A stretch of 62,795 nt of DNA, filler included. It is 5 parts of 5 records of this genome, joined end to end, with 100 filler letters (N's around TTAATTAATTAA, not from the genome) between each part and the next. Parts side by side here need not be neighbours in the genome. Positions count along the whole stretch, not along the records: positions 31,437 to 50,140 come from SRR20825006_1052; 4 more parts are not named here. The stretch is one strand, 5' to 3'. Both the position numbers and the translations under genes were made by a program. The notes under the pieces were generated by a model. It did not search any database and was not told where the DNA came from. It saw nothing but the letters and a program-made list of their open reading frames with translations. Positions 1 through 62,795 of the stretch are shown here, one piece after another (position 1 is the stretch's first letter; every line of letters starts with the position of its first letter).

Positions 1-1
1 C

Positions 2-505
2 ATGATCTATGTGACACATGATCAGGTGGAAGCCATGACACTGGCCGACCGGATCGTGGTCATGAACAACGGCTACATCGAGCAGGTCGGCAGCCCGCGC
101 GAGCTTTTCGAAAAGCCGGCCAACACATTTGTCGCAACGTTTATCGGCTCACCGAAGATGACACTTCTCAACGTCGCCAATGAGAACGGCAAGCTTTCGA
201 TTGCCGGAACCGGCGCTATCAATGCCCCGGCCAGTTTTGACCGTGGCGCGCTGATCATCGGCGCACGTCCCGACACATTCGAGCTTGTAGCCGGACATGA
301 CGGCGAAGGCTTTGCCGGACAGGTTATCTACACCGAATATCTCGGGGATGATTCTTATATTTATGTCCGCCTTCAAAGCGGCGAGCAGGTCACCGTCAGA
401 GTGCCGCCGTCGATCTTCTTTGAAGCGGAAGCCGATGTCACCGTGAAGGCAAAACCAGATGCGCTTCACGTCTTTGACAGGGCGAGCGGCCTCAGACTTT
501 CCTGA
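2..505 (+). CDS. Sugar ABC transporter ATP-binding protein (MalK/UgpC family), 5'-truncated
   Basis: [21 protein letters not shown]-loop region plus C-terminal TOBE-like domain; runs off the window start. Confidence 0.92.
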
Positions 506-561
506 AACAGGAAGGCGGCTTGTCATCGATAATTCAGGGGAACGGATCGAAAGGAAAACAG

Positions 562-1803
562 ATGACACCCTTTGCCAGAACAATGATTGCGGCCACAGCC
601 TTTGCCGGTATCGCCGCTCCGGCTTTTGCCGAAGATATTTCATTCTGGGGCTGGCGCACCGAAGACGTGCCGCAATATGAAGCCTTCATCGAAATGTTCG
701 AGGCGGAAAACCCGGATATTAATGTCAATCTGCGCATGGTTGAAGCCGTCAGCTACGGCACGATCCTTAAGACAGCACTGGCCGGTGAATCCGGTCCCGA
801 TGCCATGATGGTGCGCGCCTATGGCTCATTTGAGGATCTGGCTTCCGGCGGCTATCTGATGCCACTGACGGACGAAAACGTTCCGGCACTGAAGGATTTC
901 CCCGCCGATGCCCTTCAGGCTGAAACACTGCGCGCTGACGGCACCGTCTATGCTGTACCATTCGCCTCGCAGACGATGATGGTTCTTTACAACAAGGAAA
1001 TCTTCGAACAGCTTGGCCTTGATGCGCCGAAAACCTGGGACGATATGCAGGCCGATGCCGAAGCTCTGAAAGAGGCAGGCTTTTACCCCTTCGCCAATGG
1101 CACAGCCGCCGCATGGCAAAATGAAGTACTGACTTTCGGTCTCGGTGCCTCGACCATGGGCAAGGGCTTTTATCAGGATGTGATGAGCGGCAAGACAGAC
1201 TTTACCGATCCGCGCTTTGTTGATGCGCTGACCCGCATTCAGGATATGGGCCAGTACTTCCCTGACGGTTTCATCGGCCTTGATTATCCATCATCACAGC
1301 AGCTTTTTGCCTCCGGCATGGCCGGCATGTTTGTTGGCGGTTCCTATGAAATCGCCGCCATGAAAGGCATGAACCCGGATATCCAGATCGGAGCCCTGCC
1401 CGCACCGACCGTCAACAAAGATGATGAAGGCCTGGTCGCTGTTTTTTATGATGGCGGTTATGCCGGAAATGCGGCCACAGAGCATAAGGAAGCCGTGACA
1501 AAGTTCTTAAACTTCCTGGCCTCGCAGAAATTCGGTCAGGCTTTTGCCAACGAACTTTCCAATATCTCGCCAATTCCCGGCGTCACCTTCGACAACCCGG
1601 AACTTCAGGCTGTTGCCGACCTGAACAAGACATCAATCCCATACATGATGCTGGTGCACTTCCGCTTCGATCAGCCATCCGGATCGTCACTCATCCAGGA
1701 AAACATTCAGAAAATGATGGCAGGCGACGAAACACCGGAAGGCGTGGGCGAAGCCATCACTGAAGGTCTCGCCACCTACTACGAGCCTTTCCAGAAGAAC
1801 TGA
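562..1803 (+). CDS. Carbohydrate ABC transporter substrate-binding protein
   Basis: AAGGA RBS before ATG 562; signal peptide ending APAFA; SBP family 1 motifs (YAVPF, VLYNKEIF, PKTWDD). Confidence 0.9.
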   Translation: MTPFARTMIAATAFAGIAAPAFAEDISFWGWRTEDVPQYEAFIEMFEAENPDINVNLRMVEAVSYGTILKTALAGESGPDAMMVRAYGSFEDLASGGYLMPLTDENVPALKDFPADALQAETLRADGTVYAVPFASQTMMVLYNKEIFEQLGLDAPKTWDDMQADAEALKEAGFYPFANGTAAAWQNEVLTFGLGASTMGKGFYQDVMSGKTDFTDPRFVDALTRIQDMGQYFPDGFIGLDYPSSQQLFASGMAGMFVGGSYEIAAMKGMNPDIQIGALPAPTVNKDDEGLVAVFYDGGYAGNAATEHKEAVTKFLNFLASQKFGQAFANELSNISPIPGVTFDNPELQAVADLNKTSIPYMMLVHFRFDQPSGSSLIQENIQKMMAGDETPEGVGEAITEGLATYYEPFQKN

Positions 1804-1812
1804 GATCAAACA

Positions 1813-1845
1813 GCGCGGGCGTGATAAAAAGATCAACGCCCGCGC
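1813..1845 (+). other. Intercistronic stem-loop after the SBP gene (probable mRNA-stabilising hairpin)
   Basis: GCGCGGGCGT...ACGCCCGCGC inverted repeat with no U-tract. Confidence 0.5.
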
Positions 1846-1904
1846 CACCTGAAAGTGAAAAAGACCGTCTGCCTCAGGGCGGTTCTTTTGCCGGAGCGCC
1901 CGTC

Positions 1905-2825
1905 ATGTCATCATTCAAACCCACGCCGCGCGGCCTGTGGATTGCCAGCCTCATCCTGCCCGGGCTGGCGGTTATGATCCTGTTCGTCGCCTACCCGATT
2001 GTCTCGGCGCTTGCCTATGCCTTTTACGATTGGAATGGTCTGGCAAGAGGTGATTTTGTCGGATTTCAAAACTTTTCGGACGTTCTGTTTCAAGAGCCCT
2101 ATAAAAGCACTGTGCGGAATGCTTTTCTGAATAATGTGATTGTGTTCTTCACGCTGATGATCGTGCAGAATGGTGCGGCCTTTTTTCTGGCATACGCCCT
2201 GTGGCGCGAATTTCCACTGGCCCGCTTCCACCGTATTGCGGTTTTCCTGCCGGTGGTTCTTTCCACCGTCATCGTCGGCTATCTCTGGAAGCTCTTCCTC
2301 AATCCACTTTTCGGGATCGTCAACCAGACGCTGAGAATGGTGGGGCTTTCCGATTGGGCTCAGCCATGGCTGGGACAGGCTGATACCGCACTCGGCTCGC
2401 TCATCCTTGTCAATGCCTGGCACTGGGTCGGGTTTCCGACGCTGATCTTTCTGGCGGCCATGCAGCGTATCCCAAGCGAGCTTTATGATGCAGCACGCAT
2501 GGAAACCGAAAGTGAATGGGTGAAGATCCGCAAGATCATCTGGCCGCTTGTGGCTCCGGCGGCAACAATCGTTTTCGTTTTACAGTTTATAGGATCGTTC
2601 AACTGGTTTGAACTGCCTTATGTCATGGAAGACCTGCTCGGCTCGCCTTATGGCAACACCGATGTTCTGGCGCTTTATTTCTATCGCCTGGCCTTTGGCA
2701 GCCCCTCCACCGGCGTTGCGGATTTCGGCCACGGCAGTGCGCTTGCCGCTCTCGTTTTCATTTTTATCACGGTTTTTGCAACCGCCATGACGCTGTTCCT
2801 GCGCCGCCGGGAGATTGAGCTTTGA
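1905..2825 (+). CDS. Carbohydrate ABC transporter permease (MalF-like)
   Basis: Multiple TM helices; EAA-like loop ELYDAARME; GGAG RBS before ATG 1905. Confidence 0.9.
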   Translation: MSSFKPTPRGLWIASLILPGLAVMILFVAYPIVSALAYAFYDWNGLARGDFVGFQNFSDVLFQEPYKSTVRNAFLNNVIVFFTLMIVQNGAAFFLAYALWREFPLARFHRIAVFLPVVLSTVIVGYLWKLFLNPLFGIVNQTLRMVGLSDWAQPWLGQADTALGSLILVNAWHWVGFPTLIFLAAMQRIPSELYDAARMETESEWVKIRKIIWPLVAPAATIVFVLQFIGSFNWFELPYVMEDLLGSPYGNTDVLALYFYRLAFGSPSTGVADFGHGSALAALVFIFITVFATAMTLFLRRREIEL

Positions 2826-3679
2826 GTTCGACGCATTACTCCGAAAAATCCCAGTTCCTGCGCACATTCGGCCGTGACGGCCTGCTGCAGATATTCCTGA
2901 TCGCCAATTCCTTCATCATGATTGCGCCAATCGTGATCATGGTGTTCTCGGCCTTCAAGCCGACCATGACGATCTTCCGTAAACCTTTTGCATTTCCGGA
3001 TTTTACCGACCTGTCCAATTTCGTGGCGATCTGGACAGATACCAATTTCATCCGCTACTTCTTCAACTCGCTGCTGATTACAGGCTCGGCCATCCTGGCC
3101 ATTCTGGTCCTTGGAACGCTCGCCGCCTATGCACTGGCACGCTATGACTTCAAAGGATCGAACTTTATCCTGCTGTTCTTTCTGGCGGGACTGACACTGC
3201 CACTGAAGCTTGCGGTCATTCCGCTGTTCGTGCTGATGCGAGACCTTGGCCTGCTCGATACCCAGCTGTCGCTGATCCTGATCTATGTCGCCATGGGCCT
3301 TCCGTCCGCCGTCTTCATCATGACAGGCTTCATCCGCTCGCTCCCGGGTGAACTGGAAGACGCAGCACGCATGGATGGCGCATCGGAGGCACGGATCATG
3401 TGGTCGATCATGCTGCCGCTGACGCGCCCTGCCATGGTGATCGCCGCCATCAATAATCTTGTACCGATCTGGAACGACTTTTTCTTCCCGCTGATTTTTC
3501 TTCAGAATGAATCGCTCAAAACTCTGCCACAAGGCCTGACAGGTTTTATGGGTGAGTACACGACCAACTGGGGCGTTCTGTTTGCAGGCCTCACCTTTGC
3601 CGCCGCCCCGATCACTCTTCTTTACATCATCCTGTCGCGCCAGTTCATCAATGGCATGACGTCGGGAGCCATCAAGTGA
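2822..3679 (+). CDS. Carbohydrate ABC transporter permease (MalG-like)
   Basis: ELEDAARMDGAS EAA motif, WNDFFFPL; overlaps the previous stop. Confidence 0.92.
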   Translation: MSSTHYSEKSQFLRTFGRDGLLQIFLIANSFIMIAPIVIMVFSAFKPTMTIFRKPFAFPDFTDLSNFVAIWTDTNFIRYFFNSLLITGSAILAILVLGTLAAYALARYDFKGSNFILLFFLAGLTLPLKLAVIPLFVLMRDLGLLDTQLSLILIYVAMGLPSAVFIMTGFIRSLPGELEDAARMDGASEARIMWSIMLPLTRPAMVIAAINNLVPIWNDFFFPLIFLQNESLKTLPQGLTGFMGEYTTNWGVLFAGLTFAAAPITLLYIILSRQFINGMTSGAIK

Positions 3680-3713
3680 CAACTCACGAGAACCGGCAGC
3701 CAGAGGCAAGGCG

Positions 3714-4613
3714 ATGACAAAGCACTTTCTTGGCGGTGATATCGGCGGGACCGCCTCGCGCTTCTGCGTGATTGATGAAACCGGCACCGTTATTTCGAAG
3801 GGCAAGGCAAGCGGCGCGACCGCTCTTATCTTTACTCCGGATATCCGCGAAGCCCTTGACACAGCCATCCGTCAGATTGCCGAAACCGTGACTGGACCTG
3901 TTGCTGGCGCGGCCTTTGGTTTGACAGGCTATGGCCCCCGCGCCCGCGATCAGATCGCAGCCATTATCTGCAATCATATCGACGTTGCGGATGAAAACGT
4001 CTTTGTCAGCGACGATATCGAGCTTGCCTATCGGAGCCTGTTTGCGCCAGGATGCGGACATCTGGTTTCCGCTGGCACCGGCTCCATTGCCGTACATCTG
4101 AATACTGAGGGAAACATACTACGCATCGGCGGGCGGGGCACGCTGATCGATGATGCCGGTTCCGGCGCATGGATGGCGCTTGCGGCCCTCAGGGCACTTT
4201 ATCGCAGGCTCGATGAAACCGGCGCGCCCGGCGATATGACGAAGCTTGCAGAGGCGCTTTATTGTGCTGTCGGCGGCGATGACTGGTCCGACGTCCGGTC
4301 CTATATTTACAGCGGTGATCGCGGAAAGATCGGTGCTCTTTCGAAGGCCATCGGAGAAGCAGCAAGGGCCGGAGACCCCTTTGCCCAGACGCTTTTGCAG
4401 CAGGCCGGAGAAGAGCTGGCGCGCCTCGGAAATATTCTGATCCATCGCTGTGGCAATCACCCTGTTGCCTTTATCGGTGGTGTCCTGAACCTGTCTCCGC
4501 TCATCCCGGAGACCATCATTGAAATGCTTGAAGGAAAGGCGACCTTTCCGGACATGGATCAGGCAAATGGGGCGGCCCTTCTGGCGCGCTCGAAATTTTC
4601 GACATTCTCTTAA
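3714..4613 (+). CDS. BadF/BadG/BcrA/BcrD-family ATPase, N-acetylglucosamine kinase-like
   Basis: GGDIGGTASR phosphate-1 motif, SAGTGSIA, GGRGTLIDDAGSG. Confidence 0.85.
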   Translation: MTKHFLGGDIGGTASRFCVIDETGTVISKGKASGATALIFTPDIREALDTAIRQIAETVTGPVAGAAFGLTGYGPRARDQIAAIICNHIDVADENVFVSDDIELAYRSLFAPGCGHLVSAGTGSIAVHLNTEGNILRIGGRGTLIDDAGSGAWMALAALRALYRRLDETGAPGDMTKLAEALYCAVGGDDWSDVRSYIYSGDRGKIGALSKAIGEAARAGDPFAQTLLQQAGEELARLGNILIHRCGNHPVAFIGGVLNLSPLIPETIIEMLEGKATFPDMDQANGAALLARSKFSTFS

Positions 4614-4767
4614 AATCGCGGAACATGAAATAACAATCGAAGCCATCTTCGAAACCACGAATGGCAATCTGCACCGCGCACTTTCCGGCACGACAGAATA
4701 AAGCGCTTGCCTGTGCTTTCCGGCATCGATCAAATAGGCCGCATACTGATCACCGGGAGACCACGGC

Positions 4768-5691
4768 TTGCAGCTTCATGCCATCACCTATTTCAACGAG
4801 CTTGTACGTTCGCGTTCTATCCGTCAGGCCGCCGAGACACTGGGGGTTTCACCAACGGCGATTAGCCGCCAGTTGGAGAACCTTGAATATTATTTCGGCG
4901 CACCGCTGGTGGAACGTGGCGCACGCGGCATCATGCTGACAGCCGCCGGTGAACTGCTGGCGGCCCGTTCCCGATCAATGATGCGCGATCTTGAAAACGC
5001 CCGTCAGGTGATCGACGACCTGCGCGGACTGAAACGCGGCAATGTTTCCATTCATGTCAACGGCGCAGCCATCAATGCCATTCTGGCGCCTGCTCTTGCG
5101 GAATTTTATGCGCTCCATCCGGCGGTTACCATTCAGGTCACCGTTTCATCGGCGCAGGAAGCCATGAATGCGGTTTTAAGCGGCAATACCGATATGGCGG
5201 TCACCATGTTTTCGCCGCCGGATGCGCAGATGGATGTGCGTTTTAAACTGCGGGTGCGGCATGAACCCGTCATGGCCCCGGATCATCCACTCGCCAGCCT
5301 GCCCGAAATTCCACTGGAAGCAATCCGGCAGCACCCGATTGCGATGCCCGATCGCTCCTTCGGCATTCGCCGCACCTTTGATCATAACCAGCGTGTGGCC
5401 GGTTTCGAGCCAGTGGAAGCGGCGTTTACCACATCTTCTCTGGAGCTGCAGAAAGAACTCGCACGCCACCGCGCCGCTGTACTGATCCTGCCCGCCATGT
5501 CGGTAATGCGCGAAATTGAAGCCGGGGATCTGGTGGTACGGCCATTTTCCGGCGCAAATGAAATCGCCACGGACCTGCAGCTTGGCCGCGCCAGAACCAC
5601 CGCGCCGAGTTTTGCGGCAGCAAGGCTTGCTGATTTTCTGGAAGAATTTTTACCCGCTCAGGCAAAGCTTGTTCAGGGCAACGGACATTGA
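4768..5691 (+). CDS. LysR-family transcriptional regulator
   Basis: N-terminal HTH SIRQAAETLGVSPTAISRQLENLE...LTAAG; TTG start. Confidence 0.92.
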   Translation: MQLHAITYFNELVRSRSIRQAAETLGVSPTAISRQLENLEYYFGAPLVERGARGIMLTAAGELLAARSRSMMRDLENARQVIDDLRGLKRGNVSIHVNGAAINAILAPALAEFYALHPAVTIQVTVSSAQEAMNAVLSGNTDMAVTMFSPPDAQMDVRFKLRVRHEPVMAPDHPLASLPEIPLEAIRQHPIAMPDRSFGIRRTFDHNQRVAGFEPVEAAFTTSSLELQKELARHRAAVLILPAMSVMREIEAGDLVVRPFSGANEIATDLQLGRARTTAPSFAAARLADFLEEFLPAQAKLVQGNGH

Positions 5692-5815
5692 GTGTCACGG
5701 TTTTGAGCGCACTGTGCGTTCATAATTATCATTGCGTTTACACTCAACCATCAGGCAAGCTATAAACAATAACGATAACAATCTTCTCAGAACCATCAGT
5801 AGGGACCATCGCTTT

Positions 5816-7309
5816 ATGAAACCCCATTTCCAGCTTTTTCTGGCCGCCACAACCGCACTTGGCCTGGCAACAGCAGGCAGCGCCATGGCCGAACCGCGCA
5901 CAGATATCGTTTTAGGAATGAGCATTGAGCCGTCGGGGCTCGATCCGACCGCTGCCGCACCCGTCGCCATCGGGCAGGTTGTCTGGCAGAATCTGTTTGA
6001 AGGTCTGGTGACCATTGACGAAGAAGGCGGAATCGAGCCGGAACTTGCGACAAGCTGGGACATTTCCGAAGATGGCCTTACATACACTTTCGACCTGCGT
6101 GACGGTGTAACCTTCCAGAACGGCCAGCCTTTTAACGCCGAAACGGCTAAGTTCACCATCGACCGTATCATTGCCCCGGACTCCATCAATGGCCAGAAGG
6201 CACTTTACGCCGCTATTGAAAGCACTGAAGCGCCGGACAGCGACACGCTGGTTCTGCACCTTTCCAAGCCCTCGGCTGACCTTCTGTATTGGCTCGGCTT
6301 TCCCTCCGCTGTGATGGTGGAGCCGGAAAGTGCGCCGACAAACGCGACCAGTCCCGTTGGTACCGGCCCGTTTGAATTTGCCGACTGGAAGAAAGGCAAT
6401 GAGGTTACGCTCACACAAAACGACGATTACTGGGGCAGTTCGCCAAAGCTTGACAGGGTGACCTTCCGCTTCATCGCCGATCCGCAGGCACAGGCAGCGG
6501 CCCTCACCTCCGGCGGTGTCGATGCCATTCCGGAATTCACCGCACCGGAGCTTGTCTCGCAGTTTGACAGCAATAATACTTTTGACGTCGTGATCGGCAC
6601 GACCGGTATGGAAGTCGTCGCTGGCATGAATAATGCCGAAGCACCCTTCGATAATGTAAAGGTCCGTCAGGCTCTGATGATGGCGATTGACCGTCAGGCG
6701 ATCATTGACGCGACCAATGCCGGATACGGAACCCCGATCGGCAGCCATTTTTCGCCGTCCGATGCAGGTTATGAAGACTTAAGCGGCGTTCTGCCCTACG
6801 ACCCGGCCAGGGCAAAATCACTGCTGGCAGAGGCCGGTTATCCCGACGGCTTTTCCTTTACCATGAAAGTGCCGAACCGGGCCTATGCCGAACGTGCTGC
6901 GGAAATAATGCAGGCTTATTTCGCGCAAATCGGTGTGACGATGACGATTGAAAGCTCGGAATTTCCGGCCAAGTGGATCCAGGATGTTTTCAAGGACACC
7001 AATTACGACATGACCATCATCGGTCATGCCGAACCGCTTGATATCGGCATTTATGCCCGCGACCCTTACTACTTCAATTACGACAGCCCTGAATTCAATG
7101 CGACGATGACCGACATCGCCAATGCAACAACAGAAGAAGAGCGCATCGCCGCCTATCAGAAGGCGCAGGAAATCCTGGCCAATGATGTGCCTGCTCTCTT
7201 TCTCTACGCCTGGCCGAAGATCGGCGTCTGGAAGGCTGGTCTTGAGGGCCTGTGGACCAATGAACCGGTTCCGTCCAATGATGTAACCGACGTTTACTGG
7301 ACCGAGTAG
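5816..7309 (+). CDS. Dipeptide/oligopeptide ABC transporter substrate-binding protein (family 5)
   Basis: Signal peptide; LDP...LFEGLV...PELATSWDISEDGLTYTFDLRDGVTF; GTGPF. Confidence 0.92.
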   Translation: MKPHFQLFLAATTALGLATAGSAMAEPRTDIVLGMSIEPSGLDPTAAAPVAIGQVVWQNLFEGLVTIDEEGGIEPELATSWDISEDGLTYTFDLRDGVTFQNGQPFNAETAKFTIDRIIAPDSINGQKALYAAIESTEAPDSDTLVLHLSKPSADLLYWLGFPSAVMVEPESAPTNATSPVGTGPFEFADWKKGNEVTLTQNDDYWGSSPKLDRVTFRFIADPQAQAAALTSGGVDAIPEFTAPELVSQFDSNNTFDVVIGTTGMEVVAGMNNAEAPFDNVKVRQALMMAIDRQAIIDATNAGYGTPIGSHFSPSDAGYEDLSGVLPYDPARAKSLLAEAGYPDGFSFTMKVPNRAYAERAAEIMQAYFAQIGVTMTIESSEFPAKWIQDVFKDTNYDMTIIGHAEPLDIGIYARDPYYFNYDSPEFNATMTDIANATTEEERIAAYQKAQEILANDVPALFLYAWPKIGVWKAGLEGLWTNEPVPSNDVTDVYWTE

Positions 7310-7388
7310 TCATCGCGCTGCCCGCCAGGTGCCAAACACAGCGGCGGGCAGCGGCTGAACGGCTCGTTTGCCTGAAGGACTTTTTCTG

Positions 7389-8333
7389 ATGCGCCATATC
7401 ACCAGATCGCTGGCAGGGTTGATCATCACCCTGCTCGTGATTTCCTTTGTCATTTTTCTGGTCATGGAGGCCGTACCCGGCGACCCCGCCGAAATCATGC
7501 TCGGCACGTCTGCAGCGCCGGACACTCTGGCCGCCCTTCGTGCACAGATGGGCCTCGATCAACCCTTTCTGGTTCGCTATGCCGAATGGCTTTTCGGGTT
7601 GCTTCAGGGCAATCTCGGTGAAAGCTACACCTATCGCACGCCGGTTGCCGAACTGATCGGCGAACGGCTGATGGTCACTCTGCCGCTGACCGGCCTTGCG
7701 GTCTTTCTGTCGGTGGCAATCTCGGTTCCGCTCGGTGTGCTGGCAGCCGCCAAACCTAACGGCCTAGTTGATACCTTCGCGTCGCTGTTCGCCCAGATCG
7801 GCATTGCCGTTCCCAATTTCTGGATCGGCCTTTTGCTGATCCTTGGCATTGCCCTGACACTCGGCTGGTTTCCCGCAGGTGGCTTTCCCGGCTGGGAGGC
7901 CGGTTTCTGGCCCGCGCTGCAGGCCCTCATTTTGCCATCGATTGCGCTCGCTATTCCGCAGGCGGCCGTTTTGACCCGCGTGACCCGAGCCGCCGTCATC
8001 GAAGTCACAAACGAGGATTTCGTCCGCACCGCCCGTGCCAAAGGCGCCACTTCATCTCATGCGCTGTGGCGGCATGTCGTGCCGAACGCGCTGATCCCGG
8101 TCGTGACCATGCTCGGTATGCAGATTTCGGTTCTGATAGCCGGTGCAGTTCTGGTGGAGAACGTATTCACCCTGCCCGGCATGGGAACGCTGGCCTATCA
8201 GGCACTCGCCCAGCGCGATCTGATCGTGATCCAGAACGTCGTCCTGTTCTTCGCCGCCATCGTCATGGTCGTCAATTTCATCGTCGATGCGCTTTACACG
8301 GTGCTTGATCCAAGACTGAGGACGCAGCGATGA
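7389..8333 (+). CDS. Peptide ABC transporter permease (DppB-like)
   Basis: PGDPA motif, EDFVRTARAKG, LDPRL C-terminus. Confidence 0.92.
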   Translation: MRHITRSLAGLIITLLVISFVIFLVMEAVPGDPAEIMLGTSAAPDTLAALRAQMGLDQPFLVRYAEWLFGLLQGNLGESYTYRTPVAELIGERLMVTLPLTGLAVFLSVAISVPLGVLAAAKPNGLVDTFASLFAQIGIAVPNFWIGLLLILGIALTLGWFPAGGFPGWEAGFWPALQALILPSIALAIPQAAVLTRVTRAAVIEVTNEDFVRTARAKGATSSHALWRHVVPNALIPVVTMLGMQISVLIAGAVLVENVFTLPGMGTLAYQALAQRDLIVIQNVVLFFAAIVMVVNFIVDALYTVLDPRLRTQR

Positions 8334-9148
8334 AGAAGCTCCCTCTAGCCCTCATAGTCGGCGGCCTGATCACCGCAACTCTCATTGCCGCCGCCATTTT
8401 AAGCCGGTTCTGGACACCGGTGGACCCGACCGCGATCAATATTCCCAACCGCCTGAAAGGTCCCGGCGTCGGCGGTCTTCTGGGAGCTGACCACTTTGGC
8501 CGCGACGAGCTGTCAATGATCATGGCCGGAGCCTGGACCTCGCTGGGCATTGCCTTTTCAGCCATCGCCATCGGCGGTACAGCCGGCACCGTGCTTGGCG
8601 TTGCCGCAGCGGCAAGACGTGGGAAATTCGAGGCGCTGGTGATGCGCTTCAACGATATCCTGTTTGCTTTTCCGCCGGTGCTTTCCGCCATCCTTCTCGC
8701 CGCAATCCTCGGCGGCGGACCGTTAACGACGATCATCGCCATCGCGCTGTTCATGATCCCGGTCTTCGCCCGCGTAACCCGTTCGGCAGCTTTGCAGATA
8801 TGGGCACGGGACTATATTCTGGCCGCACGCATGGCCGGGAAAGGCGGCATCCGCATCACCGCAGAACATGTCGTCCCCAATATCGCCGCACAGATCATCG
8901 TACAGGTGGCAATCCAGACCGGTCTCGGCATTCTGACTGAAGCGGGGCTTTCCTTTCTCGGGCTTGGCGTTGCACCGCCGACACCGAGCTGGGGCCGGAT
9001 GCTGGCCGATGCACAAACCTATCTTTCCACCGCACCGCATATGGTTCTGGCCCCCGGCCTTGCCATCTGCATCGCCGTACTGGGTCTCAACCTTCTCGGC
9101 GATGGATTACGCGATCTCACCGACCCCAGACGGAGGCAGGCAACATGA
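8330..9148 (+). CDS. Peptide ABC transporter permease (DppC-like)
   Basis: LGADHFGRD, EAGLSFLGLG...PSWG, NLLGDGLRD. Confidence 0.92.
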   Translation: MKKLPLALIVGGLITATLIAAAILSRFWTPVDPTAINIPNRLKGPGVGGLLGADHFGRDELSMIMAGAWTSLGIAFSAIAIGGTAGTVLGVAAAARRGKFEALVMRFNDILFAFPPVLSAILLAAILGGGPLTTIIAIALFMIPVFARVTRSAALQIWARDYILAARMAGKGGIRITAEHVVPNIAAQIIVQVAIQTGLGILTEAGLSFLGLGVAPPTPSWGRMLADAQTYLSTAPHMVLAPGLAICIAVLGLNLLGDGLRDLTDPRRRQAT

Positions 9149-9447
9149 TGCTCGATATCCGCGACCTCAGGGTCAGTTTTCAAAATGACAGCGGCCCGGC
9201 AACCGAAGTGGTTCACGGCATTTCATTTTCCCTCGACAAGGGCGAAACCCTTGGCATCGTCGGAGAAAGCGGTTCGGGAAAATCGGTTTTATCGCTTGCC
9301 ACCATTGGGTTACTGCCGAAAACCGCAAAACCCACGGGTGAAATCCTTTTCAACGGTGATGATCTTTTGAAAATGCCGGAGAAAAAGCTCAGCCAGTTGC
9401 GTGGATCGAAAATAGGCATGATCTTTCAGGAACCGATGACGGCGCTT
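9145..9447 (+). CDS. Peptide ABC transporter ATP-binding protein (DppD-like), 3'-truncated
   Basis: Walker A GESGSGKS, MIFQEPMTAL; cut by the linker. Confidence 0.9.
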
Positions 9448-9547
9448 NNNNNNNNNNNNNNNNNNNNNNNNNNNNNNNNNNNNNNNNNNNNTTAATTAAT
9501 TAANNNNNNNNNNNNNNNNNNNNNNNNNNNNNNNNNNNNNNNNNNNN
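9448..9547. other. Artificial contig linker
   Basis: N run containing TTAATTAATTAA (stops in all six frames). Confidence 0.99.
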
Positions 9548-9575
9548 TTCAACTTTGAACTTTACACTTTCAACT
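9548..9575. repeat. Degenerate 7-bp tandem repeat at contig edge
   Basis: TTCAACT TTGAACT TTACACT TTCAACT. Confidence 0.6.
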
Positions 9576-9648
9576 CACCTCCTCATCGCCACCAAGCTCC
9601 TGCCATGGTATTCATGTGTTCCTTGTTCGCAGGCATTCAGGAGGCGCC

Positions 9649-10239
9649 ATGTCCACAGTGGAAATTCGTCCGGTTACCGGGATTGCCGTCGAACCCTGGC
9701 TGGATGCGTTGGCGGAATTACGCATTGCGGTGTTTCGGGACTTTCCCTATCTCTATGACGGGAATCTGGACTACGAACGGCGTTATCTGGACCGCTATGC
9801 CCAGTCGGATCGCAGCGTGTTTGTGTTGGCGCTGGAGTACAACCGGCTGGTGGGGGCGGCAACAGCCCTGCCATTACGTGAAGCGGACGAGGAGTTTCAG
9901 GCGCCTTTCCGGCAGCTGGGCGCGGAGCTGGATTCGGTGTTCTATTTTGGTGAGTCGGTGCTGCTAAAGCCCTACCGGGGCGAGGGCGTCGGCCACCGGT
10001 TTTTTGATCTGCGCGAGCAATACGCGGCGGATTTCGGATTTCGGCATACCGCCTTTTGTGCGGTAGCGCGGGAGCCTGGTCATCCTGCGTGCCCGGCGGA
10101 TTACCAGCCGCTGGATGGCTTCTGGCGCGGTCGGGATTATTTTCCGCAGAATCAGCTCGTGGCTCATTTTGACTGGACCGATGTGGGTGACAGTGCCCCC
10201 AGCCGCAAAGCAATGCAGTTCTGGCTGCACTCGTTGTAG
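9649..10239 (+). CDS. GNAT-family N-acetyltransferase
   Basis: LRIAVFRDFPYLYDG, YFGESVLLKPYRGEGVG (motif A); AGGAGG RBS. Confidence 0.88.
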   Translation: MSTVEIRPVTGIAVEPWLDALAELRIAVFRDFPYLYDGNLDYERRYLDRYAQSDRSVFVLALEYNRLVGAATALPLREADEEFQAPFRQLGAELDSVFYFGESVLLKPYRGEGVGHRFFDLREQYAADFGFRHTAFCAVAREPGHPACPADYQPLDGFWRGRDYFPQNQLVAHFDWTDVGDSAPSRKAMQFWLHSL

Positions 10240-10338
10240 GCAGAGGCGACGCGTTGTTGCATATACCCCATTTGGGCGATTTGATATTGTTTTGATATCC
10301 CTATACTCCCTGTTTATTTGGGGAATTGGGGAACTCAT

Positions 10339-10452
10339 ATGCACCGTTACTATCGTTGGGCGCTCTGGCGTGAACGCGCTATCCGCAATGGCATCATCAT
10401 CTTGCCGTTGGCGCTATTTGCATTGGGTGTCGCCGTGCTGGTCGCTGGCTGA
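10339..10452 (+). CDS. Small single-TM protein, 37 aa (not in the ORF track)
   Basis: MHRYYRWALWRERAIRNGIIILPLALFALGVAVLVAG*; GGGGA upstream; basic N-terminus plus hydrophobic helix. Confidence 0.5.
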   Translation: MHRYYRWALWRERAIRNGIIILPLALFALGVAVLVAG

Positions 10453-10550
10453 GCTGACCGTCGTGGCTCGTTGAGGAAGGGGCGCGGCAGAAAAAGAGTG
10501 GCGCCGGCAAAAACTGAAACCGCCCACGCTGCTTTATTCGGCTCGCCCCT

Positions 10551-11702
10551 TCAGCCACTCAACTGAGTCGTTGATTGTTTTTTGATGGGCGTAGATTCAT
10601 CCAACCAACGCTGTACCCGGGCGTAAGTGCGGGTTTCCTCGATCATGGTCATGTGGCCCATCTGGTAAAACAGTTCCCGGGTCAGGTGGTCCGCTTGCGG
10701 ATAAAGCTGCTCCGCCAGAGCACTGTTCACCGTTACCAGCCAGTCGCCACGGGGCTGGGCATGGCCGGGTTCACTGACGCTGCCGGCGATGAATAGCTGC
10801 TGTACCTGTGGGTCCAGTGGCACCTTGCTGGTGGGGCGGGGGTCGTCCAGCGGGCGGTCCCGCCACTGGTCTTCCAGTACATAGCCAAAACGCAGGTCGC
10901 GAATGCCATCGGAACGCAGGTTGCCCAGCCGCATCAGCGGGCGTGAGTAGGGCGTGCGACCCAGTAATCGGTTGGCTTCGTTGCCGAATCGTTCCAGCAG
11001 AGCGCCCTGATGGGGGGAGCCCAGGCACACCAAGTGGTTGATTTTGTCCACCCAGCTGTCACCGCGCTGGCGTCCTTGATGCAAGGCGCTGCGCGCCACC
11101 AGCCCGCCCATGGAATGACCAACCAGAATGACGCGTTCCGGCAAGGCGGTATGGGCCAGCAACCCGGCGAGCTTGCGGCCATTGTCGGAAATGTGCAGGC
11201 CGGTGTTGTAGCGCAGATAGCGGATGTCTGCGCTGTGATGCTGGCGGACCCACTGGCTGAAGCCGTCGGCAGCGGGGTTGTTCCAGCAGGCGTCGTTCAT
11301 GCACAGCCCGTGCAGGAAAATCACCAGGGTGTCAGCACCCGCCGACGGTGGCGCTTTTGGCAGTAGCGTCATGGGCAAGGCATAACGATTGTTCTGCTCG
11401 ACCAACAGCTGGCCGAAAATACCGTTGATGATGCTTTGCAGGTCCAGGCTATCGCGCAACTCCTGGTGCGGGTCGGCGAGCAAGTCAGCCATGCCGGCCA
11501 GATTGCCCGCCTGGCGAAAGCCGTAGCGGATCAGGTTGTAGACCATGGGGGCAGGAGTGTAATCGTGTCCGCGCAGGCTAAACGGGTTGGCGATGGTGCC
11601 GTGAATATCCTGAACCACCTGCGTAATTTCATTGCCGAAACGGGTGACCAGTTGCGCCAGTCCCCCGACATTCCTTCCCGCATTGCGGCCGAGTTGTTTC
11701 AT
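10551..11702 (-). CDS. Alpha/beta hydrolase (PGAP1-like lipase/esterase)
   Basis: FLHGLCM, YNTGLHISDNG, GHSMGG nucleophile elbow, LGSPHQGA. Confidence 0.85.
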   Translation of the reverse strand: MKQLGRNAGRNVGGLAQLVTRFGNEITQVVQDIHGTIANPFSLRGHDYTPAPMVYNLIRYGFRQAGNLAGMADLLADPHQELRDSLDLQSIINGIFGQLLVEQNNRYALPMTLLPKAPPSAGADTLVIFLHGLCMNDACWNNPAADGFSQWVRQHHSADIRYLRYNTGLHISDNGRKLAGLLAHTALPERVILVGHSMGGLVARSALHQGRQRGDSWVDKINHLVCLGSPHQGALLERFGNEANRLLGRTPYSRPLMRLGNLRSDGIRDLRFGYVLEDQWRDRPLDDPRPTSKVPLDPQVQQLFIAGSVSEPGHAQPRGDWLVTVNSALAEQLYPQADHLTRELFYQMGHMTMIEETRTYARVQRWLDESTPIKKQSTTQLSG

Positions 11703-11895
11703 GTTTTCTCCTTGTTATGGGGCATCTTACCCGGCTGAGGGCGCTGAGAAAGGAAAAAACGTTATGCCAATCGGCGCGTGCCCATCTGTAACTCTTCGTA
11801 AAATGGCCGCTAAATGTGCGAATCCGCTTGGCTAAGTGCCAGGAACATGCTTAGAGTGCTCACTGTCCGAATCAGTTAATTCAAGGAGTGATTCT

Positions 11896-12132
11896 ATGCG
11901 TACTTTCGGTAAAGCGGCATTGGCCGCCATTTTCGCCTCTTCTGCCCTGCTGGCAGCCTGTGATGCCAACGACGGTCCGGTTGAGGACGCTGGCGAGAAG
12001 GTAGACAAGGCAGTAGAAAGCATCACCCCGGATAGCAAAGGGCCGATGGAAGAAATGGGCGAAGATATGGATAACGCCTATGACAATGCCAAAGACTCTG
12101 CCGAAGACATGAAAGACGCTGCCGAGCAGTAA
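11896..12132 (+). CDS. Small acidic lipoprotein
   Basis: AAGGAG RBS; lipobox LAAC; repeated GPxExxGE motif. Confidence 0.8.
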   Translation: MRTFGKAALAAIFASSALLAACDANDGPVEDAGEKVDKAVESITPDSKGPMEEMGEDMDNAYDNAKDSAEDMKDAAEQ

Positions 12133-12181
12133 GCCTTTTATGCAGTGAGCTCACCGCCCCCAAGGCGGGTGATGCGATAAT

Positions 12182-12217
12182 CAAAACCCCGGCCCTGTGG
12201 CCGGGGTTTTGTCGTTT
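12182..12217 (+). terminator. Intrinsic terminator, copy 1 of a 36-bp direct repeat
   Basis: CAAAACCCCGGCCCTGTGGCCGGGGTTTTGTCGTTT. Confidence 0.85.
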
Positions 12218-12334
12218 AAGAGGGGGCAGTCTTTTCGGGAGGCTGAGCGGCGGGCAAATACCTGCTTACAGGGATGGGCGCGCTGAGGAATAGTCGCCAT
12301 ACTTCACGATGACTTAATTCCTCATGAGCCAAGC

Positions 12335-13012
12335 ATGGATACGTCCGCCCGCTTTTCGACTGAATCAACGCTGCCCGCGCCGGTGTTGATTGTGGAGGAT
12401 GATCCTCTGATCCAGAACCGTCTGGAGCGCGTTCTTGTGCAACTGGGCTATCACAGCGAGATGCTGTGTTGTGCCGCCTCCCTGGCCCAGGCCCGGCAAT
12501 GGCTGGAGGAGCAGCCGGTGGCGTTGGCTCTGGTGGACCTGGGGTTGCCTGACGGGAATGGGACGGCGTTGATTGCAGAGTTACGCGCTGCCGACCCGGC
12601 CATGGGTATCCTGGTGATTTCTGCCTGGAGCACCGAGGATGCCATCATGGCGGCCCTGCGCGCCGGCGCTACGGGGTACGTGCTCAAGGAGCGCGATGAT
12701 TTGGAAGTCTCGCTGTCCATACGCAGTGTGCTGCGCGGCGGGGCGCCTATTGATCCATTCATTGCCCGCCGGGTGATTGGCGAGTTGTACCAGGCGCCTT
12801 CGGCATCAGGTGAGCCGCCCTTGAGCGCCCGCGAAAGCGAAGTGCTGACGCTGGTGGCCGAGGGGCTGTCCAATCGGGAAATTGCCGAACGGCTGTTCAT
12901 TTCCCGGTATACAGTGGAATCCCACGTTAAACATATCTATCGCAAACTGGCGGTGTCGTCGCGTATTCGTGCGATCAGCGAAGCCCGTTCCCGGGGGTTG
13001 CTCGACGGATGA
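12335..13012 (+). CDS. NarL/LuxR-family response regulator
   Basis: Receiver (VEDD, DLGLPDG, GYVLK) plus LSARESEVL...GLSNREIA HTH. Confidence 0.93.
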   Translation: MDTSARFSTESTLPAPVLIVEDDPLIQNRLERVLVQLGYHSEMLCCAASLAQARQWLEEQPVALALVDLGLPDGNGTALIAELRAADPAMGILVISAWSTEDAIMAALRAGATGYVLKERDDLEVSLSIRSVLRGGAPIDPFIARRVIGELYQAPSASGEPPLSARESEVLTLVAEGLSNREIAERLFISRYTVESHVKHIYRKLAVSSRIRAISEARSRGLLDG

Positions 13013-14883
13013 AATCTTTCCTGCCGATATGGCTGATGCTCTGGCTGTGTGTGGCTTCGGCGGGAGGTCATGCGCAACTGCGGCATGATGTGTTGGATTG
13101 TGAGCCTCAAATTGTGTCGGTGATGGCGGCAAAAAGTGAGGACGCCACGCGCCCGGTGGCGGGCTGGCAAGCGGTTACCCTGCCGGATAACTGGAGCCAG
13201 CGCTGGCCTGGTTACGATGGCACCGTCTGGTACCGGATTGATTGGCAGCCTGGCTGTGTTGATGCGGACAACGGGGATTCACCGGTGGGGCTGGTGATTG
13301 AATCGATCATTATGGCCGGTGCGGTCTATAGCGAGGGCTCCCTGCTCTGGCGTGATCGTCATCTGCAGGAGCCGTTATCGCGCTCCTGGAATTCGCCTCG
13401 CTATTGGTTGTTGCCGGCATCGCATTTGCGCGAAGGGCGCGTGCTATGGGTGCGTGTGGCTGGCGTTGCTGCACAAACGCCGGGGTTGGGGCGGGTCAGG
13501 CTGGGTTCGCCAGAGGCGATGTTGGCGGTGATGGAGCAGACACACTGGCGCACACGGACTCTGCCCTTTATCAATCTGGTTGTGTCTGCGGTTTTGGGGT
13601 TCCTGGCGCTGTTTATCTGGTTGGCGTTTCGCTCACAGCAGGTGTTTGGCTGGTATGCGGTGACGGCGTTTTGCTGGGTGTTGTTTGGTGTGAATACCCT
13701 GGCCACACAAGCCTGGCCTTTTTCGGATACCCGGATGGTGGCGCAGGCCAACACCCTGGCGTACATCTTTTTTATTGCCAGTTTCTGTGTGTTCAGTTGG
13801 CGGTTGCTTGAGCTTCGTTGCGCAGTATGGCGAGAGCTCCCTTTATTGGCGCTGGTCACGGGCCTTGCTGGCGTAATCGTGTTGTTGCCGGGTTGGGAGG
13901 GGCTGCAATGGGCGGGGCATCTGAGTTCACTGGTCTTCTTGCTGAATGGGTTCTGCATCACTGGCTGGGCGTTACGCCGACGGGAAGCTGGACCGTTAGT
14001 GGTGGCCGGTTTCTATCTGTTGTTGATTGCTATCGGGGTGCGCGATGTCCTGATACTGACCGGGTTGCTCTCAAGCGATTTTTATCTTTCCCAATACAGC
14101 TGCCTGTTGTTCATGGTAATGGCCGCTGTGTTTCTGGGGTTGCGTGTTGCGGGAGATGCTCGTCGTATTGAGCGTTTTAATCAGGAGCTCAGTGTGGCAA
14201 TCGAGAAAGCCTGTGACGACCTTAGTGCCACAATGAGTAAAGAGCACCGTTTGGCGCTGGATAACACCCGCCTGCAGGAACGTTTGCAGCTTGCCCATGA
14301 CCTGCATGATGGCCTGGGCGGGCAGCTGGTGCGTTCTATCATGGTGGTTGAACAGAGTGACAATGACTTGGACAAGAGTCGTTACCTGTCCATGCTCAAA
14401 CTGCTGCGCGATGATCTGCGTCAACTGGTCGATAGTGGCGCCAGTGCCAGTGCGGCGCCCCCGCAGACGCCGGTTGAATGGCTGGCGCCGTTACGTTACC
14501 GGTTTGCCAACCTGTTTGATGCGCTGGAGATGTCGCTGGTCTGGAATGTGCCGGATGCCTGGCGCGCGCAACCGACAGCGGTTCAGTGCCTGCTGCTGGC
14601 CAGGCTGGTTGAAGAGGCGCTCACCAATATCGTCAAGCACAGCCAGGCACGGTGTGCCCGGGTGACGTTGCAATTGCCGGATGACGCTCTGCTTTTGTTG
14701 CGTGTGGAAGATGATGGCGTGGGCTTCGATGTGGCGGCCGTGCAAGGCGGCGGCCTGGGTATCGGGCTGGAAAGTATGCGTGCTCGCACAGAGCGACATG
14801 CCGGGACGTTGACGTTGTGTTCTTGCCCCGGTGCCACTGTTTTGGAAGCTCGGCTCCCTCTGACCGTCATAACGGGTCAATAG
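13009..14883 (+). CDS. Sensor histidine kinase, 7TM-DISM-type input and HisKA_3
   Basis: Signal peptide, beta-rich extracellular domain, about 7 TM helices, AHDLHDGLG H-box, EALTNIVKHS, DDGVGF. Confidence 0.9.
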   Translation: MKSFLPIWLMLWLCVASAGGHAQLRHDVLDCEPQIVSVMAAKSEDATRPVAGWQAVTLPDNWSQRWPGYDGTVWYRIDWQPGCVDADNGDSPVGLVIESIIMAGAVYSEGSLLWRDRHLQEPLSRSWNSPRYWLLPASHLREGRVLWVRVAGVAAQTPGLGRVRLGSPEAMLAVMEQTHWRTRTLPFINLVVSAVLGFLALFIWLAFRSQQVFGWYAVTAFCWVLFGVNTLATQAWPFSDTRMVAQANTLAYIFFIASFCVFSWRLLELRCAVWRELPLLALVTGLAGVIVLLPGWEGLQWAGHLSSLVFLLNGFCITGWALRRREAGPLVVAGFYLLLIAIGVRDVLILTGLLSSDFYLSQYSCLLFMVMAAVFLGLRVAGDARRIERFNQELSVAIEKACDDLSATMSKEHRLALDNTRLQERLQLAHDLHDGLGGQLVRSIMVVEQSDNDLDKSRYLSMLKLLRDDLRQLVDSGASASAAPPQTPVEWLAPLRYRFANLFDALEMSLVWNVPDAWRAQPTAVQCLLLARLVEEALTNIVKHSQARCARVTLQLPDDALLLLRVEDDGVGFDVAAVQGGGLGIGLESMRARTERHAGTLTLCSCPGATVLEARLPLTVITGQ

Positions 14884-15003
14884 GGCATTGTTTCTTCCTC
14901 TCTTGAGAAAAATCCCCAAGTTCAGTGATGTTCATCACATATAAGACCTCGTTCAATGAGCGCCCTGTGGACTTCTTCTTTCAGGCTTTAACGGGGTACA
15001 TCC

Positions 15004-16740
15004 ATGAGTGCAGATAATCGAACGGGCCTTTTTCGGCGACAGGCAGGGCTGGCGGCCGCAGCGGTGACGTTGTTGCTGACCGGCTGTGGTGGTGGTGGTG
15101 GCGGTGGATCGGAGGCTGTTGTGGAGGCGCCCCCTTCCAGTTATACCGTGGCCGGTACGCTGACTGGTCTGATGCCGGGTACGGAACTGGTTGCCAGAGA
15201 TGTCACGCCGGGCAGCAGCCTGCCATCACTCACGCTGACCGAAAATGGCCGTTTCCAGTTTGATGGTTTGCTTTACCCCAATGAGTCTTACGACATTGAG
15301 TTGCTGGCCAGCAACCCTGCTGTAAGCGATGGCGAAAACCGGACTCAAAGTCCGGTTATGCAGCGCTGCGTGCTGCAAGGTATGAGTGCGGAAGGCGTTG
15401 CCGAGGGAGACGCTGACGCCCTCGGGGATTTGCAGATTCACTGCTCCGGCCTGTTCTTTTTGCCGGATGAAAAGTGGTTCCCAGTTGTGAGTGACGGTAC
15501 CCCGGAGGGAACGCGTTCGTTAAATGTGAATGAGGAAATTAATTCCGATTTTTTTCTGCGTGAGGGCGGCGTAGCGTTCGTGACGAGGGGGGGCTCAGAA
15601 GAGGGGGGTAGTGCGAGGCATCTCTGGTTCAGCGATGGCTCCCCGTCTGGGACGCAGAGAGTGGTTGGTCAGAATGGGGAGGTTCTCGATCAGCTGGGAT
15701 GGTCCTGGCAGACGGTAGGGAATCGCTTGTACTTTACCAATAACGGCCTGTTGTGGGTGGCGCAAGGTGGGAGTGCAATGAAAGTGGAAGGGCCAGAACC
15801 GGGAGGGGTTGTCACCTCGGGGTTTGATGGTATGGCCTCCGCGGGTGATTGGTTGTATGTGGTCTCAGATAATCAGGTACTGGCTATTGATGAGAGCGGG
15901 CAGTATGACGTTCTGATGGGCTCTGATGAACAGCCGTTCAATGCTTCATCTTGCGGCATGTCAAGCACGGGCGATCAACTTTATTTTACGTGCTATCAAG
16001 GCAGTAGTAAGGAAGGTAGCTGGCGGGTGGATGCGGGGGAATCGACAGCTCGGAAGATCTCCTCGAACTACTCATTTAATAACTTCCACGCTGTGGGAGC
16101 GCTGACGTTTTTTAGTGGCTATTTGCCTGCCTATGGGAGGAATCTTTGGGTAACTGATGGCACTGAATCCGGGACGTTTTTATTTTTTACCCCGAATCCG
16201 GACTCTGCGGGCAGTAACCCAACTGACTTCCGGGTAAAGGGCAATGCGCTCTTCTTTCTGGCAACGGATGGTGTTGCGAATAAAATCTGGAAATTCTCAG
16301 TGGTGGGGAAGACGGTTTCTTTATCCGGTCCCGTTGGCAGTGGGGTGGAATCGCTGGCTCTTCATGGTGACAGCGTGTTTTTTACCGCACCGGAGAGCCC
16401 GGGCAAACCACAGGTGTGGGTCAGTGATGGTACGTCCGGTGGCACCTACGTAGTGAAGACGATTAATCCGAATGGAGCCGCCCGGCCGTATGCGTTGGAG
16501 TCTGTGGGGGATTGGCTCTTTTTCTCGGCAGAACAGGATGACAATGGCTATGCAGCCTGGCGTACCGATGGCACCGAGGTGGGCACTGTAATGCTGTCTC
16601 CCGAGCAGTGTGAATATGGGGCTGAGGTGTGGGCCAAAGTCGGCGACGCTGTGTATTACGTCATGTTTAATGATGACGGCCACAGCCTCTGGAAAACCGA
16701 TGGTACTGCGCAGAACACCACCAAGATCGCTGAGTGGTGA
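15004..16740 (+). CDS. ELWxxDGT-repeat (beta-propeller) surface lipoprotein
   Basis: Lipobox LTGC followed by a Gly-rich linker; repeats LWFSDGS, LWVTDGT, VWVSDGT, AWRTDGT, LWKTDGT. Confidence 0.85.
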   Translation: MSADNRTGLFRRQAGLAAAAVTLLLTGCGGGGGGGSEAVVEAPPSSYTVAGTLTGLMPGTELVARDVTPGSSLPSLTLTENGRFQFDGLLYPNESYDIELLASNPAVSDGENRTQSPVMQRCVLQGMSAEGVAEGDADALGDLQIHCSGLFFLPDEKWFPVVSDGTPEGTRSLNVNEEINSDFFLREGGVAFVTRGGSEEGGSARHLWFSDGSPSGTQRVVGQNGEVLDQLGWSWQTVGNRLYFTNNGLLWVAQGGSAMKVEGPEPGGVVTSGFDGMASAGDWLYVVSDNQVLAIDESGQYDVLMGSDEQPFNASSCGMSSTGDQLYFTCYQGSSKEGSWRVDAGESTARKISSNYSFNNFHAVGALTFFSGYLPAYGRNLWVTDGTESGTFLFFTPNPDSAGSNPTDFRVKGNALFFLATDGVANKIWKFSVVGKTVSLSGPVGSGVESLALHGDSVFFTAPESPGKPQVWVSDGTSGGTYVVKTINPNGAARPYALESVGDWLFFSAEQDDNGYAAWRTDGTEVGTVMLSPEQCEYGAEVWAKVGDAVYYVMFNDDGHSLWKTDGTAQNTTKIAEW

Positions 16741-16750
16741 GGGGCTGCTC

Positions 16751-16876
16751 ATGAAGGTGCTCAAGGAGAGATACAGTGTTGGTTATATCGACTGGCCGAT
16801 GGTAGGCCGACGGATGTTGCTGGTAACGATGTTGAGTGGCATGGCGTGCTTGCTGGCGGTATTGGTTGCCGGCTAG
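16751..16876 (+). CDS. Small single-TM protein, 41 aa
   Basis: MKVLKERYSVGYIDWPMVGRRMLLVTMLSGMACLLAVLVAG*; GAGGGG RBS. Confidence 0.5.
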   Translation: MKVLKERYSVGYIDWPMVGRRMLLVTMLSGMACLLAVLVAG

Positions 16877-16909
16877 CGCAGCAAGTAACGGCTTTTGGTA
16901 AGTGACAAG

Positions 16910-16945
16910 CAAAACCCCGGCCCTGTGGTCGGGGTTTTGTCGTTT
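16910..16945. terminator. Bidirectional intrinsic terminator, copy 2 of the 36-bp direct repeat
   Basis: CAAAACCCCGGCCCTGTGGTCGGGGTTTTGTCGTTT; one mismatch to 12182-12217; between convergent genes. Confidence 0.85.
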
Positions 16946-16963
16946 TGGGTTTGCAAAAGCTTG

Positions 16964-17671
16964 TCAGGGGTGTGCCGCCAACGGGCAATGGCCTAACAGT
17001 TGTTTCAGGGCGTCGGCCTCCTGGAGCGTGACCATCAATTGGTAGCGTTGCTTGATCCGTTCCCACTGTTGCCCGTATTCGCACCAGTAGCGACGGTTGT
17101 CGGGGAGCCATTGGTCCGGGCTGCGGGCGCCTTTGCTGCGGTTGGCGCTGGCGGATACCGGGATCAGGTTGTCCGGGTCGTTGGCAAATTGCCGGCGTAG
17201 CGGTTCATCCCACTGGTCGCCGCCGTGGCCGTGGGCATGGCCCAGGGGGACAAAATGATCCATATCCAGATCGCCGGCCCGGGTGAAGGTCTGGTTGGTG
17301 TACGGATCGTACCAGCGGCCGCTGGCCACGGTGCAGTGGTCCGGGTCGGTGAAGGTCACGGCTATCTGGCTGGTGGCAATCAAGACTTCAGCCCGGGTGT
17401 CCTGGCAATCCTGGTCTTCATCAATCCAGTGGGGCCAGCGGTCCCGGTCATAGAGCCCGCTGAAGGCGCGCTGGGTGTCAGCGGCGTCCTGTTCGGCCTG
17501 TTGCTGTTGGCGATGCAGGGTGAGGCAGGGCTCCCGGTGGCAATGATAGTCACCGGTGCGCCGGTCGGTGTGCCCGCCCTGTTGATCGAGCCCGCCGGGG
17601 TGAGCCTGAACGGGGGTAGTGGCGGCAAGCAGGGCGACGCAAAGCCAGAGGGACAAGGGGCGTAGGTGCAA
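16964..17671 (-). CDS. Secreted HNH-type nuclease (DUF1524-like) with N-terminal YHYH-type His-rich domain
   Basis: Signal peptide, HPGGLDQQGGH...YHCH, WYDPY, DMDHFVPL, FANDPDNL...ANRSKG...WLP. Confidence 0.85.
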   Translation of the reverse strand: MHLRPLSLWLCVALLAATTPVQAHPGGLDQQGGHTDRRTGDYHCHREPCLTLHRQQQQAEQDAADTQRAFSGLYDRDRWPHWIDEDQDCQDTRAEVLIATSQIAVTFTDPDHCTVASGRWYDPYTNQTFTRAGDLDMDHFVPLGHAHGHGGDQWDEPLRRQFANDPDNLIPVSASANRSKGARSPDQWLPDNRRYWCEYGQQWERIKQRYQLMVTLQEADALKQLLGHCPLAAHP

Positions 17672-17937
17672 GGGGATATATCCTGTCTGTGGTGGCGCAG
17701 GAGGATAAGATATCCATGCATTTTGTTGTAGGTGAAATCGTACATCAGAGGAAAGTGTGAACTGGTTCCAAGGGCTGTATCAGGAAGATACAAAACGGCT
17801 ACGTGGCTACACGGAAATCGGACCGTTTTGTTCTGGGGTAGGCTGGGCCGCATCGTTAGAGTTAGCGGTGCCGTGCTGAATCTGTTTCACAGTGGCGCCG
17901 GCATTCACTTTTTATGCATTGTCTTTGAGTAGTGGCT

Positions 17938-18567
17938 ATGCAGGAGTTGCAGTTTATGGGGACACAGCAGGGCGCGGGAAAATGGCGTCAGCAGGAGTTG
18001 GGGCTGGAGGCGGTGGAGACACGGCTGCAGGCCCTGCAGGAGTACCTGGCCGTTTACCGGGCGAGCTTTGCCTCGTCGGGCAGTGCGGATAGTCATGCCC
18101 GGGTGCGGGTGCTGCGCCGGGATGTGTCTCGTCTGCGGGCCTGGGGCTGGTACCTGATCGCGTGTCGCGATGGCGCTCGCTGGTTGCCTGTTGTGCAGTG
18201 GTTGGCGCGGGTTTTCTCTGTGCTAGTGGTGCCGCAAAGACACCGCTCCCGGCGCCAGCAGCGCACGCTCACCATGCGGCATTTGTCCAGTTACAGTCTG
18301 GTCGAGCGCGCCTATGCGGCACAGGAAGATGATATCCAGGGGCGTTTGTTGACCTTGCGCCTGGCGCAACGTCAGAGTCCCAATGACCTGCGGGCCCGGG
18401 AAATCAAGAGACTCGAGCGTCAGGTGGATGAAGTGGTGTTGCTGCGATTGGCCGGCCTGCCGGAGGCCCGGCAGCTTACGGTGATTTGCCATCTGCTGAC
18501 GTGGACCATGGCCCTGCGTTCCTGCCTGGGTTTGCGGCTTCCCCTGGCGGATGTGGCGGACCGTTGA
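17938..18567 (+). CDS. Hypothetical Arg/Leu-rich helical protein
   Basis: ORF with host-like codon usage; its stop overlaps the next ATG (TGATG). Confidence 0.55.
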   Translation: MQELQFMGTQQGAGKWRQQELGLEAVETRLQALQEYLAVYRASFASSGSADSHARVRVLRRDVSRLRAWGWYLIACRDGARWLPVVQWLARVFSVLVVPQRHRSRRQQRTLTMRHLSSYSLVERAYAAQEDDIQGRLLTLRLAQRQSPNDLRAREIKRLERQVDEVVLLRLAGLPEARQLTVICHLLTWTMALRSCLGLRLPLADVADR

Positions 18568-19151
18568 TGCAGGCAATGACGATGTTGTCTCCCGCGCTGG
18601 ATGGTTTGCCACGGGTTTTTACCCTCTCGGATCTCAAGCAGCTGCAACCGGAGGAGTCGGGCGGCGCGCTGGATACCGTGCTGCGCTGGCTGGAAGCCGG
18701 GGTTGTCAAGCAGGTGGCGCCGCCGCGACCGGTATTCTACAAGGTGGTGCTGGGCGATCCGCTAACCGATGAGGACCGTTGCCGGGCATTGCTGCGGGCC
18801 TTTCCGTCGCTGGTGATGGTGGCCGGGTCGGCATTGTGGCGGCAGGGGTTGAGTCGTCAGCAGGACAGCGTGCTGGAATGCTGCGTGGCAGAAACCGAAC
18901 TGAGTTGCCATTTGCCGGATGTGCGCCTGCACTGGCGGCCGCCGGCCTGGTGGTCGGCGATTCGCCGGGCCGGGGGGATGGCCGGTGATTACCACGGTGT
19001 GCCCATGCTCAATGCGGAGCTGGTGCTGGCGGATGCGTCCACGTTTTCCGGTGTATGGATGCCGGATCGCGAATCGGTGGATTGGGATCGCCTGTCCACG
19101 GCGCGTCTTAGCGAGGCCAGTGATTATTTGCGCGAGCTGCGCCCCCGCTGA
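18567..19151 (+). CDS. Hypothetical protein with N-terminal winged-HTH resembling AbiEi antitoxins
   Basis: PRVFTLSDL...VLRWLEAGVVKQV pattern, then GSALWRQG; similarity judged by eye. Confidence 0.5.
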   Translation: MQAMTMLSPALDGLPRVFTLSDLKQLQPEESGGALDTVLRWLEAGVVKQVAPPRPVFYKVVLGDPLTDEDRCRALLRAFPSLVMVAGSALWRQGLSRQQDSVLECCVAETELSCHLPDVRLHWRPPAWWSAIRRAGGMAGDYHGVPMLNAELVLADASTFSGVWMPDRESVDWDRLSTARLSEASDYLRELRPR

Positions 19152-19196
19152 GCCGGTGTGCCCCCTGGGCGCCTTGACGAGAACGCCCTGCTGATA

Positions 19197-19215
19197 TTAA
19201 ATGAGAACCATTATC
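19197..19215 (+). promoter_or_regulatory. Fur box
   Basis: TTAAATGAGAACCATTATC matches 14/19 of GATAATGATAATCATTATC, directly upstream of a PepSY iron-uptake operon. Confidence 0.75.
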
Positions 19216-19237
19216 ATGGATTAATGGTTCTCTCCCT

Positions 19238-19510
19238 ATGCTGGTTGCCGTTCTGGCCACACTTGCCAGTGTGTTGCTGTTTTATCTATCGGATCGCCAG
19301 CAACGCTGGCTGGATCAGCCCCTCCCCGCCGTTACCCGTTTAATCGCCCTGGCCATGCTGGTCGGTGGACTGTGGCTGTTGTCGCTGCAGTTGGGCGTTA
19401 GTGTGGGCCTGTTTGTGGGGCTGTGGGTGTTCACGCTGCCGGCCCTGCTGGTGCCGCTGCTGGTCAGTCATTACCGCGATAGCTATCAGCGCCGGGGAGG
19501 CAATCGATGA
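19238..19510 (+). CDS. Small membrane protein of iron-uptake operons (DUF3325-like)
   Basis: Three TM helices, YLSDRQQRWL motif, operon context. Confidence 0.7.
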   Translation: MLVAVLATLASVLLFYLSDRQQRWLDQPLPAVTRLIALAMLVGGLWLLSLQLGVSVGLFVGLWVFTLPALLVPLLVSHYRDSYQRRGGNR

Positions 19511-19764
19511 GAGCCTTTCTGGCGTTCTTGTTGAGCCTGCCCTTGTCGGTAATGCTGATGGGGTTGTTGGCGGCAGCGGTGCCGGCGCCCTGGCAGTCCT
19601 GGCTGGTGCTGCAACTGTTGGGCGTGACCCTGTTGTGGATGCTGCTGGTGACTCTGGTGGCGTTGCCCGAGCGTACCTGGCCCCCGCTGGTGGCGTTGCT
19701 GGTAATGAATGGGCTGGCCTGGGTGGCGCTGCAAACCACCGCCTTATATGGGGGGGGAGCATGA
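19507..19764 (+). CDS. Small membrane protein of iron-uptake operons (DUF3649-like)
   Basis: Three TM helices; ATGA overlaps on both sides. Confidence 0.65.
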   Translation: MRAFLAFLLSLPLSVMLMGLLAAAVPAPWQSWLVLQLLGVTLLWMLLVTLVALPERTWPPLVALLVMNGLAWVALQTTALYGGGA

Positions 19765-21374
19765 AGGCAGACCGCTTGCGACGCTTTATCGACCTGCATG
19801 CCTGGCTGGGTATGGCCAGTGGTCTGGCCCTGTTTGTGGCGTTTTTTGCCGGCGCCCTCAATGTGTTCCATCACGAATTGCACCACTGGCAGACACCGCA
19901 GGCCACGGAGGCGGCATCGCAAGACGCCATCGATGGGCAGGCGCTTCTGGACCGTGTGACAGACCAATACCCGGATGCGCGTAAGCGCCTTTTTTTCCTG
20001 CCAGAGGAAGACCCTGCGGTAATGTGGTTTCAGTCCAGCGATGCTGGTGCGGGAGAGCGGGGTGCGGGGGAGTGGCTTACAGCCCATGCCACGGATTTCG
20101 ACGAGGCGGGCAAGTATGTCGAAAAGCCTCGTTCAGCGCTGGCGGATTTTATCAATCAGCTGCATTACCAGTTAGCGATCCCCAGTGGCGGCCTGCCCAT
20201 CAACCTTGGCATGACCTTCATGGGGCTGATCTCGATACTGTACGGCGCAGCCCTGTTCACCGGCCTGGTGATTCATTGGCCGAAACTGCGCAAGGAATTC
20301 TTTGCCCTCAAGCATGAGGGCAACATGCGCCGTTACTGGAAGAACATGCACAACCTGATCGGGGTGGTGAGTTTGCCGTTCCATCTGATCATGTCGGTGA
20401 CCGGTGCCGCCATGGGCGCCTTTACCCTGGTGGCTGTGGTGCTGGGTACCCTGGTGTTTGGCCCGCAGCTGCGTGGGGTTATTGAAGAGGAAACGGCGGT
20501 ATGGCCCCCGGTGCAAAGCCAGGGAGAAAACGCTGCCATGGTGCCGATGGCGGATTATCTGTCTGCGGCGGCTGATGCGTTGCCTGAGATGAGCGTGGAT
20601 TGGGTGGAAATTCGCGGTTACGGCGACGCCGCCGGCTGGGTGGATGTGGCCGGTTCCGTGCCGGGGTATGTGGGGCATCATGCGCATGTGGTGCTGGACC
20701 CTGCGATGGGTGTCTTGAACGTGATCGCTCCGGGGCAGCGCAGCCTGAACTTTGATTCGTTCTCGCCGGTGTACTCTCTGCATTTTGGCGATTACGGCGG
20801 GATGCTGGTGAAAGGGTTGTACTTCGCCATGGGCTTGCTGGGGGCGTTGCTGTTCGTGTCCGGTAATGTGCTGTGGTGCGAGCGCCGCAGTGATCGCCAG
20901 GGGCCAAGCCGTGGATCGGCGTTTCTGTTGCGCCTGACCCTCGGGCTTTGTTTCGGTGTCGTGATCGGCGTGGCGTGCAGTTTCCTGGTCAGCAAGGGTC
21001 TGCCTTATACGCCCTGGGCGGCCTGGGTCGCTACCGCGGAGCGGGCAGTGTGTGGTGTGGTGGTCGTGCTGCTGGTGCTGTGGAGTTTGCGTGCCTCGCC
21101 GCTGCGGTTCAGTGGCCTGATGCTGATGGTGGCGCCGTTGTGTTATCTGGCGGTGCCGTTGTTGCAGGTGGTGCTGGAAGGTGGTCACGCTCTTGAGGCC
21201 GATAACCTGTTGATCAACGGTCTGTTGCTGCTGGTGGCGTCATCCCTGTGGGTGGTGCGTCGCCAGTTTCGCAAGCGTGTGCGTCTGGCTGAGCCTCATC
21301 CGCTCTGGGTGGGCAAGGTGACGCAGGGGTATCCCAAGCACCTTACCGAAACGGAACGGGAAGCGGTGAGCTGA
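19761..21374 (+). CDS. PepSY-associated TM helix iron-regulated membrane protein
   Basis: LHAWLG, FFAGAL, LHYQL, HNLIGVVSLPFH, LHFGDYGG; likely start ATG 19761. Confidence 0.88.
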   Translation: MKADRLRRFIDLHAWLGMASGLALFVAFFAGALNVFHHELHHWQTPQATEAASQDAIDGQALLDRVTDQYPDARKRLFFLPEEDPAVMWFQSSDAGAGERGAGEWLTAHATDFDEAGKYVEKPRSALADFINQLHYQLAIPSGGLPINLGMTFMGLISILYGAALFTGLVIHWPKLRKEFFALKHEGNMRRYWKNMHNLIGVVSLPFHLIMSVTGAAMGAFTLVAVVLGTLVFGPQLRGVIEEETAVWPPVQSQGENAAMVPMADYLSAAADALPEMSVDWVEIRGYGDAAGWVDVAGSVPGYVGHHAHVVLDPAMGVLNVIAPGQRSLNFDSFSPVYSLHFGDYGGMLVKGLYFAMGLLGALLFVSGNVLWCERRSDRQGPSRGSAFLLRLTLGLCFGVVIGVACSFLVSKGLPYTPWAAWVATAERAVCGVVVVLLVLWSLRASPLRFSGLMLMVAPLCYLAVPLLQVVLEGGHALEADNLLINGLLLLVASSLWVVRRQFRKRVRLAEPHPLWVGKVTQGYPKHLTETEREAVS

Positions 21375-21428
21375 TTTGGTTGGTGTGCTGCATGGTACGT
21401 GAACCGTATTGCGGCCGCAGAGCGGCAT

Positions 21429-21459
21429 AAAAAACGGCGCCCGAGGGCGCCGTTTTTTT
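21429..21459. terminator. Bidirectional intrinsic terminator
   Basis: AAAAAACGGCGCCCGAGGGCGCCGTTTTTTT between convergent genes. Confidence 0.88.
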
Positions 21460-21480
21460 GTGACGTTACGGTCTCTGAAA

Positions 21481-22767
21481 TCAGAAGCGGTACGTCGCCT
21501 GCAGGGCCAGACCGTGAGCGCTGTTTTCGAAATCGGCGCTGTAGCTATCCTGCGACACGCGGCCTTTCTCTTCATTGATGTAGGCGTAGGCTGCATCAAA
21601 GGTCAGGTCAGCGGTGGGACTCCAGCCGGCGCCCAGAGTGTAGATATCACGATCGCTCACCGGGATGCGCACGGTACGGTCCGCATCGCTGGTGGGAGAC
21701 TTGTCGGTGGCATAGCCGGCGCGAACAACCCACTTCGGGTTCAGTTGGTAGGCGCCGCCAACGGCGAAGGACCAGGTGTCCTCCCAGTTCAGCTCTTCGG
21801 TGATGGTGCCGAATTGAGCCTGCAGAAGAGGGTTTACGCCACTGTTTTCTACTTCAATGCCTTCCAGTCGGCTCCAGCGAGTCCAGGTGGCGCCCATATA
21901 CAGGTCCAGATTGTCTGTAGCCTGGAAGCTGACAGAGGTATCCACGGATTCCGGCATGGTGATGTCCAGCTCGGCATCGTATTCGCCATCCAGCACAGTG
22001 CCTAATGGGGAGCCGCTCACGGTGGTGTCACCCTCCAGGGAGAAGTCCATCTTGGAGTGATAGGTCAGGCCCCAGTCGAGACGGTCGTTGACCGCGATCA
22101 GCGTGCCCAGGTTGAAGCCGTAGGCAATATCGTCCCCTTCAATTTCCACATCGCTGTCTGCTGCGTTAACGAAGGCGGGATTGATCTGTGCAAAGGCAGC
22201 GCCGGGAACCTTGCTGGTCAGTTCGCCGGAGATGTGGTTGATGGTCGGGCCAAAGCCCACAGAGACGCTATCGTTAAAGGCGTAACTGATGGTGGGCTGG
22301 ATGGTGACAACCTGAACCATGCTGGTCACGCCGTGGTAGCGGCCCTGGAAGCTGTCTTCGTAGTCACTCTCTACGCCGAAGGGCGCGTACACGCCAATGC
22401 CGGCATGCAGTTTGTCGCTGATCGGGCTGACGTAGTAGCCGAAAGGAATGGTGGTAAAAGGCACCATGTCGCCATCGTTTGTGCCAGATACGGGGAGGCC
22501 AGGGGCCAGCTGCCCTTCGGCATCGCTAATGTCAGTGCTGGCATCAATAAAGGCCAGACCGCCGCTCACTTCGGCGCGGTCCAGGCGGCTCATGCCGGCA
22601 GGGTTGCCATACAGGGTGCTGGCGTTGGCAGCGGTGGAGGCGCGGCCTGCGTAGGCAGAACCGGCGCTGCTGGCGCTCTGTTCGTTCAGGGCCAGGCCAT
22701 TGGCCATCACCTGGGTAGACGCAGCAGCAATCGCGGCTGCCAGCACGGCTTTGTTTGAATACTTCAT
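21481..22767 (-). CDS. fadL: FadL/OmpP1 outer-membrane long-chain fatty acid/hydrocarbon transporter
   Basis: Signal peptide; GLALNEQSA...AYAG...NPAGM motif; C-terminal YRF. Confidence 0.9.
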   Translation of the reverse strand: MKYSNKAVLAAAIAAASTQVMANGLALNEQSASSAGSAYAGRASTAANASTLYGNPAGMSRLDRAEVSGGLAFIDASTDISDAEGQLAPGLPVSGTNDGDMVPFTTIPFGYYVSPISDKLHAGIGVYAPFGVESDYEDSFQGRYHGVTSMVQVVTIQPTISYAFNDSVSVGFGPTINHISGELTSKVPGAAFAQINPAFVNAADSDVEIEGDDIAYGFNLGTLIAVNDRLDWGLTYHSKMDFSLEGDTTVSGSPLGTVLDGEYDAELDITMPESVDTSVSFQATDNLDLYMGATWTRWSRLEGIEVENSGVNPLLQAQFGTITEELNWEDTWSFAVGGAYQLNPKWVVRAGYATDKSPTSDADRTVRIPVSDRDIYTLGAGWSPTADLTFDAAYAYINEEKGRVSQDSYSADFENSAHGLALQATYRF

Positions 22768-23021
22768 GGTAACTTTCCCGAGTTATGATTTTGCCGGCGC
22801 AAGTTAACATTCAGTCACAAAATATTACAGGTTGTTTATCGTCAAAATTAACGGTAAATCGTGCAAAAAACGACTATTTTCGGGAAACAGGGTGTTTATT
22901 GTTGTGAAGAAGGTTCAAGGATGAGCGGTATGTTTACCCAAATATGCATTTGCATGCTTATGCGGGTGCGGTCTGCTGGGCGCCTCTGGCTGTGATGGCC
23001 AGCAGACCGCTGTCTAGCGGA

Positions 23022-23648
23022 CTATTTCCCTTCGGTGAGGGTGCTGTAGCTGGTGATCAGATTGCGGTAATCCGGGATGTGGTTGGAGAAAAGTGCGCCC
23101 AGCCCGTCGATATCATTGCGCCAGTCGCGGTGTAGCTCGCAGGCTGCGCCAAACCAGGTCAGCAACTGGGCGCCGGCGGCGCTCATGCGGTCCCAGGCGG
23201 CGTCCCGGGTCATGGGGTTAAAGGTCCCGGAGGCATCGGTGATCACGAACACCTCGAAGTCTTCTTCCAGGGCCGAGAGGGCCGGGAACGCCACGCAGAC
23301 TTCGGTGACCACACCGGCGATGATCAGCTGCTTCTTGCCGGTGGCCTTTACCGCGGCGAGGAAGTCTTCGTTATCCCAGGCATTGATCTGTCCGGGGCGG
23401 GCGATATAGGGCGCATCGGGGAACATCTCCTTGAGTTCTGGCACCAGTGGACCGTTGGGGCCGGTTTCAAAGCTGGTGGTGAGGATGGTCGGAAGTTCGA
23501 AGTACTTGGCCATGTCGGCCAGTGCCAGCACGTTGTTCTTGAACTTGTCCGGATCAATGTCGCGCACCAGTGACAGCAGGCCGGCCTGATGGTCCACCAG
23601 CAGTACCGCTGCATTGTCCTTGTCGAGTCGTTTGTATTGCTTACCCAT
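23022..23648 (-). CDS. ycaC: Isochorismatase-family hydrolase YcaC
   Basis: YKRLDKDNAAVLLVDHQAGL, RPGQINAWDN, TEVCVAFP, ELHRDWR. Confidence 0.9.
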   Translation of the reverse strand: MGKQYKRLDKDNAAVLLVDHQAGLLSLVRDIDPDKFKNNVLALADMAKYFELPTILTTSFETGPNGPLVPELKEMFPDAPYIARPGQINAWDNEDFLAAVKATGKKQLIIAGVVTEVCVAFPALSALEEDFEVFVITDASGTFNPMTRDAAWDRMSAAGAQLLTWFGAACELHRDWRNDIDGLGALFSNHIPDYRNLITSYSTLTEGK

Positions 23649-23702
23649 GGTCTTTCTCCTGCGAGTGATGGGTGGCGTTGATCGCCACCCGTTGGTTAAG
23701 GG

Positions 23703-24569
23703 TTAGGCCGGGATCTGGCCAAAATTGCCGCTTTGGAAATCGCGTATCGCCTGCTGAATCTCTTCCCGGGTGTTCATCACGAAAGGACCGTGACCCACCA
23801 CGGGTTCATTCAGTGGTTCACCGGCAATCAGCAGCAGATCGCTGTCCGTCTCGGCGTGCAGCTGTACTTGCGTGCCTTTTGCGTCGAGTACCACCATTTG
23901 TGCCGCAGCCGCCCGGGTATGTTCGTTGACTTCAACATCGCCTTTGCGGGTGATGACCGCGGTGTTCCAGCCTTCGGGCAGGTCCAGCGTCACTGTGGCA
24001 TGCGCCCGCAAGTGGATATCCCATACCTGCATGGGCGAATAGGAGCTGGCCGCCCCTGCGTGCTGCTGGAACTCCCCGGCGATGACGCGCACTTCCCCGG
24101 CGTTATCCGCCAGTGGCACCACCGGGATCGCATCATTGCGGATGCCCTGATAGGACGGGGCGGTCATCTTGTCCGCAGCGGGCAGGTTCACCCACAGCTG
24201 GATCATTTCCAGCTCTCCGCCCTGGTAGGTGAAGGCGGGGGAGTGAAACTCCTCGTGGAGGATGCCGGCACCGGCGGTCATCCACTGCACATCACCCGGT
24301 CCAATCACGCCGCCTTGCCCGGTGGAATCCCGGTGAGCCACCTCGCCCTGGTAGACGATGGTCACTGTTTCAAAGCCCCGATGTGGGTGCTCACCAACAC
24401 CGCGAGGCTTGGTGGCAGGGGGGAAGCGTGCCGGCCCTGCGTAATCCAGTAACAGGAAGGGGCTTAGCTGTTTGCCGTGGTTTTCGTAGGAAAACAGGGA
24501 GCGAACCGGGAAGCCGTTTCCCACCCAGTGCGGGGCGGGTGCGGAATACATACCGAGAATCTTTTTCAT
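23703..24569 (-). CDS. Pirin-family protein
   Basis: PFLLLDY, HPHRGFETVT, DVQWMTAGAGILHEE, GPFVMN. Confidence 0.92.
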   Translation of the reverse strand: MKKILGMYSAPAPHWVGNGFPVRSLFSYENHGKQLSPFLLLDYAGPARFPPATKPRGVGEHPHRGFETVTIVYQGEVAHRDSTGQGGVIGPGDVQWMTAGAGILHEEFHSPAFTYQGGELEMIQLWVNLPAADKMTAPSYQGIRNDAIPVVPLADNAGEVRVIAGEFQQHAGAASSYSPMQVWDIHLRAHATVTLDLPEGWNTAVITRKGDVEVNEHTRAAAAQMVVLDAKGTQVQLHAETDSDLLLIAGEPLNEPVVGHGPFVMNTREEIQQAIRDFQSGNFGQIPA

Positions 24570-24671
24570 GGCGGGTTCCTCCGTTTTGGTCATGGATTCA
24601 TGTTATGGATGGAACGAATGGGCGGGAAGGTGGCAAAATTACAACTCAGCGTTGCAAAAATGGGACGATAG

Positions 24672-25577
24672 ATGGTGGACCTAAATGACTTGTTTTACTT
24701 TGCCAAGGTGGTGGAGTTCGGCGGTTTTGCCCCGGCCAGCCGGGCGATCACGGTGCCCAAGTCAAAATTGAGCCGACGGGTGGCCGGGCTGGAGGAGCGG
24801 CTGGGGGTGCGGCTGATCAATCGCTCAAGCCGACAGTTCTCGGTGACCGAGGTCGGGCAGCAATATTATGAGCACTGCAAGGCCATGCTGGTGGAGGCCG
24901 AGTCGGCCCAGGAAGCCATTGATACCGTGACGGCGGAACCCCGTGGGGTTATTCGTCTGGCTTGCCCGATTACGCTGCTGCATGTGCATATCGGCGCTTT
25001 CTTGGCCGACTTCATGAAACAGTACCCGGAAATCACCGTGCATCTGGAAGCCACCAATCGGCGCGTGGATGTGATCAGCGAAGGAGTGGATGTGGCGATC
25101 CGGGTTCGCCCGCCGGGTCTGGAGGACAGTGATTTGGTGGTGCGGGTGTTGTCTGACCGGCGGCTGGGGCTGGTGGCCAGCCCGGAGCTGGTGGCGCAGT
25201 ATGGCATGCCGAGCCACCCGCAAGAGTTGTCCAGCTGGCCGAGCCTCGGGTTGGGAGCGCCGCGCCCGGATTTTCGCTGGTCTCTGCGCGGCGAGGATGG
25301 GAGTGAGATTCGGGTGTTTCACCAGCCCCGTTATGTGACCACCGATATGATTGCCCTGCGCCGTGCGGCGGTGGCAGGTGTGGGGGTGGTGCAGCTGCCG
25401 GTCCTCACTGTGCAGCACCAGCTGGAGCGTGGTGAGTTGGTGCAGCTACTGCCCCGCTGGGCGTTGGCGAAAGACATTATCCATGCGGTGTTCCCATCAC
25501 GCCGGGGCATGTTGCCGGCGGTGCGTACACTGATTGATCGTCTTGCCGATTATTACGATTCTTTTGAGGAATTGTAA
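24672..25577 (+). CDS. LysR-family regulator divergent from pirin-ycaC
   Basis: DLNDLFYF...KSKLSRRVAGLEERLGVRL HTH; CrgA-like effector domain. Confidence 0.92.
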   Translation: MVDLNDLFYFAKVVEFGGFAPASRAITVPKSKLSRRVAGLEERLGVRLINRSSRQFSVTEVGQQYYEHCKAMLVEAESAQEAIDTVTAEPRGVIRLACPITLLHVHIGAFLADFMKQYPEITVHLEATNRRVDVISEGVDVAIRVRPPGLEDSDLVVRVLSDRRLGLVASPELVAQYGMPSHPQELSSWPSLGLGAPRPDFRWSLRGEDGSEIRVFHQPRYVTTDMIALRRAAVAGVGVVQLPVLTVQHQLERGELVQLLPRWALAKDIIHAVFPSRRGMLPAVRTLIDRLADYYDSFEEL

Positions 25578-25590
25578 GCGCGTCGTCTGT

Positions 25591-26613
25591 CTAGGTTTGG
25601 CTCAATAGCTGGCGGCGATAGGCCCGTGGCGTTGTGCCGAGCCATTGGCGGCAGGCCCGGTTGAAGGCCGATTGCTCGGAGTAGCCGAGCAGCCCGGCGA
25701 TCTGGCTGAGCTTCAGGTTGGGTTCCATCAAATATTCACGCAACAGTTTCAGGCGCACCTCTCCCAGCAATTGTTCATAGCTGACCCCTTCATTAGCCAG
25801 GCGTCGTTGCAGGGTGCGTTTATGCATGGACAGGTGTGAGGCAATGACGGCGCTGGTGCACTGGGCGGTGGGAAGCAGGGTGGTGATCAGGCGGGTGACA
25901 TCTTCGCTGAGCGTGATGGCGTTGGGGGCCTGCTGGGAAGCCAGATAACGCTCCGCCAGTTCCCATGTGTGATGGTCGGCGCTGGATAACGGCATGGCGA
26001 AGGCTGCGACAGGCCAATAGCAGCCACACCAATCCTGCTCGAAATAAGCGTCGCAGCGAAACACGTCATGATACGCATCAAGGTCAGCCTGGCGAGGGTG
26101 CATGAAGTGGACGCTGTAGGGGCGGAATGTCTCTCCGCAGAGCAACTTCATGACCTGCATCGAGTTCGACAAGCTCAACTCATAGGCCTGGGGGCGATAG
26201 CCCCCGGAGCTGTCTTCATCAATAGTGAATTGAAAGCGAATGCAGGATTGGCCCTGGTGTTCGCACACGGTATTGCTGATGCCCAACGCCGGGCTGTGCA
26301 GATGCAGGTAGCGGGCAATGCTGCTGATGGCGTCGCCCACTGTGGCCGCGCTGCGCGCGATCACGCTAATCGGCCCAAGAATATCCATGCCCTGGTACTC
26401 CGCCAGCTTGAGGCCTAGCTGGGGGTAATTTAAGGCTTGGACGGTGTCTTCGAACAGCGCAGCAAGGTTGCGATAAAGCAGGAAAGAGCTGTCATCCCGC
26501 CGTTCCTCCGGAGGAATATGGTAACGCTCCAGCAAGGGCAGAGGATCGCCGCCCAGTTGGCGCACCAGGTCGTCGAACCCCCACAGGTTGGTGGCGCGAA
26601 TCAGATCACTCAT
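25591..26613 (-). CDS. AraC-family regulator (OruR-like)
   Basis: C-terminal MHKRTLQRRL...LGYSEQSAFNRA. Confidence 0.92.
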   Translation of the reverse strand: MSDLIRATNLWGFDDLVRQLGGDPLPLLERYHIPPEERRDDSSFLLYRNLAALFEDTVQALNYPQLGLKLAEYQGMDILGPISVIARSAATVGDAISSIARYLHLHSPALGISNTVCEHQGQSCIRFQFTIDEDSSGGYRPQAYELSLSNSMQVMKLLCGETFRPYSVHFMHPRQADLDAYHDVFRCDAYFEQDWCGCYWPVAAFAMPLSSADHHTWELAERYLASQQAPNAITLSEDVTRLITTLLPTAQCTSAVIASHLSMHKRTLQRRLANEGVSYEQLLGEVRLKLLREYLMEPNLKLSQIAGLLGYSEQSAFNRACRQWLGTTPRAYRRQLLSQT

Positions 26614-26691
26614 GGTGGGGGCCGTTGTTTGGGCGGTTGCCCTTTGATGATGTCACTCGTTGCACATGGCGGGCTCAATAACGGACGACAT

Positions 26692-26728
26692 TGTCGCGTT
26701 ATGTCAAAAACATGTCCACATAGGTCAA
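26692..26728 (+). promoter_or_regulatory. Candidate AraC-type tandem operator
   Basis: TGTC-N7-GTCAA repeated with a 21-bp period (26692, 26713) between the divergent AraC and monooxygenase genes. Confidence 0.5.
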
Positions 26729-26797
26729 TATTGTCAAGGTTGGCTTCTGAAATAGTGGCAGGTAGCGAAATTCAATACTCAGAATAAGGAGGCCGCC

Positions 26798-28300
26798 ATG
26801 AGCGCCAAGCACTACGACATCGTGATAATAGGCGCCGGACTATCCGGTATCGGAACCGCTTGCCATCTCGCTCGCCGGTTTCCCAATAAAAGCATGGCCA
26901 TTATCGAGCGACGGGAAAAAGTGGGCGGCACCTGGGATCTGTTCCGTTATCCCGGTATCCGCTCGGACTCCGACATGGCCAGCTTCGGTTTTGACTTCAA
27001 GCCCTGGTACTCCGAGAAGGTCTTGGCTAAGGGCGGAGATATCCGTGAGTACGTGGCGGAAACGGCCCGGGAGTTCGGCCTTTACGAGAAAGTGCAGTAC
27101 GGCTTGAAACTGGATAATGCAGACTGGTCCAGCAATGAGCAGCAATGGACACTCTATACCCAGCATGAAGCCAGCGGCGAAAGCCGTGAATTCACCTGCG
27201 GGTTCATGGTGAATTGCACTGGGTACTACAACTATGACCATGGTTACCGGCCACACTTCGACGGAGAAGAGAACTTCAAGGGCCAGATTATTCACCCGCA
27301 GCAATGGCCAGAAGAGCTGGATTACAGCGGCAAGAAGGTGGTGGTGATTGGTAGTGGTGCCACGGCGATTACGGTAGTGCCGGCGATGGCGGAAAAAGCG
27401 GCCAAGGTGACCATGCTGCAGCGTTCGCCCAGCTACATTATGGCTATGCCAGACACCGATAAAATAACCATGGCGCTGAACAAGGTACTGCCGAAAAAAT
27501 GGGTGTTCAACATGACCCGTAAGCGAAATATCCTGATTCAGCGCGGTCTGTATCTGGCCTGTCAGCGTTGGCCAGAGCGTGCCCGAAAACTGCTGATCAC
27601 CCACATGCACAAGCAGGCGCCAAACATCGATGTGCGACATTTCAGTCCAACCTATATGCCATGGGATCAGCGCCTGTGTGCTGCGCCGGATGGGGACTTC
27701 TTCACCAGCCTGCGTTCCGGCAAGGCGGATATCGCTACCGATCATATTGAGCGTTTTGATGAAACCGGCATCGTGCTCAAATCCGGGCAGCACCTCGAGG
27801 CGGACATTATTGTTTCTGCCACGGGTCTGGATGTGCAGTTAATGGGTGGTCTGGAATTGAAACTGGATGGCGAGTCGGTCGCACTGCCCAGGAAGATGAC
27901 CTACAAGGGCATCCTGATTCAGGATATTCCCAACTACGGCTGGATCTTCGGTTATACCAATGCGCCCTGGACGCTCAAGAGTGACATCGGCGGGCAATAT
28001 CTGTGTCGCCTGTTAGCCTACATGGAAAAACAGGGCTTCAGCGCGGCCACGCCCGTGGACCACGGCGATAACATCACCGATACCGGTATGCTGGATGGTT
28101 TTGCCCCAGGTTATATCAATCGAGCTAAAGATCGCATGCCCCGCCAGGGTAAAGAGGCGCCCTGGGCGGTGACCATGCACTATGGCAAGGACAAGGACAC
28201 CCTGGTCAATCAGGCCGTGGATGACGGCATTCTGGCTTTTTCCACGCCAGCCAAGGCTGCCCGCCATGACAATGTTCAGCCGATCAAGGCAACGGCATGA
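26798..28300 (+). CDS. almA: Flavin-binding monooxygenase, AlmA/EthA family
   Basis: GAGLSG, GGTWDLFRYPGIRSDSD, FKGQIIHPQQWP fingerprint, GSGATA, GYTNAPWTLK; almA orthology is inferred. Confidence 0.75.
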   Translation: MSAKHYDIVIIGAGLSGIGTACHLARRFPNKSMAIIERREKVGGTWDLFRYPGIRSDSDMASFGFDFKPWYSEKVLAKGGDIREYVAETAREFGLYEKVQYGLKLDNADWSSNEQQWTLYTQHEASGESREFTCGFMVNCTGYYNYDHGYRPHFDGEENFKGQIIHPQQWPEELDYSGKKVVVIGSGATAITVVPAMAEKAAKVTMLQRSPSYIMAMPDTDKITMALNKVLPKKWVFNMTRKRNILIQRGLYLACQRWPERARKLLITHMHKQAPNIDVRHFSPTYMPWDQRLCAAPDGDFFTSLRSGKADIATDHIERFDETGIVLKSGQHLEADIIVSATGLDVQLMGGLELKLDGESVALPRKMTYKGILIQDIPNYGWIFGYTNAPWTLKSDIGGQYLCRLLAYMEKQGFSAATPVDHGDNITDTGMLDGFAPGYINRAKDRMPRQGKEAPWAVTMHYGKDKDTLVNQAVDDGILAFSTPAKAARHDNVQPIKATA

Positions 28301-29154
28301 GCAGGGCGCGTAAAAAGGAGACCATCATGACGAACGGTGATAACAGCAAGGCACCAGTGCTATTGGTGCACGGCATGTGGAGCGATGCGAATACCTTGCA
28401 GGAGCTTCGTGATGCCTTTGACGATGCAGGCTACAACGTGGAGGCGTTAACTCTGCCGTTCCATCGCAGCAAGCAGGAGCACAGCTCATCCAGTCTGGCG
28501 GCATTGGCCAATGCCAGGCTGGAAGATTATGTGGATGCCATCGTTGAGACGATACAGCGCCAGCCCCGCCCGCCTATTCTGGTGGGGCATTCCATGGGGG
28601 CCCTTCTGGCACAGTTGGCGGCAGCCAAGGTGCCTTGTGAGCGGTTGATACTGTTGTCTTCAGCGGCGCCGGCAGGCATCAATGGCCTGGGAATCTCAGT
28701 GATTCGGACTCTGGGGCGCAATATGTTGCGTTTCCCGCTGTGGAAGAAATTTACCGAGATGCGCCTGGCTAATGTGCAATACGGGGTGGCCAATCGTCAG
28801 ACCCCGGAAGTGCAGAAGGAAATTACCGACAGCAGTACCTATGAATCCGGCATGGCGACCTTCCAGATCAGCATGGCGCCATTGCTGGGCCGCCGTTCCG
28901 CGGCCCATGTGGAGGTGAGCCGAATCCAGTGCCCGGTGTTGATTATCGGTGGGACCGAAGACCGCATCACACCGTTGCGGGTGCAGCGTAAAATCGCTCA
29001 ACGGTTTGGTGATCAGGCCAGGCTGGTGGAAATTCAGGGGTGTTGCCATTGGAGTGTCGGTGGCCGCTATTTCCCGCAAATTCGGGCGACCATGCTGGAC
29101 TGGGTGGCCTCATCGGATGCGCCCACGGTAGCCGGTCGCGCCTCTGCAGCCTGA
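28297..29154 (+). CDS. Alpha/beta hydrolase (esterase)
   Basis: LVHGMW, GHSMGA, GGTEDRITP, catalytic His region; translationally coupled to the monooxygenase. Confidence 0.88.
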   Translation: MSRARKKETIMTNGDNSKAPVLLVHGMWSDANTLQELRDAFDDAGYNVEALTLPFHRSKQEHSSSSLAALANARLEDYVDAIVETIQRQPRPPILVGHSMGALLAQLAAAKVPCERLILLSSAAPAGINGLGISVIRTLGRNMLRFPLWKKFTEMRLANVQYGVANRQTPEVQKEITDSSTYESGMATFQISMAPLLGRRSAAHVEVSRIQCPVLIIGGTEDRITPLRVQRKIAQRFGDQARLVEIQGCCHWSVGGRYFPQIRATMLDWVASSDAPTVAGRASAA

Positions 29155-29162
29155 ACCCACAC

Positions 29163-29192
29163 AGCCCACCCTTATGGAGCCCAGGGTGGGCT
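29163..29192. terminator. Hairpin between convergent genes
   Basis: AGCCCACCCT...AGGGTGGGCT. Confidence 0.55.
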
Positions 29193-29200
29193 ATAGCATC

Positions 29201-30088
29201 TCAGGCGGCCTTGTCGGCTACGGGCTTACGGGAAAAAATACCGATAATCGGGGTGCCCTGGGCCTGCAGAATGGGCTCAATATCCCGGTGTAATGCGTGG
29301 TATTTGTAGAACGGCACACGCGGAAACAGGTGATGGATGGAGTGCAGGTTCTGGCCCAGCCAGAACCATTCCAGTGGCTTCATCCAGCGCGGCATGATCA
29401 GGCTATTGGTGTTGCGATAACGCTCATTCACCTTGTAGGGGTGATGGGGGCGATAGGCAAACCAGTAGGCAGTGAACAGCCCGCCGGTGTAATACCCCAG
29501 CAGAAGTACGACCACTGTACCGGGTTGGGTGACCATTATCAGGAAGGCAGCCCGCCAGCCAATCGACACCGCCAGCTCGGTGCAATAAATCAGCTTTTCC
29601 TTGAGCGATGCAGTGGACCAGCTGTGCTGTACGAAGAACGTATTCTGAACCCATTGAAAACGCAGCCCGGCGGCCAGTAATCCCAGTGGCCCTTTTTGCA
29701 TTCCGCTGATAATAAAATCCGGATCCTTGCCTGGCTGGTTGGTATAGCGGTGGTGGGTGAAATGCTCGATGCGGTGCGAGGCATAGGGGATCGCAATAAT
29801 GGGGGCGACCAGGTAACCGCATAAATCGTTGATCCACTTGCGGCGGTCATTCTGCCCGTGAATATTGCCGTGGGCGGCCTCGTGCAGGGGCGTGTAAGAC
29901 ATATACGTTAGTGCAGCGACGAGTAGGTAGGCGCCCCAGGCGGGCAGGGCGCCATTGGCAAACAACGTGAGTGTGGTAACAAAAGCCATCAACACACCCG
30001 CCGTCAGTAAAATTGTCGGCCAGGCGGTTTTCCCCATATAGTGCTTGGCACAGGCAATGGCCTGCTTGTTCAATGCTGCCGCATCCAT
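29201..30088 (-). CDS. Membrane fatty-acid desaturase/hydroxylase superfamily protein
   Basis: His boxes HEAAH, HFTHH, HSIHH; likely start ATG 30088 after AGAGG. Confidence 0.88.
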   Translation of the reverse strand: MDAAALNKQAIACAKHYMGKTAWPTILLTAGVLMAFVTTLTLFANGALPAWGAYLLVAALTYMSYTPLHEAAHGNIHGQNDRRKWINDLCGYLVAPIIAIPYASHRIEHFTHHRYTNQPGKDPDFIISGMQKGPLGLLAAGLRFQWVQNTFFVQHSWSTASLKEKLIYCTELAVSIGWRAAFLIMVTQPGTVVVLLLGYYTGGLFTAYWFAYRPHHPYKVNERYRNTNSLIMPRWMKPLEWFWLGQNLHSIHHLFPRVPFYKYHALHRDIEPILQAQGTPIIGIFSRKPVADKAA

Positions 30089-30218
30089 GATGTTGCCTCT
30101 TGTTGGTATCATCAGGGTAAACACTACGTTGACAGCGAAAAAACCAGAATAGCCACCGTGGCCAATCACCCTGCAGAAGTGGCCAGGGTGTGACAGGGCG
30201 GAACCAGCGGAACGGGCA

Positions 30219-31232
30219 ATGCAGCACTCAGATGATGACAAATTGCACCCGGTGGCCATCAGTCAGGTCATGCTTAACTTTGCCCTGCGCAACGGCATCG
30301 ACCAGCAGACCTGTCTGCTCGGCACGGGCATCTCGGAAACCGAATTGTCCAGTGGTGAGGGGTTGGTGACGCGGACCCAGGAAATGCGCCTGATCGAAAA
30401 CCTGATGCTGGCTCTGCCAGAAGCGGGAGTGGGTGGCTTTGAACTGGGCTTGCAATACAACCTGGCCACCTTCGGTGTGTGGGGCTTTGCCCTGCGTACC
30501 TGCAAGACCCTGCGCGATGCTGTCTCTCTGGGGCTGCGCTACCTGCCACTCAGCACCGCCTACTGCCGCATTACCGTTTGTGAGGACAGTGATGCGTTCG
30601 GTGTGATCTTCGACCCGGACCCCATCCCCCCACACCTGCGCCAGTTCCTTCTTGAGCGCGATATGGCGACTGCCCTCAACCTGGTGCGGGAAATCACCTT
30701 TCAGGGCGTGGAATTCAAGGGGGTGGAATTCACCGGTGAGCCGGATGTTGCTGCCTCGGCCATTGAAACCCTGTGCGGCATGGCTCCAGTCATCCATGCC
30801 AGTGCTAACCGTATTCTGGTCAATCGGGCGGGGGCCAGTCAGCCGTTCCCCGGTTACGATCCGGTGCTCACTCGCATGCTTGAACAGCAATGCCAGCAAC
30901 GCATGGACACAGTGGAAAACAGTGGCACTGCGGGCAAGGTGCGCCAGAGATTGCTTGGTGAATTGGGGCTGGGTGCCACCCTCACCGACATGGCCAGCGA
31001 GCTGGCCCTTTCCACCCGAAGCCTGCGTCGCAAGCTGGAACAGGAGGGCACCAGCTACCGTGATTTGGTCGAAGAAGAGCGACGTCAGCTGGCCTTGCAA
31101 CTTCTTGATAGCACCACCATGAAAATCGAGGAGCTGGCGGCTCACTTGGGGTATACCGATGCGGGTGGTTTCGTGCGTGCTTTTCGACGCTGGGAAGGGT
31201 GTTCCCCCAGTGCCTATCGCGGAAATGATTGA
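30219..31232 (+). CDS. AraC-family regulator (OruR-like)
   Basis: STRSLRRKL...LGYTDAGGFVRAFRRW. Confidence 0.92.
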   Translation: MQHSDDDKLHPVAISQVMLNFALRNGIDQQTCLLGTGISETELSSGEGLVTRTQEMRLIENLMLALPEAGVGGFELGLQYNLATFGVWGFALRTCKTLRDAVSLGLRYLPLSTAYCRITVCEDSDAFGVIFDPDPIPPHLRQFLLERDMATALNLVREITFQGVEFKGVEFTGEPDVAASAIETLCGMAPVIHASANRILVNRAGASQPFPGYDPVLTRMLEQQCQQRMDTVENSGTAGKVRQRLLGELGLGATLTDMASELALSTRSLRRKLEQEGTSYRDLVEEERRQLALQLLDSTTMKIEELAAHLGYTDAGGFVRAFRRWEGCSPSAYRGND

Positions 31233-31266
31233 TTGGGCACGGCGCTGATGATTTACGAAGAGCCAT

Positions 31267-31298
31267 AAAAAAGGCCTCCCGTTTGGGAGGCCTTTTTT
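31267..31298. terminator. Bidirectional intrinsic terminator
   Basis: AAAAAAGGCCTCCCGTTTGGGAGGCCTTTTTT. Confidence 0.9.
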
Positions 31299-31301
31299 AT
31301 C

Positions 31302-31336
31302 TGGTACGCCCGAGAGGATTCGAACCTCTGACCTTT
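31302..31336 (-). tRNA. 3' half of a tRNA, probably tRNA-Arg, cut by contig end
   Basis: Minus strand AAAGGTCAGAGGTTCGAATCCTCTCGGGCGTACCA: T-arm GTTCGAATC, acceptor strand and CCA; anticodon not visible. Confidence 0.8.
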
Positions 31337-31436
31337 NNNNNNNNNNNNNNNNNNNNNNNNNNNNNNNNNNNNNNNNNNNNTTAATTAATTAANNNNNNNN
31401 NNNNNNNNNNNNNNNNNNNNNNNNNNNNNNNNNNNN
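31337..31436. other. Artificial contig linker
   Basis: N run containing TTAATTAATTAA. Confidence 0.99.
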
Positions 31437-31486
31437 ACAAGTCCTATTTTTAAATACATCTTATTCCGCTTGGTAGTGATTATCAT
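31437..31486 (-). CDS. 5' end of a third cassette gene, truncated
   Basis: (MIITTKRNK)MYLKIGL.. begins just after the GTTATTA core and runs into the linker. Confidence 0.4.
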
Positions 31487-31488
31487 TG

Positions 31489-31619
31489 TAATAACGACCG
31501 AGGCTAGAAAGTCGTACGGACTCTTTACCAAGGTTTTATTTTAAAGATAGGAATAGTTTTCAAACCAAAATTGATTGTCCGAAGCATAAACCCGTATGCT
31601 TTTTAAGCCTTTGTTATGT
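31489..31619 (-). repeat. attC-like recombination site (131 bp)
   Basis: Minus strand ACATAAC-AA-AGGCTTAAAAAGCATACGG...CCGTACGACTTTCTAGCCT-CGGTC-GTTATTA; the upstream gene's TAA stop lies in the TAAC core. Confidence 0.75.
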
Positions 31620-31922
31620 GCTTCCTTCACGTTTATTTCCGCAAGCTGCACAAAATGATGCCTGCGGAGTGCGATATGGTTTACCACATTTTTCACAGGG
31701 AGGTCCATGATGATCTATACAGTGGTGCATTACTGCATTGGGGACAGTCTCTTTGAAACCAGTCACGGATTCGTAGTATTCGAGTAGTGGTTTGAACCGA
31801 TCTTTAAGTGGTATTCCAGTTTTCTTAAACGCATCTCCATATAATTTACTTGCAATGGCAAACTCGTCCTTGTCAAGCATAGGAATTTCCATTTTACATC
31901 TCCAGCACCAGAGTTTCTGCAT
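31614..31922 (-). CDS. Small Cys/His-rich putative zinc-binding protein (cassette cargo)
   Basis: CWRC, HH, CEKC and CAAC motifs. Confidence 0.75.
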   Translation of the reverse strand: MQKLWCWRCKMEIPMLDKDEFAIASKLYGDAFKKTGIPLKDRFKPLLEYYESVTGFKETVPNAVMHHCIDHHGPPCEKCGKPYRTPQASFCAACGNKREGST

Positions 31923-31924
31923 AA

Positions 31925-32257
31925 CTAAAATTTAGTAGATGGAATATAATATGATGCCGAGAATTGCAATTTTGGGTTCGAAGACTTGAATTGATTAAAT
32001 GCAGTAATGTACCATTCTGGATCAGTAGGCTTTTTATTATAATCCTCACAAGTTAACACGTTATAGAACTCACCATTTAACCATGGTTCAATCCCGTATA
32101 CACCGAGATTAAGCTCGGTTATACGGGTCAACACAATTTCAAACTCTTCAGCATTAAAATACTTAATTGAATCGGCATCAAATCCATCGTTAAGATTATT
32201 CAAATTGTAAAAGACTTTTTCATCCAAATATTTCAATTTTGCTTGCTGATTATCCAT
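31925..32257 (-). CDS. Hypothetical acidic protein (cassette cargo)
   Basis: 110-aa ORF with GVYGIEPW motif, 2 nt from the next start. Confidence 0.7.
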   Translation of the reverse strand: MDNQQAKLKYLDEKVFYNLNNLNDGFDADSIKYFNAEEFEIVLTRITELNLGVYGIEPWLNGEFYNVLTCEDYNKKPTDPEWYITAFNQFKSSNPKLQFSASYYIPSTKF

Positions 32258-32298
32258 AATGGTTTACAATCTATGGTTTTTGAGTAATGGTCAGTTGC

Positions 32299-32370
32299 AC
32301 ATAACGGACAAAGCTAAGAAACGTTGCCGTCCCCGCAGGGGCGGCTATGTTTTCTTAGCTAGTGTTATGA
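32299..32370 (-). repeat. attC-like recombination site (72 bp)
   Basis: Minus strand TCATAAC-ACT-AGCTAAGAAAACATAGCCGCCCC-TGCG-GGGACGGCAACGTTTCTTAGCT-TTGTCC-GTTATGT. Confidence 0.8.
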
Positions 32371-32406
32371 GCATGATTTATAATATTTCGTAATTTGATT
32401 GCTCTA

Positions 32407-34632
32407 CTAACTGTAATACTTCATGAAGTGAACTCGTTCTCTTTTAAAATCATATTCTTCAAATTCTTCATTGTGCAGTGAGAATACAAGAATTTTTTCT
32501 TCCATTTCATTGAGATATATAAATCCATTTTTGCCTACCGAAATATCTACAATATCTCGGCAATCATTGTCCTTTCGTTCTCTAGTTAGTGTTTTAGACG
32601 CAAAAGTTCTGTGGTTTTTAATTTTAATATGTTCAAATACACTATCTCTTCTATTTAAATCAAGATACGCGCAGTAAAGTTCTAAATCAGCTCCCTTTTC
32701 GATGTAATCTATTGCGATCGAAATTGATTCCTTTAGATGATGAATATTCAAAATCTCATATTCGACTTTTCCTAAACGAATAAGAAGGAAAGCTCCAGTA
32801 CCATTGGTAGATCCACGTAGTAAGATCAACTCTTCACCGTTGTGATCAATTCTTTGAAGTTTGATGTTCTGCAAATTAAAAAGAAATGAGGCTTCTTTAC
32901 TTAGTTCGAATGATTTCAGCCATTCATTAATTTCTTTGAAGTCCCAAATACTCGATCTAATTGATTCAATTGTTATTATTGGATTAATTTGAAAATCGTC
33001 AGAAATTTGATATACTAATTCTCCAGTACTATTGAGGTAATTATTTCCGATCCCAACAAACCCCAAATTAAAGGGAGTCAACTTGAGATAGAAATCTAAA
33101 TAATAATTCTTTAAATGACGGAATTCATTAAACACCATTATTTTTTCTTCAATCTGAACTATCGTTTGAATTGACCCATCGTCTTCAATTTTGCAAAAAA
33201 TGTCATCAATTCTCTCATTTTCTGGTGCATGATAAAAGAAATTGGCTGTTAAATCTTGCTCTGGATTCCAATAAAAACAATCTCGAGCGTTGATACCAAC
33301 TATAAGGGTTGAATTCAAAGTTCTAACAACCTCGACGCTAGATACTCTTAATTGTCTATCTAATGGTAACTTTGCATATATCTGATCTATTTTTTTTGGG
33401 TTTCGAAGGCTTAGGTCAGTGGAAGTTATGATTAGAACAAAATTTCTAGGTAAATTTCTAACAATAGAGGCCGTTGGTTTTTCAACGTAAAGTTCGTTTA
33501 CATCGTATTCTAAAAATCTCTTCACTGAACTAATTATTCGCGTAAGGTTTTCGAATAGATATCGATCTGAGCGATATGTTTCGACTAAATCCAATTTCAA
33601 ATCCATTGATAACTTAATCTCAGCAATAAAACTAGCAAGATGACCTGAGAAATAACCATGATGAATTGGACACCAATTCAATAGCTTTAAATCCTTTAAT
33701 ATATCCTTTGGAATTTTCTCTAAGCAGCTAAATGCGAATAATCCACTTTGAATAAAACGTATATGATCAAGGTTTTCCGGTGAAAATGAATCTTTAACCC
33801 AGTCGTCAACGATTTCATTTAACTCTGACAGATTAAAAATTGACTGGATAATTCTTTGAGTAGAAGAAAATTTATCTCTCTTATCAACGATAGTCGCATT
33901 GTATTGTTCAAGTGCTTGATTGAACGCGAACACCATTTCAGATTCAACCCAATAGTGTTCTTTATCATAGGCCTTTTGGATGATTGAATTCAGTTTATTA
34001 CTGTCTTGTCCTCCAATTAGTAGTTGTTTTATTTCAGCTAATTCATTTCTGAATTGGTCTATTATCAATGTATTAGGGTCTTCATGAGACTCACCACAAA
34101 ACAATTTGCACCAGACATCCCCGAAATAATTACGTACTATTGTGGGATGCTTTTTCAGAATTCTGTTAATCTGGACGCTATCCCATTTAACAAAGTCAAT
34201 GCCGATCTTTTTTAGATCAGACCTTAGCGAATTGAATTTATCCTGCAGACTTGTTGAATTTAACTTGAGACTTGTGCACAAATAAAATTTATCACTTTTT
34301 GAACACCAGTTACCTTTCTTGAAGTCATGTACAATTTCGTCAAGTTGACCAGGTGAAATGGCTTGATATCTCTTGCACTGAAAACACTCATATTTATCGG
34401 TATTTTTGAATGCGAAAATATCGATACCCTCTTGCTTACTGCCGGAAACACCATAAATTTCGCATTTCTCAATTGAATGCTCTTCCTCAACTAACCTTAA
34501 ACAAAGCCTTTCGAAATCAACCCAAGATAATTTATTGATTGGCAATTCGCTAATTCTCGTGTCCGCCGGCGGAGAAACTATGGATTCTGGACCGGTCAAT
34601 AAATATGAAATATCTATTTGTTTTTTATTCAT
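32407..34632 (-). CDS. Mrr-like PD-(D/E)xK restriction-endonuclease domain fused to a large uncharacterised region (cassette cargo)
   Basis: N-terminal WVDFERLC...GSKQEGIDIFA...FQCKRY; no Walker A seen. Confidence 0.75.
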   Translation of the reverse strand: MNKKQIDISYLLTGPESIVSPPADTRISELPINKLSWVDFERLCLRLVEEEHSIEKCEIYGVSGSKQEGIDIFAFKNTDKYECFQCKRYQAISPGQLDEIVHDFKKGNWCSKSDKFYLCTSLKLNSTSLQDKFNSLRSDLKKIGIDFVKWDSVQINRILKKHPTIVRNYFGDVWCKLFCGESHEDPNTLIIDQFRNELAEIKQLLIGGQDSNKLNSIIQKAYDKEHYWVESEMVFAFNQALEQYNATIVDKRDKFSSTQRIIQSIFNLSELNEIVDDWVKDSFSPENLDHIRFIQSGLFAFSCLEKIPKDILKDLKLLNWCPIHHGYFSGHLASFIAEIKLSMDLKLDLVETYRSDRYLFENLTRIISSVKRFLEYDVNELYVEKPTASIVRNLPRNFVLIITSTDLSLRNPKKIDQIYAKLPLDRQLRVSSVEVVRTLNSTLIVGINARDCFYWNPEQDLTANFFYHAPENERIDDIFCKIEDDGSIQTIVQIEEKIMVFNEFRHLKNYYLDFYLKLTPFNLGFVGIGNNYLNSTGELVYQISDDFQINPIITIESIRSSIWDFKEINEWLKSFELSKEASFLFNLQNIKLQRIDHNGEELILLRGSTNGTGAFLLIRLGKVEYEILNIHHLKESISIAIDYIEKGADLELYCAYLDLNRRDSVFEHIKIKNHRTFASKTLTRERKDNDCRDIVDISVGKNGFIYLNEMEEKILVFSLHNEEFEEYDFKRERVHFMKYYS

Positions 34633-34703
34633 GTATTCAACTTCCTATGCATTCTGCGTGCTCTCTGCATGTTTTCTAATGTTCCACCGAGCCAATTGCA
34701 TAT

Positions 34704-34750
34704 TGCTCATAACTACTGGCTAAACTCCATGGCGTTTAGCCAACTTATAA
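34704..34750 (-). repeat. Array-head site (attI-like or degenerate attC)
   Basis: Minus strand TTATAAGT-TGGCTAAAC-GCCATGGA-GTTTAGCCA-GTA-GTTATGAGCA; left core is AAG rather than AAC. Confidence 0.55.
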
Positions 34751-34940
34751 ATCCTCTCCGCCAAATCTCAGCCAAAACCTGACTGGCAAAGAACTAATCC
34801 GACAAACAAATGCTTACAAGTACTTGATTTCAGTTAGATTATCTCTCCTAAATTACTTTTTTTCGGCAGAGTAGGGCATTTTGATCTACTTTTTTTGAAT
34901 CTACCTTTCACACACCAAATCCCCTTCATTCCCTGAAAAC

Positions 34941-34970
34941 AAAAAAGCCACCTCGCAATGAGATGGCTTT
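34941..34970 (-). terminator. Intrinsic terminator of the M13 peptidase operon
   Basis: Minus strand AAAGCCATCTCATTGCGAGGTGGCTTTTTT. Confidence 0.85.
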
Positions 34971-34996
34971 CAATTCTATTTCTTGCAGAACGAGTT

Positions 34997-37072
34997 CTAC
35001 CAGATCTTACTGATTTCTTCTTCTGAATTTCTCATCGGATCCGCTTCTTTTACGTCGAACGCTTCGAAAAATTCTGGGCAGTTCATCAAAGGTCCATTCA
35101 CACGGTACATACCAGGTGAGTGCGGATCATTCGCAATGCGGTTTTTCAATTCTTCTTCTGTATAATTGATTTTCCACAATTGTGCGTAGGCTATAAAGAA
35201 ACGTTGCGCTGGAGTATATCCCAATTTTTTCACTCCTGCTTGGAACTCACTCGTGCGAGTGTAAGCATAGTAAGCCATTGTTAATCCACCGAGATCGGCG
35301 ATGTTTTCACCCATCGTTAAGTCTGGATTTACACAGTGACCGTCAATTGGACAAAATCCTGCGAACGTCATTCCTAATTTTCCAGTGCGCTCTTCAAACA
35401 ATTTACGATCGCTTTCTGTCCACCAGTTTCTAAATGATCCATCGGCAGCAAATTTCGATCCCATATCGTCAAAACCATGCGTAAATTCGTGTCCGATCAC
35501 CATTCCAATACGACCGTAATTCACAGCGTCTTCATACGAATCACTAAAGAAAGGAGCTTGCATAATTCCAGCTGGAAAAGCAATTTCATTCAATAATGGA
35601 TGATAATAAGCGTTCACCATGTGAGCTGGCATTCCCCATTCTTCTTTGTCAACAGGCTTGTTCAACTCCTTCATGTTCTTTTTGTGATCATAAGCGGCCA
35701 CATTTTTAAGATTCTGAACATATCTTTCATTCGAGAAATCCAATGAACTAAAATCTTCCCATTTACTAGGGAAACCGAGTTTTCTTCCGATAGAATTAAG
35801 TTTCACCGAAGCTTCTGTTTTTGTTTCACCAGACATCCAGTCCAAAGCATCAATTCGCTCTTGGAAAACAGCCAATAGATTGTCAACCATTTCGTTTACA
35901 CGTTGCTGTGCTTGACTAGAGTAGTGCTTTTCAACAAATGCTTTCCCGAGTAATTCACCAAATGATTTTCCAGTAATATTATCGATTGCACGCTCATTGA
36001 TAGGCTTCATTTCTTTCTTTCCACTCAATACTTTTCCGTAGAATTCGAAATTTTGGTCTACAAAAGACGAACTCAAACTTCCTGCGTAGTGATTCAATAC
36101 TTGCCATTTAAGGTAGTTTTTCCAATCGCTTAATGATACGTCGTTCATCATCACGGCAATTTTCTTCGCGAAATCTGGCTGAGCCACAATTACTGAGTCG
36201 AAAGCCATGCTTCCAATTCCTTTCAAATATCCATCGAAATTAAAACCTCCCAAATAAGATGCTAATTCATTACGGTGCATTTTATTGTACGTTTTCTCTG
36301 GGCTTCTTAATTCCGCAGGACGCATCATGCTTTCCGCAAGTTGTTTTTCAAAGTTGATAACAGAAGTCGCGAATTCATCCACCGTTGTACCTTCTTCCAT
36401 ATCAGTCATACCAATCATGATTGAGATATGTCTTTTGTATTCTCTCAGGATTTCTGCTTTGTCTTCGGAGAAATAATAATCTCTATTTGGCAAGCCAATT
36501 CCACCTTGACCGAAGTAAGAAATGTGATTATCAACATCCTTCAAATCTTGTCCAACTCCAAAACCGAAAAGAGAACCAATTCCATATACATGGTGATCAG
36601 AAACGATCATGAAAAGGTCTTTCTTTGAATTCGCTTTACGGATAATTTCTAATTCCTCAGCGATCGGAGAAAAACCAAATTTCTCACGGACTTCCATGTT
36701 TGTGTACGAAGAATAATACGAACCAAGAATTTGATTCATAGAACCTTTTTGTCCTTGGTTGGCTTTTGCGGCCTCTAAAATAGTCGTGAGTTTCGTTTTG
36801 TTGGATTGATCCAATTCGTTGAAACTTCCCCAACGTGATTCAGAAGCAGGCACTGGATTACTTTTCATCCAAGTTCCGTTTGCGAACTCAAAGAAGTCAT
36901 CTTGTGGACGAACAGCATTGTTCATGTAACCAAGATCTATCGACGCACCTTCGCGCGGTGGCTTAGGAGTTGCAGTTTCCACAGCTTCAGCAACTGTTTC
37001 TTGCGATCCTTTCTTAATTGAGTCGCATGCTACGAGACTAAGCGCCGCGAATGTTAATAAAGTATATTTCAT
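34997..37072 (-). CDS. M13-family zinc metallopeptidase (PepO/neprilysin-like) lipoprotein
   Basis: Lipobox LVAC; PQDDFF, VNAYY, HEFTHGFDD, GENIADLGG, DPHSP. Confidence 0.95.
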   Translation of the reverse strand: MKYTLLTFAALSLVACDSIKKGSQETVAEAVETATPKPPREGASIDLGYMNNAVRPQDDFFEFANGTWMKSNPVPASESRWGSFNELDQSNKTKLTTILEAAKANQGQKGSMNQILGSYYSSYTNMEVREKFGFSPIAEELEIIRKANSKKDLFMIVSDHHVYGIGSLFGFGVGQDLKDVDNHISYFGQGGIGLPNRDYYFSEDKAEILREYKRHISIMIGMTDMEEGTTVDEFATSVINFEKQLAESMMRPAELRSPEKTYNKMHRNELASYLGGFNFDGYLKGIGSMAFDSVIVAQPDFAKKIAVMMNDVSLSDWKNYLKWQVLNHYAGSLSSSFVDQNFEFYGKVLSGKKEMKPINERAIDNITGKSFGELLGKAFVEKHYSSQAQQRVNEMVDNLLAVFQERIDALDWMSGETKTEASVKLNSIGRKLGFPSKWEDFSSLDFSNERYVQNLKNVAAYDHKKNMKELNKPVDKEEWGMPAHMVNAYYHPLLNEIAFPAGIMQAPFFSDSYEDAVNYGRIGMVIGHEFTHGFDDMGSKFAADGSFRNWWTESDRKLFEERTGKLGMTFAGFCPIDGHCVNPDLTMGENIADLGGLTMAYYAYTRTSEFQAGVKKLGYTPAQRFFIAYAQLWKINYTEEELKNRIANDPHSPGMYRVNGPLMNCPEFFEAFDVKEADPMRNSEEEISKIW

Positions 37073-37074
37073 GT

Positions 37075-37536
37075 TTAGTTGTTTTTTGGTTCAAAGAGCA
37101 TTTCTACGTGTGGAATTCCATCTTCCAAGTACTCTTTTCCTGTCGTTAAAAATTTATGCTTGCCGTAATAGTTTTCCAAATGTTTCTGTGCCGAAATGCG
37201 AATTGGCTCGTTCCCGAATTCGAGGAGACAAAAATCCATTGCTTTTTCCATTAACTCATGTCCAACGCCGTGTCCACGAATCCCTTCGCTGGTAACAACT
37301 CTTCCAACTGCCACATTTGAATAGGCGATTCCTGGAGGAAGAATCCTTGCTGTTGCTACGATATCACCTTTACCATCTCTACAGATGATATGGTACGCTT
37401 TTTTGTCCTTTCCATCCAAATCTAAATACGGACAGTTTTGTTCTACGACAAATGCGTTTAATCTCAACGCTATAATGTCATGAAATTCATTCAGCGTTAA
37501 ATCGCGATAGTGTTTTATTTGCCAATCTAAAATCAT
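37075..37536 (-). CDS. elaA: ElaA-like GNAT acetyltransferase
   Basis: LRxxxFVVEQNCPYLDLDG, IRISAQ, YLEDGIPH; likely start 37536. Confidence 0.85.
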   Translation of the reverse strand: MILDWQIKHYRDLTLNEFHDIIALRLNAFVVEQNCPYLDLDGKDKKAYHIICRDGKGDIVATARILPPGIAYSNVAVGRVVTSEGIRGHGVGHELMEKAMDFCLLEFGNEPIRISAQKHLENYYGKHKFLTTGKEYLEDGIPHVEMLFEPKNN

Positions 37537-37540
37537 ATTC

Positions 37541-39184
37541 TCATGTTTGAATAACACCAACGTTATATGGTTTCTCTGCCTTTTTATGACTCGCCATCTC
37601 AATTCCCATAGAGATCACTTTTCGCGTTTCTAGTGGATTAATGATTGCATCGACCCATAATCTACTTGCCGCATAATAAGGCGAAATTTGTTCGTCGTAC
37701 CTGTTTTTAATTGTATCAAAGAGTTCTTTCTCGCGTTCAGGAGTAATTTCTTCTCCTTTCGATTTCAACGATGCTACTTCAATTTGCAACAATACTTTTG
37801 CCGCAGCTGCACCGCTCATTACAGCAAGTTCAGCAGTTGGCCATGCAACGATTAAACGTGGATCGTAAGCCTTTCCGCACATCGCGTAGTTTCCAGCTCC
37901 GTATGAATTTCCTGTGATGATCGTGAACTTAGGAACGACAGAATTCGCCATGGCACTCACCATTTTCGCACCGTCTTTGATGATTCCACCGTGTTCACTT
38001 TTCGATCCCACCATAAATCCAGTAACATCCTGAATAAATACGAGGGGAATGTTCTTTTGATTACAATTCATTATAAATCGCGCAGATTTGTCCGCTGAAT
38101 CAGAATAGATCACTCCGCCAAATTGCATTTCGCCTTTTGCGTTTTTCACAATCTCTCGCTGATTCGCTACAATTCCAACGCTCCAACCATCTACACGTGC
38201 ATATCCGCACACGATGGATTGACCATAATTTTCTTTGTACTCCGTAAATTTAGAATCATCTACTAGGCAGTTGATAATATCGCGGACATTGTACGGTTTC
38301 GAACGATCTGCAGGAAGGATTCCATAAATATCGCGCTCATTTTCTTTCGGAGGAGCCGATTCTTTTCTATCAAATCCTGCATTTTCAGGTTGACCGATTT
38401 TATCCATTAAATCGCGAATCGTAGACAAACATTCCTCATCTGTCTCTACGTTGTAATCGCATACGCCAGAAATTTCAGTGTGCGTTGTCGCTCCACCCAA
38501 TGTCTCATTATCAATCGATTCACCAATGGCTGCCTTAACGAGGTAAGAACCTGCAAGGAAAATAGTTCCAGTTTTATTTACAATTAAGGATTCGTCAGAC
38601 ATGATAGGTAAGTACGCGCCACCTGCGACACAACTTCCCATAACGGCAGCTATTTGAACAATTCCCATAGAACTCATTACAGCATTGTTTCGGAAAATTC
38701 TCCCGAAGTGCTCTTTGTCAGGGAAAATTTCATCTTGCATCGGAAGGAATACTCCCGCAGAATCTACCAAATAGATAATCGGTAAACGATTCTCCATCGC
38801 AATCTCTTGAGCTCGAAGGTTCTTTTTTCCTGTGATTGGAAACCATGCACCAGCTTTTACTGTAGCATCATTCGCAACAACAATACATTGCTTCCCGCTT
38901 ACATATCCAATCACAACAACAACGCCTCCAGATGGACATCCGCCGTGCTCTTTATACATTCCGTAACCAGCTATCGCGCCAATTTCAATTCTTTCAGCGT
39001 CTGGATCCAATAATAAGTCAATGCGCTCTCTTGCAGTTAACTTACCTTGACTATGAAGTTTTTCGATGCGTTTTTTTCCACCGCCCTCATAGATCTTTCC
39101 CAATTCGCGCTCAAGTGCAGAAATCTTGAGGCGCATTTCATCGTCATTCTTATTAAATTCTAGTTCCTTCGGAGAAATAGCCAT
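37541..39184 (-). CDS. Acyl-CoA carboxylase carboxyltransferase (beta) subunit, methylcrotonyl/propionyl-CoA type
   Basis: GKLTARERI, NDATVKAG, GSCVAGGAY, DVTGFMVG, SYGAGNYAMCG. Confidence 0.93.
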   Translation of the reverse strand: MAISPKELEFNKNDDEMRLKISALERELGKIYEGGGKKRIEKLHSQGKLTARERIDLLLDPDAERIEIGAIAGYGMYKEHGGCPSGGVVVVIGYVSGKQCIVVANDATVKAGAWFPITGKKNLRAQEIAMENRLPIIYLVDSAGVFLPMQDEIFPDKEHFGRIFRNNAVMSSMGIVQIAAVMGSCVAGGAYLPIMSDESLIVNKTGTIFLAGSYLVKAAIGESIDNETLGGATTHTEISGVCDYNVETDEECLSTIRDLMDKIGQPENAGFDRKESAPPKENERDIYGILPADRSKPYNVRDIINCLVDDSKFTEYKENYGQSIVCGYARVDGWSVGIVANQREIVKNAKGEMQFGGVIYSDSADKSARFIMNCNQKNIPLVFIQDVTGFMVGSKSEHGGIIKDGAKMVSAMANSVVPKFTIITGNSYGAGNYAMCGKAYDPRLIVAWPTAELAVMSGAAAAKVLLQIEVASLKSKGEEITPEREKELFDTIKNRYDEQISPYYAASRLWVDAIINPLETRKVISMGIEMASHKKAEKPYNVGVIQT

Positions 39185-39206
39185 AGTTCAATTTTCTTAA
39201 GTGGCT

Positions 39207-39214
39207 CAAATATA
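39207..39214 (-). promoter_or_regulatory. Bacteroidota -7 promoter element
   Basis: TATATTTG on the minus strand, upstream of the carboxylase gene. Confidence 0.6.
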
Positions 39215-39340
39215 CACATTCTGTTTTGTGACTTTAACACGATTCGCGATTTCTTGATGAACGGCGTGAAGCACAAATACACGGAGATAATCCACAGTGA
39301 AATGTTTATATTCTCTCAGAAGAAGTTGATCAGATAGCGT

Positions 39341-39348
39341 TAAATTTG
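39341..39348 (+). promoter_or_regulatory. Bacteroidota -7 promoter element
   Basis: TAAATTTG ending 4 nt before the pcm ATG. Confidence 0.65.
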
Positions 39349-39352
39349 CACC

Positions 39353-39994
39353 ATGCAAGATTCGTACAGATATAAAGGAATGCGTCGAAAGTTAATCTCT
39401 GAGCTTAGAGAAAAGGGAATTTCCGATGAGAGAGTGTTAAATGCATTTGATTCCATTCCTCGTCACTTTTTCTTAGACAACGCGTTTGCAGAGCAGGCGT
39501 ATACGAATATGGCATTTCAAATCGGGTCAGGACAAACGATCAGTCACCCGTATACCGTAGCATTTCAAACAATGCTTCTGGATATCCAAAAAGGGGAGAA
39601 GATCCTTGAAATTGGTTCTGGATCTGGGTTTCAAACGTGCATTTTGTGCGAAATGGGAGCGAAAGTGTTCAGTATCGAACGTCATCGTCCGCTTCATTTG
39701 AAAGCAAAAGAAATGGTGCGACATTTTAATTTCAACGCTAGACTTAGCTTTGGAGATGGTTATAAAGGCTTGCCGACATTTGCTCCGTTTGATAAAATCA
39801 TTATTACATGCGGTGCGCCAGAAATTCCAATGGATTTGGTAGATCAACTTAAATTAGGTGGATTAATGATTATTCCCGTGGGAGAAGGCGCCGAGCAAAT
39901 GATGAAACTAATTGTTAAAACCGAAAATGGATTTCTCGAAGACGATTTGGGAGTGTTCAGTTTTGTACCAATGCTTCAAGATAAGGTGAAGTAA
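39353..39994 (+). CDS. pcm: Protein-L-isoaspartate O-methyltransferase
   Basis: PRHFF, GQTISHPY, LEIGSGSG, GDGYKG...APFDKII, FVPM. Confidence 0.95.
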   Translation: MQDSYRYKGMRRKLISELREKGISDERVLNAFDSIPRHFFLDNAFAEQAYTNMAFQIGSGQTISHPYTVAFQTMLLDIQKGEKILEIGSGSGFQTCILCEMGAKVFSIERHRPLHLKAKEMVRHFNFNARLSFGDGYKGLPTFAPFDKIIITCGAPEIPMDLVDQLKLGGLMIIPVGEGAEQMMKLIVKTENGFLEDDLGVFSFVPMLQDKVK

Positions 39995-40033
39995 TTACTT
40001 TTTTTACTGATATTAGCATCAAAAAAACTAATC

Positions 40034-40756
40034 ATGATTAAACTGAAAGATAACGAGCAACGTTCTAAGAACGCCATATTAACAATGTGGTTTATTCTTG
40101 GAGGTGTAATATTAGGATTGATAATTGAACTCTATTCAATAAAAGTACTTTTTGACTTAAAGAATTTAGAATATGGAAATCTTACTTATTTATCAGAAGG
40201 TTTACAGTCTGGACCTGTGCTTATACTACTTGGGTTTGGAGGATTGATTCTACTCGCTGTAAACGTCATTGCCATAGTGTATTTCATAATGTGGTTCAGA
40301 CGGGCTTATTGGAATTTACACCAATTAACAAATGGACTTCAGTATAGCGAGGGATGGGCTGCTGGAGCTTGGTTTATTCCTGTTTTTAGCTGGTTTGGAC
40401 CATTCCAGATTGCTAAAGAACTCTTCACAAAAACGGAAGGTTTGTTAGTAGCAGAAGGATTGATCGAAGCAAATCCCAAGAGAATGAAAATAGCAGGTGT
40501 TTGGTGGACTTTGTGGATAATCTCTTCAATTTTGGGAGCCATCGCTAATCAAGGCGATAAAATCAACGATATTGATGGTCAAATTATATTCGGTTTTCTA
40601 AGTATAGTTGCATCGTCGATCTCTATCATTGCTGCAATTTTTGCAGTTAAAATGATTAAGGAATACCACAAAATGGAAGTGCTTTTGTCAAAATTACAAA
40701 GTGGAGTGGCAACGATTCGTTTAGACGATAATGACCTTCTTGATTCGGGAATGTAA
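40034..40756 (+). CDS. DUF4328-like membrane protein
   Basis: Four TM helices; WFRRAYWNL...GWAAGAWFIP...WW motif. Confidence 0.75.
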   Translation: MIKLKDNEQRSKNAILTMWFILGGVILGLIIELYSIKVLFDLKNLEYGNLTYLSEGLQSGPVLILLGFGGLILLAVNVIAIVYFIMWFRRAYWNLHQLTNGLQYSEGWAAGAWFIPVFSWFGPFQIAKELFTKTEGLLVAEGLIEANPKRMKIAGVWWTLWIISSILGAIANQGDKINDIDGQIIFGFLSIVASSISIIAAIFAVKMIKEYHKMEVLLSKLQSGVATIRLDDNDLLDSGM

Positions 40757-40816
40757 AACTAATTAAAGCAGTCAGTGATTAATCATCTTAAAATTCGTAG
40801 CAAAAAACATTCAACT

Positions 40817-41878
40817 ATGAAAGCCATTTACGTTCTACTATTCTGTGTGTTACCTTTAGCTGTAGCAGCACAAACGGAGAAAGAAAAAGAAGCAAGAGAC
40901 CTTTGTATAACTGCCATCGAAAAAATGGATAAAGGAGAAATTGAGGAATCGATTGTTCTTTTGAAAAAAGCGCAAAAGCTAGATCCAAAGAATTTGGACT
41001 ATCAATACGAGATGGGATTTGCATACACGCTAAAAAAAGACTACAAAAAAGCGATTTCCATTTTGCAAAAGATCACGGATGATAAAAATACATTCCCTCG
41101 CGCTTACCAATTATTAGGAAATACTTACGACTATAACGGACAATCCGATTTGGCAATCAAAACCTATGAAGAAGGACTCAAGAAATTCCCGAAATCAGGG
41201 GAGTTATATTTGGAGCGCGGAAATATGGAACTGGCGAATGACAAGTTTAATGCAGCGCTCGATTATTACATAAAAGGGACACTTGAAGATCCTGAGTTTC
41301 CATCAAACTACTATTGGTGTGCAAGAATTTACATGAATTCAGAGGATCGATATTTAGGTTTAATTTATGCTGAACTATTTATGAATCTCGAAAGAGGATC
41401 GAAAAGAACAGAGCAAATTAGCCAAGAGATTTTCGATACCTATACAAAGGCAATTACGATCACTAGCGACACCTCAATGAGAATTGATATCTCAAGTGAT
41501 AAAATAGTACTCAATGATCTTGAGAATTTCAAATTGCCTTATGGCCTTTCTGTTTATGCACCCATTTTTTCAATTAGTTGTGCTCTAATGAAGGACGTTA
41601 CAATTGGATCGTTGAATAAAGTTCGCACGACGTTTGTAGATCAGTATTACGAAGCGGGACACAATGAAACATTTCCAATTGTACTTTTCGAATACCAGAA
41701 AAAAGTAAAGAAAGAAGGGCATTTTGAAGCATACAATCATTGGTTGATGATGAAAGGAAATGAAGATGAATTTAAAACTTGGCTAGAGGCAAACAGTGAT
41801 AAATGGTCTGGGTTTATTTATTGGTACAATGACAATCCCATAGAAATAACCGAAAAAACGCGATTTATTCAACCATAA
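40817..41878 (+). CDS. Secreted tetratricopeptide-repeat protein
   Basis: Signal peptide ending AAQ; TPR-like helical repeats. Confidence 0.85.
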   Translation: MKAIYVLLFCVLPLAVAAQTEKEKEARDLCITAIEKMDKGEIEESIVLLKKAQKLDPKNLDYQYEMGFAYTLKKDYKKAISILQKITDDKNTFPRAYQLLGNTYDYNGQSDLAIKTYEEGLKKFPKSGELYLERGNMELANDKFNAALDYYIKGTLEDPEFPSNYYWCARIYMNSEDRYLGLIYAELFMNLERGSKRTEQISQEIFDTYTKAITITSDTSMRIDISSDKIVLNDLENFKLPYGLSVYAPIFSISCALMKDVTIGSLNKVRTTFVDQYYEAGHNETFPIVLFEYQKKVKKEGHFEAYNHWLMMKGNEDEFKTWLEANSDKWSGFIYWYNDNPIEITEKTRFIQP

Positions 41879-41920
41879 GAGTCGATTTGACTCATAGTTT
41901 TCCAAGAGAAAGATAAAAGC

Positions 41921-41958
41921 AAAAAAAGAGCGGTGAATTCAAATTCACCGCTCTTTTT
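41921..41958. terminator. Bidirectional intrinsic terminator
   Basis: AAAAAAAGAGCGGTGAAT...ATTCACCGCTCTTTTTT. Confidence 0.9.
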
Positions 41959-41977
41959 ACAATAATGTTTACGAGGA

Positions 41978-42928
41978 TTAGTGTCCTTTAGCTGCTAAGT
42001 AACGCTCTGCATCCAATGCTGCCATACATCCCGTTCCTGCCGCAGTAACAGCTTGACGATATGTTTTATCCGCTGCATCACCTGCTACGAAAACTCCAGG
42101 CACATTCGTTTTCGAGGTTCCAGCTTGCTCGTATTTAATGTAACCTGTTTCATCTAGGTTAATATAATCCTTAAATATGTCCGTATTTGGTTTGTGACCA
42201 ATCGCTACGAAGAAACCTGTACAAGGAATTTCTTTCAATTCTCCCGTTACTGAATTTTTCACACGAACACCAGTTACACCTTGTCCATCACCTAAAACTT
42301 CATCCGTATTCGTGTTGAATAAGATTTCAATATTTGGCGTATTCTTAACACGTTCTGCCATGATTTTTGAAGCTCTAAACTCATCACGACGAACCAACAT
42401 GGTTACTTTTGTGCATAATTTTGAAAGGTAGTGTGCCTCTTCACACGCTGAATCTCCAGCGCCAACAATTACTGTTTCTTGACCACGGTAAAAGAACCCA
42501 TCACAAACCGCACACGCTGAAACCCCACCACCAATTTTCAAATAGTGTTGTTCACTTTCTAGACCTAAATACTTAGCTGAAGCTCCAGTTGAGATAATGA
42601 TTGTATCTGCATGAATTTCAGTACCATCTTCTACCCAAGCCTTATGAACATCACCAGAGAAATCAACCTTGTTTATGAATCCAAAACGAACATCTGTTTC
42701 AAATCTTTTTGCTTGCGCTTCAAGTTGAATCATCATTTCTGGACCAGTTACACCATCCGGATAACCAGGGAAATTTTCTACTTCATTTGTTGTTGTAAGC
42801 TGTCCTCCAGGCTGCATTCCTTGATATAAGACAGGCTTCATATCAGCTCTTGCTGCATATATTGCAGCCGTAAATCCAGCAGGGCCAGAACCAATAATTA
42901 AGCACTTTACTTTTTCTATTTCGCTCAT
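41978..42928 (-). CDS. trxB: Thioredoxin reductase
   Basis: GSGPAG, GGQL, CAVCDG, GAGDSA, YRQAVTAAGTG. Confidence 0.97.
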   Translation of the reverse strand: MSEIEKVKCLIIGSGPAGFTAAIYAARADMKPVLYQGMQPGGQLTTTNEVENFPGYPDGVTGPEMMIQLEAQAKRFETDVRFGFINKVDFSGDVHKAWVEDGTEIHADTIIISTGASAKYLGLESEQHYLKIGGGVSACAVCDGFFYRGQETVIVGAGDSACEEAHYLSKLCTKVTMLVRRDEFRASKIMAERVKNTPNIEILFNTNTDEVLGDGQGVTGVRVKNSVTGELKEIPCTGFFVAIGHKPNTDIFKDYINLDETGYIKYEQAGTSKTNVPGVFVAGDAADKTYRQAVTAAGTGCMAALDAERYLAAKGH

Positions 42929-42965
42929 TTTATTTTAACTAATGTTTATTCTTTAGACGTAGGAA

Positions 42966-43096
42966 CAAAAGTAACATTTCGCGAAATATGTTGGGTCGCT
43001 TTTCTCCTTAGAAGAGGCAAGCTTAGGAATTCAAGTATTTAATTCTCCGAATAAAGCACTTTAATTTGTGTTTTCATTAAAAAGACACTAGCTTTG
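42966..43096. promoter_or_regulatory. Divergent Bacteroidota promoters
   Basis: TACTTTTG on minus (42966-42973) for trxB; TAGCTTTG on plus (43089-43096) for the helicase. Confidence 0.6.
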
Positions 43097-43121
43097 TAGC
43101 CGCATTTTTGCAGGAAAAAAT

Positions 43122-44633
43122 ATGATTGATACGGAACTTTACGAAGCCAAAGTGCTTTACCCTTTTCAGGAGAAAACAGTAAAATTACTTCTAAAAGAAC
43201 TTCATGATAATGGGAAAGATTTCAATCTTTTGTTTCAATTACCTACGGGTGGAGGTAAGACCGTGATTTTCTCTGAAATTGCTCGGAATTACATTGAGCA
43301 AACGAATGAAAAGGTACTTATTTTAACACATAGGATTGAACTTTCTGTTCAGACATCAAAGCAACTTTCGGCAATTGGTGTTGGAAATAAGATCATTAAC
43401 AGCGAGGTAAAGACGATTCCTGATCAAACGGAATTTAACTGCTTCATTGCAATGGTTGAAACACTAAACAACCGATTAAGCGACGATGAGAACTTTATCA
43501 AAGGTGTAGGCCTGGTAATTGTTGATGAGGCGCACTATAATAGCTTTAGAAAGATTTTCCAGTATTATGAGAATGCAAATATACTTGGTGTAACAGCGAC
43601 ACCTTTGAGCAGTAACAAAGCACTTCCCCTAAACGATAACTATAATAAGTTACTAGTTGGTGAAAGCATTTCTTCTCTTATCGAATCGGGATACTTGGCG
43701 GATGCGGATTCATATACATACGATGTAAACCTTCACGGTTTGAAAATTGGTTCGAATGGCGACTTTACAGTAAGTAGCTCTGACGTGGTTTACGGGAACT
43801 ATTTCATGCAAGAAAAGTTACTTTTTGCTTATGAAGAAGTTGCAGTAGGGAATAAGACGTTGATTTTTAACTCAGGAATTGATACATCTCTTCGTGTTGA
43901 GGAAACGTTTAAAAAACGCGGTTTCCCAATTCGACACTTGGATTCAACATTTAGCGATAAGGATAGAAAAGATGTATTGAGCTGGTTTAAGAAAACACCT
44001 GATGCGATTCTTTCGTCAGTTGGGATTTTGACAACAGGATTTGATGAGCCAACAGTTGAGACAATTATACTAAATAGAGCCACGCGTTCTTTAACATTGT
44101 ATCACCAGATGATCGGGCGTGGATCGCGAAAGCTGCCTAAAAAAGACCGATTTAAGGTCATCGACTTAGGGAATAATGTTCGACGATTCGGCTTGTGGCA
44201 AGATTATTTGAATTGGCAAGATGCCTTCCGTTTTCCAGATAGGTTCTTAGAAGCAAGATTAAGCGAAACAGAGGATCTAGAATTTGAAACAGAATTTGAA
44301 TTCCCTAGAGGATCAGAAGAAATTTTAAACGTTAAAGAACTGGAAGAATTCAGTATCAAAGATGTTTACTACGATTGCGTTGACCGCGGATTAAAAGGGA
44401 AAGAGGCAGTAGATTTATCTCTTGAGAATCACTTTAAAGTAATTTGTGATGCGGCGGAAGATTATTTTCATGGGCTTGAACTTATGGAAATGTTGAAAGA
44501 CCACATCGAGCATCGCTTGAAGCACTACACAAAATGTATCACGAAAAGTACTCCGAATTACTTGAAGTATATCAGCGAAACATACGTGCGACAGTTAAGA
44601 CAGAAACTTAGAGCAAATCTCGAAGACGAATAA
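43122..44633 (+). CDS. SF2 DEAD/DEAH-box helicase (ResIII/RadD-like)
   Basis: PTGGGKT, DEAH, TATP, TTGFDEP, QMIGRG. Confidence 0.92.
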   Translation: MIDTELYEAKVLYPFQEKTVKLLLKELHDNGKDFNLLFQLPTGGGKTVIFSEIARNYIEQTNEKVLILTHRIELSVQTSKQLSAIGVGNKIINSEVKTIPDQTEFNCFIAMVETLNNRLSDDENFIKGVGLVIVDEAHYNSFRKIFQYYENANILGVTATPLSSNKALPLNDNYNKLLVGESISSLIESGYLADADSYTYDVNLHGLKIGSNGDFTVSSSDVVYGNYFMQEKLLFAYEEVAVGNKTLIFNSGIDTSLRVEETFKKRGFPIRHLDSTFSDKDRKDVLSWFKKTPDAILSSVGILTTGFDEPTVETIILNRATRSLTLYHQMIGRGSRKLPKKDRFKVIDLGNNVRRFGLWQDYLNWQDAFRFPDRFLEARLSETEDLEFETEFEFPRGSEEILNVKELEEFSIKDVYYDCVDRGLKGKEAVDLSLENHFKVICDAAEDYFHGLELMEMLKDHIEHRLKHYTKCITKSTPNYLKYISETYVRQLRQKLRANLEDE

Positions 44634-44699
44634 ATAAAGCGCTTCTGTGGATTTTGAACCAAATGTGCATCTTGCATGTACAGGATCAAAATCAACGCC

Positions 44700-45605
44700 A
44701 TGGGAATCTATATTGACAAGCCTTGTTCTGAAGATTGGAACAAGATGACACCTACAGAATTGGGAGCTTTTTGTAAAAAATGTTCTCTTGAAGTCTACGA
44801 TTTTAGCGGAAAATCACCGATGGAAATCAAACAAGTTTTATTGAATAATCAATCAGGGAGCCTTTGTGGAAGAATTTCCCCGAGTACTTTGGAAACCATG
44901 AACGTTGATTTTCGTGCTTGGGAGAGAAACAATAAACGTTCGTTTCAAAGTATTTTAATCTTCTCTCTAATTGTCGCTTTCGGATTTACACTATTTAGCT
45001 GTAATGAAGAAGAAAAACGGAAATTCGGCGAAATTCAAACTGCTGGACAATCCTTGATTCATGAAAAAAATGAGGTCCCAAAACTCCAGAATGACACGTT
45101 AGTTGTCAGTACTGAAAATGTACAAGCAGTTCCAACAGTAATTCCGAAAGTAGGTAAAGCTGAGATCGAAGTGATTCAAATAGTTCCTGATTTTCCAATT
45201 GAAAACATTCAAGGTGCTATGAGGTATGAGCCAATGGAGTTTGAGGATGTTAACAGAGACATCATGAGGTTGGGTGGAATGGGTTTCACGCCATCATTTA
45301 TTGAATATGTTCAGGAGGATATTGATAGTACGGAATCGGAAGTTAAAGTAGAGTTTTCGGCCAAAGTCTTCCCTAATCCAGCGAGAGAGGCATCGCAATT
45401 GGAACTAGAATTACCTCAAGATATCAATGCGCAGATCAAATTGTTTAATCTTGCTGGAGAACTAGTTAAAAACCTGTATTCGGGTGAACTCGGAGAAGGA
45501 AGGCAAACAATAGAAATGAATTTGAACGGTTTAATTGAAGGGATTTATCTAGTGACAATTCAATCACCTGAATATTCGACCTCCATTAAACTCCGAAAAT
45601 ATTAG
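44700..45605 (+). CDS. T9SS type A C-terminal-domain protein with Cys-rich N-terminal domain
   Basis: PCSEDWNKM...FCKKC...VYDF...CGR N-terminus; C-terminal VFPNP...LFNLAG...GIYLV. Confidence 0.8.
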   Translation: MGIYIDKPCSEDWNKMTPTELGAFCKKCSLEVYDFSGKSPMEIKQVLLNNQSGSLCGRISPSTLETMNVDFRAWERNNKRSFQSILIFSLIVAFGFTLFSCNEEEKRKFGEIQTAGQSLIHEKNEVPKLQNDTLVVSTENVQAVPTVIPKVGKAEIEVIQIVPDFPIENIQGAMRYEPMEFEDVNRDIMRLGGMGFTPSFIEYVQEDIDSTESEVKVEFSAKVFPNPAREASQLELELPQDINAQIKLFNLAGELVKNLYSGELGEGRQTIEMNLNGLIEGIYLVTIQSPEYSTSIKLRKY

Positions 45606-46225
45606 TAGCTCAGAACTAATTCGACGGTATCGAAAGGTACAGTTGTAATTGACTTACTTCCTTGTTGTGTAGTGTTTAACAACCAGTAAATGTATGAATA
45701 CGTCGTGTTTCCATCGTTGATACAGTAAATTGACGTATCGATCAATCCGTTTACATACTGATACGTAGTTGGACAGCAATCGTCGCATTCTTGCTTACCT
45801 TCTTGTTTTATGTATTTCAAAACATCCGATTGACTTCCACTTGTATGTACAAAACGTAAATTCACCCACGATTTAGCAGTTACAAAGAAGTTTCTATAGT
45901 TCGTTTCCTTAATTGATAAATCGGAAAGAGAAAATTCATCTTCCTTAGAAAAGTAATCATTTTTCGAAACTTGAATAATGTAAGATTCTGTTTTATCGCG
46001 GTTAAATTCAAATGAATAACTGCCATCACTTCCAGTTTGTGTCGATGCAATTTGCTTATATGAAGAACTCCCAATAGAAAGTTGAAACAGCTTTACATCA
46101 GCGCCCTCAAGCGGCTGTCCAAATGTAAGGTCTAAAATATTTCCATTAATAACAAAACTGGGAGTTCCCTTATTACAAGAGAATAACAACAGCAGAAGAA
46201 AAAGAGGAGCGATAAATCTTGACAT
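45602..46225 (-). CDS. Lipoprotein with carboxypeptidase-regulatory-like beta domain
   Basis: Lipobox LFSC; GNILD...PLEGADV...TGSDGSYSF. Confidence 0.7.
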   Translation of the reverse strand: MSRFIAPLFLLLLLFSCNKGTPSFVINGNILDLTFGQPLEGADVKLFQLSIGSSSYKQIASTQTGSDGSYSFEFNRDKTESYIIQVSKNDYFSKEDEFSLSDLSIKETNYRNFFVTAKSWVNLRFVHTSGSQSDVLKYIKQEGKQECDDCCPTTYQYVNGLIDTSIYCINDGNTTYSYIYWLLNTTQQGSKSITTVPFDTVELVLSY

Positions 46226-46349
46226 GGTTAAAATTTGAAGTTAAGGTAAGTATGTTCGTCGATTTTTCAAAAGATTCTCGTCTAAAGAATTACATTCAAA
46301 AAGTTTGAGCATCTTTATCGTTGAACCGTTAAATTAAAATTAAAACGCC

Positions 46350-47822
46350 TTGAGTAGTTTAATCAGACAGATCATACGGAATACTGCCACTAGAATTATG
46401 TTGGTAATTTACCTTCTAATTATTGGTATTTCTGGATTTTATATCACTTTTGGTTATTACAATGCACTCAAACTTCAGGAAATTCGACAATACGACAAGT
46501 TGAAATCAATCGTTAGTTCACTGGCGTTAGTCATGGACGGAGATGCAGTAGAAAGAATGTTGAACAAATATCCTGAAAAAGATGGAATACATTCAATTTC
46601 AGATGACAGTACCTATTTGATGTACAATGCACTGTTTTCTCAGGTGGCTAAAATTAATCACCTAGAACAGCCCATTTATACACTCACATACGATCAGGAA
46701 AAAAGAATCTTTGTTCAGGGAATTCGCTCGGGTGAAAATGTTTATTTCCGCCATGAATACGTGCGTTTTCCGAAAGAGTTAGTGGATAAAATGGAAATAG
46801 GAGGTACACTTCCAAGGTATTCATCCGAAAATGGGGTTTGGCTGTCTGCTTTTCATCCAGTGAAAAACAAGGCCGGTGACTTAGTCTGCGTCCTAGAAGC
46901 TGATGTAGACTTTTCGAAGTTCATGATGATGGTTCGAAAAGATTACTTGGAGGCAATTTTAATTACGCTACTTATTATAGCTAGTCTCGCAGTTGTACTT
47001 TCCATTTACGCTCGAAAAATCTTAAGGAATGATCAAGAGCAAAAAAAACTGCTTATTCGTCAGAAAACAGAGATTGAGACAAAAAATAGAGATATTAATG
47101 ATTCAATTCGATATGCACTAAATATTCAAGAAGCATTCCTTCCTCCAAGACCGAAGTTTTCGACAAATTTTAGTGATCATTTTATTGTTTATTTACCTAA
47201 AGACATAGTCTCTGGAGATTTTTATTGGTTGGAAGAATCGGGTGATAATGTTTTCTTCGCTTTGGGTGATTGTACAGGGCATGGAGTTCCAGGTGCAATG
47301 GTGAGTGTAGTGTGCTCAAATGCAATGAATCGAATTATGACCTTAGGGGAGTTTAATTCAACGGGAAGCTTTTTGGGGCAGGTCGATGATCTTGTTTCTG
47401 GTCGCTTTTCAAAAGGATATGATGGGATGGACATTGCCCTCTGTAACCTTGATAAAAATACGTTAACTCTAGAGTTCTCTGGGGCGAACAATGGAATTTT
47501 AGTGCTTTCAAATGGGGAACTTTTGAAAATACCATCAACCAGACAACCGATTGGAAGACATGCAAAAAAGAGTGTTTTTAATGTAGATCACATTCAATTA
47601 AAAAAAGGAGATGTCATTTTTCTTTTCTCAGACGGGTTTGCGGATCAATTCGGAGGAAGTCGTGGAAAAAAAATGGGAATGCAGGAATTAAAGAACTTGT
47701 TACTCAGTTCTTATGGGGAATCAATGATAGAGGTGAAAGAACGTCTCGAAAATCACTTTGCTGAATGGAAGGGAAGTGCAGAACAGGTCGACGATGTTTC
47801 AGTTATTGGAATTCTTATCTAA
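46350..47822 (+). CDS. Membrane sensor PP2C/SpoIIE (RsbU-like) phosphatase
   Basis: Two TM helices around a Cache-like domain; VSGDFY, DCTGHGVPGA, SDGFADQFGG, DDVS. Confidence 0.92.
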   Translation: MSSLIRQIIRNTATRIMLVIYLLIIGISGFYITFGYYNALKLQEIRQYDKLKSIVSSLALVMDGDAVERMLNKYPEKDGIHSISDDSTYLMYNALFSQVAKINHLEQPIYTLTYDQEKRIFVQGIRSGENVYFRHEYVRFPKELVDKMEIGGTLPRYSSENGVWLSAFHPVKNKAGDLVCVLEADVDFSKFMMMVRKDYLEAILITLLIIASLAVVLSIYARKILRNDQEQKKLLIRQKTEIETKNRDINDSIRYALNIQEAFLPPRPKFSTNFSDHFIVYLPKDIVSGDFYWLEESGDNVFFALGDCTGHGVPGAMVSVVCSNAMNRIMTLGEFNSTGSFLGQVDDLVSGRFSKGYDGMDIALCNLDKNTLTLEFSGANNGILVLSNGELLKIPSTRQPIGRHAKKSVFNVDHIQLKKGDVIFLFSDGFADQFGGSRGKKMGMQELKNLLLSSYGESMIEVKERLENHFAEWKGSAEQVDDVSVIGILI

Positions 47823-47943
47823 TGCGATTTATCAGTCTTTTAAGACATTAAGCATTTGCAGTTTTGAACATTATTAAGGATCAATTGTTAATAGTTTTAC
47901 CTATTTTTTTTTTGATCTAAGTGTTCTCCAAACGGGTTTTTTA

Positions 47944-47951
47944 TATATTTG
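47944..47951 (+). promoter_or_regulatory. Bacteroidota -7 promoter element
   Basis: TATATTTG upstream of ATG 47975. Confidence 0.55.
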
Positions 47952-47974
47952 ACCTCAACTATTAAACTATTATT

Positions 47975-48319
47975 ATGTCAGAAATGCAAAAGAAAAACGG
48001 TATGGCAGTAGCTGCCCTCGTTTTAGGAATTATTTCAATCGCGTTGTTTTTAACTGGATGGATAGCCGCTTTATGTGGTTTATTGGCGATTATTTTTGGT
48101 ATTGTTGCCCTCAACAAAGTTAAGGCGGATCCAGATTTGGCTTCAACTAAAGGCAAGGCTAAAGCCGGTCTAGTTATGGGGATTATCGGTCTAATCCTTG
48201 GAGTTGTTTGGACAATTATTGCTATCATGGCGGTAAATGCTGCGATGGAGGCTGGATTTGATCGTTTAAACAATATCGATCAGCAAGAGCTTAGCGATAT
48301 GTTCAATGAGAATAATTAA
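47975..48319 (+). CDS. DUF4190-family membrane protein
   Basis: NGMAVAALVLGI...G.ALN...GKAKAGLVMG. Confidence 0.8.
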   Translation: MSEMQKKNGMAVAALVLGIISIALFLTGWIAALCGLLAIIFGIVALNKVKADPDLASTKGKAKAGLVMGIIGLILGVVWTIIAIMAVNAAMEAGFDRLNNIDQQELSDMFNENN

Positions 48320-48337
48320 GATCAATTAATTAATATT

Positions 48338-48371
48338 AAAAGGGTTTCTTCGAAAGAAGAGACCCTTTTTT
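48338..48371 (+). terminator. Intrinsic terminator
   Basis: AAAAGGGTTTCTTC...GAAGAGACCCTTTTTT. Confidence 0.75.
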
Positions 48372-48434
48372 CATTTGAATTGCCTCTAAAAAGGAAATAT
48401 TTCTTATCTATGTGTTAACTATAAACCAATATTC

Positions 48435-48950
48435 ATGGAAGATTCTAAAGATTTACTCGATAATACGTCTACAGGCAATTATGTGTACACGCCACCAGCG
48501 CGACCTGTTTTTTTAACTGTTTTATGTATTCTAACATTTGTCGGCTCAGGTTTTGGTGTACTTGCGGCATTGTTTGGTTTATTGTTCTCTGGGGTAAACC
48601 AAGCATCCATGCGAATTGCTCAGCGACAAATGGACAATAACCCTCTCGGTGACGTTTTCGGATTTAATTTTGAAGAAATGGAACGCTGGACAACCTACTC
48701 GAACTGGGCAAACCTGATAGGAAGTGCTTTGTGCTTAATTGGAGCACTTATGATGTGGAAACTTAAAAAAGTTGGATTCTTCCTTTACATTCCAGGATGG
48801 ATTATTCCTGTGATTGTTAGCGCTTTTGCAATGCAATATTTGATGACTGGATGGCTAGCAAATTTTGGAGCGCTTGGTATAGCAATCAATGTTATCTTTG
48901 CCGCCGGTTTCATCATTATGTATGGTGTAAACTACAAGCATTTAAAATAA
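48435..48950 (+). CDS. Four-TM hypothetical membrane protein
   Basis: RPVFLTVLCILTF, GALMMWKLKKVGF. Confidence 0.75.
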   Translation: MEDSKDLLDNTSTGNYVYTPPARPVFLTVLCILTFVGSGFGVLAALFGLLFSGVNQASMRIAQRQMDNNPLGDVFGFNFEEMERWTTYSNWANLIGSALCLIGALMMWKLKKVGFFLYIPGWIIPVIVSAFAMQYLMTGWLANFGALGIAINVIFAAGFIIMYGVNYKHLK

Positions 48951-48955
48951 ATTGA

Positions 48956-49321
48956 ATGTCAGAATTAGACGATTTACTCGATCCAGGAGTTTCTGGAAGT
49001 AATAACACTGGTGGATATGAGTCCCAACAACCAGTTCCCAATGCAAATGCTGTCCTTGTACTAGGAATTTGCTCAATTGTCGGATGCTTCATGTATGGGC
49101 TTCCAGGATTGATTTGTGGCATAATAGCCCTCATTCTATTTAAAAAAGCGAAAGCTGTGAATGATACCAATCCAGCCAAGTACGAAGCTTCTTTTAAAAA
49201 TGCCAAAGCGGGTCAAATTTGTGCAATCATAGGAACTTCACTCTCAGCATTATTTTTCGCAGCTGCGATTATTTGGCTGATAGTATTCCTCTCATTTGTA
49301 AACAATTTATCACATTATTAA
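48956..49321 (+). CDS. CCC-motif/DUF4190-like membrane protein, paralog 1
   Basis: PNANAVLVLGICSI...GLICGIIAL...AGQICAIIG. Confidence 0.8.
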   Translation: MSELDDLLDPGVSGSNNTGGYESQQPVPNANAVLVLGICSIVGCFMYGLPGLICGIIALILFKKAKAVNDTNPAKYEASFKNAKAGQICAIIGTSLSALFFAAAIIWLIVFLSFVNNLSHY

Positions 49322-49343
49322 TAATCAATAAACTAATATCACT

Positions 49344-49703
49344 ATGTCAGAACAAAACGATTTACTAGATCCAGGAGTTACTGGAAATCAAAATACAAAC
49401 TACGGAGACCAACGCCCTGTTCCAAACGCAGGAGGGATCTTGGCCTTGGGGATTATATCGATTGCAACGTGCTGGTTGTATGGTGTTCCAGGACTTATCT
49501 GCGGATTAATAGCACTTGGGATGCATAAAAAAGCGAAAGCAACTTATAACTCAAATCCTCAGGTTTATCAAACCTCTTACAACACAGCAAAAGCAGGTTA
49601 CATTTGTGCAATCATCGGAACATGTCTTTCAGGATTATATTTCTTATTTGCTATTTTAATCATCATCGGAGTTGTGGCTGGCTCTTCTTACTCTAGATTT
49701 TGA
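49344..49703 (+). CDS. CCC-motif/DUF4190-like membrane protein, paralog 2
   Basis: Tandem paralog of 48956-49321. Confidence 0.8.
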   Translation: MSEQNDLLDPGVTGNQNTNYGDQRPVPNAGGILALGIISIATCWLYGVPGLICGLIALGMHKKAKATYNSNPQVYQTSYNTAKAGYICAIIGTCLSGLYFLFAILIIIGVVAGSSYSRF

Positions 49704-49978
49704 TAGAATGTAGCTGGAAAGCGCACTTTGGATTCGATTGCTTAACATGCGGTTTTCAACGTTCTTTTGTGCTTTTGTTTGAAGGAGATGTATTAGGTTC
49801 CATCAAAATGTTTCCCGCTACAATTCCTTTCATTCTTTGTGTTCTGGTAACAATTGGACACTTGAGTTTTAAATGGAAGAGAGGACCAAAAGCTGTTGTA
49901 ATACTGTTTTCTTTAAGTACGGCGATTATTGTCGTAAACTATATTGTAAAACTATCTACAGGAACAGCATTTCATTGA
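49700..49978 (+). CDS. DUF2752-family membrane protein
   Basis: C...GFDCLTCGFQRS motif. Confidence 0.8.
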   Translation: MIECSWKAHFGFDCLTCGFQRSFVLLFEGDVLGSIKMFPATIPFILCVLVTIGHLSFKWKRGPKAVVILFSLSTAIIVVNYIVKLSTGTAFH

Positions 49979-50005
49979 AAAATAAAATTTTACCTTAATA
50001 AAGTG

Positions 50006-50032
50006 AACGCTCAAGATTTCTTGGGCGTTTTT
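50006..50032 (+). terminator. Intrinsic terminator
   Basis: AACGCTCAAG...CTTGGGCGTTTTTT. Confidence 0.7.
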
Positions 50033-50110
50033 TGTTAGAAACATTTCTTTTCGACTACAATTGATTCTCTTGCTTTTGCTAACTTTGAATTTAACCAGAA
50101 ATCAAAGAAT

Positions 50111-50140
50111 ATGTCAGACGATAAAAAAGTCATTTTTTCA
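50111..50140 (+). CDS. ettA: 5' end of probable EttA ABC-F protein, truncated
   Basis: MSDDKKVIFS resembles the flavobacterial EttA N-terminus as recalled; TAACTTTG promoter at 50080-50087; only 10 codons visible. Confidence 0.55.
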
Positions 50141-50240
50141 NNNNNNNNNNNNNNNNNNNNNNNNNNNNNNNNNNNNNNNNNNNNTTAATTAATTAANNNN
50201 NNNNNNNNNNNNNNNNNNNNNNNNNNNNNNNNNNNNNNNN
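50141..50240. other. Artificial contig linker
   Basis: N run containing TTAATTAATTAA. Confidence 0.99.
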
Positions 50241-50241
50241 T

Positions 50242-50991
50242 GCGGTCGGCACATTTGCCAATATCGACCCGCAGGTCGAAGAACATGTTGCAGCCAAGCT
50301 TGGCCTGAAACCCGAACCGGTTTCAACCCAGGTGATCCCGCGCGACCGTCATGCCGCTTATTTCGCCGCCCTTGGCGTTATCGCATCCTCGGTCGAGCAT
50401 CTCGCCACCGAAATCCGCCACCTGCAGCGCACCGAAGTTCGTGAAGTTGAGGAATTCTTCTCAAAGGGGCAGAAGGGTTCGTCGGCAATGCCGCACAAAC
50501 GCAACCCGGTTCTGACCGAAAACCTGACCGGCCTTGCACGTCTTGTCCGTTCGATGGCGATCCCGGCCATGGAAAACGTCGCCCTGTGGCATGAACGTGA
50601 TATTTCGCATTCATCGGTCGAACGCAATATCGGCCCGGATGCGACCGTAACCCTCGACTTTGCTTTGATGCGCCTGACCAATGTGGTTGAAAACCTTGTC
50701 GTCTATCCGGAACGGATGGACGAAATCCTCAATCAGATGGGTGGTCTGGTCTTCTCGCAGCGCGTGCTGCTGACCCTGACGCAGCATGGCGTTTCGCGCG
50801 AAGATTCGTACCGCATCGTTCAGCGCAACGCGATGAAGGTCTGGAACCGCGAAGGCGATCTGTTGTCGCTTCTGAAGACCGATGCAGACGTTACCGCGAA
50901 AATCCCGATGGAAACGCTCGAAAGCCTGTTTGACCTTGGTTACCACACCAAGCATGTCGACACGATTTTCGCCCGCGTGTTTGCCGACTGA
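50242..50991 (+). CDS. purB: Adenylosuccinate lyase, 5'-truncated
   Basis: AVGTFANIDP, STQVIPRDRHA, GSSAMPHKRNP signature, WHERDISHS. Confidence 0.96.
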   Translation, partial: AVGTFANIDPQVEEHVAAKLGLKPEPVSTQVIPRDRHAAYFAALGVIASSVEHLATEIRHLQRTEVREVEEFFSKGQKGSSAMPHKRNPVLTENLTGLARLVRSMAIPAMENVALWHERDISHSSVERNIGPDATVTLDFALMRLTNVVENLVVYPERMDEILNQMGGLVFSQRVLLTLTQHGVSREDSYRIVQRNAMKVWNREGDLLSLLKTDADVTAKIPMETLESLFDLGYHTKHVDTIFARVFAD

Positions 50992-51014
50992 CGGTAGCAC
51001 CGCACACTAAAATC

Positions 51015-51045
51015 AAAGCCCCGGTCAATTTGCCGGGGCTTTTTT
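51015..51045. terminator. Bidirectional intrinsic terminator
   Basis: AAAGCCCCGG...CCGGGGCTTTTTT. Confidence 0.88.
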
Positions 51046-51048
51046 CGT

Positions 51049-51957
51049 TTACGGGTTTTGCGACAATGTCAGTTCCCGTGCCTCGCCCAGCAGCCAGTCG
51101 CGAAACAGCTTCACCTGACCGCGCAGTTCCCGGTTTTTTGGATGCACCAGATAGTATCCCGAAGGAACGGCCAGAACCTGTTCGGGGAACAGATGGACCA
51201 GCTTGCCTTCCATCACGTCTTCTTCGGCCAGCAATGGATTGGCCATTACCACACCCTGTCCGTGAATCGCGGCCTCGATTGCCATGGATGTCTGATCGAT
51301 TTCAATGCGCTTGATTGCGGCAATCTCGCTTGGGTTCATCCTGGCAAACTGGCCAAGCCATTCTTCCCACCAGTCATGCAGAATGTCGTTTAACAAAGTC
51401 GCACGCGCCAGATCGGCTGGATGCTCAAACCCCATGCGGTCGCGATAGGCCGGCGAACAGAATGCCGCCGCCTGACCGCGATAGATCAGGACGGATTCAA
51501 GTTTGTCGTCATTGCCGTCAAAATACCGCACGGCAATATCGACCGGATCGCGATCAAAATCCGTAAATTGCACCGACGACCCGACATGAAGTGACGTTGA
51601 CGGATAATCGATCAGGAACCGCGCCATCCGTTTGGAAAACCATTTCGCGGCAAAACTTGGCGGCATGACCACACGCACCGTATGTTCGCGCTGCCCGCGC
51701 AAATGCTGACTGGCATCGATGATCTGCAGCAAGGCGGGTGATATGCGCGCGGCATAATCAAGCCCGTCGGCTGTCGGTTTCACCTGCCGGACCGAGCGAA
51801 CAAACAGTTCCACCCCTAGCCAGTCTTCAAGCTTTCTGAGCTGCTGCCCGACGGCACCCGGCGTCACATTCAGCTCTTCCGCTGCACGAGAAAAACTATT
51901 CAATCGAATAGATGCCTCGAACGCACGCAAAGAATTGAGCGGCGGATATGAACTCAT
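51049..51957 (-). CDS. LysR-family regulator (GcvA-like)
   Basis: PPLNSLRAFEA...SFSRAAEELNVT HTH. Confidence 0.92.
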   Translation of the reverse strand: MSSYPPLNSLRAFEASIRLNSFSRAAEELNVTPGAVGQQLRKLEDWLGVELFVRSVRQVKPTADGLDYAARISPALLQIIDASQHLRGQREHTVRVVMPPSFAAKWFSKRMARFLIDYPSTSLHVGSSVQFTDFDRDPVDIAVRYFDGNDDKLESVLIYRGQAAAFCSPAYRDRMGFEHPADLARATLLNDILHDWWEEWLGQFARMNPSEIAAIKRIEIDQTSMAIEAAIHGQGVVMANPLLAEEDVMEGKLVHLFPEQVLAVPSGYYLVHPKNRELRGQVKLFRDWLLGEARELTLSQNP

Positions 51958-52054
51958 GATGCAGATTTTCTATTCCATGATCCAGATAACATGATTTGTA
52001 CGCCATTTGGACCGGACCTACAATCGCGACATGACCCCCACGAAAGTTCCGGCC

Positions 52055-52996
52055 ATGAAGAACAACGCATACCTCGTCTTTGGCTTTCTTGCCCTGTGCT
52101 GGGGCATGACCTTTTTGTTCAACAAAACGGCAAGCAGCCTGATATCGCCAATGCAGGTCGTGACCGTGCGGGTCATCATGGGCTTTCTGCCGGTTCTGGC
52201 ATTTGCGATGGCGCGCAAGGTGCTGCATTGGCAACATCTGCGCCATACGCATCATTTCATCGTCATGTCACTTCTCGCGGCCACCGTCTATTACCTTGCC
52301 TTTGCCAAGGGCATCTCGCTTCTGCCATCCAGCGTTGCCGGGATGCTAAGCGGTGTGATCCCGATGTTTTCCTTTATCGCGGCGGCGATTTTCCTGCGCA
52401 GCGAACCGGTCAATATCCGATCCATCATCGGATTGCTGTTTGGCTTTACTGGTGTCCTGATCATTGCAAAACCATGGGAATCCGGTGCGTCTGGTATTGA
52501 TCTGATGGGGGTTCTTTATGTCGCCATCGGGTCGGGCTGTGTCGGGCTTTCATTTGTTTATGTTCGCAAATTCCTAAGCCCGCTTGGCATTTCGCCAATT
52601 GCACTTTGCACTTATCAGCTTGGTATTTCGGCGGTAACGCTTCTGCTGATTTGCGATTTTTCCGGTATGGATGCGATCTTTACCAACTGGAAAATCGCCA
52701 CCGGCCTTTTCATCGGCCTTGGCATGTTTGGAACCGGCATTGCCTATATGTGTTATTACTTCCTGATCGGTAAACTGGGCGCTGTCAAAACCGCCGGGGT
52801 CACCTATATCCCGCCGGTCATCGGCCTTCTGACCGGCAGTCTGATTTTGGACGAACCGGTTTCCGCAACCGATATCGTTGCGACCGCAATGATCCTGTCG
52901 GGTGTCTTCATAATCCAGTCGGGCAGAACGCCGCCGTCATCTACAAACACGACATCACCGAATGTCCGGGCACACAACCTGCCCGAACGTGCCTGA
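52055..52996 (+). CDS. EamA/DMT-family transporter
   Basis: About 10 TM helices in two EamA repeats; start could also be 52031. Confidence 0.88.
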   Translation: MKNNAYLVFGFLALCWGMTFLFNKTASSLISPMQVVTVRVIMGFLPVLAFAMARKVLHWQHLRHTHHFIVMSLLAATVYYLAFAKGISLLPSSVAGMLSGVIPMFSFIAAAIFLRSEPVNIRSIIGLLFGFTGVLIIAKPWESGASGIDLMGVLYVAIGSGCVGLSFVYVRKFLSPLGISPIALCTYQLGISAVTLLLICDFSGMDAIFTNWKIATGLFIGLGMFGTGIAYMCYYFLIGKLGAVKTAGVTYIPPVIGLLTGSLILDEPVSATDIVATAMILSGVFIIQSGRTPPSSTNTTSPNVRAHNLPERA

Positions 52997-53015
52997 GACT
53001 CTCCATCTCATGGAC

Positions 53016-53050
53016 GGCACCCCCGCGTTGATCACGGGGGTGCCCTTTTT
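53016..53050 (+). terminator. Intrinsic terminator
   Basis: GGCACCCCCG...CGGGGGTGCCCTTTTT. Confidence 0.8.
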
Positions 53051-53056
53051 GGGTGG

Positions 53057-53755
53057 CTATTTTTCCGATGCAGCTTTGACAAAGGCCGTGATCAGCGGAT
53101 GATTTTCACCGCGCAGGGCGGATCGTTCCGGCTGAAATGCCGTGCCGATAAAGAAACGATGATTGCGCAACTCCACCGCACGTGGATCGCCATCTGCATC
53201 CCATGCCCCAATCTGCAACGCCTGCCCTGCCAGCAGCCCCGCATAATCACGATTAAACCCATAACTGCACCGATAGGTTTCAATCAGATGATCCGATCCG
53301 CAATAATCACGGATCAGGCTCCCCGCGGCCAAATCAATCGCGCCATCCTGATCAATCAATGCACAGGTTAGCGGCGCGATCAGCGGCAATTCCGCATCCG
53401 GATCAATTTCGGCATTCGCGGCATTGGAAAGCCCCAGAACATTACGCGCATATTCCAGAACCGCATGCTGATAGCCACCGCACGTGCCCAGAAAGGCAAT
53501 ATCGTTTTCACGCGCAAAACGGATGGCGGCAAGGGCACCTTCAAGACTTTCATACGGACTGGCCGGAACACACCACATCCCGTCATAGCCAGACAGTATC
53601 TGCCCCGCACCACCATCAAAACACGGCGTTGCGATCCAGTCATATTCAACGGGAATACCGATTTCGGCAGCCGCGATTCCAATAGCCTTGGGGATAGCCT
53701 GATGGGCAGTAACGGCGGGATTATAATCCCCGACAAGGGCGATACGGATGGTCAT
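53057..53755 (-). CDS. Stand-alone class I glutamine amidotransferase-like protein (CTP synthase C-terminal domain homolog)
   Basis: IALVGDY, FLGTCGGYQH, FQPER; no synthetase domain. Confidence 0.82.
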   Translation of the reverse strand: MTIRIALVGDYNPAVTAHQAIPKAIGIAAAEIGIPVEYDWIATPCFDGGAGQILSGYDGMWCVPASPYESLEGALAAIRFARENDIAFLGTCGGYQHAVLEYARNVLGLSNAANAEIDPDAELPLIAPLTCALIDQDGAIDLAAGSLIRDYCGSDHLIETYRCSYGFNRDYAGLLAGQALQIGAWDADGDPRAVELRNHRFFIGTAFQPERSALRGENHPLITAFVKAASEK

Positions 53756-53875
53756 TTCAGTTCCTCGTTTCAGGTGACATTACGAGGGGAGTAGCCCAAA
53801 CCGCCAAAGAAAAACGGCCCGTGAAATCACGAGCCGGGTTTCGAGCGTCAGATAGCGCTGCCTTTGACAAGCTTA

Positions 53876-54553
53876 CTACAAGTTTCCAGCGCGCGCCATA
53901 TCTTCAAGTGCGATTTTTACCGCCTGTGCACGGTTGGACACATGCAGTTTGCGGTAAATGTTTTTCAGGTGATATTTCACCGTAATTTCGCGCAGATCAA
54001 GATGCCGCGCGATATCCTTGTTCGGCCGCCCTTCGGCCAAATGCGCAAGAACTTCACGCTCCCGCGGTGTCAACCGGCTGAAATCGCCTTCGTTGCCAAA
54101 TCCGCCAGCCATGCGCGGTTCGCCGTCACTACCGCCGCCAAATCCGTCCCCCATGTCATTAAGGATAGAGGATGGCAGATATTTTTCGCCCGCCAGAACC
54201 AACTGGATCGCATTGGCAAGTGCCTGCCCGCGCAGTGTTTTGGGGATAAAGCCGTGTGCGCCATTTTCGATGGCATGACGTACATCTTCGCTGCGATAGG
54301 CACCGGAAAGCAAAACGACCGAGGTTGTTTTGGATGCCTTTTCAAGCGTGCGTTTAAGTCCCTCAAGCCCGTTCATGCCGGGCATGCGCAAATCCAGAAG
54401 CACCAGATCGAAATCATTCTGAGCTTCGATATGCTCCAGCGCCGGGTCAAGCGCCCCGGCTTCGACCACTTCACAACCTTCGAAATATTGCTGGAATAGC
54501 AGTGATAATGCTTCACGAACCAGATCGTGATCGTCTGCCAACAGGATACGCAA
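53876..54553 (-). CDS. NarL/LuxR-family response regulator
   Basis: ADDHDLVRE, DLRMPG, LTPREREVL...NKDIA. Confidence 0.93.
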   Translation of the reverse strand: MRILLADDHDLVREALSLLFQQYFEGCEVVEAGALDPALEHIEAQNDFDLVLLDLRMPGMNGLEGLKRTLEKASKTTSVVLLSGAYRSEDVRHAIENGAHGFIPKTLRGQALANAIQLVLAGEKYLPSSILNDMGDGFGGGSDGEPRMAGGFGNEGDFSRLTPREREVLAHLAEGRPNKDIARHLDLREITVKYHLKNIYRKLHVSNRAQAVKIALEDMARAGNL

Positions 54554-54711
54554 AGCCTTTACCCTTCTTTACCTGACCCACAACCATGCCCGAACATTAA
54601 CAAGCAAAACAACGCGTGGCTGCAACCAGAAATCTTTCTTGATCCGGGAACAGAATACGAAACCGGCTAATGGTTTGCAAATCCGAACTTTTTCTTATTT
54701 CGGGGAAACAA

Positions 54712-55032
54712 CTATTCCTCGAGCACTTCGGCACGTGCGATTGGGCGTAACGCTTCGAGTTTACGGTTAAGTTCGCTAACCGTCATATCGATATTGTGCC
54801 GTCCGAAATCGGCCAGAATCACCGAAATCACCCCGTTCTCCTGAGGATTTGCAATAACATCGCCGATGACTTTTGCAGCATAGGCCTGACTTTCGGCCTC
54901 GGTCATACCCATTTTATCGCCGGCCCAAACGGCAAGCTTTTTATAAAGGTGGGCCTCGATGCGGAAATTCTGTTCAAGATCAAAGCTGTATTTTGCCTCG
55001 AAACCGCGTTCGCGTTCGGTCAAATTCGTCAT
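54712..55032 (-). CDS. DUF1476 protein (alphaproteobacterial F1Fo-ATPase zeta inhibitor family)
   Basis: N-terminal ERERGFEAKY motif; GGAG RBS; near purB. Confidence 0.8.
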   Translation of the reverse strand: MTNLTERERGFEAKYSFDLEQNFRIEAHLYKKLAVWAGDKMGMTEAESQAYAAKVIGDVIANPQENGVISVILADFGRHNIDMTVSELNRKLEALRPIARAEVLEE

Positions 55033-55177
55033 GTGCGCACTCCTCCATCTGATTTGTTTTTTGGCGGGACGTTTCCCCGTTGTCCTTTATTTATGGACTG
55101 TACCACGTCATGTCACCGTGGTGCTGTGATACTTTTGAATTTGACAAATGCCGGTCCATGTCGCTTTGATCTGGGTC

Positions 55178-55957
55178 ATGTGTACATTTATCATTCTGCG
55201 CCGCCCCGACCATGAATGGCCGGTGATTATCGGCGCCAATCGCGACGAAATGAACAACCGCCCGTGGAAGGCCCCTGCCCGCCATTGGGAGGATCGCCCA
55301 GATGTTATCGCCGGACTGGATGAAACCGGCGGCGGAACATGGCTTGGCATCAACGAAGATGGCGTGGTGGCAGCGGTCCTGAACCGGTTTGGCACACTTG
55401 GCCCCGCCGACGACAAACGGTCCCGCGGGGAATTGCCGCTTGAAGCACTTGATCATGCCGATGCCATTGATGCCGCCCAGGCACTTGCCGAACTTGATGG
55501 CACAGCCTATCGACCGTTCAATATGGTGATTGCCGATAACCGCGATGCTTACTGGCTGGCCAATCGGGGGGATGGCAAAATTGAAATCACCGATATCCCC
55601 GAAGGATTGTCGATGATCACCGCCCATGACCTGAATGACAAGACCAACAGCGAGCGCACCAAACGCAACCTTCCGCGTTTTTTAACGGCACCGCCCCCCA
55701 ACCCCGAAGCCGATGACTGGTTTGCCTGGCAGGCGCTTCTGGCCGATACCGGCTTGATGGAACCCGATCCAGAACATCATGACATCCGTGCTGATGCCAT
55801 GCTGGTGCGCAGCAATATCGGGTTCGAGACGATCTGTTCTTCCCTGATCGGCCTTCCGGCCATTCCGACTCAGAAAAACGAACTGCCGCGCCGACCGGTC
55901 TGGCTGTTCGCCAATGGCCAACCAGACAGGGTTCCGTTTCACCCGGTTGAGATTTAG
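55178..55957 (+). CDS. NRDE/TANGO2-family protein (Ntn-hydrolase-like)
   Basis: MCT N-terminus, ANRDE, GGTWLG, SRGEL, PFN. Confidence 0.9.
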   Translation: MCTFIILRRPDHEWPVIIGANRDEMNNRPWKAPARHWEDRPDVIAGLDETGGGTWLGINEDGVVAAVLNRFGTLGPADDKRSRGELPLEALDHADAIDAAQALAELDGTAYRPFNMVIADNRDAYWLANRGDGKIEITDIPEGLSMITAHDLNDKTNSERTKRNLPRFLTAPPPNPEADDWFAWQALLADTGLMEPDPEHHDIRADAMLVRSNIGFETICSSLIGLPAIPTQKNELPRRPVWLFANGQPDRVPFHPVEI

Positions 55958-56184
55958 GCACCCCACTAATTTCGCCTCGCAACGCCCGGATTTGGCGGGC
56001 CATTTGCGCTGCAACAACCTGTCAGACGGACAGTTGCAAAATCCTATTATCAAGTCTGCGTAAATAGACCTACACGGCAATTGAGTTTCTGCGTCAGCAC
56101 TGCTATACGGGGGGCGCGATTTTCAGGGTGCTCGGGGACACTCCCCGCGAGCAAAGATGTGAAAGATCCCGCCAATGTCCAGAA

Positions 56185-56284
56185 NNNNNNNNNNNNNNNN
56201 NNNNNNNNNNNNNNNNNNNNNNNNNNNNTTAATTAATTAANNNNNNNNNNNNNNNNNNNNNNNNNNNNNNNNNNNNNNNNNNNN
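56185..56284. other. Artificial contig linker
   Basis: N run containing TTAATTAATTAA. Confidence 0.99.
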
Positions 56285-56314
56285 CTCTCTGGTCGTTCTG
56301 CGCGGGACGGGGTC

Positions 56315-58585
56315 GTGATGACAGGGCACAGGGCCGATACCGTGGCGCGGGGGGCCGGCCACGACATCCGTGCGCACGGATTCGAGACCCAGACCCTTGC
56401 CGACATGTTCCGGCAATGGGGCGCGTTCCTGCGCCGCCGGTTCCGTGAAGTGCTGATCTGCATGGTGGTTGGCGGTGTTCTCGGGGCGCTGCTCGTGACA
56501 CGGATGGAGCTGCTCTACGAAGGCAAGCTCCTTTTGATGGTCGAGCCGCCCGCGCGCAGCCCGCTTGAGACCGAGGCCTCTGCCGCGGCGGCGATCGACG
56601 CCTTTGTCGAAGGTCAGGTCTATATCATCCAGTCCACCCAGGTCCTGAGCGATGTCGTGGCCCGGACGGGTCTGACCAGTCAGCCGTTCTTTCAGTCCGA
56701 ACCAAAAGGCTGGTTGGAGGGCTGGATCGAAACGGTCCTTGCAACCTCGCCTGCGCTGCGCGCAGAGGATGCGGCGCTGCTTGACCGGCTTGATCCGGCG
56801 ACGGCCCATGCCGTGCGTACCCTGCGCGACACCCTGTATGTCAATCGCGAGGGGGACACCGGCATCATCAGCATCCGGGTCATTGCCAACGATCCTGATC
56901 TTGCGGCCAGGATCGCAAACACGATCGGGTCATCCTTTGTCGCCAACCGCGAGGTGTCGCAGTTTCAGCAGGCGTCCCGTGTGGCCGGCTGGCTGGACGA
57001 GCGCGCGATCGAATTGCAGCTTCAGTTGTCGCAGGCCGAGGACGCTGTCGCATCCTTCCGGATCGACAACAATCTGGTGTCAGGCGAACCCGGCATCACG
57101 CTGTCCGAGCAGCGGCTGACGGAACTCAATTCCGAACTGATCAACACCCGTGCAGCACTGGCGGAACGTCGGGCCGTGTATGCGCGTGCAACCGAGGTGG
57201 TGTCATCGGGGGGCACCACGGCCTCCCTTCCTGAAATGCAGGGGTCCGAGGTTTTTGCGACATTGCGCGCGCTGCTGCTGGAACTCGAGCGCCGTGAAAC
57301 GGCCCTTGGCGGCCCCAGCACGACCAACTCGCGCATGACCGCCCTGCGCGAGGAACGTGCCGCGATCCAGCGGCAACTGACCGACGAGGTGCAGCGCATC
57401 CTGGGCCTGATCGCCAACGAGATCGAAACGCTTGAACTGCGTGAGCAGCTGATCGTCGATGCGCTGACGCAGGCCGGTGGTGAAACCGGCGAGGCCAGCC
57501 GGTCCAGCGTGGAGATGCGCGAACTGGAGCGTCGCGCCGCGGCCTACGGGGCCCTCTACGAGCGGTATCTCAACAACGCCGGGCTGGTGGATGAAAGCAT
57601 CACCTACCTGATCAGCGGGGTCGAGGTGATCGACCCGGCCAATCCGCCACTGGACCCGCGCTTTCCGACGCCCAATGCCATCATCATCTTCCTTCTTGCC
57701 TTGGGGGCCATGGTTGGAATCGGGATCGGGTATGGTCGTGAATCGATGCAGCCCGGATTCATGACGGCCCGCCAGATCCAGCGCACGCTTGGGCGGCCCG
57801 TGCTGGCCAGCATCCCGATGCTGCCGCCCAAAGCGTCTGCCTGGGATATGGTCCGCGACCTTCCCATGTCCCCTTATGCCGAGGCTGTCCGACTGCTCCG
57901 CCATGAGCTTTCCAGCCGGGACCTGGGCCGGGATTCGGGCCGGGATTCGGGCTGGGATTCTGGCCGGGACCCGAGAGGCAGGTCGCCGGTGTTGCTGATG
58001 ACATCGGCGGTGCCGGGGGAAGGCAAGACCAGCCTTGCAGCGGCCCTGGCAACCTCGGCAAGCTCGGCTGGGCTCAACGTGCTTTTGATCGATGCCGACC
58101 TGCGACGAGGGGGAACCACGCGTCTTTTCGGGGCCGAACGGGACGAAGGCCTGACCGAGGTGATGCGCACCCGGACATACGGGTTTGATGACCTTGTGCC
58201 AGGGGCGGGTGAACTTGACCTGCTGCCCAAAGGCGCGCCCGTCACCAGCCCGACCGACCTGTTTGCGGGGGGCAACCTGCCCCGCTATCTGGCCGAGGCG
58301 CGCAAAGTCTACGATCTGATCGTGATCGACGGGCCTCCGGTCGCCAACATGGCCGATGCGCCATTGCTGGCGCGCCTTTCGGATTCGGTGGCTTTTGTCG
58401 TCCGCTGGAAAGACACGCCGCGCGACGTCGTTCAAGAGGCGCTGACCCGTCTGGGCGGGGATATCGGAAAGGTGGGCCTGACGCTGAACGCTGTCGATCT
58501 GGATGTGGTCGCGCAATATGGCGAAACCTATGGCCAGTATGTGCTGGCATCGCAGCAACCGGGTGGCCGGGGCGTTTCCGTGTGA
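56315..58585 (+). CDS. Polysaccharide co-polymerase / BY-kinase (Wzc/ExoP/GumC-like)
   Basis: Two TM helices around a coiled coil; Walker A GEGKT, IDADLRR, IDGPP; C-terminal YGETYGQY. Confidence 0.9.
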   Translation: MMTGHRADTVARGAGHDIRAHGFETQTLADMFRQWGAFLRRRFREVLICMVVGGVLGALLVTRMELLYEGKLLLMVEPPARSPLETEASAAAAIDAFVEGQVYIIQSTQVLSDVVARTGLTSQPFFQSEPKGWLEGWIETVLATSPALRAEDAALLDRLDPATAHAVRTLRDTLYVNREGDTGIISIRVIANDPDLAARIANTIGSSFVANREVSQFQQASRVAGWLDERAIELQLQLSQAEDAVASFRIDNNLVSGEPGITLSEQRLTELNSELINTRAALAERRAVYARATEVVSSGGTTASLPEMQGSEVFATLRALLLELERRETALGGPSTTNSRMTALREERAAIQRQLTDEVQRILGLIANEIETLELREQLIVDALTQAGGETGEASRSSVEMRELERRAAAYGALYERYLNNAGLVDESITYLISGVEVIDPANPPLDPRFPTPNAIIIFLLALGAMVGIGIGYGRESMQPGFMTARQIQRTLGRPVLASIPMLPPKASAWDMVRDLPMSPYAEAVRLLRHELSSRDLGRDSGRDSGWDSGRDPRGRSPVLLMTSAVPGEGKTSLAAALATSASSAGLNVLLIDADLRRGGTTRLFGAERDEGLTEVMRTRTYGFDDLVPGAGELDLLPKGAPVTSPTDLFAGGNLPRYLAEARKVYDLIVIDGPPVANMADAPLLARLSDSVAFVVRWKDTPRDVVQEALTRLGGDIGKVGLTLNAVDLDVVAQYGETYGQYVLASQQPGGRGVSV
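57917..57973 (+). repeat. In-frame 12-bp tandem repeat, about 4.7 copies
   Basis: CGGGACCTGGGC CGGGATTCGGGC CGGGATTCGGGC TGGGATTCTGGC CGGGACCCG = RDLG RDSG RDSG WDSG RDP. Confidence 0.9.
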
Positions 58586-59562
58586 CGAAACCGGCGCTCA
58601 CCACACGCCTTCGCATGCCGGTGCAGGAGCAGGCCCCTGCTGATCCGGTTGATGAAGCCGCAAAGATGACATCCCGGAACCGGCTGAGTGTCGTCATCGG
58701 CATTGCCACGACGGGCCGGGCCGGGGTGGTCCGCAGAACGGTGCTTCACATGGCCGCTTTGTCAGACTTGCCTGACCGGGTGGTCGTCTCGGTCGCCGAT
58801 GGCGCGGATATGGAGGCCACGGGGCTGGGTGATCTGCCGTTCCGGCTGGATGTGCTGCACGGGCCCAAGGGGTCGTCGGCGCAACGCAACACGGTGCTGG
58901 ATCATGCCGGGGATGCCGGGATCGTGTTCTTTATCGACGATGATTTCCTGATCGCCGACGGCAGCGTGACCGCCCTGCGCCGTCTTTTCGAAACACACAA
59001 GGATGTGGTGATGGCCACCGGCCATGTGTTGGCCGACGGTCTGCGCGGCCCCGGCTATGATCACGCGCAGGGGCTGGCCCTGCTGGACCAGGCCGCGCCA
59101 GCCGATGCCGGTGCCGCGCCGCGCACCGTCTATTCGACCTACGGATGCAACATGGCGGTGCGTGGCGCGGCCGTCCGGGCCCACCCCGAGCGTTTCGACA
59201 CGACCCTGCCGCTTTATGGCTGGCTGGAAGATCTTGATTTCTCCCGGCGCATGGCGGCCTTCGGGCGGATCGTCGAGGACCCGCATCTCAGGGGGGTGCA
59301 TCTGGCCACCAAGACCGGGCGGATCAGCGGCCTGCGGCTGGGATATTCGCAGATCGCCAACCCGGTCTATCTGGTGCGCAAGGGCACATATCATTGGGCG
59401 CGGGCGCTGAAGCTGATGACCGGCAACGTGCTGGCCAACAGCGCCAAGTCGCTGTGGCCCGAACCGTGGATCGACCGCCGGGGCCGACTGACAGGCAACA
59501 TGCTGGCGTTTCGGGATCTGTTGCGCGGGCGGTGCAGGCCGGGGCGCATCCACGATCTGTGA
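58582..59562 (+). CDS. GT2-family glycosyltransferase
   Basis: FFIDDD DxD motif, YGCNMAVR, WLEDLDFS; start may be a downstream ATG. Confidence 0.88.
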   Translation: MTKPALTTRLRMPVQEQAPADPVDEAAKMTSRNRLSVVIGIATTGRAGVVRRTVLHMAALSDLPDRVVVSVADGADMEATGLGDLPFRLDVLHGPKGSSAQRNTVLDHAGDAGIVFFIDDDFLIADGSVTALRRLFETHKDVVMATGHVLADGLRGPGYDHAQGLALLDQAAPADAGAAPRTVYSTYGCNMAVRGAAVRAHPERFDTTLPLYGWLEDLDFSRRMAAFGRIVEDPHLRGVHLATKTGRISGLRLGYSQIANPVYLVRKGTYHWARALKLMTGNVLANSAKSLWPEPWIDRRGRLTGNMLAFRDLLRGRCRPGRIHDL

Positions 59563-59575
59563 CGCTGCCGGGCCG

Positions 59576-60727
59576 TCACGCGCCCCTTGCGGGCACGCGC
59601 TTGGCCAGCCGCCGGGCCAGCAGGATCGCGGCAGGATGGGGCAGTTGCAGGATCGGGCTGATCGCGCAGCTGCGGGCCAGCAGATCCAGCGTGCGGGGGC
59701 AGCTGTCTGCCGATGGCGGCGGCACGCCGTCGGCCCAGGCCCAGGGGTCGAACCGGGGATGGGCCATCCGCCCCTCCAGAATGGCGGTCCATTTGGTGTA
59801 GACATGCTTGGACGTGTCGAAAAGCCGCCGAACCCCGAGGTTATCGGCAAACGCGATGGCTTGCGCCTCGGTGTCGAAGGTCACGACGATGCTGCACGCC
59901 TCGCCGGGGTTGTTGTGCGGTGCGATCGGCAAGCCGGCGTTTTTCAGGATCGGTTCCATCGCGGCGACCCGCCGCCGCATGGCGCGCATCCGCCCCGGCA
60001 GCTTTGACAGCTGGACGTTCAGGATCGCGCCTTCGATCTCGCTGATGCGGAAATTTCCGCCGACGAATTCCTGATCCGTGCGATCAGGGGCGAACTTGCG
60101 AAAGTTGACGCCCATGTCATGCGCGCAATAGGCGCGTTCATGGATCAGGTCGTCAGAGGTCAGAACCGCGCCACCCTCGCCGCAGGTCATGTTCTTGGTC
60201 TGGTTGAAGCTGAAGGTGCCCGCATCGCCCATCGTTCCGCAGGCCCGGCCCTTGTAGCGCACGCCGATGGCCTGGCAGGCGTCTTCGATCACGCGCAGGT
60301 CGTGCCTGGCCGCGATATCCAGCAGCCGGTCCATGTCGCAGGGCCGGTTGTTCATATGCACGGGAATGACGGCGCGGGTGCGGGGGGTGATCTTGGCCGC
60401 CATGTCGTCCATGTCCATGGTCAGGGTCTGGTCGATCTCGACCAGCACCGGCACGGCGCCGACGTGCAATATGGCCGCGGCACTGGCCATCCAGGTATAG
60501 GCCGAGACCAGAACCTCGTCCCCGGGGCCGATCCGGCAGGCTTGCAGTGCCGTGATCAGGGCCGCAGTGCCGTTGTTCACGGCCAGTGCGTGGCGCGCGC
60601 CCATCCGGCGGGCAAGGCTGCGTTCGAATTTCTGGCAGAGCCCGAGATTGCTGGAGGTGCGCAAAAGGTCACCATGCGCGATCACGCGTCCGACAGCGAC
60701 CCACTCGCGCAAACCCAAACGTGGCAT
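59576..60727 (-). CDS. DegT/DnrJ/EryC1/StrS PLP-dependent sugar aminotransferase
   Basis: NNGTAAL, IEDACQA, FSFNQTKNMTCGEGG (PLP Lys); likely start 60727. Confidence 0.92.
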   Translation of the reverse strand: MPRLGLREWVAVGRVIAHGDLLRTSSNLGLCQKFERSLARRMGARHALAVNNGTAALITALQACRIGPGDEVLVSAYTWMASAAAILHVGAVPVLVEIDQTLTMDMDDMAAKITPRTRAVIPVHMNNRPCDMDRLLDIAARHDLRVIEDACQAIGVRYKGRACGTMGDAGTFSFNQTKNMTCGEGGAVLTSDDLIHERAYCAHDMGVNFRKFAPDRTDQEFVGGNFRISEIEGAILNVQLSKLPGRMRAMRRRVAAMEPILKNAGLPIAPHNNPGEACSIVVTFDTEAQAIAFADNLGVRRLFDTSKHVYTKWTAILEGRMAHPRFDPWAWADGVPPPSADSCPRTLDLLARSCAISPILQLPHPAAILLARRLAKRVPARGA

Positions 60728-60875
60728 GATCAGACCCGTCCATAGAATTACTGGCGTTGTTCGATAAGCACAGCAGCCACATAGGCAAACTCGTTTGCCC
60801 TCGATCGGCTTTTGCGTATTGCAGGCCCACACCCGTTCATCAAAGCTATAAAAAAGCTAAGGCGAAACGGTCGAA

Positions 60876-62630
60876 ATGACAATTCAAACCTTGGATAAAG
60901 CCGTCGATTTGAAACGACTTAACGCCGATGTTGCGATTGTCGGTGGCGGGGCGTGCGGCCTGACACTGGCCCGCGCGCTGGCCGGACGCATGGGCAGCAT
61001 CGTGGTATTGGAAAGCGGCGGGTTGACCCAGGACGACGCGCATGAGGCGCTGAATGCGGTCGATATCGCCGATGGCTGCTGGAGCGCCGAGGAATTCGCC
61101 GCACGCGACTTGTATCATCGCAGCCTGACAACCCACTGGGACGGTGCGCGCCAGACCTATGGCCTGCGCTGTCGGGGGCTTGGCGGATCGACGCAGGCCT
61201 GGGCGGGCAAGTCGGCGGTGTTCGAGCAGATCGATTTCGAAGCGCGGGACTGGGTGCCGCTTTCGGGGTGGCCCGTGAGCAGGGACGCGCTTGCCCCCTG
61301 GCTTGCGCAGGCCGGGGATCTGCTGAACCTTGGGCCGGGCCCGTATGATGCCACGCTTTGGGATCGGATCGGGCATACCCCGCCCGAACCGTCCCTGTCG
61401 GACACGGCGTTCCGTACCGTTTTCTGGAAATTTGCCCGGTCGCGGCGCAGCGTGACCGACATCATGCGGTTCGGTGCCGATTTCGTGGCCGATCCACCCG
61501 ATGGCGTGCGCGTGCTGACCAACGCGACCGTGACGCGGATACTGACCGATCCCGAGGGGTGCAGGGTTGCCGGCCTGGAGGCGCGCAGCCTTGCGGGCCA
61601 TCGGATCGAGGTCGCGGCCCCGATCTGTATCCTTGCCGCCAGCACGATCGAAAACGCGCGGCTTTTGCTGGTGTCACGCGATGCCGATCCGCGTGGGCTG
61701 GGAAACAGGCATGACACGGTGGGTCGATATTTGACCGACCACCCGACCGCCACCATCGCCCGCTTTGACAAGGAGGCCGCGCCCGATCTTGCGTCGCGCT
61801 TTGGCCTGTACGGATATCGCCAGGACGGTCGGACGCATGTCTACATGCACGGGCTTGCGCTGGACCCCGCATGGCAACGGGCCGAACGCGCGCTGAACGG
61901 GGCGTTGTTCGTCAACGAAGAGCGCGCGGATGACGACCCGTTCACCGCCGCCAGACGCATCCTGAAACGGCAAAGCCCGTCGGTTCTGAAAGACGCGATG
62001 TCCGTCGCGCGCAGCCCGGTGCGGATCGTGCGCGGGGCCACGGCGCGCGCGATCGAGAGGAATTACATACCCCGGCCGATCTCAAGCGTGATCGTCGATG
62101 TGGCGCTGCGGCTGTTTCCCAACACCGTCGCCCGGGATTTCCAGAACGGTCGGCTTCCGGTCAAGTTGTCGGGGTTGCGGATCGAGGCGACGACCGAACA
62201 GCCCCCCTTGCCCGAGAACCGGGTGACCCTGTCGGACAGGCGCGATGCCTTTGGTCTTGCGCGTCCTTTCGTGACCTGGTCCGCCGGAGAGGCGGCCCGC
62301 GCAAACCTGCTGCGGATCGGGCAGCAGTTCGGCGCCGTGGCGACCGGCATGGGCCTGCCGCGCCCGCAGCTTTCGGACTGGGTTGTCGATGGCGCGCCCG
62401 AGCGCGCGGTGGCGATCGATCTGGGGCACATGATGGGCACCACGCGGATGTCGCACCGGCCCGAAGAGGGCGTTGTCGATACCGATTGTAAGGTGCACGG
62501 GGTCGAGGGGCTGTATGCCGCGGGCGGTTCGGTGTTGCCGACCGCAAGCCATGTCAATCCGACGCTGATGATGATCGCCCTGGCGCTGCGTCTGGCCGAC
62601 CACCTGGCGGCAAACAAGCCGCGCGGCTGA
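60876..62630 (+). CDS. GMC-family FAD oxidoreductase
   Basis: GGGACG, GLGGSTQAW, VGRYLTDHP, HMMGTTRM, NPTL. Confidence 0.9.
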   Translation: MTIQTLDKAVDLKRLNADVAIVGGGACGLTLARALAGRMGSIVVLESGGLTQDDAHEALNAVDIADGCWSAEEFAARDLYHRSLTTHWDGARQTYGLRCRGLGGSTQAWAGKSAVFEQIDFEARDWVPLSGWPVSRDALAPWLAQAGDLLNLGPGPYDATLWDRIGHTPPEPSLSDTAFRTVFWKFARSRRSVTDIMRFGADFVADPPDGVRVLTNATVTRILTDPEGCRVAGLEARSLAGHRIEVAAPICILAASTIENARLLLVSRDADPRGLGNRHDTVGRYLTDHPTATIARFDKEAAPDLASRFGLYGYRQDGRTHVYMHGLALDPAWQRAERALNGALFVNEERADDDPFTAARRILKRQSPSVLKDAMSVARSPVRIVRGATARAIERNYIPRPISSVIVDVALRLFPNTVARDFQNGRLPVKLSGLRIEATTEQPPLPENRVTLSDRRDAFGLARPFVTWSAGEAARANLLRIGQQFGAVATGMGLPRPQLSDWVVDGAPERAVAIDLGHMMGTTRMSHRPEEGVVDTDCKVHGVEGLYAAGGSVLPTASHVNPTLMMIALALRLADHLAANKPRG

Positions 62631-62795
62631 GGGCGACGGCGGCGCGGCGACGGTTTGCACGGCTGATCCTACGCCGTCCGGTCAGGGATTTCGGGGGCGT
62701 TTCTGTCATTTTGATCAGCCCCGTCATCAATCCTGATGATGGCCGGGCTGCGGCCATGTGTAAGGTGCATCCACGAATCTTGTTTGCATCAAGGG

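Follow-up and report, generated by a model that had tools for sequence, protein, structure and literature searches.

An integron-like gene-cassette array in the Crocinitomicaceae and a XerA-like recombinase at the heads of related arrays

Positions 31438-34753 (minus strand) of the window, the 62,795-base stretch of DNA that was analysed, very probably represent the head of a gene-cassette array belonging to an integron-like system found in Crocinitomicaceae (Flavobacteriales). The presence of a row of cassettes with folded DNA sites is confirmed, and its reading as an integron-like capture system with its own family of sites is supported by comparison with related genomes. The array is at the start of an 18.7-kb, Crocinitomicaceae-like contig (31438-50140, 37% G+C) and breaks off at 31438, at the edge of a contig joiner made of N runs. 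It consists of two complete cassettes (A and B), the first 57 bases of a third, and three sites, which are imperfect palindromes between minus-strand genes. The arrangement was also found, at ≥99% identity, in a sequencing run of a second study (X5), while the contig is absent from G001, the closest genome compared.

Cassettes and folded sites in the window

The sequence-only reading had claimed that all ORFs lie on the minus strand and that each cassette has matching termini of its own. Both claims were confirmed, the first for ORFs of 741, 110 and 102 amino acids and the second by inspection of both strands. Cassette A (32305-34712, minus strand) starts with TTATGAGCA, contains the 741-residue ORF (32407-34632, minus strand) and has site 2 at its end; on the plus strand, TGCTCATAAC at 34704-34713 and GTTATGAGCA at 32364-32373 are reverse complements without a mismatch (10/10). 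Cassette B (31495-32304, minus strand) starts with TTATGTGC and contains two closely spaced ORFs followed by site 1, and its termini, GCACATAAC at 32297-32305 and GTTATGTGC at 31613-31621, are again exact reverse complements (9/9). The third cassette (31438-31494, minus strand) starts with GTTATTAC and, as had been proposed, is cut by the contig end. A 106-nt contig present in three sequencing runs matches 31438-31489 with two differences; beyond that stretch it runs into a different hairpin, similar to site 2. The 9-10 bp matches did not stand out in a generic repeat search; 10-12-mers occur commonly by chance in this stretch.

The protein encoded by cassette A has an N-terminal Mrr-type restriction-endonuclease-like domain (residues 32-94; Pfam PF04471, 23.5 bits with a cut-off of 21), no assignment for its remaining length and no usable match in the protein Atlas. 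Neither small protein of cassette B has a significant Pfam match, the matches being zinc ribbons and Botulinum_HA-17 (14.9 bits with a cut-off of 21): the 110-residue ORF (31925-32257, minus strand) has no assigned family, and the 102-residue ORF (31614-31922, minus strand) encodes a C-terminal, zinc-ribbon-like CxxC pair seen at sub-threshold level only. None of the three cassette proteins belongs to a PADLOC family. The TAA stop codon of the last gene (31614-31616) does lie, as claimed, inside the CATAAC core of the R'' box of site 1.

Upstream of the head site are an M13 peptidase gene and a terminator, with the site located 190-250 bp past the terminator. A simple scanner found no array beside this gene at the M13 peptidase loci of 80 relatives (55-69% identity). 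The sole strong scanner match at these loci (L046) fell inside an ORF.

Folding was computed on single-stranded DNA, with z scores relative to shuffled sequence. Site 2 (32294-32375, minus strand), which belongs to a medium length class, runs, in gene orientation, from R'' (TGCTCATAAC) through an L stem of 10 bp and an inner hairpin rich in G+C to R' (GTTATGTGC); it folds at -22.3 kcal/mol (z = -6.9), and near-copies of its hairpin are present in G310, G340 and another contig of the same samples. Site 1 (31485-31624, minus strand) is of the long class, with 121 nt from AAC to GTT and the boxes R'' (GCACATAAC) and R' (GTTATTAC); taken alone, it folds no better than shuffled sequence (z = -1.3 to -1.7). 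The head site, site 3 (34702-34753, minus strand; z = -3.9), has hairpin arms at plus-strand positions 34717-34725 and 34734-34742 and, in gene orientation, consists of the hairpin, 3 nt and a crossover box, GTTATGAGCA (plus strand 34704-34713). Its upstream arm (plus strand 34744-34750) is degenerate, with TAAG for TAAC, so that the description of the separators as AAC...GTT palindromes holds for the three sites except that the head site has no AAC. The outer arms were also said to be mismatched within each junction; the mismatch is strong for sites 1 and 3, but in site 2 the arms differ at only one of nine positions (own-arm pairing 8/9).

A covariance model, R2, was built from 19 sites, 17 of which are from other genomes. 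On both strands of the window at E ≤ 1 it gave exactly three matches, one for each site and all on the minus strand: site 2 (68.3 bits), site 1 (26.4 bits, E = 0.015, outside the training set) and the head site (25.6 bits, within the training set). Rfam contained no family matching the sites at E ≤ 1. A model based on site 2 alone (R1) missed sites 1 and 3, and MAFFT aligned the three window sites in a structurally incorrect way. The structure of the 19-site alignment (A4) was assigned by hand because RNAalifold predicted no pairs on it.

Based on this alignment and its pair counts, an attC-type plan is present, with imperfect inverted repeats, R''/L''/L'/R' boxes and AAC/GTT. In the L stem, 8 of 11 pairs are changed on both sides, the covariation score was reached by none of 500 shuffles, and 76.7% of cells are paired compared with 29-45% when the partner is slid. 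These compensatory changes suggest that the sites act as folded DNA. The unpaired spacer of the 19 sites is 5-6 nt on the R' side and 2 nt on the other, a count that is not independent because the scanner that picked the sites required spacer asymmetry.

Site family and junctions in related genomes

Matches to R2 were found in 74 of 151 Crocinitomicaceae genomes and in 30 of 151 genomes at the order level, and one of the arrays spans 38 kb and has 27 sites; the claim of a separate site family is thereby borne out. Part of the outer arm is a family consensus, GC.CATAAC, and length classes are common to the sites of unrelated cassettes. A pattern search gave 13 matches and its reversed-pattern control 20, which makes the count uninformative; eight of the 13 were plainly homologous hairpins and led to arrays.

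At adjacent sites, about five variable bases after GTTA are complementary to those preceding TAAC in the downstream neighbour, which is the pattern that a crossover inside C-GTTA between two sites would leave. The sites in the window have one polarity and obey this rule. In relatives it applies to 24 of 40 adjacent junctions, failing in the other 16, compared with 76 of 726 non-adjacent pairs (Fisher p = 5e-13) and 7 of 46 pairs of arms from the same site.

Whether homologues elsewhere are cut at the same position had been named beforehand as a point on which the reading could fail. Nucleotide homology to the two-gene cassette B in two other genomes (L188 and L186) begins exactly at GTTATGTG, with unrelated DNA before it, and the L188 copy has a matched end of its own. 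A homologue of the 741-residue protein in L178 likewise lies between two sites with matched termini. These comparisons show that cassettes in other genomes are cut at the same putative crossover point. Homologues of the 110-residue protein are present in 36 of 301 family genomes, with a 102-residue homologue adjoining in 4 of 10 loci examined; a tblastn search of the cassette proteins against the first set of collected loci gave no match. Homologues also occur outside cassettes, in two of four cases for the gene pair (L190 and L194) and in one of two for the 741-residue protein (L177). Homologous cassettes bear non-homologous hairpins, which a pure R'-only crossover model does not predict and which suggests that crossover by the enzyme may take place in one arm of a site or the other. 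If so, the hairpins may be exchangeable modules.

The recombinase at array heads in relatives

The sequence-only reading had suggested looking for a co-occurring tyrosine recombinase. In relatives there is such a candidate, which without exception precedes the arrays and shares their strand. The arrays begin right after a gene encoding a recombinase of 375-385 amino acids, and they start at a putative insertion site, a hairpin plus GTT, located directly after the recombinase stop codon on the strand of the gene. Of 22 loci, 19 have a hairpin plus GTT no more than 100 nt from the stop codon, compared with 128 of 1100 shuffles. The head site in the window has the same layout of hairpin, short spacer and GTT, but no recombinase gene alongside; none is present on the 18.7-kb contig that carries the three sites, and a tblastn search of the whole window detected neither a recombinase gene nor a remnant of one.

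In 20 recombinase loci, all 33 R2 matches (E ≤ 0.1) are downstream of the gene and on its strand, and the approximately 140 kb upstream of these genes contain none. This strand polarity is independent of the selection for spacer asymmetry. The matched termini alone leave the orientation open, and it is the recombinase-proximal site of L092 that fixes it: no hairpin is present between the recombinase gene and the first ORF at this locus, and the box following the gene, GTTAGGCAC, is complementary to R'' in the nearest site downstream.

The recombinase scores 236 bits with the XerA-type model NF040815 (cut-off 220) and 202 bits with the integron integrase model TIGR02249, below the cut-off of 265. 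It has 24 residues where VchIntIA has 67; it lacks the IntI-specific insertion and does not count as an integron integrase as these are usually defined. The match to PDB entry 4a8e (161 bits) is unbroken over residues 107-370 and is preceded by an extra N-terminal domain of about 105 residues. This domain was found in 138 clusters among 1.84 billion representatives and in 50 of 401 family genomes, and its predicted fold (pLDDT 85.6) has no PDB match at E ≤ 0.001. The best PDB match, the N-terminal domain of XPB (E = 0.087), is a lead only.

At the genome level the link between sites and recombinase is weak: the recombinase domain was detected in only 15 of the 74 site-positive genomes, and at least six recombinase-positive genomes have no site match at E ≤ 1e-3. 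These are mostly incomplete metagenome-assembled genomes (MAGs), searched with stricter filters. Two recombinase loci whose downstream sequence exceeds 10 kb (L164 and L166) have no R2 match. Among 20 contigs with a recombinase gene, seven stop no more than about 0.9 kb from it, and in G340 the recombinase gene next to a 38-kb array is truncated. A search of 251 family genomes gave no classical IntI above the TIGR02249 cut-off, nor did one of 10 further genomes. Recombinases of 477-534 amino acids with strong N-terminal TIGR02249 matches had no sites nearby and were judged unrelated.

Proposed mechanism, alternatives and known systems

In the proposed mechanism each cassette would carry one promoter-distal gene, or a pair of them, with an imperfect-palindrome site of its own at the end. 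Such a site begins with R'' (..TAAC) and a short spacer, continues with two L stems that enclose a variable centre, and closes with a longer spacer and R' (GTTA..). The XerA-like recombinase would excise cassettes as circles, here of 2408 and 810 bp, in which an R box of 9-10 bp would be paired throughout, and would then re-insert them at the hairpin-plus-GTT site. Both circle sizes, which had been predicted earlier, follow arithmetically from crossover at G^TT, but the circles themselves, like any joint or excision form, were not seen in the assembled contigs of the sequencing runs, which drop rare variants. As the window contains no recombinase gene, movement of its cassettes would need an enzyme encoded elsewhere in the genome. 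On balance we favour the view that a XerA-like recombinase of Flavobacteriales, with a new N-terminal domain in place of the IntI insertion, runs these arrays from a hairpin attI directly after its stop codon, and that standard integron searches would miss them; on this view, gene capture of the integron type can do without an integron integrase.

It is conceivable, although we consider it unlikely, that the array is real but no longer mobile, the organism having lost its cognate recombinase. The bare array head in the window, the 59 of 74 site-positive family genomes in which no recombinase of the XerA-like type was detected, the truncated gene in G340 and the near-identical arrangement in the second study would all fit such a fossil. 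Decay would, however, erode the perfect termini of 9-10 bp that both cassettes keep, and recombinase genes are hidden by MAG gaps and by contig breaks at arrays, as in the seven contigs above. Furthermore, additional site copies in other contexts lie on further contigs from these samples whose depth matches, and thus the genome holds more of the system.

An ordinary CALIN, in which classical attC sites are moved by a standard IntI encoded elsewhere, is very improbable. The site plan, the AAC...GTT motifs and the matched termini are those of attC sites, and reviews count Bacteroidota among the phyla with integrons (PMC8618304, PMC9668308). Against this stand the lack of any IntI above the cut-off in the genomes searched and the visible array heads, all of which adjoin the XerA-like enzyme without the IntI insertion. 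The longer unpaired spacer is, moreover, on the R' side in the 19 aligned sites, whereas the extrahelical bases of classical attC carry the double-prime label of the other arm in the naming of PMC3053210. That the palindromes are static terminators or REP-like repeats whose termini match by chance or shared consensus deserves hardly any weight and is already contradicted: the consensus in the outer arm, the 8/9 own-arm pairing of site 2, the fit of its inner hairpin to a simple terminator pattern on the plus strand and the frequency of chance 10-12-mer inverted repeats in A+T-rich sequence would allow it, but not the excess of complementarity at adjacent junctions, the homology of cassette B starting exactly at GTT or the strict polarity relative to the recombinase gene.

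The favoured reading, a cassette array served by a XerA-like enzyme, places the system close to sedentary chromosomal integrons and CALINs such as the Vibrio cholerae array (VchIntIA, PDB 2A3V). Like these, it has co-oriented, packed genes with AAC...GTT palindromes, cassette ends that pair with the cassette start and so imply crossover at or next to G^TT, a stop codon inside the inverse core and, in relatives, a putative dedicated insertion site beside a tyrosine recombinase gene. Recombinase-less clusters are common in both, and unrelated cassettes have sites of common length classes, as with VCRs. The integrase gene of a classical integron is divergent from the cassettes; here the recombinase gene is on the strand of the cassettes, with the putative insertion site directly past its stop codon. 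The R box of about 9-10 bp, the spacer asymmetry on the R' side and a putative insertion site that is itself a hairpin are further differences. The recombinase of the relatives also differs from VchIntIA in lacking the 40-odd-residue insertion (alpha-I2 and beta-4,5) and having the extra N-terminal domain instead. This insertion contacts extrahelical bases in VchIntIA, and a T-N6-G pattern is described for attC (PMC3053210), whereas the sites of this family have the asymmetric unpaired spacer of 2 and 5-6 nt.

The best sequence and fold matches of the recombinase are Xer proteins (XerA, PDB 4A8E and 5HXY; XerC/D). Xer enzymes act in chromosome dimer resolution at a single dif site, and the pdif modules of plasmids are flanked by 28-bp, XerC/XerD-type dif-like sites. 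The family in relatives, by contrast, heads cassette arrays and has an added N-terminal domain, and its sites are hairpins of 47-137 bp and not short dif-like sites.

In practice integrons are defined by the IntI-specific insertion and, to our knowledge, they are regarded as nearly absent from Bacteroidota. For this phylum IntegronFinder 2.0 reports only In0 elements and one complete integron, in Salinibacter (PMC9024848). Full-text searches of the literature, some supplementary tables aside (e.g. that of IntegronFinder CALINs by phylum), found no paper on arrays of this kind with a non-IntI recombinase in Flavobacteriales. At the sequence level the array is integron-like, its site family occurs in roughly half of the Crocinitomicaceae genomes sampled, and the protein elements with which IntI reads folded attC sites in its solved complex are missing from the associated enzyme. 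Should the role of this enzyme be confirmed, an origin of integrons from Xer-like recombinases would become testable, surveys of integrons in Bacteroidota would need new models, and there would be a second, simpler enzyme with which to study the recombination of folded DNA sites.

Layout and contents of the array

The array occupies the extreme start of the 37% G+C contig (31438-50140), which carries Bacteroidota-type housekeeping genes. Joiner N runs lie at 9448-9547, 31337-31436, 50141-50240 and 56185-56284, and the G+C content of the window's contigs is strongly unequal (about 58%, 37%, 53% and 65%). G001, the nearest genome searched, has words in common with the window, yet the 37% contig is absent from it; given this absence and the unequal G+C, the bin may be a mixture of organisms.

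In gene orientation (minus strand), the M13 peptidase gene (34997-37072) comes first, with its terminator at 34971-34943; its closest relatives are in Crocinitomicaceae and Fluviicola MAGs (55-69% identity). About 190 nt of non-coding DNA separate the terminator from the hairpin of site 3 (34702-34753), which terminates in GTTATGAGCA. Cassette A (32305-34712) follows, with the 741-aa ORF and site 2 (32294-32375; first bases TGCTCATAAC, last bases GTTATGTGC), then cassette B (31495-32304), with the 110-aa and 102-aa ORFs, two bases apart, and site 1 (31485-31624; first bases GCACATAAC, last bases GTTATTAC). The final 57 bases belong to a third unit cut by the contig end. The coordinates proposed in the sequence-only reading were all borne out on both strands, as were the cassette-specific matching termini, where start and end pair at 10/10 positions for cassette A and 9/9 for cassette B. 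It had also described the outer arms as mismatched in place, which is the case for sites 1 and 3 (only the cores pair) and not for site 2, where 8/9 positions already pair, so that the cassette-specific signal is a single base. Folded as single-stranded DNA, site 2 has z = -6.9, site 3 z = -3.9 and site 1 only -1.3 to -1.7.

At the N terminus of the 741-aa protein lies an Mrr-type nuclease-like domain (23.5 bits, cut-off 21); domain and defence-family searches assigned nothing further, and a role in defence would be a guess. No family was assigned to the 110-aa and 102-aa proteins.

An identical 18,704-nt contig, likewise ending at 31438, was found in three runs of one study (X2-X4), and a run of a second study contains the same arrangement in fragments (at least 99% identity). 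A 106-nt contig carries 31438-31489, with two differences, followed by a different site-2-like hairpin, and a 2.7-kb contig of matching depth has a site-2-like hairpin (67/73 bases) with other flanks. Since these short contigs of matching depth connect 31438-31489 and 32295-32367 with different sequence, the source organism must have additional cassettes and sites outside the 37% contig, which stops at 31438 because of a repeat. No excision joints were seen in four runs, the data being assembled contigs, which cannot show rare circles.

Site family and junction rule

The three window sites share, on the plus strand, ATAAC, a spacer, GCTA.AAA ... T.AGC, a shorter spacer and GTTAT. The pattern derived from them matched 13 times in 401 Crocinitomicaceae genomes versus 20 times for a reversed-pattern control; 8 of the 13 are hairpins of clear homology, including two near-copies of site 2, and pattern matches led to the genome G340, in which a 4.17-Mb contig carries an array of 38 kb. 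A covariance model, R2, was built from 19 short and medium sites of five sources, with a structure written by hand (6-bp R box, 11-bp L stem). Among these aligned sites, both partners vary in 8/11 L-stem pairs, 76.7% of cells pair versus 29-45% with the partner slid, and the observed covariation score was reached in 0/500 shuffles. Over the entire window (both strands, E <= 1) R2 gave exactly three matches. All are minus-strand and correspond to sites 1, 2 and 3, of which site 1 had been left out of training. R2 sites are present in 74/151 family genomes and in 30/151 order-level genomes (E <= 1e-4), which upholds the claim that the array has a site family of its own.

Junctions were scored on 51 of 53 R2 matches ordered along arrays, after removal of the pair with the poorest E values (0.44 and 0.48); the rule is that at least four of the five variable bases after GTTA complement those before TAAC of the next downstream site. 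This held for 24/40 adjacent junctions versus 7/46 own-site pairs and 76/726 non-adjacent pairs (Fisher p = 5e-13, adjacent against non-adjacent). The failures fall mainly between widely spaced neighbouring sites, where sites may have been overlooked or decayed.

Matched termini fit both reading directions, so the assignment of hairpins to genes is not given by the termini alone. In L092, a locus from a relative, the end of a recombinase gene is followed by a perfect palindrome with 13-bp arms, two bases, GTTAGGCAC, a 488-aa ORF and a site with GTGCCTAAC as its R'', which complements GTTAGGCAC exactly. The gene strand is therefore the 'top' strand, each hairpin lies behind the gene to which it belongs and a hairpin plus GTT marks the start of the first cassette, which settles the orientation in favour of that assumed from the window.

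Cassette homologues in relatives

Homologues of the 110-aa protein occur in 36/301 family genomes, with the 102-aa partner alongside in 4/10 fetched loci. In L188 the two genes form a cassette. Sequence homologous to the window begins exactly at GTTATGTG, preceded by an unrelated hairpin; 10 bases of the R'' complement the start of the cassette, and the next element is a site of 43 bits. In L186 homology to cassette B starts at the same GTT, while L190 and L194 have the pair in ordinary gene context. Cassette A has two metagenome relatives: in L178 (68% identity) the homologue lies between two sites, with both termini GTTGTACAAC, and in L177 (72% identity) no sites were found around it. The predicted bounding of homologues at G^TT thus stands for L188 and L186 (cassette B) and for the site-bounded L178 (cassette A), and fails for L190, L194 and L177.

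For both cassettes the hairpin length class differs between homologues (the pairs are window 31485-31624 and L188:1629-1715, and window 32294-32375 and L178:2908-3048), whereas the 5' ends and R'' boxes are conserved. Crossover in R' alone leaves this unexplained; the difference hints that hairpins are exchangeable, perhaps through crossover at the R'' arm as well.

Array-head recombinases and relation to integrons

Recombinases of 375-385 aa are encoded at the array heads of L091, L092 and L120. They score 222-236 bits with the XerA-type model NF040815 (cut-off 220) and just 191-202 bits, in two pieces, with the integron-integrase model TIGR02249 (cut-off 265). Alignment with XerA (4a8e) is unbroken; against VchIntIA (2a3v), 24 residues replace residues 182-248. 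The missing stretch includes K209, Y210, W219, P232, H240 and H241, which hold the extrahelical bases according to PMC3053210. At the N terminus the recombinases carry an additional domain (about 105 aa) that has a confidently predicted fold (pLDDT 85.6) with no significant relative in the PDB. The domain is rare, with 138 clusters matching at E <= 1e-3 in a set of 1.84 billion representatives, and is present in 50/401 family genomes. No classical IntI above cut-off was found in 251 family genomes.

Across 20 recombinase loci, 33/33 R2 matches (E <= 0.1) are on the strand of the gene and downstream of it; the roughly 140 kb searched upstream contain none. Of the loci whose contig extends 1.3 kb or more past the gene, 10/13 have matches, the exceptions being L164, L166 and L175. 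Seven of the 20 contigs (L159, L160, L162, L165, L167, L168 and L176) stop no more than about 0.9 kb past the gene. Short-read assemblies seem to be interrupted by arrays of R2-type sites, and surveys based on MAGs will therefore underestimate their number. In 19/22 loci, versus 128/1100 shuffled controls, a hairpin with GTT[A/G] 0-6 nt behind it was found at most 100 nt from the recombinase stop codon.

Individual loci vary. R2 matches on the recombinase strand of L092 also lie upstream of the gene (243-385, 1520-1660 and, weakly, 4575-4664), and the gene seems to be placed inside a longer array. In L120 (4815-5940) the first two cassettes after the gene lack an ORF of at least 70 aa and are filled with repeated TTTGAC-containing motifs, one per 30-60 nt, which might be promoter-like or protein-binding. 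The G340 array (C1:2517748-2557399; loci L116, L117 and L124) has 27 model matches and adjoins rpmI and thrS fragments. The recombinase gene at its head is truncated: the N-terminal part is missing and only model positions 84-314 remain, with an open frame of 211 aa. L093 (2609-4610) encodes a 285-aa recombinase with a good N-terminal TIGR02249 match, then a 385-aa gene product that we take to be an IS91-type transposase; this is a different system that also scores with the integron-integrase model.

Across genomes the link between sites and recombinase is weak: just 15/74 site-positive family genomes have the recombinase domain, and at least six recombinase-positive genomes have no site match at the threshold that gave 74/151. 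The surveyed genomes are mostly MAGs, in which arrays break assemblies, and 15/74 is also compatible with many orphan arrays. Site 3 of the window has the layout of the recombinase-proximal sites of relatives (hairpin, 3 nt, then GTTATGAGCAAT, the upstream arm lacking TAAC). The candidate recombinase sought for the array is found at array heads in relatives, and no such gene or remnant was found at the head of the window array. The array may have been seeded, or left behind, without its enzyme; alternatively, site 3 may be a short cassette site whose R'' has decayed.

The Crocinitomicaceae arrays share with integrons the cassette structure, the junction rule and the frequency of orphan arrays, and relatives have a putative insertion site next to the recombinase gene. 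They differ in that the array-head recombinase fails the defining IntI protein test, and further in recombinase gene orientation, R box length, an apparent spacer asymmetry and the hairpin form of the putative insertion site. For Bacteroidetes, the IntegronFinder 2.0 paper lists nothing beyond In0 elements and a single Salinibacter integron (PMC9024848). A search of article full texts yielded no description of such a system. The site family, junction rule, cassette homologues and recombinase-headed arrays of relatives support the integron-like interpretation of the sequence-only reading. We infer the activity of the array and the identity of its enzyme; the array itself is real and is a member of a non-IntI integron-like family.

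Follow-up and report, generated by a model that had tools for sequence, protein, structure and literature searches.

Near one end of an 18,704-nt contig (SRR20825006_1052, positions 31,437 to 50,140 of the window, by which we mean the whole stretch of 62,795 nt that was analysed, five records joined end to end), two hairpins of unequal length are bounded by inverse AAC and GTT cores. What are these elements: members of a separate class of single-strand recombination site, possibly served by a divergent integrase, as the initial annotation had proposed, or attC sites of integron cassettes? Our reading, to which we give a probability of about 0.85, is that they are cassette attC sites in an integrase-less (CALIN-like) array that lies at one end of a Crocinitomicaceae contig and consists of two whole cassettes and the first part of a third. 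The array stands just downstream of a conserved M13-peptidase gene, and its parts are laid out as follows.

31489..31619, minus strand: site A, read as attC, 131 nt (basis: sequence, covariance models R1 and R2, fold)
32299..32370, minus strand: site B, read as attC, 72 nt (basis: sequence, covariance models R1 and R2, fold, strict structural scan)
34707..34750, minus strand: junction C, a short hairpin with a stem of 8-10 bp, then the core GTTATGA (34713..34707); inverted repeat I8
32305..34712, minus strand: cassette 1, 2408 nt, with ORF741 (32407..34632) and site B
31495..32304, minus strand: cassette 2, 810 nt, with ORF110 (31925..32257), ORF102 (31614..31922) and site A
31437..31494, minus strand: start of the third cassette, with an ATG at 31486..31484 and a frame open for 16 codons to the contig end
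31337..31436, no strand: artificial contig joiner, N44-TTAATTAATTAA-N44, non-biological, one of four joiners in the window

The cassette boundaries were inferred from the sequence by applying the G|TT rule to the cores. To the left of the joiner at 31337..31436 lies DNA of an unrelated contig, with a GC content of about 0.58. The array runs off the contig end at 31437.

Read on the minus strand, site A takes the form ACATAAC-AA-AGGCT...AGCCT-CGGTC-GTTATTA (31619..31489), and site B the form TCATAAC-ACT-AGCTAAG...CTTAGCT-TTGTCC-GTTATGT (32370..32299). Each is closed at both ends by inverse core sites: the R'' core (..AAC) is ACATAAC in A (31619..31613) and TCATAAC in B (32370..32364), while the R' core (GTT..) is GTTATTA in A (31495..31489) and GTTATGT in B (32305..32299). 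The minus strand, which carries the genes, is the top strand of both sites, and the plus strand is the bottom (recombining) strand. In site A the spacer next to R'' has 2 nt (AA) and the one next to R' has 5 nt (CGGTC); in site B they have 3 nt (ACT) and 6 nt (TTGTCC), respectively. Outside the cores the two sites have little sequence in common. The initial annotation had described the cores, the lengths of 131 and 72 nt, the 3-nt asymmetry and the low similarity between the sites, and in all of these it was accurate. Both lengths fall within the published attC range of 57-141 bp (PMC5027507). In canonical sites both spacers have 5-6 nt per arm (PMC5027507), and unpaired central spacers of that size in each arm are found neither in A (2 vs 5) nor in B (3 vs 6). 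Site A carries on its minus strand GGTCGTTA, a hallmark of Bacteroidota attC arrays, and the 3' end of site B, TTTGTCCGTTATGT, is identical to that of an attC adjacent to an IntI gene (L125:729-852).

The arrangement of genes and sites is that of cassettes. The ORFs all run in the same direction as the sites, each of which stands 3' of its ORF or ORFs, and a stop codon lies within R'', namely the TAA of ORF102 within the R'' of site A. ORF741 has an N-terminal Mrr_cat restriction-endonuclease-like domain (Pfam PF04471, E 6.4e-05) and was without match in PADLOC and NCBIfam searches. ORF110 and ORF102 are separated by 2 nt, and the latter has CxxC pairs; neither matched an entry in Pfam, PADLOC or NCBIfam. 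The cores are chimeric, in that each R'' pairs with the R' tail at the start of its own cassette: ACATAAC of site A is complementary in 7/7 positions to GTTATGT of site B, and TCATAAC of site B in 7/7 positions to GTTATGA of junction C, whereas complementarity to the site's own R' reaches only 5/7 in A and 6/7 in B. The reference arrays behave alike: among 60 adjacent pairs, the three variable core bases agree with the upstream site in 48 and with the R' of the same site in 14. As read from the sequence, the chimeric-core signature is indicative of past recombination of these cassettes. Junction C is likely to bound the first cassette on its upstream side; the left core, TTATAAG, is degenerate (AAG in place of AAC), the fold has a z of -4.1 to -4.6, and the junction does not appear among the R2 matches at E<=10. 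The starts of sites A and B, both on the minus strand, are separated by 810 nt, and no IntI is nearby, which is the configuration (at least two attC within 4 kb, without a nearby IntI) by which a CALIN is recognised.

Both strands of the two sites were folded with DNA parameters. Site B reached -21.0 kcal/mol on the plus strand vs -19.1 on the minus strand, with z values of -6.0 and -6.5 and 0/200 shuffles as stable. The corresponding values for site A were -14.0 vs -11.9 kcal/mol, with z values of -2.0 and -1.0 and 7/200 and 33/200 shuffles as stable, so that site A, judged on energy alone, is weak. Both are imperfect palindromes with a single-strand hairpin that is more stable on the bottom (plus) strand, by 2.1 kcal/mol for A, where the z of -2.0 is weak, and by 1.9 kcal/mol for B. 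The initial annotation was right about a plus-strand folding preference, which amounts to about 2 kcal/mol, and about single unpaired bases, which appear as single bulges in the folds. Its G-T wobbles are likewise present in the plus-strand minimum-energy folds and absent from the minus-strand ones, but the "several" come down to three (1 in A and 2 in B). It had further taken the bottom-strand bias and the loose fit of the cores to RYYYAAC/GTTRRRY as non-canonical features, and here we differ, since both are properties of canonical attC. The bias is a known one, with a published mean advantage of 2.12 across 263 attC sites (PMC5027507), and it stood at -0.85 (35/53 sites) and -1.37 (12/15 sites) in our reference sets; the core mismatch is merely apparent, because attC sites in arrays are chimeric.

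A strict scan of the 62.8-kb window for AAC...GTT ends with a stem returned site B as its sole match. Two covariance models, R1 from 24 seeds and R2 from 53 sequences, all taken from attC arrays next to classical Bacteroidota IntI genes, were applied to both strands of the entire window with filters off. Site A was the top match in the window with R1 (21.0 bits, E 0.0073) and with R2 (17.0 bits, E 0.057), and site B came second with R1 (12.7 bits, E 0.91) and with R2 (16.6 bits, E 0.071), in every case with exact ends and on the minus strand. The next-best match in the window scored 10.8 bits, and 88 kb of Crocinitomicaceae background gave no more than 9.5 bits, compared with 17.0 (A) and 16.6 (B). 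The scores of both sites are modest (E 0.007-0.9), and E-values from R1 and R2 are rough. With strict filters, R2 gave a match at E<=0.01 in 1 of 151 family genomes. Neither site was reported at E<=10 by R3, a home-made proxy for canonical attC (15 seeds; not the official IntegronFinder model), on which sites of the asymmetric class score 15-34 bits vs 25-61 bits for canonical sites. An Rfam scan of 31437-35100 at E<=10 found no matching family and two chance-level sRNA matches. An energy-only attC detector produced many false matches in high-GC contigs and was discarded.

The spacer asymmetry, to which the initial annotation had tied a separate site class and a divergent integrase, was then followed in a reference sample of 40 Bacteroidota IntI loci, of which 30 had sites. 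The R' side was longer than the R'' side by 3 or 4 nt in 79 of 88 parsed sites, and asymmetric sites occurred at 27 of the 30 loci. In the comparison phylum (that of genome G001), where 11 of 20 loci had sites, +3 was found in 3 of 29 parsed sites. Class 1 attC from three plasmids, put through the same parser, gave (8,8) or (8,9) in 11/11 sites and +3/+4 in none, and when read by hand they had an asymmetry of 0 or +1. The asymmetry is systematic and lineage-linked; in the Bacteroidota sample it is the usual design of attC beside ordinary IntI. Because the same +3/+4 is seen in so large a share of these IntI-adjacent sites, the spacer departure of A and B marks a subclass of attC and not an exclusion from attC. 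The segment that is unpaired in textbook sites (5-6 nt per arm) is here a helix of 5-7 bp, with 1-3 nt left unpaired towards R'' and 5-6 nt towards R'. Its pairing shows covariation, the share of paired cells being 89.9% as against 78.1% after shuffling and about 30% after sliding, and 14/20 pairs in the segment show compensatory changes, in an alignment that had been fitted to the model. Homologous sites, a comparison that the initial annotation had proposed, thus display both conserved asymmetry and covariation.

The neighbours of these reference sites are classical enzymes. Against TIGR02249, the three integrases tested reach 439-449 bits across the full length of the model, and one is 45% identical to IntI1 without gaps. 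In a quick IntI tree, the asymmetric class is scattered rather than gathered in a single divergent clade; rows L132 and L235, with branches of about 5, probably stem from a wrongly picked ORF and were disregarded. The TAAC/GTTA bases are invariant in 53/53 reference sites. Of the first 20 IntI loci, 10 have GGTCGTTA at up to 16 copies per 10 kb, confined to a single strand and a single side of IntI, and site A's GGTC-GTTA motif fills cassette arrays that adjoin classical integron integrases. That sites A and B are recombination sites of the single-strand type was therefore well seen in the initial annotation, class models and motif identifying them as attC, whereas a class of their own with a divergent integrase is contradicted by the same architecture beside classical IntI.

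With class 1 attC (59-base elements; aadA1, cmlA5 and arr-3 cassettes) the two sites share the inverse AAC/GTT cores, the imperfect palindrome, the position 3' of the cassette ORF, a bottom strand that folds better and the chimeric cores between neighbouring sites. They differ from it in that most of the "unpaired central spacer" is base-paired, that an internal loop or a mismatch stands where the second extrahelical base would be, and that the arms to the first extrahelical base measure 7 vs 10 and 10 vs 13 nt, as against 8 vs 8-9 nt in 11 class 1 sites. The reference arrays L127, L130 and L135 contain long (about 120-130 nt) attC that are highly similar within an array, as do the Vibrio-type sedentary chromosomal integrons (VCR). 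The VCR geometry is roughly symmetric, with a partly paired spacer.

In canonical sites, two or three extrahelical bases protrude from the bottom strand, a G at 16 and a T at 23/24, 6 bp apart (PMC5027507), and the Bacteroidota reference class keeps to the canonical 16 and 23, likewise 6 bp apart. A canonical extrahelical-base parser (at least 10 of 12) passes neither A nor B, and the two sites may for this reason be decayed or inactive. Reading by hand placed the first bulge of site A at 15, its second extrahelical base being replaced by a 2x3 loop with an unpaired bottom-strand T at 23; in site B a bottom-strand T bulges out at 18-21, and 6 positions farther along a bottom-strand T.T mismatch takes the place of the second extrahelical base. 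Taxon-specific attC classes (Ghaly et al. 2021, PMC8352920) offer a parallel: within a taxon, attC sites are conserved in sequence and in structure and can be captured by covariance models. Bacteroidota is not included among the 11 taxa modelled there, the stem "bacteroid" is absent from the text, and the accessible part of the paper notes no spacer asymmetry. We found no description of the asymmetry in the literature searched; supplementary attC alignments (e.g. of PMC4889954) could show spacer-length variation. The array resembles the CALIN (Cury et al. 2016, PMC4889954) in its two or more close attC sites without a nearby IntI; unlike the CALIN as described in the accessible part of that article, it lies in a class (that of genome G002) without IntI in 201 sampled genomes.

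If these are integron cassettes, where is the integrase? None of the 20 scanned ORFs of the 18.7-kb contig encodes a recombinase, and there is no IntI in the 15 kb upstream. The contig is without the intI (above the TIGR02249 cut-off, with an attI adjoining the array) that defines a complete integron. Among the genomes sampled, IntI above the family cut-off was found in 0/401 of the family, 0/401 of the order and 0/201 of the class. Since IntI is missing both nearby and in these samples, we regard the array as orphan and CALIN-like. The same absence could be taken to mean that Bacteroidia have a gene-capture system of their own, distinct and not based on IntI, to which the sites belong, and the non-canonical extrahelical-base pattern, the silence of R3 and the presence in the family of IntI-like tyrosine recombinases without the IntI-specific segment would all be in keeping with it. 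We nevertheless find this unlikely. An identical architecture and motif adjoin classical IntI genes, and the contig's 18.7 kb contain no recombinase gene. The one recombinase examined in detail (310 aa, L247) is paired with an IS91-family Y2 transposase and is part of an IS91-type module, and 7 regions (11-20 kb) around recombinases of this kind in family genomes held no arrays, R2 yielding one weak match there (14.2 bits, E 0.51).

It is barely credible that the hairpins are ordinary intrinsic terminators or REP-like palindromes with AAC/GTT ends by chance. Both do stand after ORFs, the GC-rich core of B was flagged as terminator-like, and the fold energy of A is barely above that of shuffles; but that flag, the only one, concerns the plus strand and not the strand of the genes, and no GC-rich hairpin followed by a T-run was recognised on the transcribed strand. 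Such an origin would also leave unexplained the 7/7 complementarity of neighbouring cores, the GGTC-GTTA motif, the model ranks with exact ends, and a branch of the assembly graph at 31489, exactly at the core of site A, where a 106-nt contig (3 runs, one study) shares 31437-31489 with 2 differences and then enters a different attC-like sequence. Nor are similar sites found in 1.4 Mb around the M13-peptidase gene of 80 relatives, in which an AAC/GTT scan gave 16 chance-level matches vs 3-6 in shuffles, none of them like A or B. A third possibility, that the attC sites are real but come from another organism and were linked to the Crocinitomicaceae backbone by an assembly chimera, we judge very improbable. 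The cassettes form the last 3.3 kb of the contig, with a GC content of 0.32-0.33 vs 0.37-0.42, the window itself mixes unrelated contigs, and in the sole run from another study the bin with junction C is uncovered, although such a hole proves nothing. Against this, the entire 18,704-nt contig was assembled without a branch in three runs (one study, perhaps the source and so not independent), and the second-study run has pieces of both backbone and cassettes at identities of at least 99% and similar low depth, in 28/30 bins.

The occurrence of the cassettes elsewhere was examined from two sides. At the 80 loci around the M13-peptidase gene in relatives, there were neither homologues of the three cassette ORFs nor a nucleotide match to 31437-34996, and genome G001, which is related to the high-GC contigs of the window and not to SRR20825006_1052, has no match to the cassette region. 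ORF110 has 32 homologues, and the ORF110-ORF102 pair recurs in 1/80 metagenome loci (L144). In the 80 metagenome loci encoding ORF110 homologues, R2 found one weak match (L170, 17.3 bits, E 0.22), and a cruder scan turned up attC-like sites whose cores are CAAC/GTTG close to the homologue in L149, L157 and L184, and two attC-like sites farther from it in L178. The ORF110 gene family is thus seen in cassettes only sometimes.

Under the reading of sites A and B as cassette attC, and by analogy with integrons, the plus (bottom) strand would fold into a hairpin, an IntI-type tyrosine recombinase would bind the R and L boxes and cut the AAC of the R' core, and cassettes would be excised or inserted at G|TT. 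It is by this analogy that we infer which enzyme acted on the two sites, and whether or not they have kept their activity. The attC class of A and B is the one found beside IntI of other classes of the phylum, and IntI was found in 0/201 genomes of the class of G002, which suggests that the cassettes were imported. A wider generalisation can be offered tentatively, at odds that we would place a little below even: that integrons of non-Bacteroidia Bacteroidota have as their norm a helix in the place of the central spacer and a conserved 5-6-nt bulge by the cleaved R' core (+3/+4), occurring together with classical IntI; that proteobacterial models score such sites poorly and their arrays are under-counted; and that their cassettes reach the Flavobacteriales, an order whose sampled genomes yielded no integrase. 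If this is true, it would imply integrases that act in trans or are transient, or else insertion at secondary sites.

For the window itself the outcome is an ordinary one, orphan integron cassettes. Detection tools whose training sites are of the class 1 and Vibrio type may be less sensitive to the asymmetric class. The extra 3-4 nt by the cleavage site alters the spacing of the R and L boxes that two integrase monomers bridge, and in this respect the asymmetric class provides a natural experiment on the geometry of the synapse and the choice of strand. The occurrence of cassettes in a class that yielded no IntI bears, finally, on the spread of cassettes beyond integron hosts.

Sites A and B lie at the left end of contig 31437-50140 (18,704 nt, GC ~0.32-0.42), and inspection of the sequence bore out every statement that the initial annotation had made about their sequence:

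31489-31619, minus strand: site A, ACATAAC-AA-AGGCT...AGCCT-CGGTC-GTTATTA, 131 nt
32299-32370, minus strand: site B, TCATAAC-ACT-AGCTAAG...CTTAGCT-TTGTCC-GTTATGT, 72 nt

The window consists of several contigs and is not one piece of DNA. These contigs are unrelated (GC ~0.32 to 0.69) and joined by four N44-TTAATTAATTAA-N44 linkers (9448-9547, 31337-31436, 50141-50240 and 56185-56284), so neighbourhood across a linker is without biological meaning. The high-GC contig to the left of the second linker ends in an apparent 3' part of a tRNA (31300-31336, minus strand, TGGTACGCCCGAGAGGATTCGAACC...), truncated by the linker; ARAGORN reported no tRNA in the window. The contig with A and B carries housekeeping genes; their products are a carboxyl transferase, PCMT, a GNAT acetyltransferase, an M13 peptidase, a thioredoxin-reductase-like protein and a protein containing a sorting domain of type IX secretion. 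Identity of the M13 peptidase to its counterparts in metagenome-assembled genomes (MAGs) of Crocinitomicaceae and other Flavobacteriales does not exceed 69%, and these MAGs have the carboxyl-transferase, GNAT, M13 gene order in common with the contig. The lowest GC of the contig (0.32-0.33) is found in its last 3.3 kb (31437-34712), and homologues of the three ORFs of this segment were found in 0 of 80 related loci. An assembly chimera, in which A and B would have been linked to this contig artificially, is unlikely.

The strongest single argument for the attC identity of A and B is the chimeric-core rule. The integrase cleaves at G|TT, and for this reason the last six bases of the right core (R', GTT..) belong to the next cassette. 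The left core (R'', ..AAC) of a cassette's attC should therefore pair with the R' tail at the start of its own cassette. R'' of A (ACATAAC) is complementary at 7/7 positions to the R' of B (GTTATGT), but only at 5/7 to the R' of A itself. Similarly, R'' of B (TCATAAC) is complementary at 7/7 positions to a GTTATGA at 34713..34707, which is preceded by a short hairpin and lies 75 nt upstream of ORF741, but only at 6/7 to its own R'. Among 60 adjacent pairs in the reference arrays from integron loci, the three variable core bases agreed with the upstream site in 48 and with the R' of the site itself in 14. The rule thus explains why the cores had appeared non-strict, and it fixes the cassette boundaries:

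32305-34712: cassette 1, carrying ORF741, with an Mrr_cat-like N-terminus
32407-34632, minus strand: ORF741, N-terminal Mrr_cat restriction-endonuclease-like domain (PF04471, E 6.4e-05)
31495-32304: cassette 2, carrying ORF110 and ORF102; the stop codon of ORF102 lies inside R''
31486: ATG at the start of a third cassette, its frame open to the contig end

The remaining ~640 residues of ORF741 had no matches in Pfam, NCBIfam or PADLOC; we regard it as a candidate defence gene in a cassette of unusually large size. In three metagenome loci (L149, L157, L184), homologues of ORF110 directly adjoin attC-like sites whose cores are of the GCAAC/GTTGC type and whose spacers measure 2-4 versus 5 nt, so the ORF110 family travels in cassettes of another attC type too. 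A 106-nt contig, found in public assemblies of three runs of one study at a depth close to that of the main contig, has 31437-31489 in common with it (two differences) and continues from A's core onwards with a different attC-like sequence. The contig therefore stops where the assembly graph branches, at the recombination core, and at least one further site of this kind is present in the sample.

Integron integrases were searched for with NCBIfam TIGR02249 in genomes sampled around a Crocinitomicaceae relative. The family cut-off was exceeded in 0/401 genomes of the family, 0/401 of the order and 0/201 of the class, and in 113 of the 401 genomes of a phylum-wide sample. We fetched 20 kb around 20 intI genes of the latter, and 10 of these loci contained attC arrays, with up to 16 sites per 10 kb, all on a single strand and to one side of intI. 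In L123, L124 and L128, intI is followed on its own strand by the array; L126, L127, L131 and L132 have the usual divergent order. The array consensus is RYATAAC-A-AGCGTTT[C]AAGCGG[A]C...CCGCTTAAACGCN-GGGTC-GTTATRY. Its GGTC-GTTA motif is also present on the minus strand at the 3' end of A (AGCCT-CGGTC-GTTATTA), and an attC in another IntI locus (L125) has exactly the same 3' end as B, TTTGTCCGTTATGT. Two covariance models of Bacteroidota-phylum attC, R1 (24 seeds) and R2 (53 sequences from 12 loci), were run on both strands of the whole window with filters off. Both returned A and B as the first and second matches, on the minus strand and with exactly the coordinates originally proposed. Scores were modest and E-values rough: with R1, A reached 21.0 bits (E 0.0073) and B 12.7 bits (E 0.91); with R2, they reached 17.0 bits (E 0.057) and 16.6 bits (E 0.071), respectively. 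The next-best window match had 10.8 bits, and the best in 88 kb of Crocinitomicaceae background 9.5 bits. Taken together, the top two ranks, same strand, exact ends, distance of 810 nt from start to start and position of each site 3' of co-oriented ORFs are not what would be expected by chance. With strict filters, R2 at E<=0.01 matched only 1 of 151 Crocinitomicaceae genomes. This match (L143, G020:C183:3151-3279, 46.7 bits), one attC belonging to the asymmetric class on a 3.6-kb contig, may represent a cassette on its own or result from mis-binning of that contig.

Spacer asymmetry was quantified with a parser that places two or three extrahelical bases, p being the distance from AAC to the first of them and q the corresponding distance on the opposite arm, measured from GTT; asymmetry is q minus p. 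Its background is one match per 1.4 Mb.

Asymmetry of parsed attC sites
Class 1 plasmid attC (aadA1, aadA2, cmlA5, arr-3, qacL, others): loci 3/3; 11 sites; all (8,8) or (8,9)
Bacteroidota-phylum IntI loci, 12/12 matches: loci with sites 30/40; 88 sites; +4 in 44, +3 in 35, +2 in 1, 0 or +1 in 8
IntI loci of the phylum of reference genome G001: loci with sites 11/20; 29 sites; 0 or +1 in 26, +3 in 3

The class 1 sites fit the spacers of "five to six bases on each arm" described in PMC5027507. The asymmetry proposed for A and B recurs in 79 of the 88 Bacteroidota sites (+3 or +4); by locus, 27 are asymmetric and 3 canonical. Canonical and asymmetric sites both have p = 8 and extrahelical bases at positions 16 and 23, whereas all extra bases of the asymmetric class are on the R' side. 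In this class, the segment that separates the R box from the first extrahelical base forms a helix, which shows covariation across taxa (examples are GCGTTT/AAACGC, GCGGCT/AGCCGC and GCGCTT/AAGCGC). The covariation expected of homologous sites was found, with 89.9% of cells paired compared to 78.1% in shuffled and ~30% in slid alignments; compensatory changes occurred in 14 of 20 pairs. Both counts come from an alignment that had been fitted to the model. With 7 versus 10 nt in A and 10 versus 13 nt in B, the sign and size of the asymmetry are as in the reference class. In the phylum of G001, L255 and L270 contain one and two +3 sites, respectively, inside otherwise canonical arrays, which would fit cassette exchange between attC classes.

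Folding favoured the plus strand, as had been suggested (A -14.0 versus -11.9, B -21.0 versus -19.1 kcal/mol on the minus strand), and three G-T wobble pairs are present in the plus-strand folds and none in the minus-strand folds. The fold of B is far beyond shuffles (z ~ -6), and that of A is not (z -2.0 and -1.0). Neither site passes the extrahelical-base parser. Read by hand, the first extrahelical base is displaced by -1 in A and by +2 or more in B, and the place of the second is taken by a 2x3 loop in A and, in B, by a T.T mismatch on the bottom strand. A and B may be decayed.

As a canonical proxy for standard attC models we used R3, with 15 seeds (9 from class 1 plasmids, and 6 canonical ones from L123, L124 and L132). 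At E<=10, R3 reported neither A nor B. It gave 15-34 bits on the asymmetric class, and 44-61 (seeds) or 25-49 bits (non-seeds) on canonical sites; of 16 hallmark-motif sites in L127, it recovered 9 at E<=1 and 2 at E<=0.01. According to the IntegronFinder authors (PMC9024848), nothing but In0 elements had been found in Bacteroidetes in 2016, and in 2022 Chlorobi, Ignavibacteriae and Salinibacter ruber M1 were reported to have complete integrons; on that account, the official model detects some arrays in GTDB's present Bacteroidota. Reduced sensitivity of that model toward the asymmetric class is plausible. Taxon-specific attC structure is an established concept, and Bacteroidota are absent from the 11 taxa modelled in PMC8352920. 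In the full texts that were searchable, supplementary alignments aside, we found neither a Bacteroidota attC class nor an R'-side spacer excess.

The initial annotation had envisaged a new class of sites with a divergent integrase, that is, a separate non-IntI system. This is not supported, since the same asymmetric architecture sits beside classical IntI. Three integrases adjoining asymmetric arrays scored 439-449 bits over the full TIGR02249 model, and the gap-free alignment of one of them with IntI1 spans 315 residues (45% identity), so that this integrase includes the IntI-specific segment. Judged by sequence, these integrases are classical, and in a quick tree of the IntI sample, from an unfinished search, the asymmetric class was scattered and did not form one divergent clade. 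A separate system is further disfavoured because the IntI-like recombinase of Crocinitomicaceae examined in detail is part of an IS91-type module, and arrays were found around such recombinases in 0 of 7 regions. This module, on a Crocinitomicaceae chromosome (G005, L247), comprises a 310-aa tyrosine recombinase, matched by the IntI model at both ends and not in the middle, and a 398-aa IS91-family Y2 transposase. It is duplicated (8989-11117 and 13483-15611, 4.5 kb apart); the recombinase gene of the second copy is preceded, at a distance of ~60 nt, by an AAC...GTT hairpin with spacers of 1 versus 5 nt (13295-13424), and the first copy's matching position (8799-8832) has related but diverged sequence. 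Four of 401 Crocinitomicaceae genomes (L089-L092) encode tyrosine recombinases of ~475-534 aa with a ~200-aa N-terminal extension; they match the N-terminal half of the integron-integrase model at ~140 bits, and L091, the one that was tested, reached 229 bits in total, below the cut-off of 265. Terminators or REP elements do not explain A and B either. Such a reading leaves the core complementarity, the motif, the model ranks and the branch at the core unaccounted for, and the sole terminator flag falls on the wrong strand.

Contig 31437-50140 carries no recombinase gene, and its lineage is without detectable IntI; the A/B array is therefore best called CALIN-like (a cluster of attC sites lacking an integron integrase). 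Its attC class is that of arrays adjoining IntI genes in the phylum's other classes. As for its arrival, we infer that the array could have been imported with a larger segment, inserted by a transient integrase, or inserted at a secondary GTT site. Insertion at secondary GTT sites is reported in bioRxiv 10.1101/2022.09.11.507474. The hairpin junction upstream of ORF741 (34707..34750, minus strand) has AAG instead of AAC in its left core, and could be a decayed attC or a secondary GTT site. A and B are thus attC sites of orphan integron cassettes with a lineage-typical asymmetric architecture, and this architecture is a real, apparently under-described variant of known attC.
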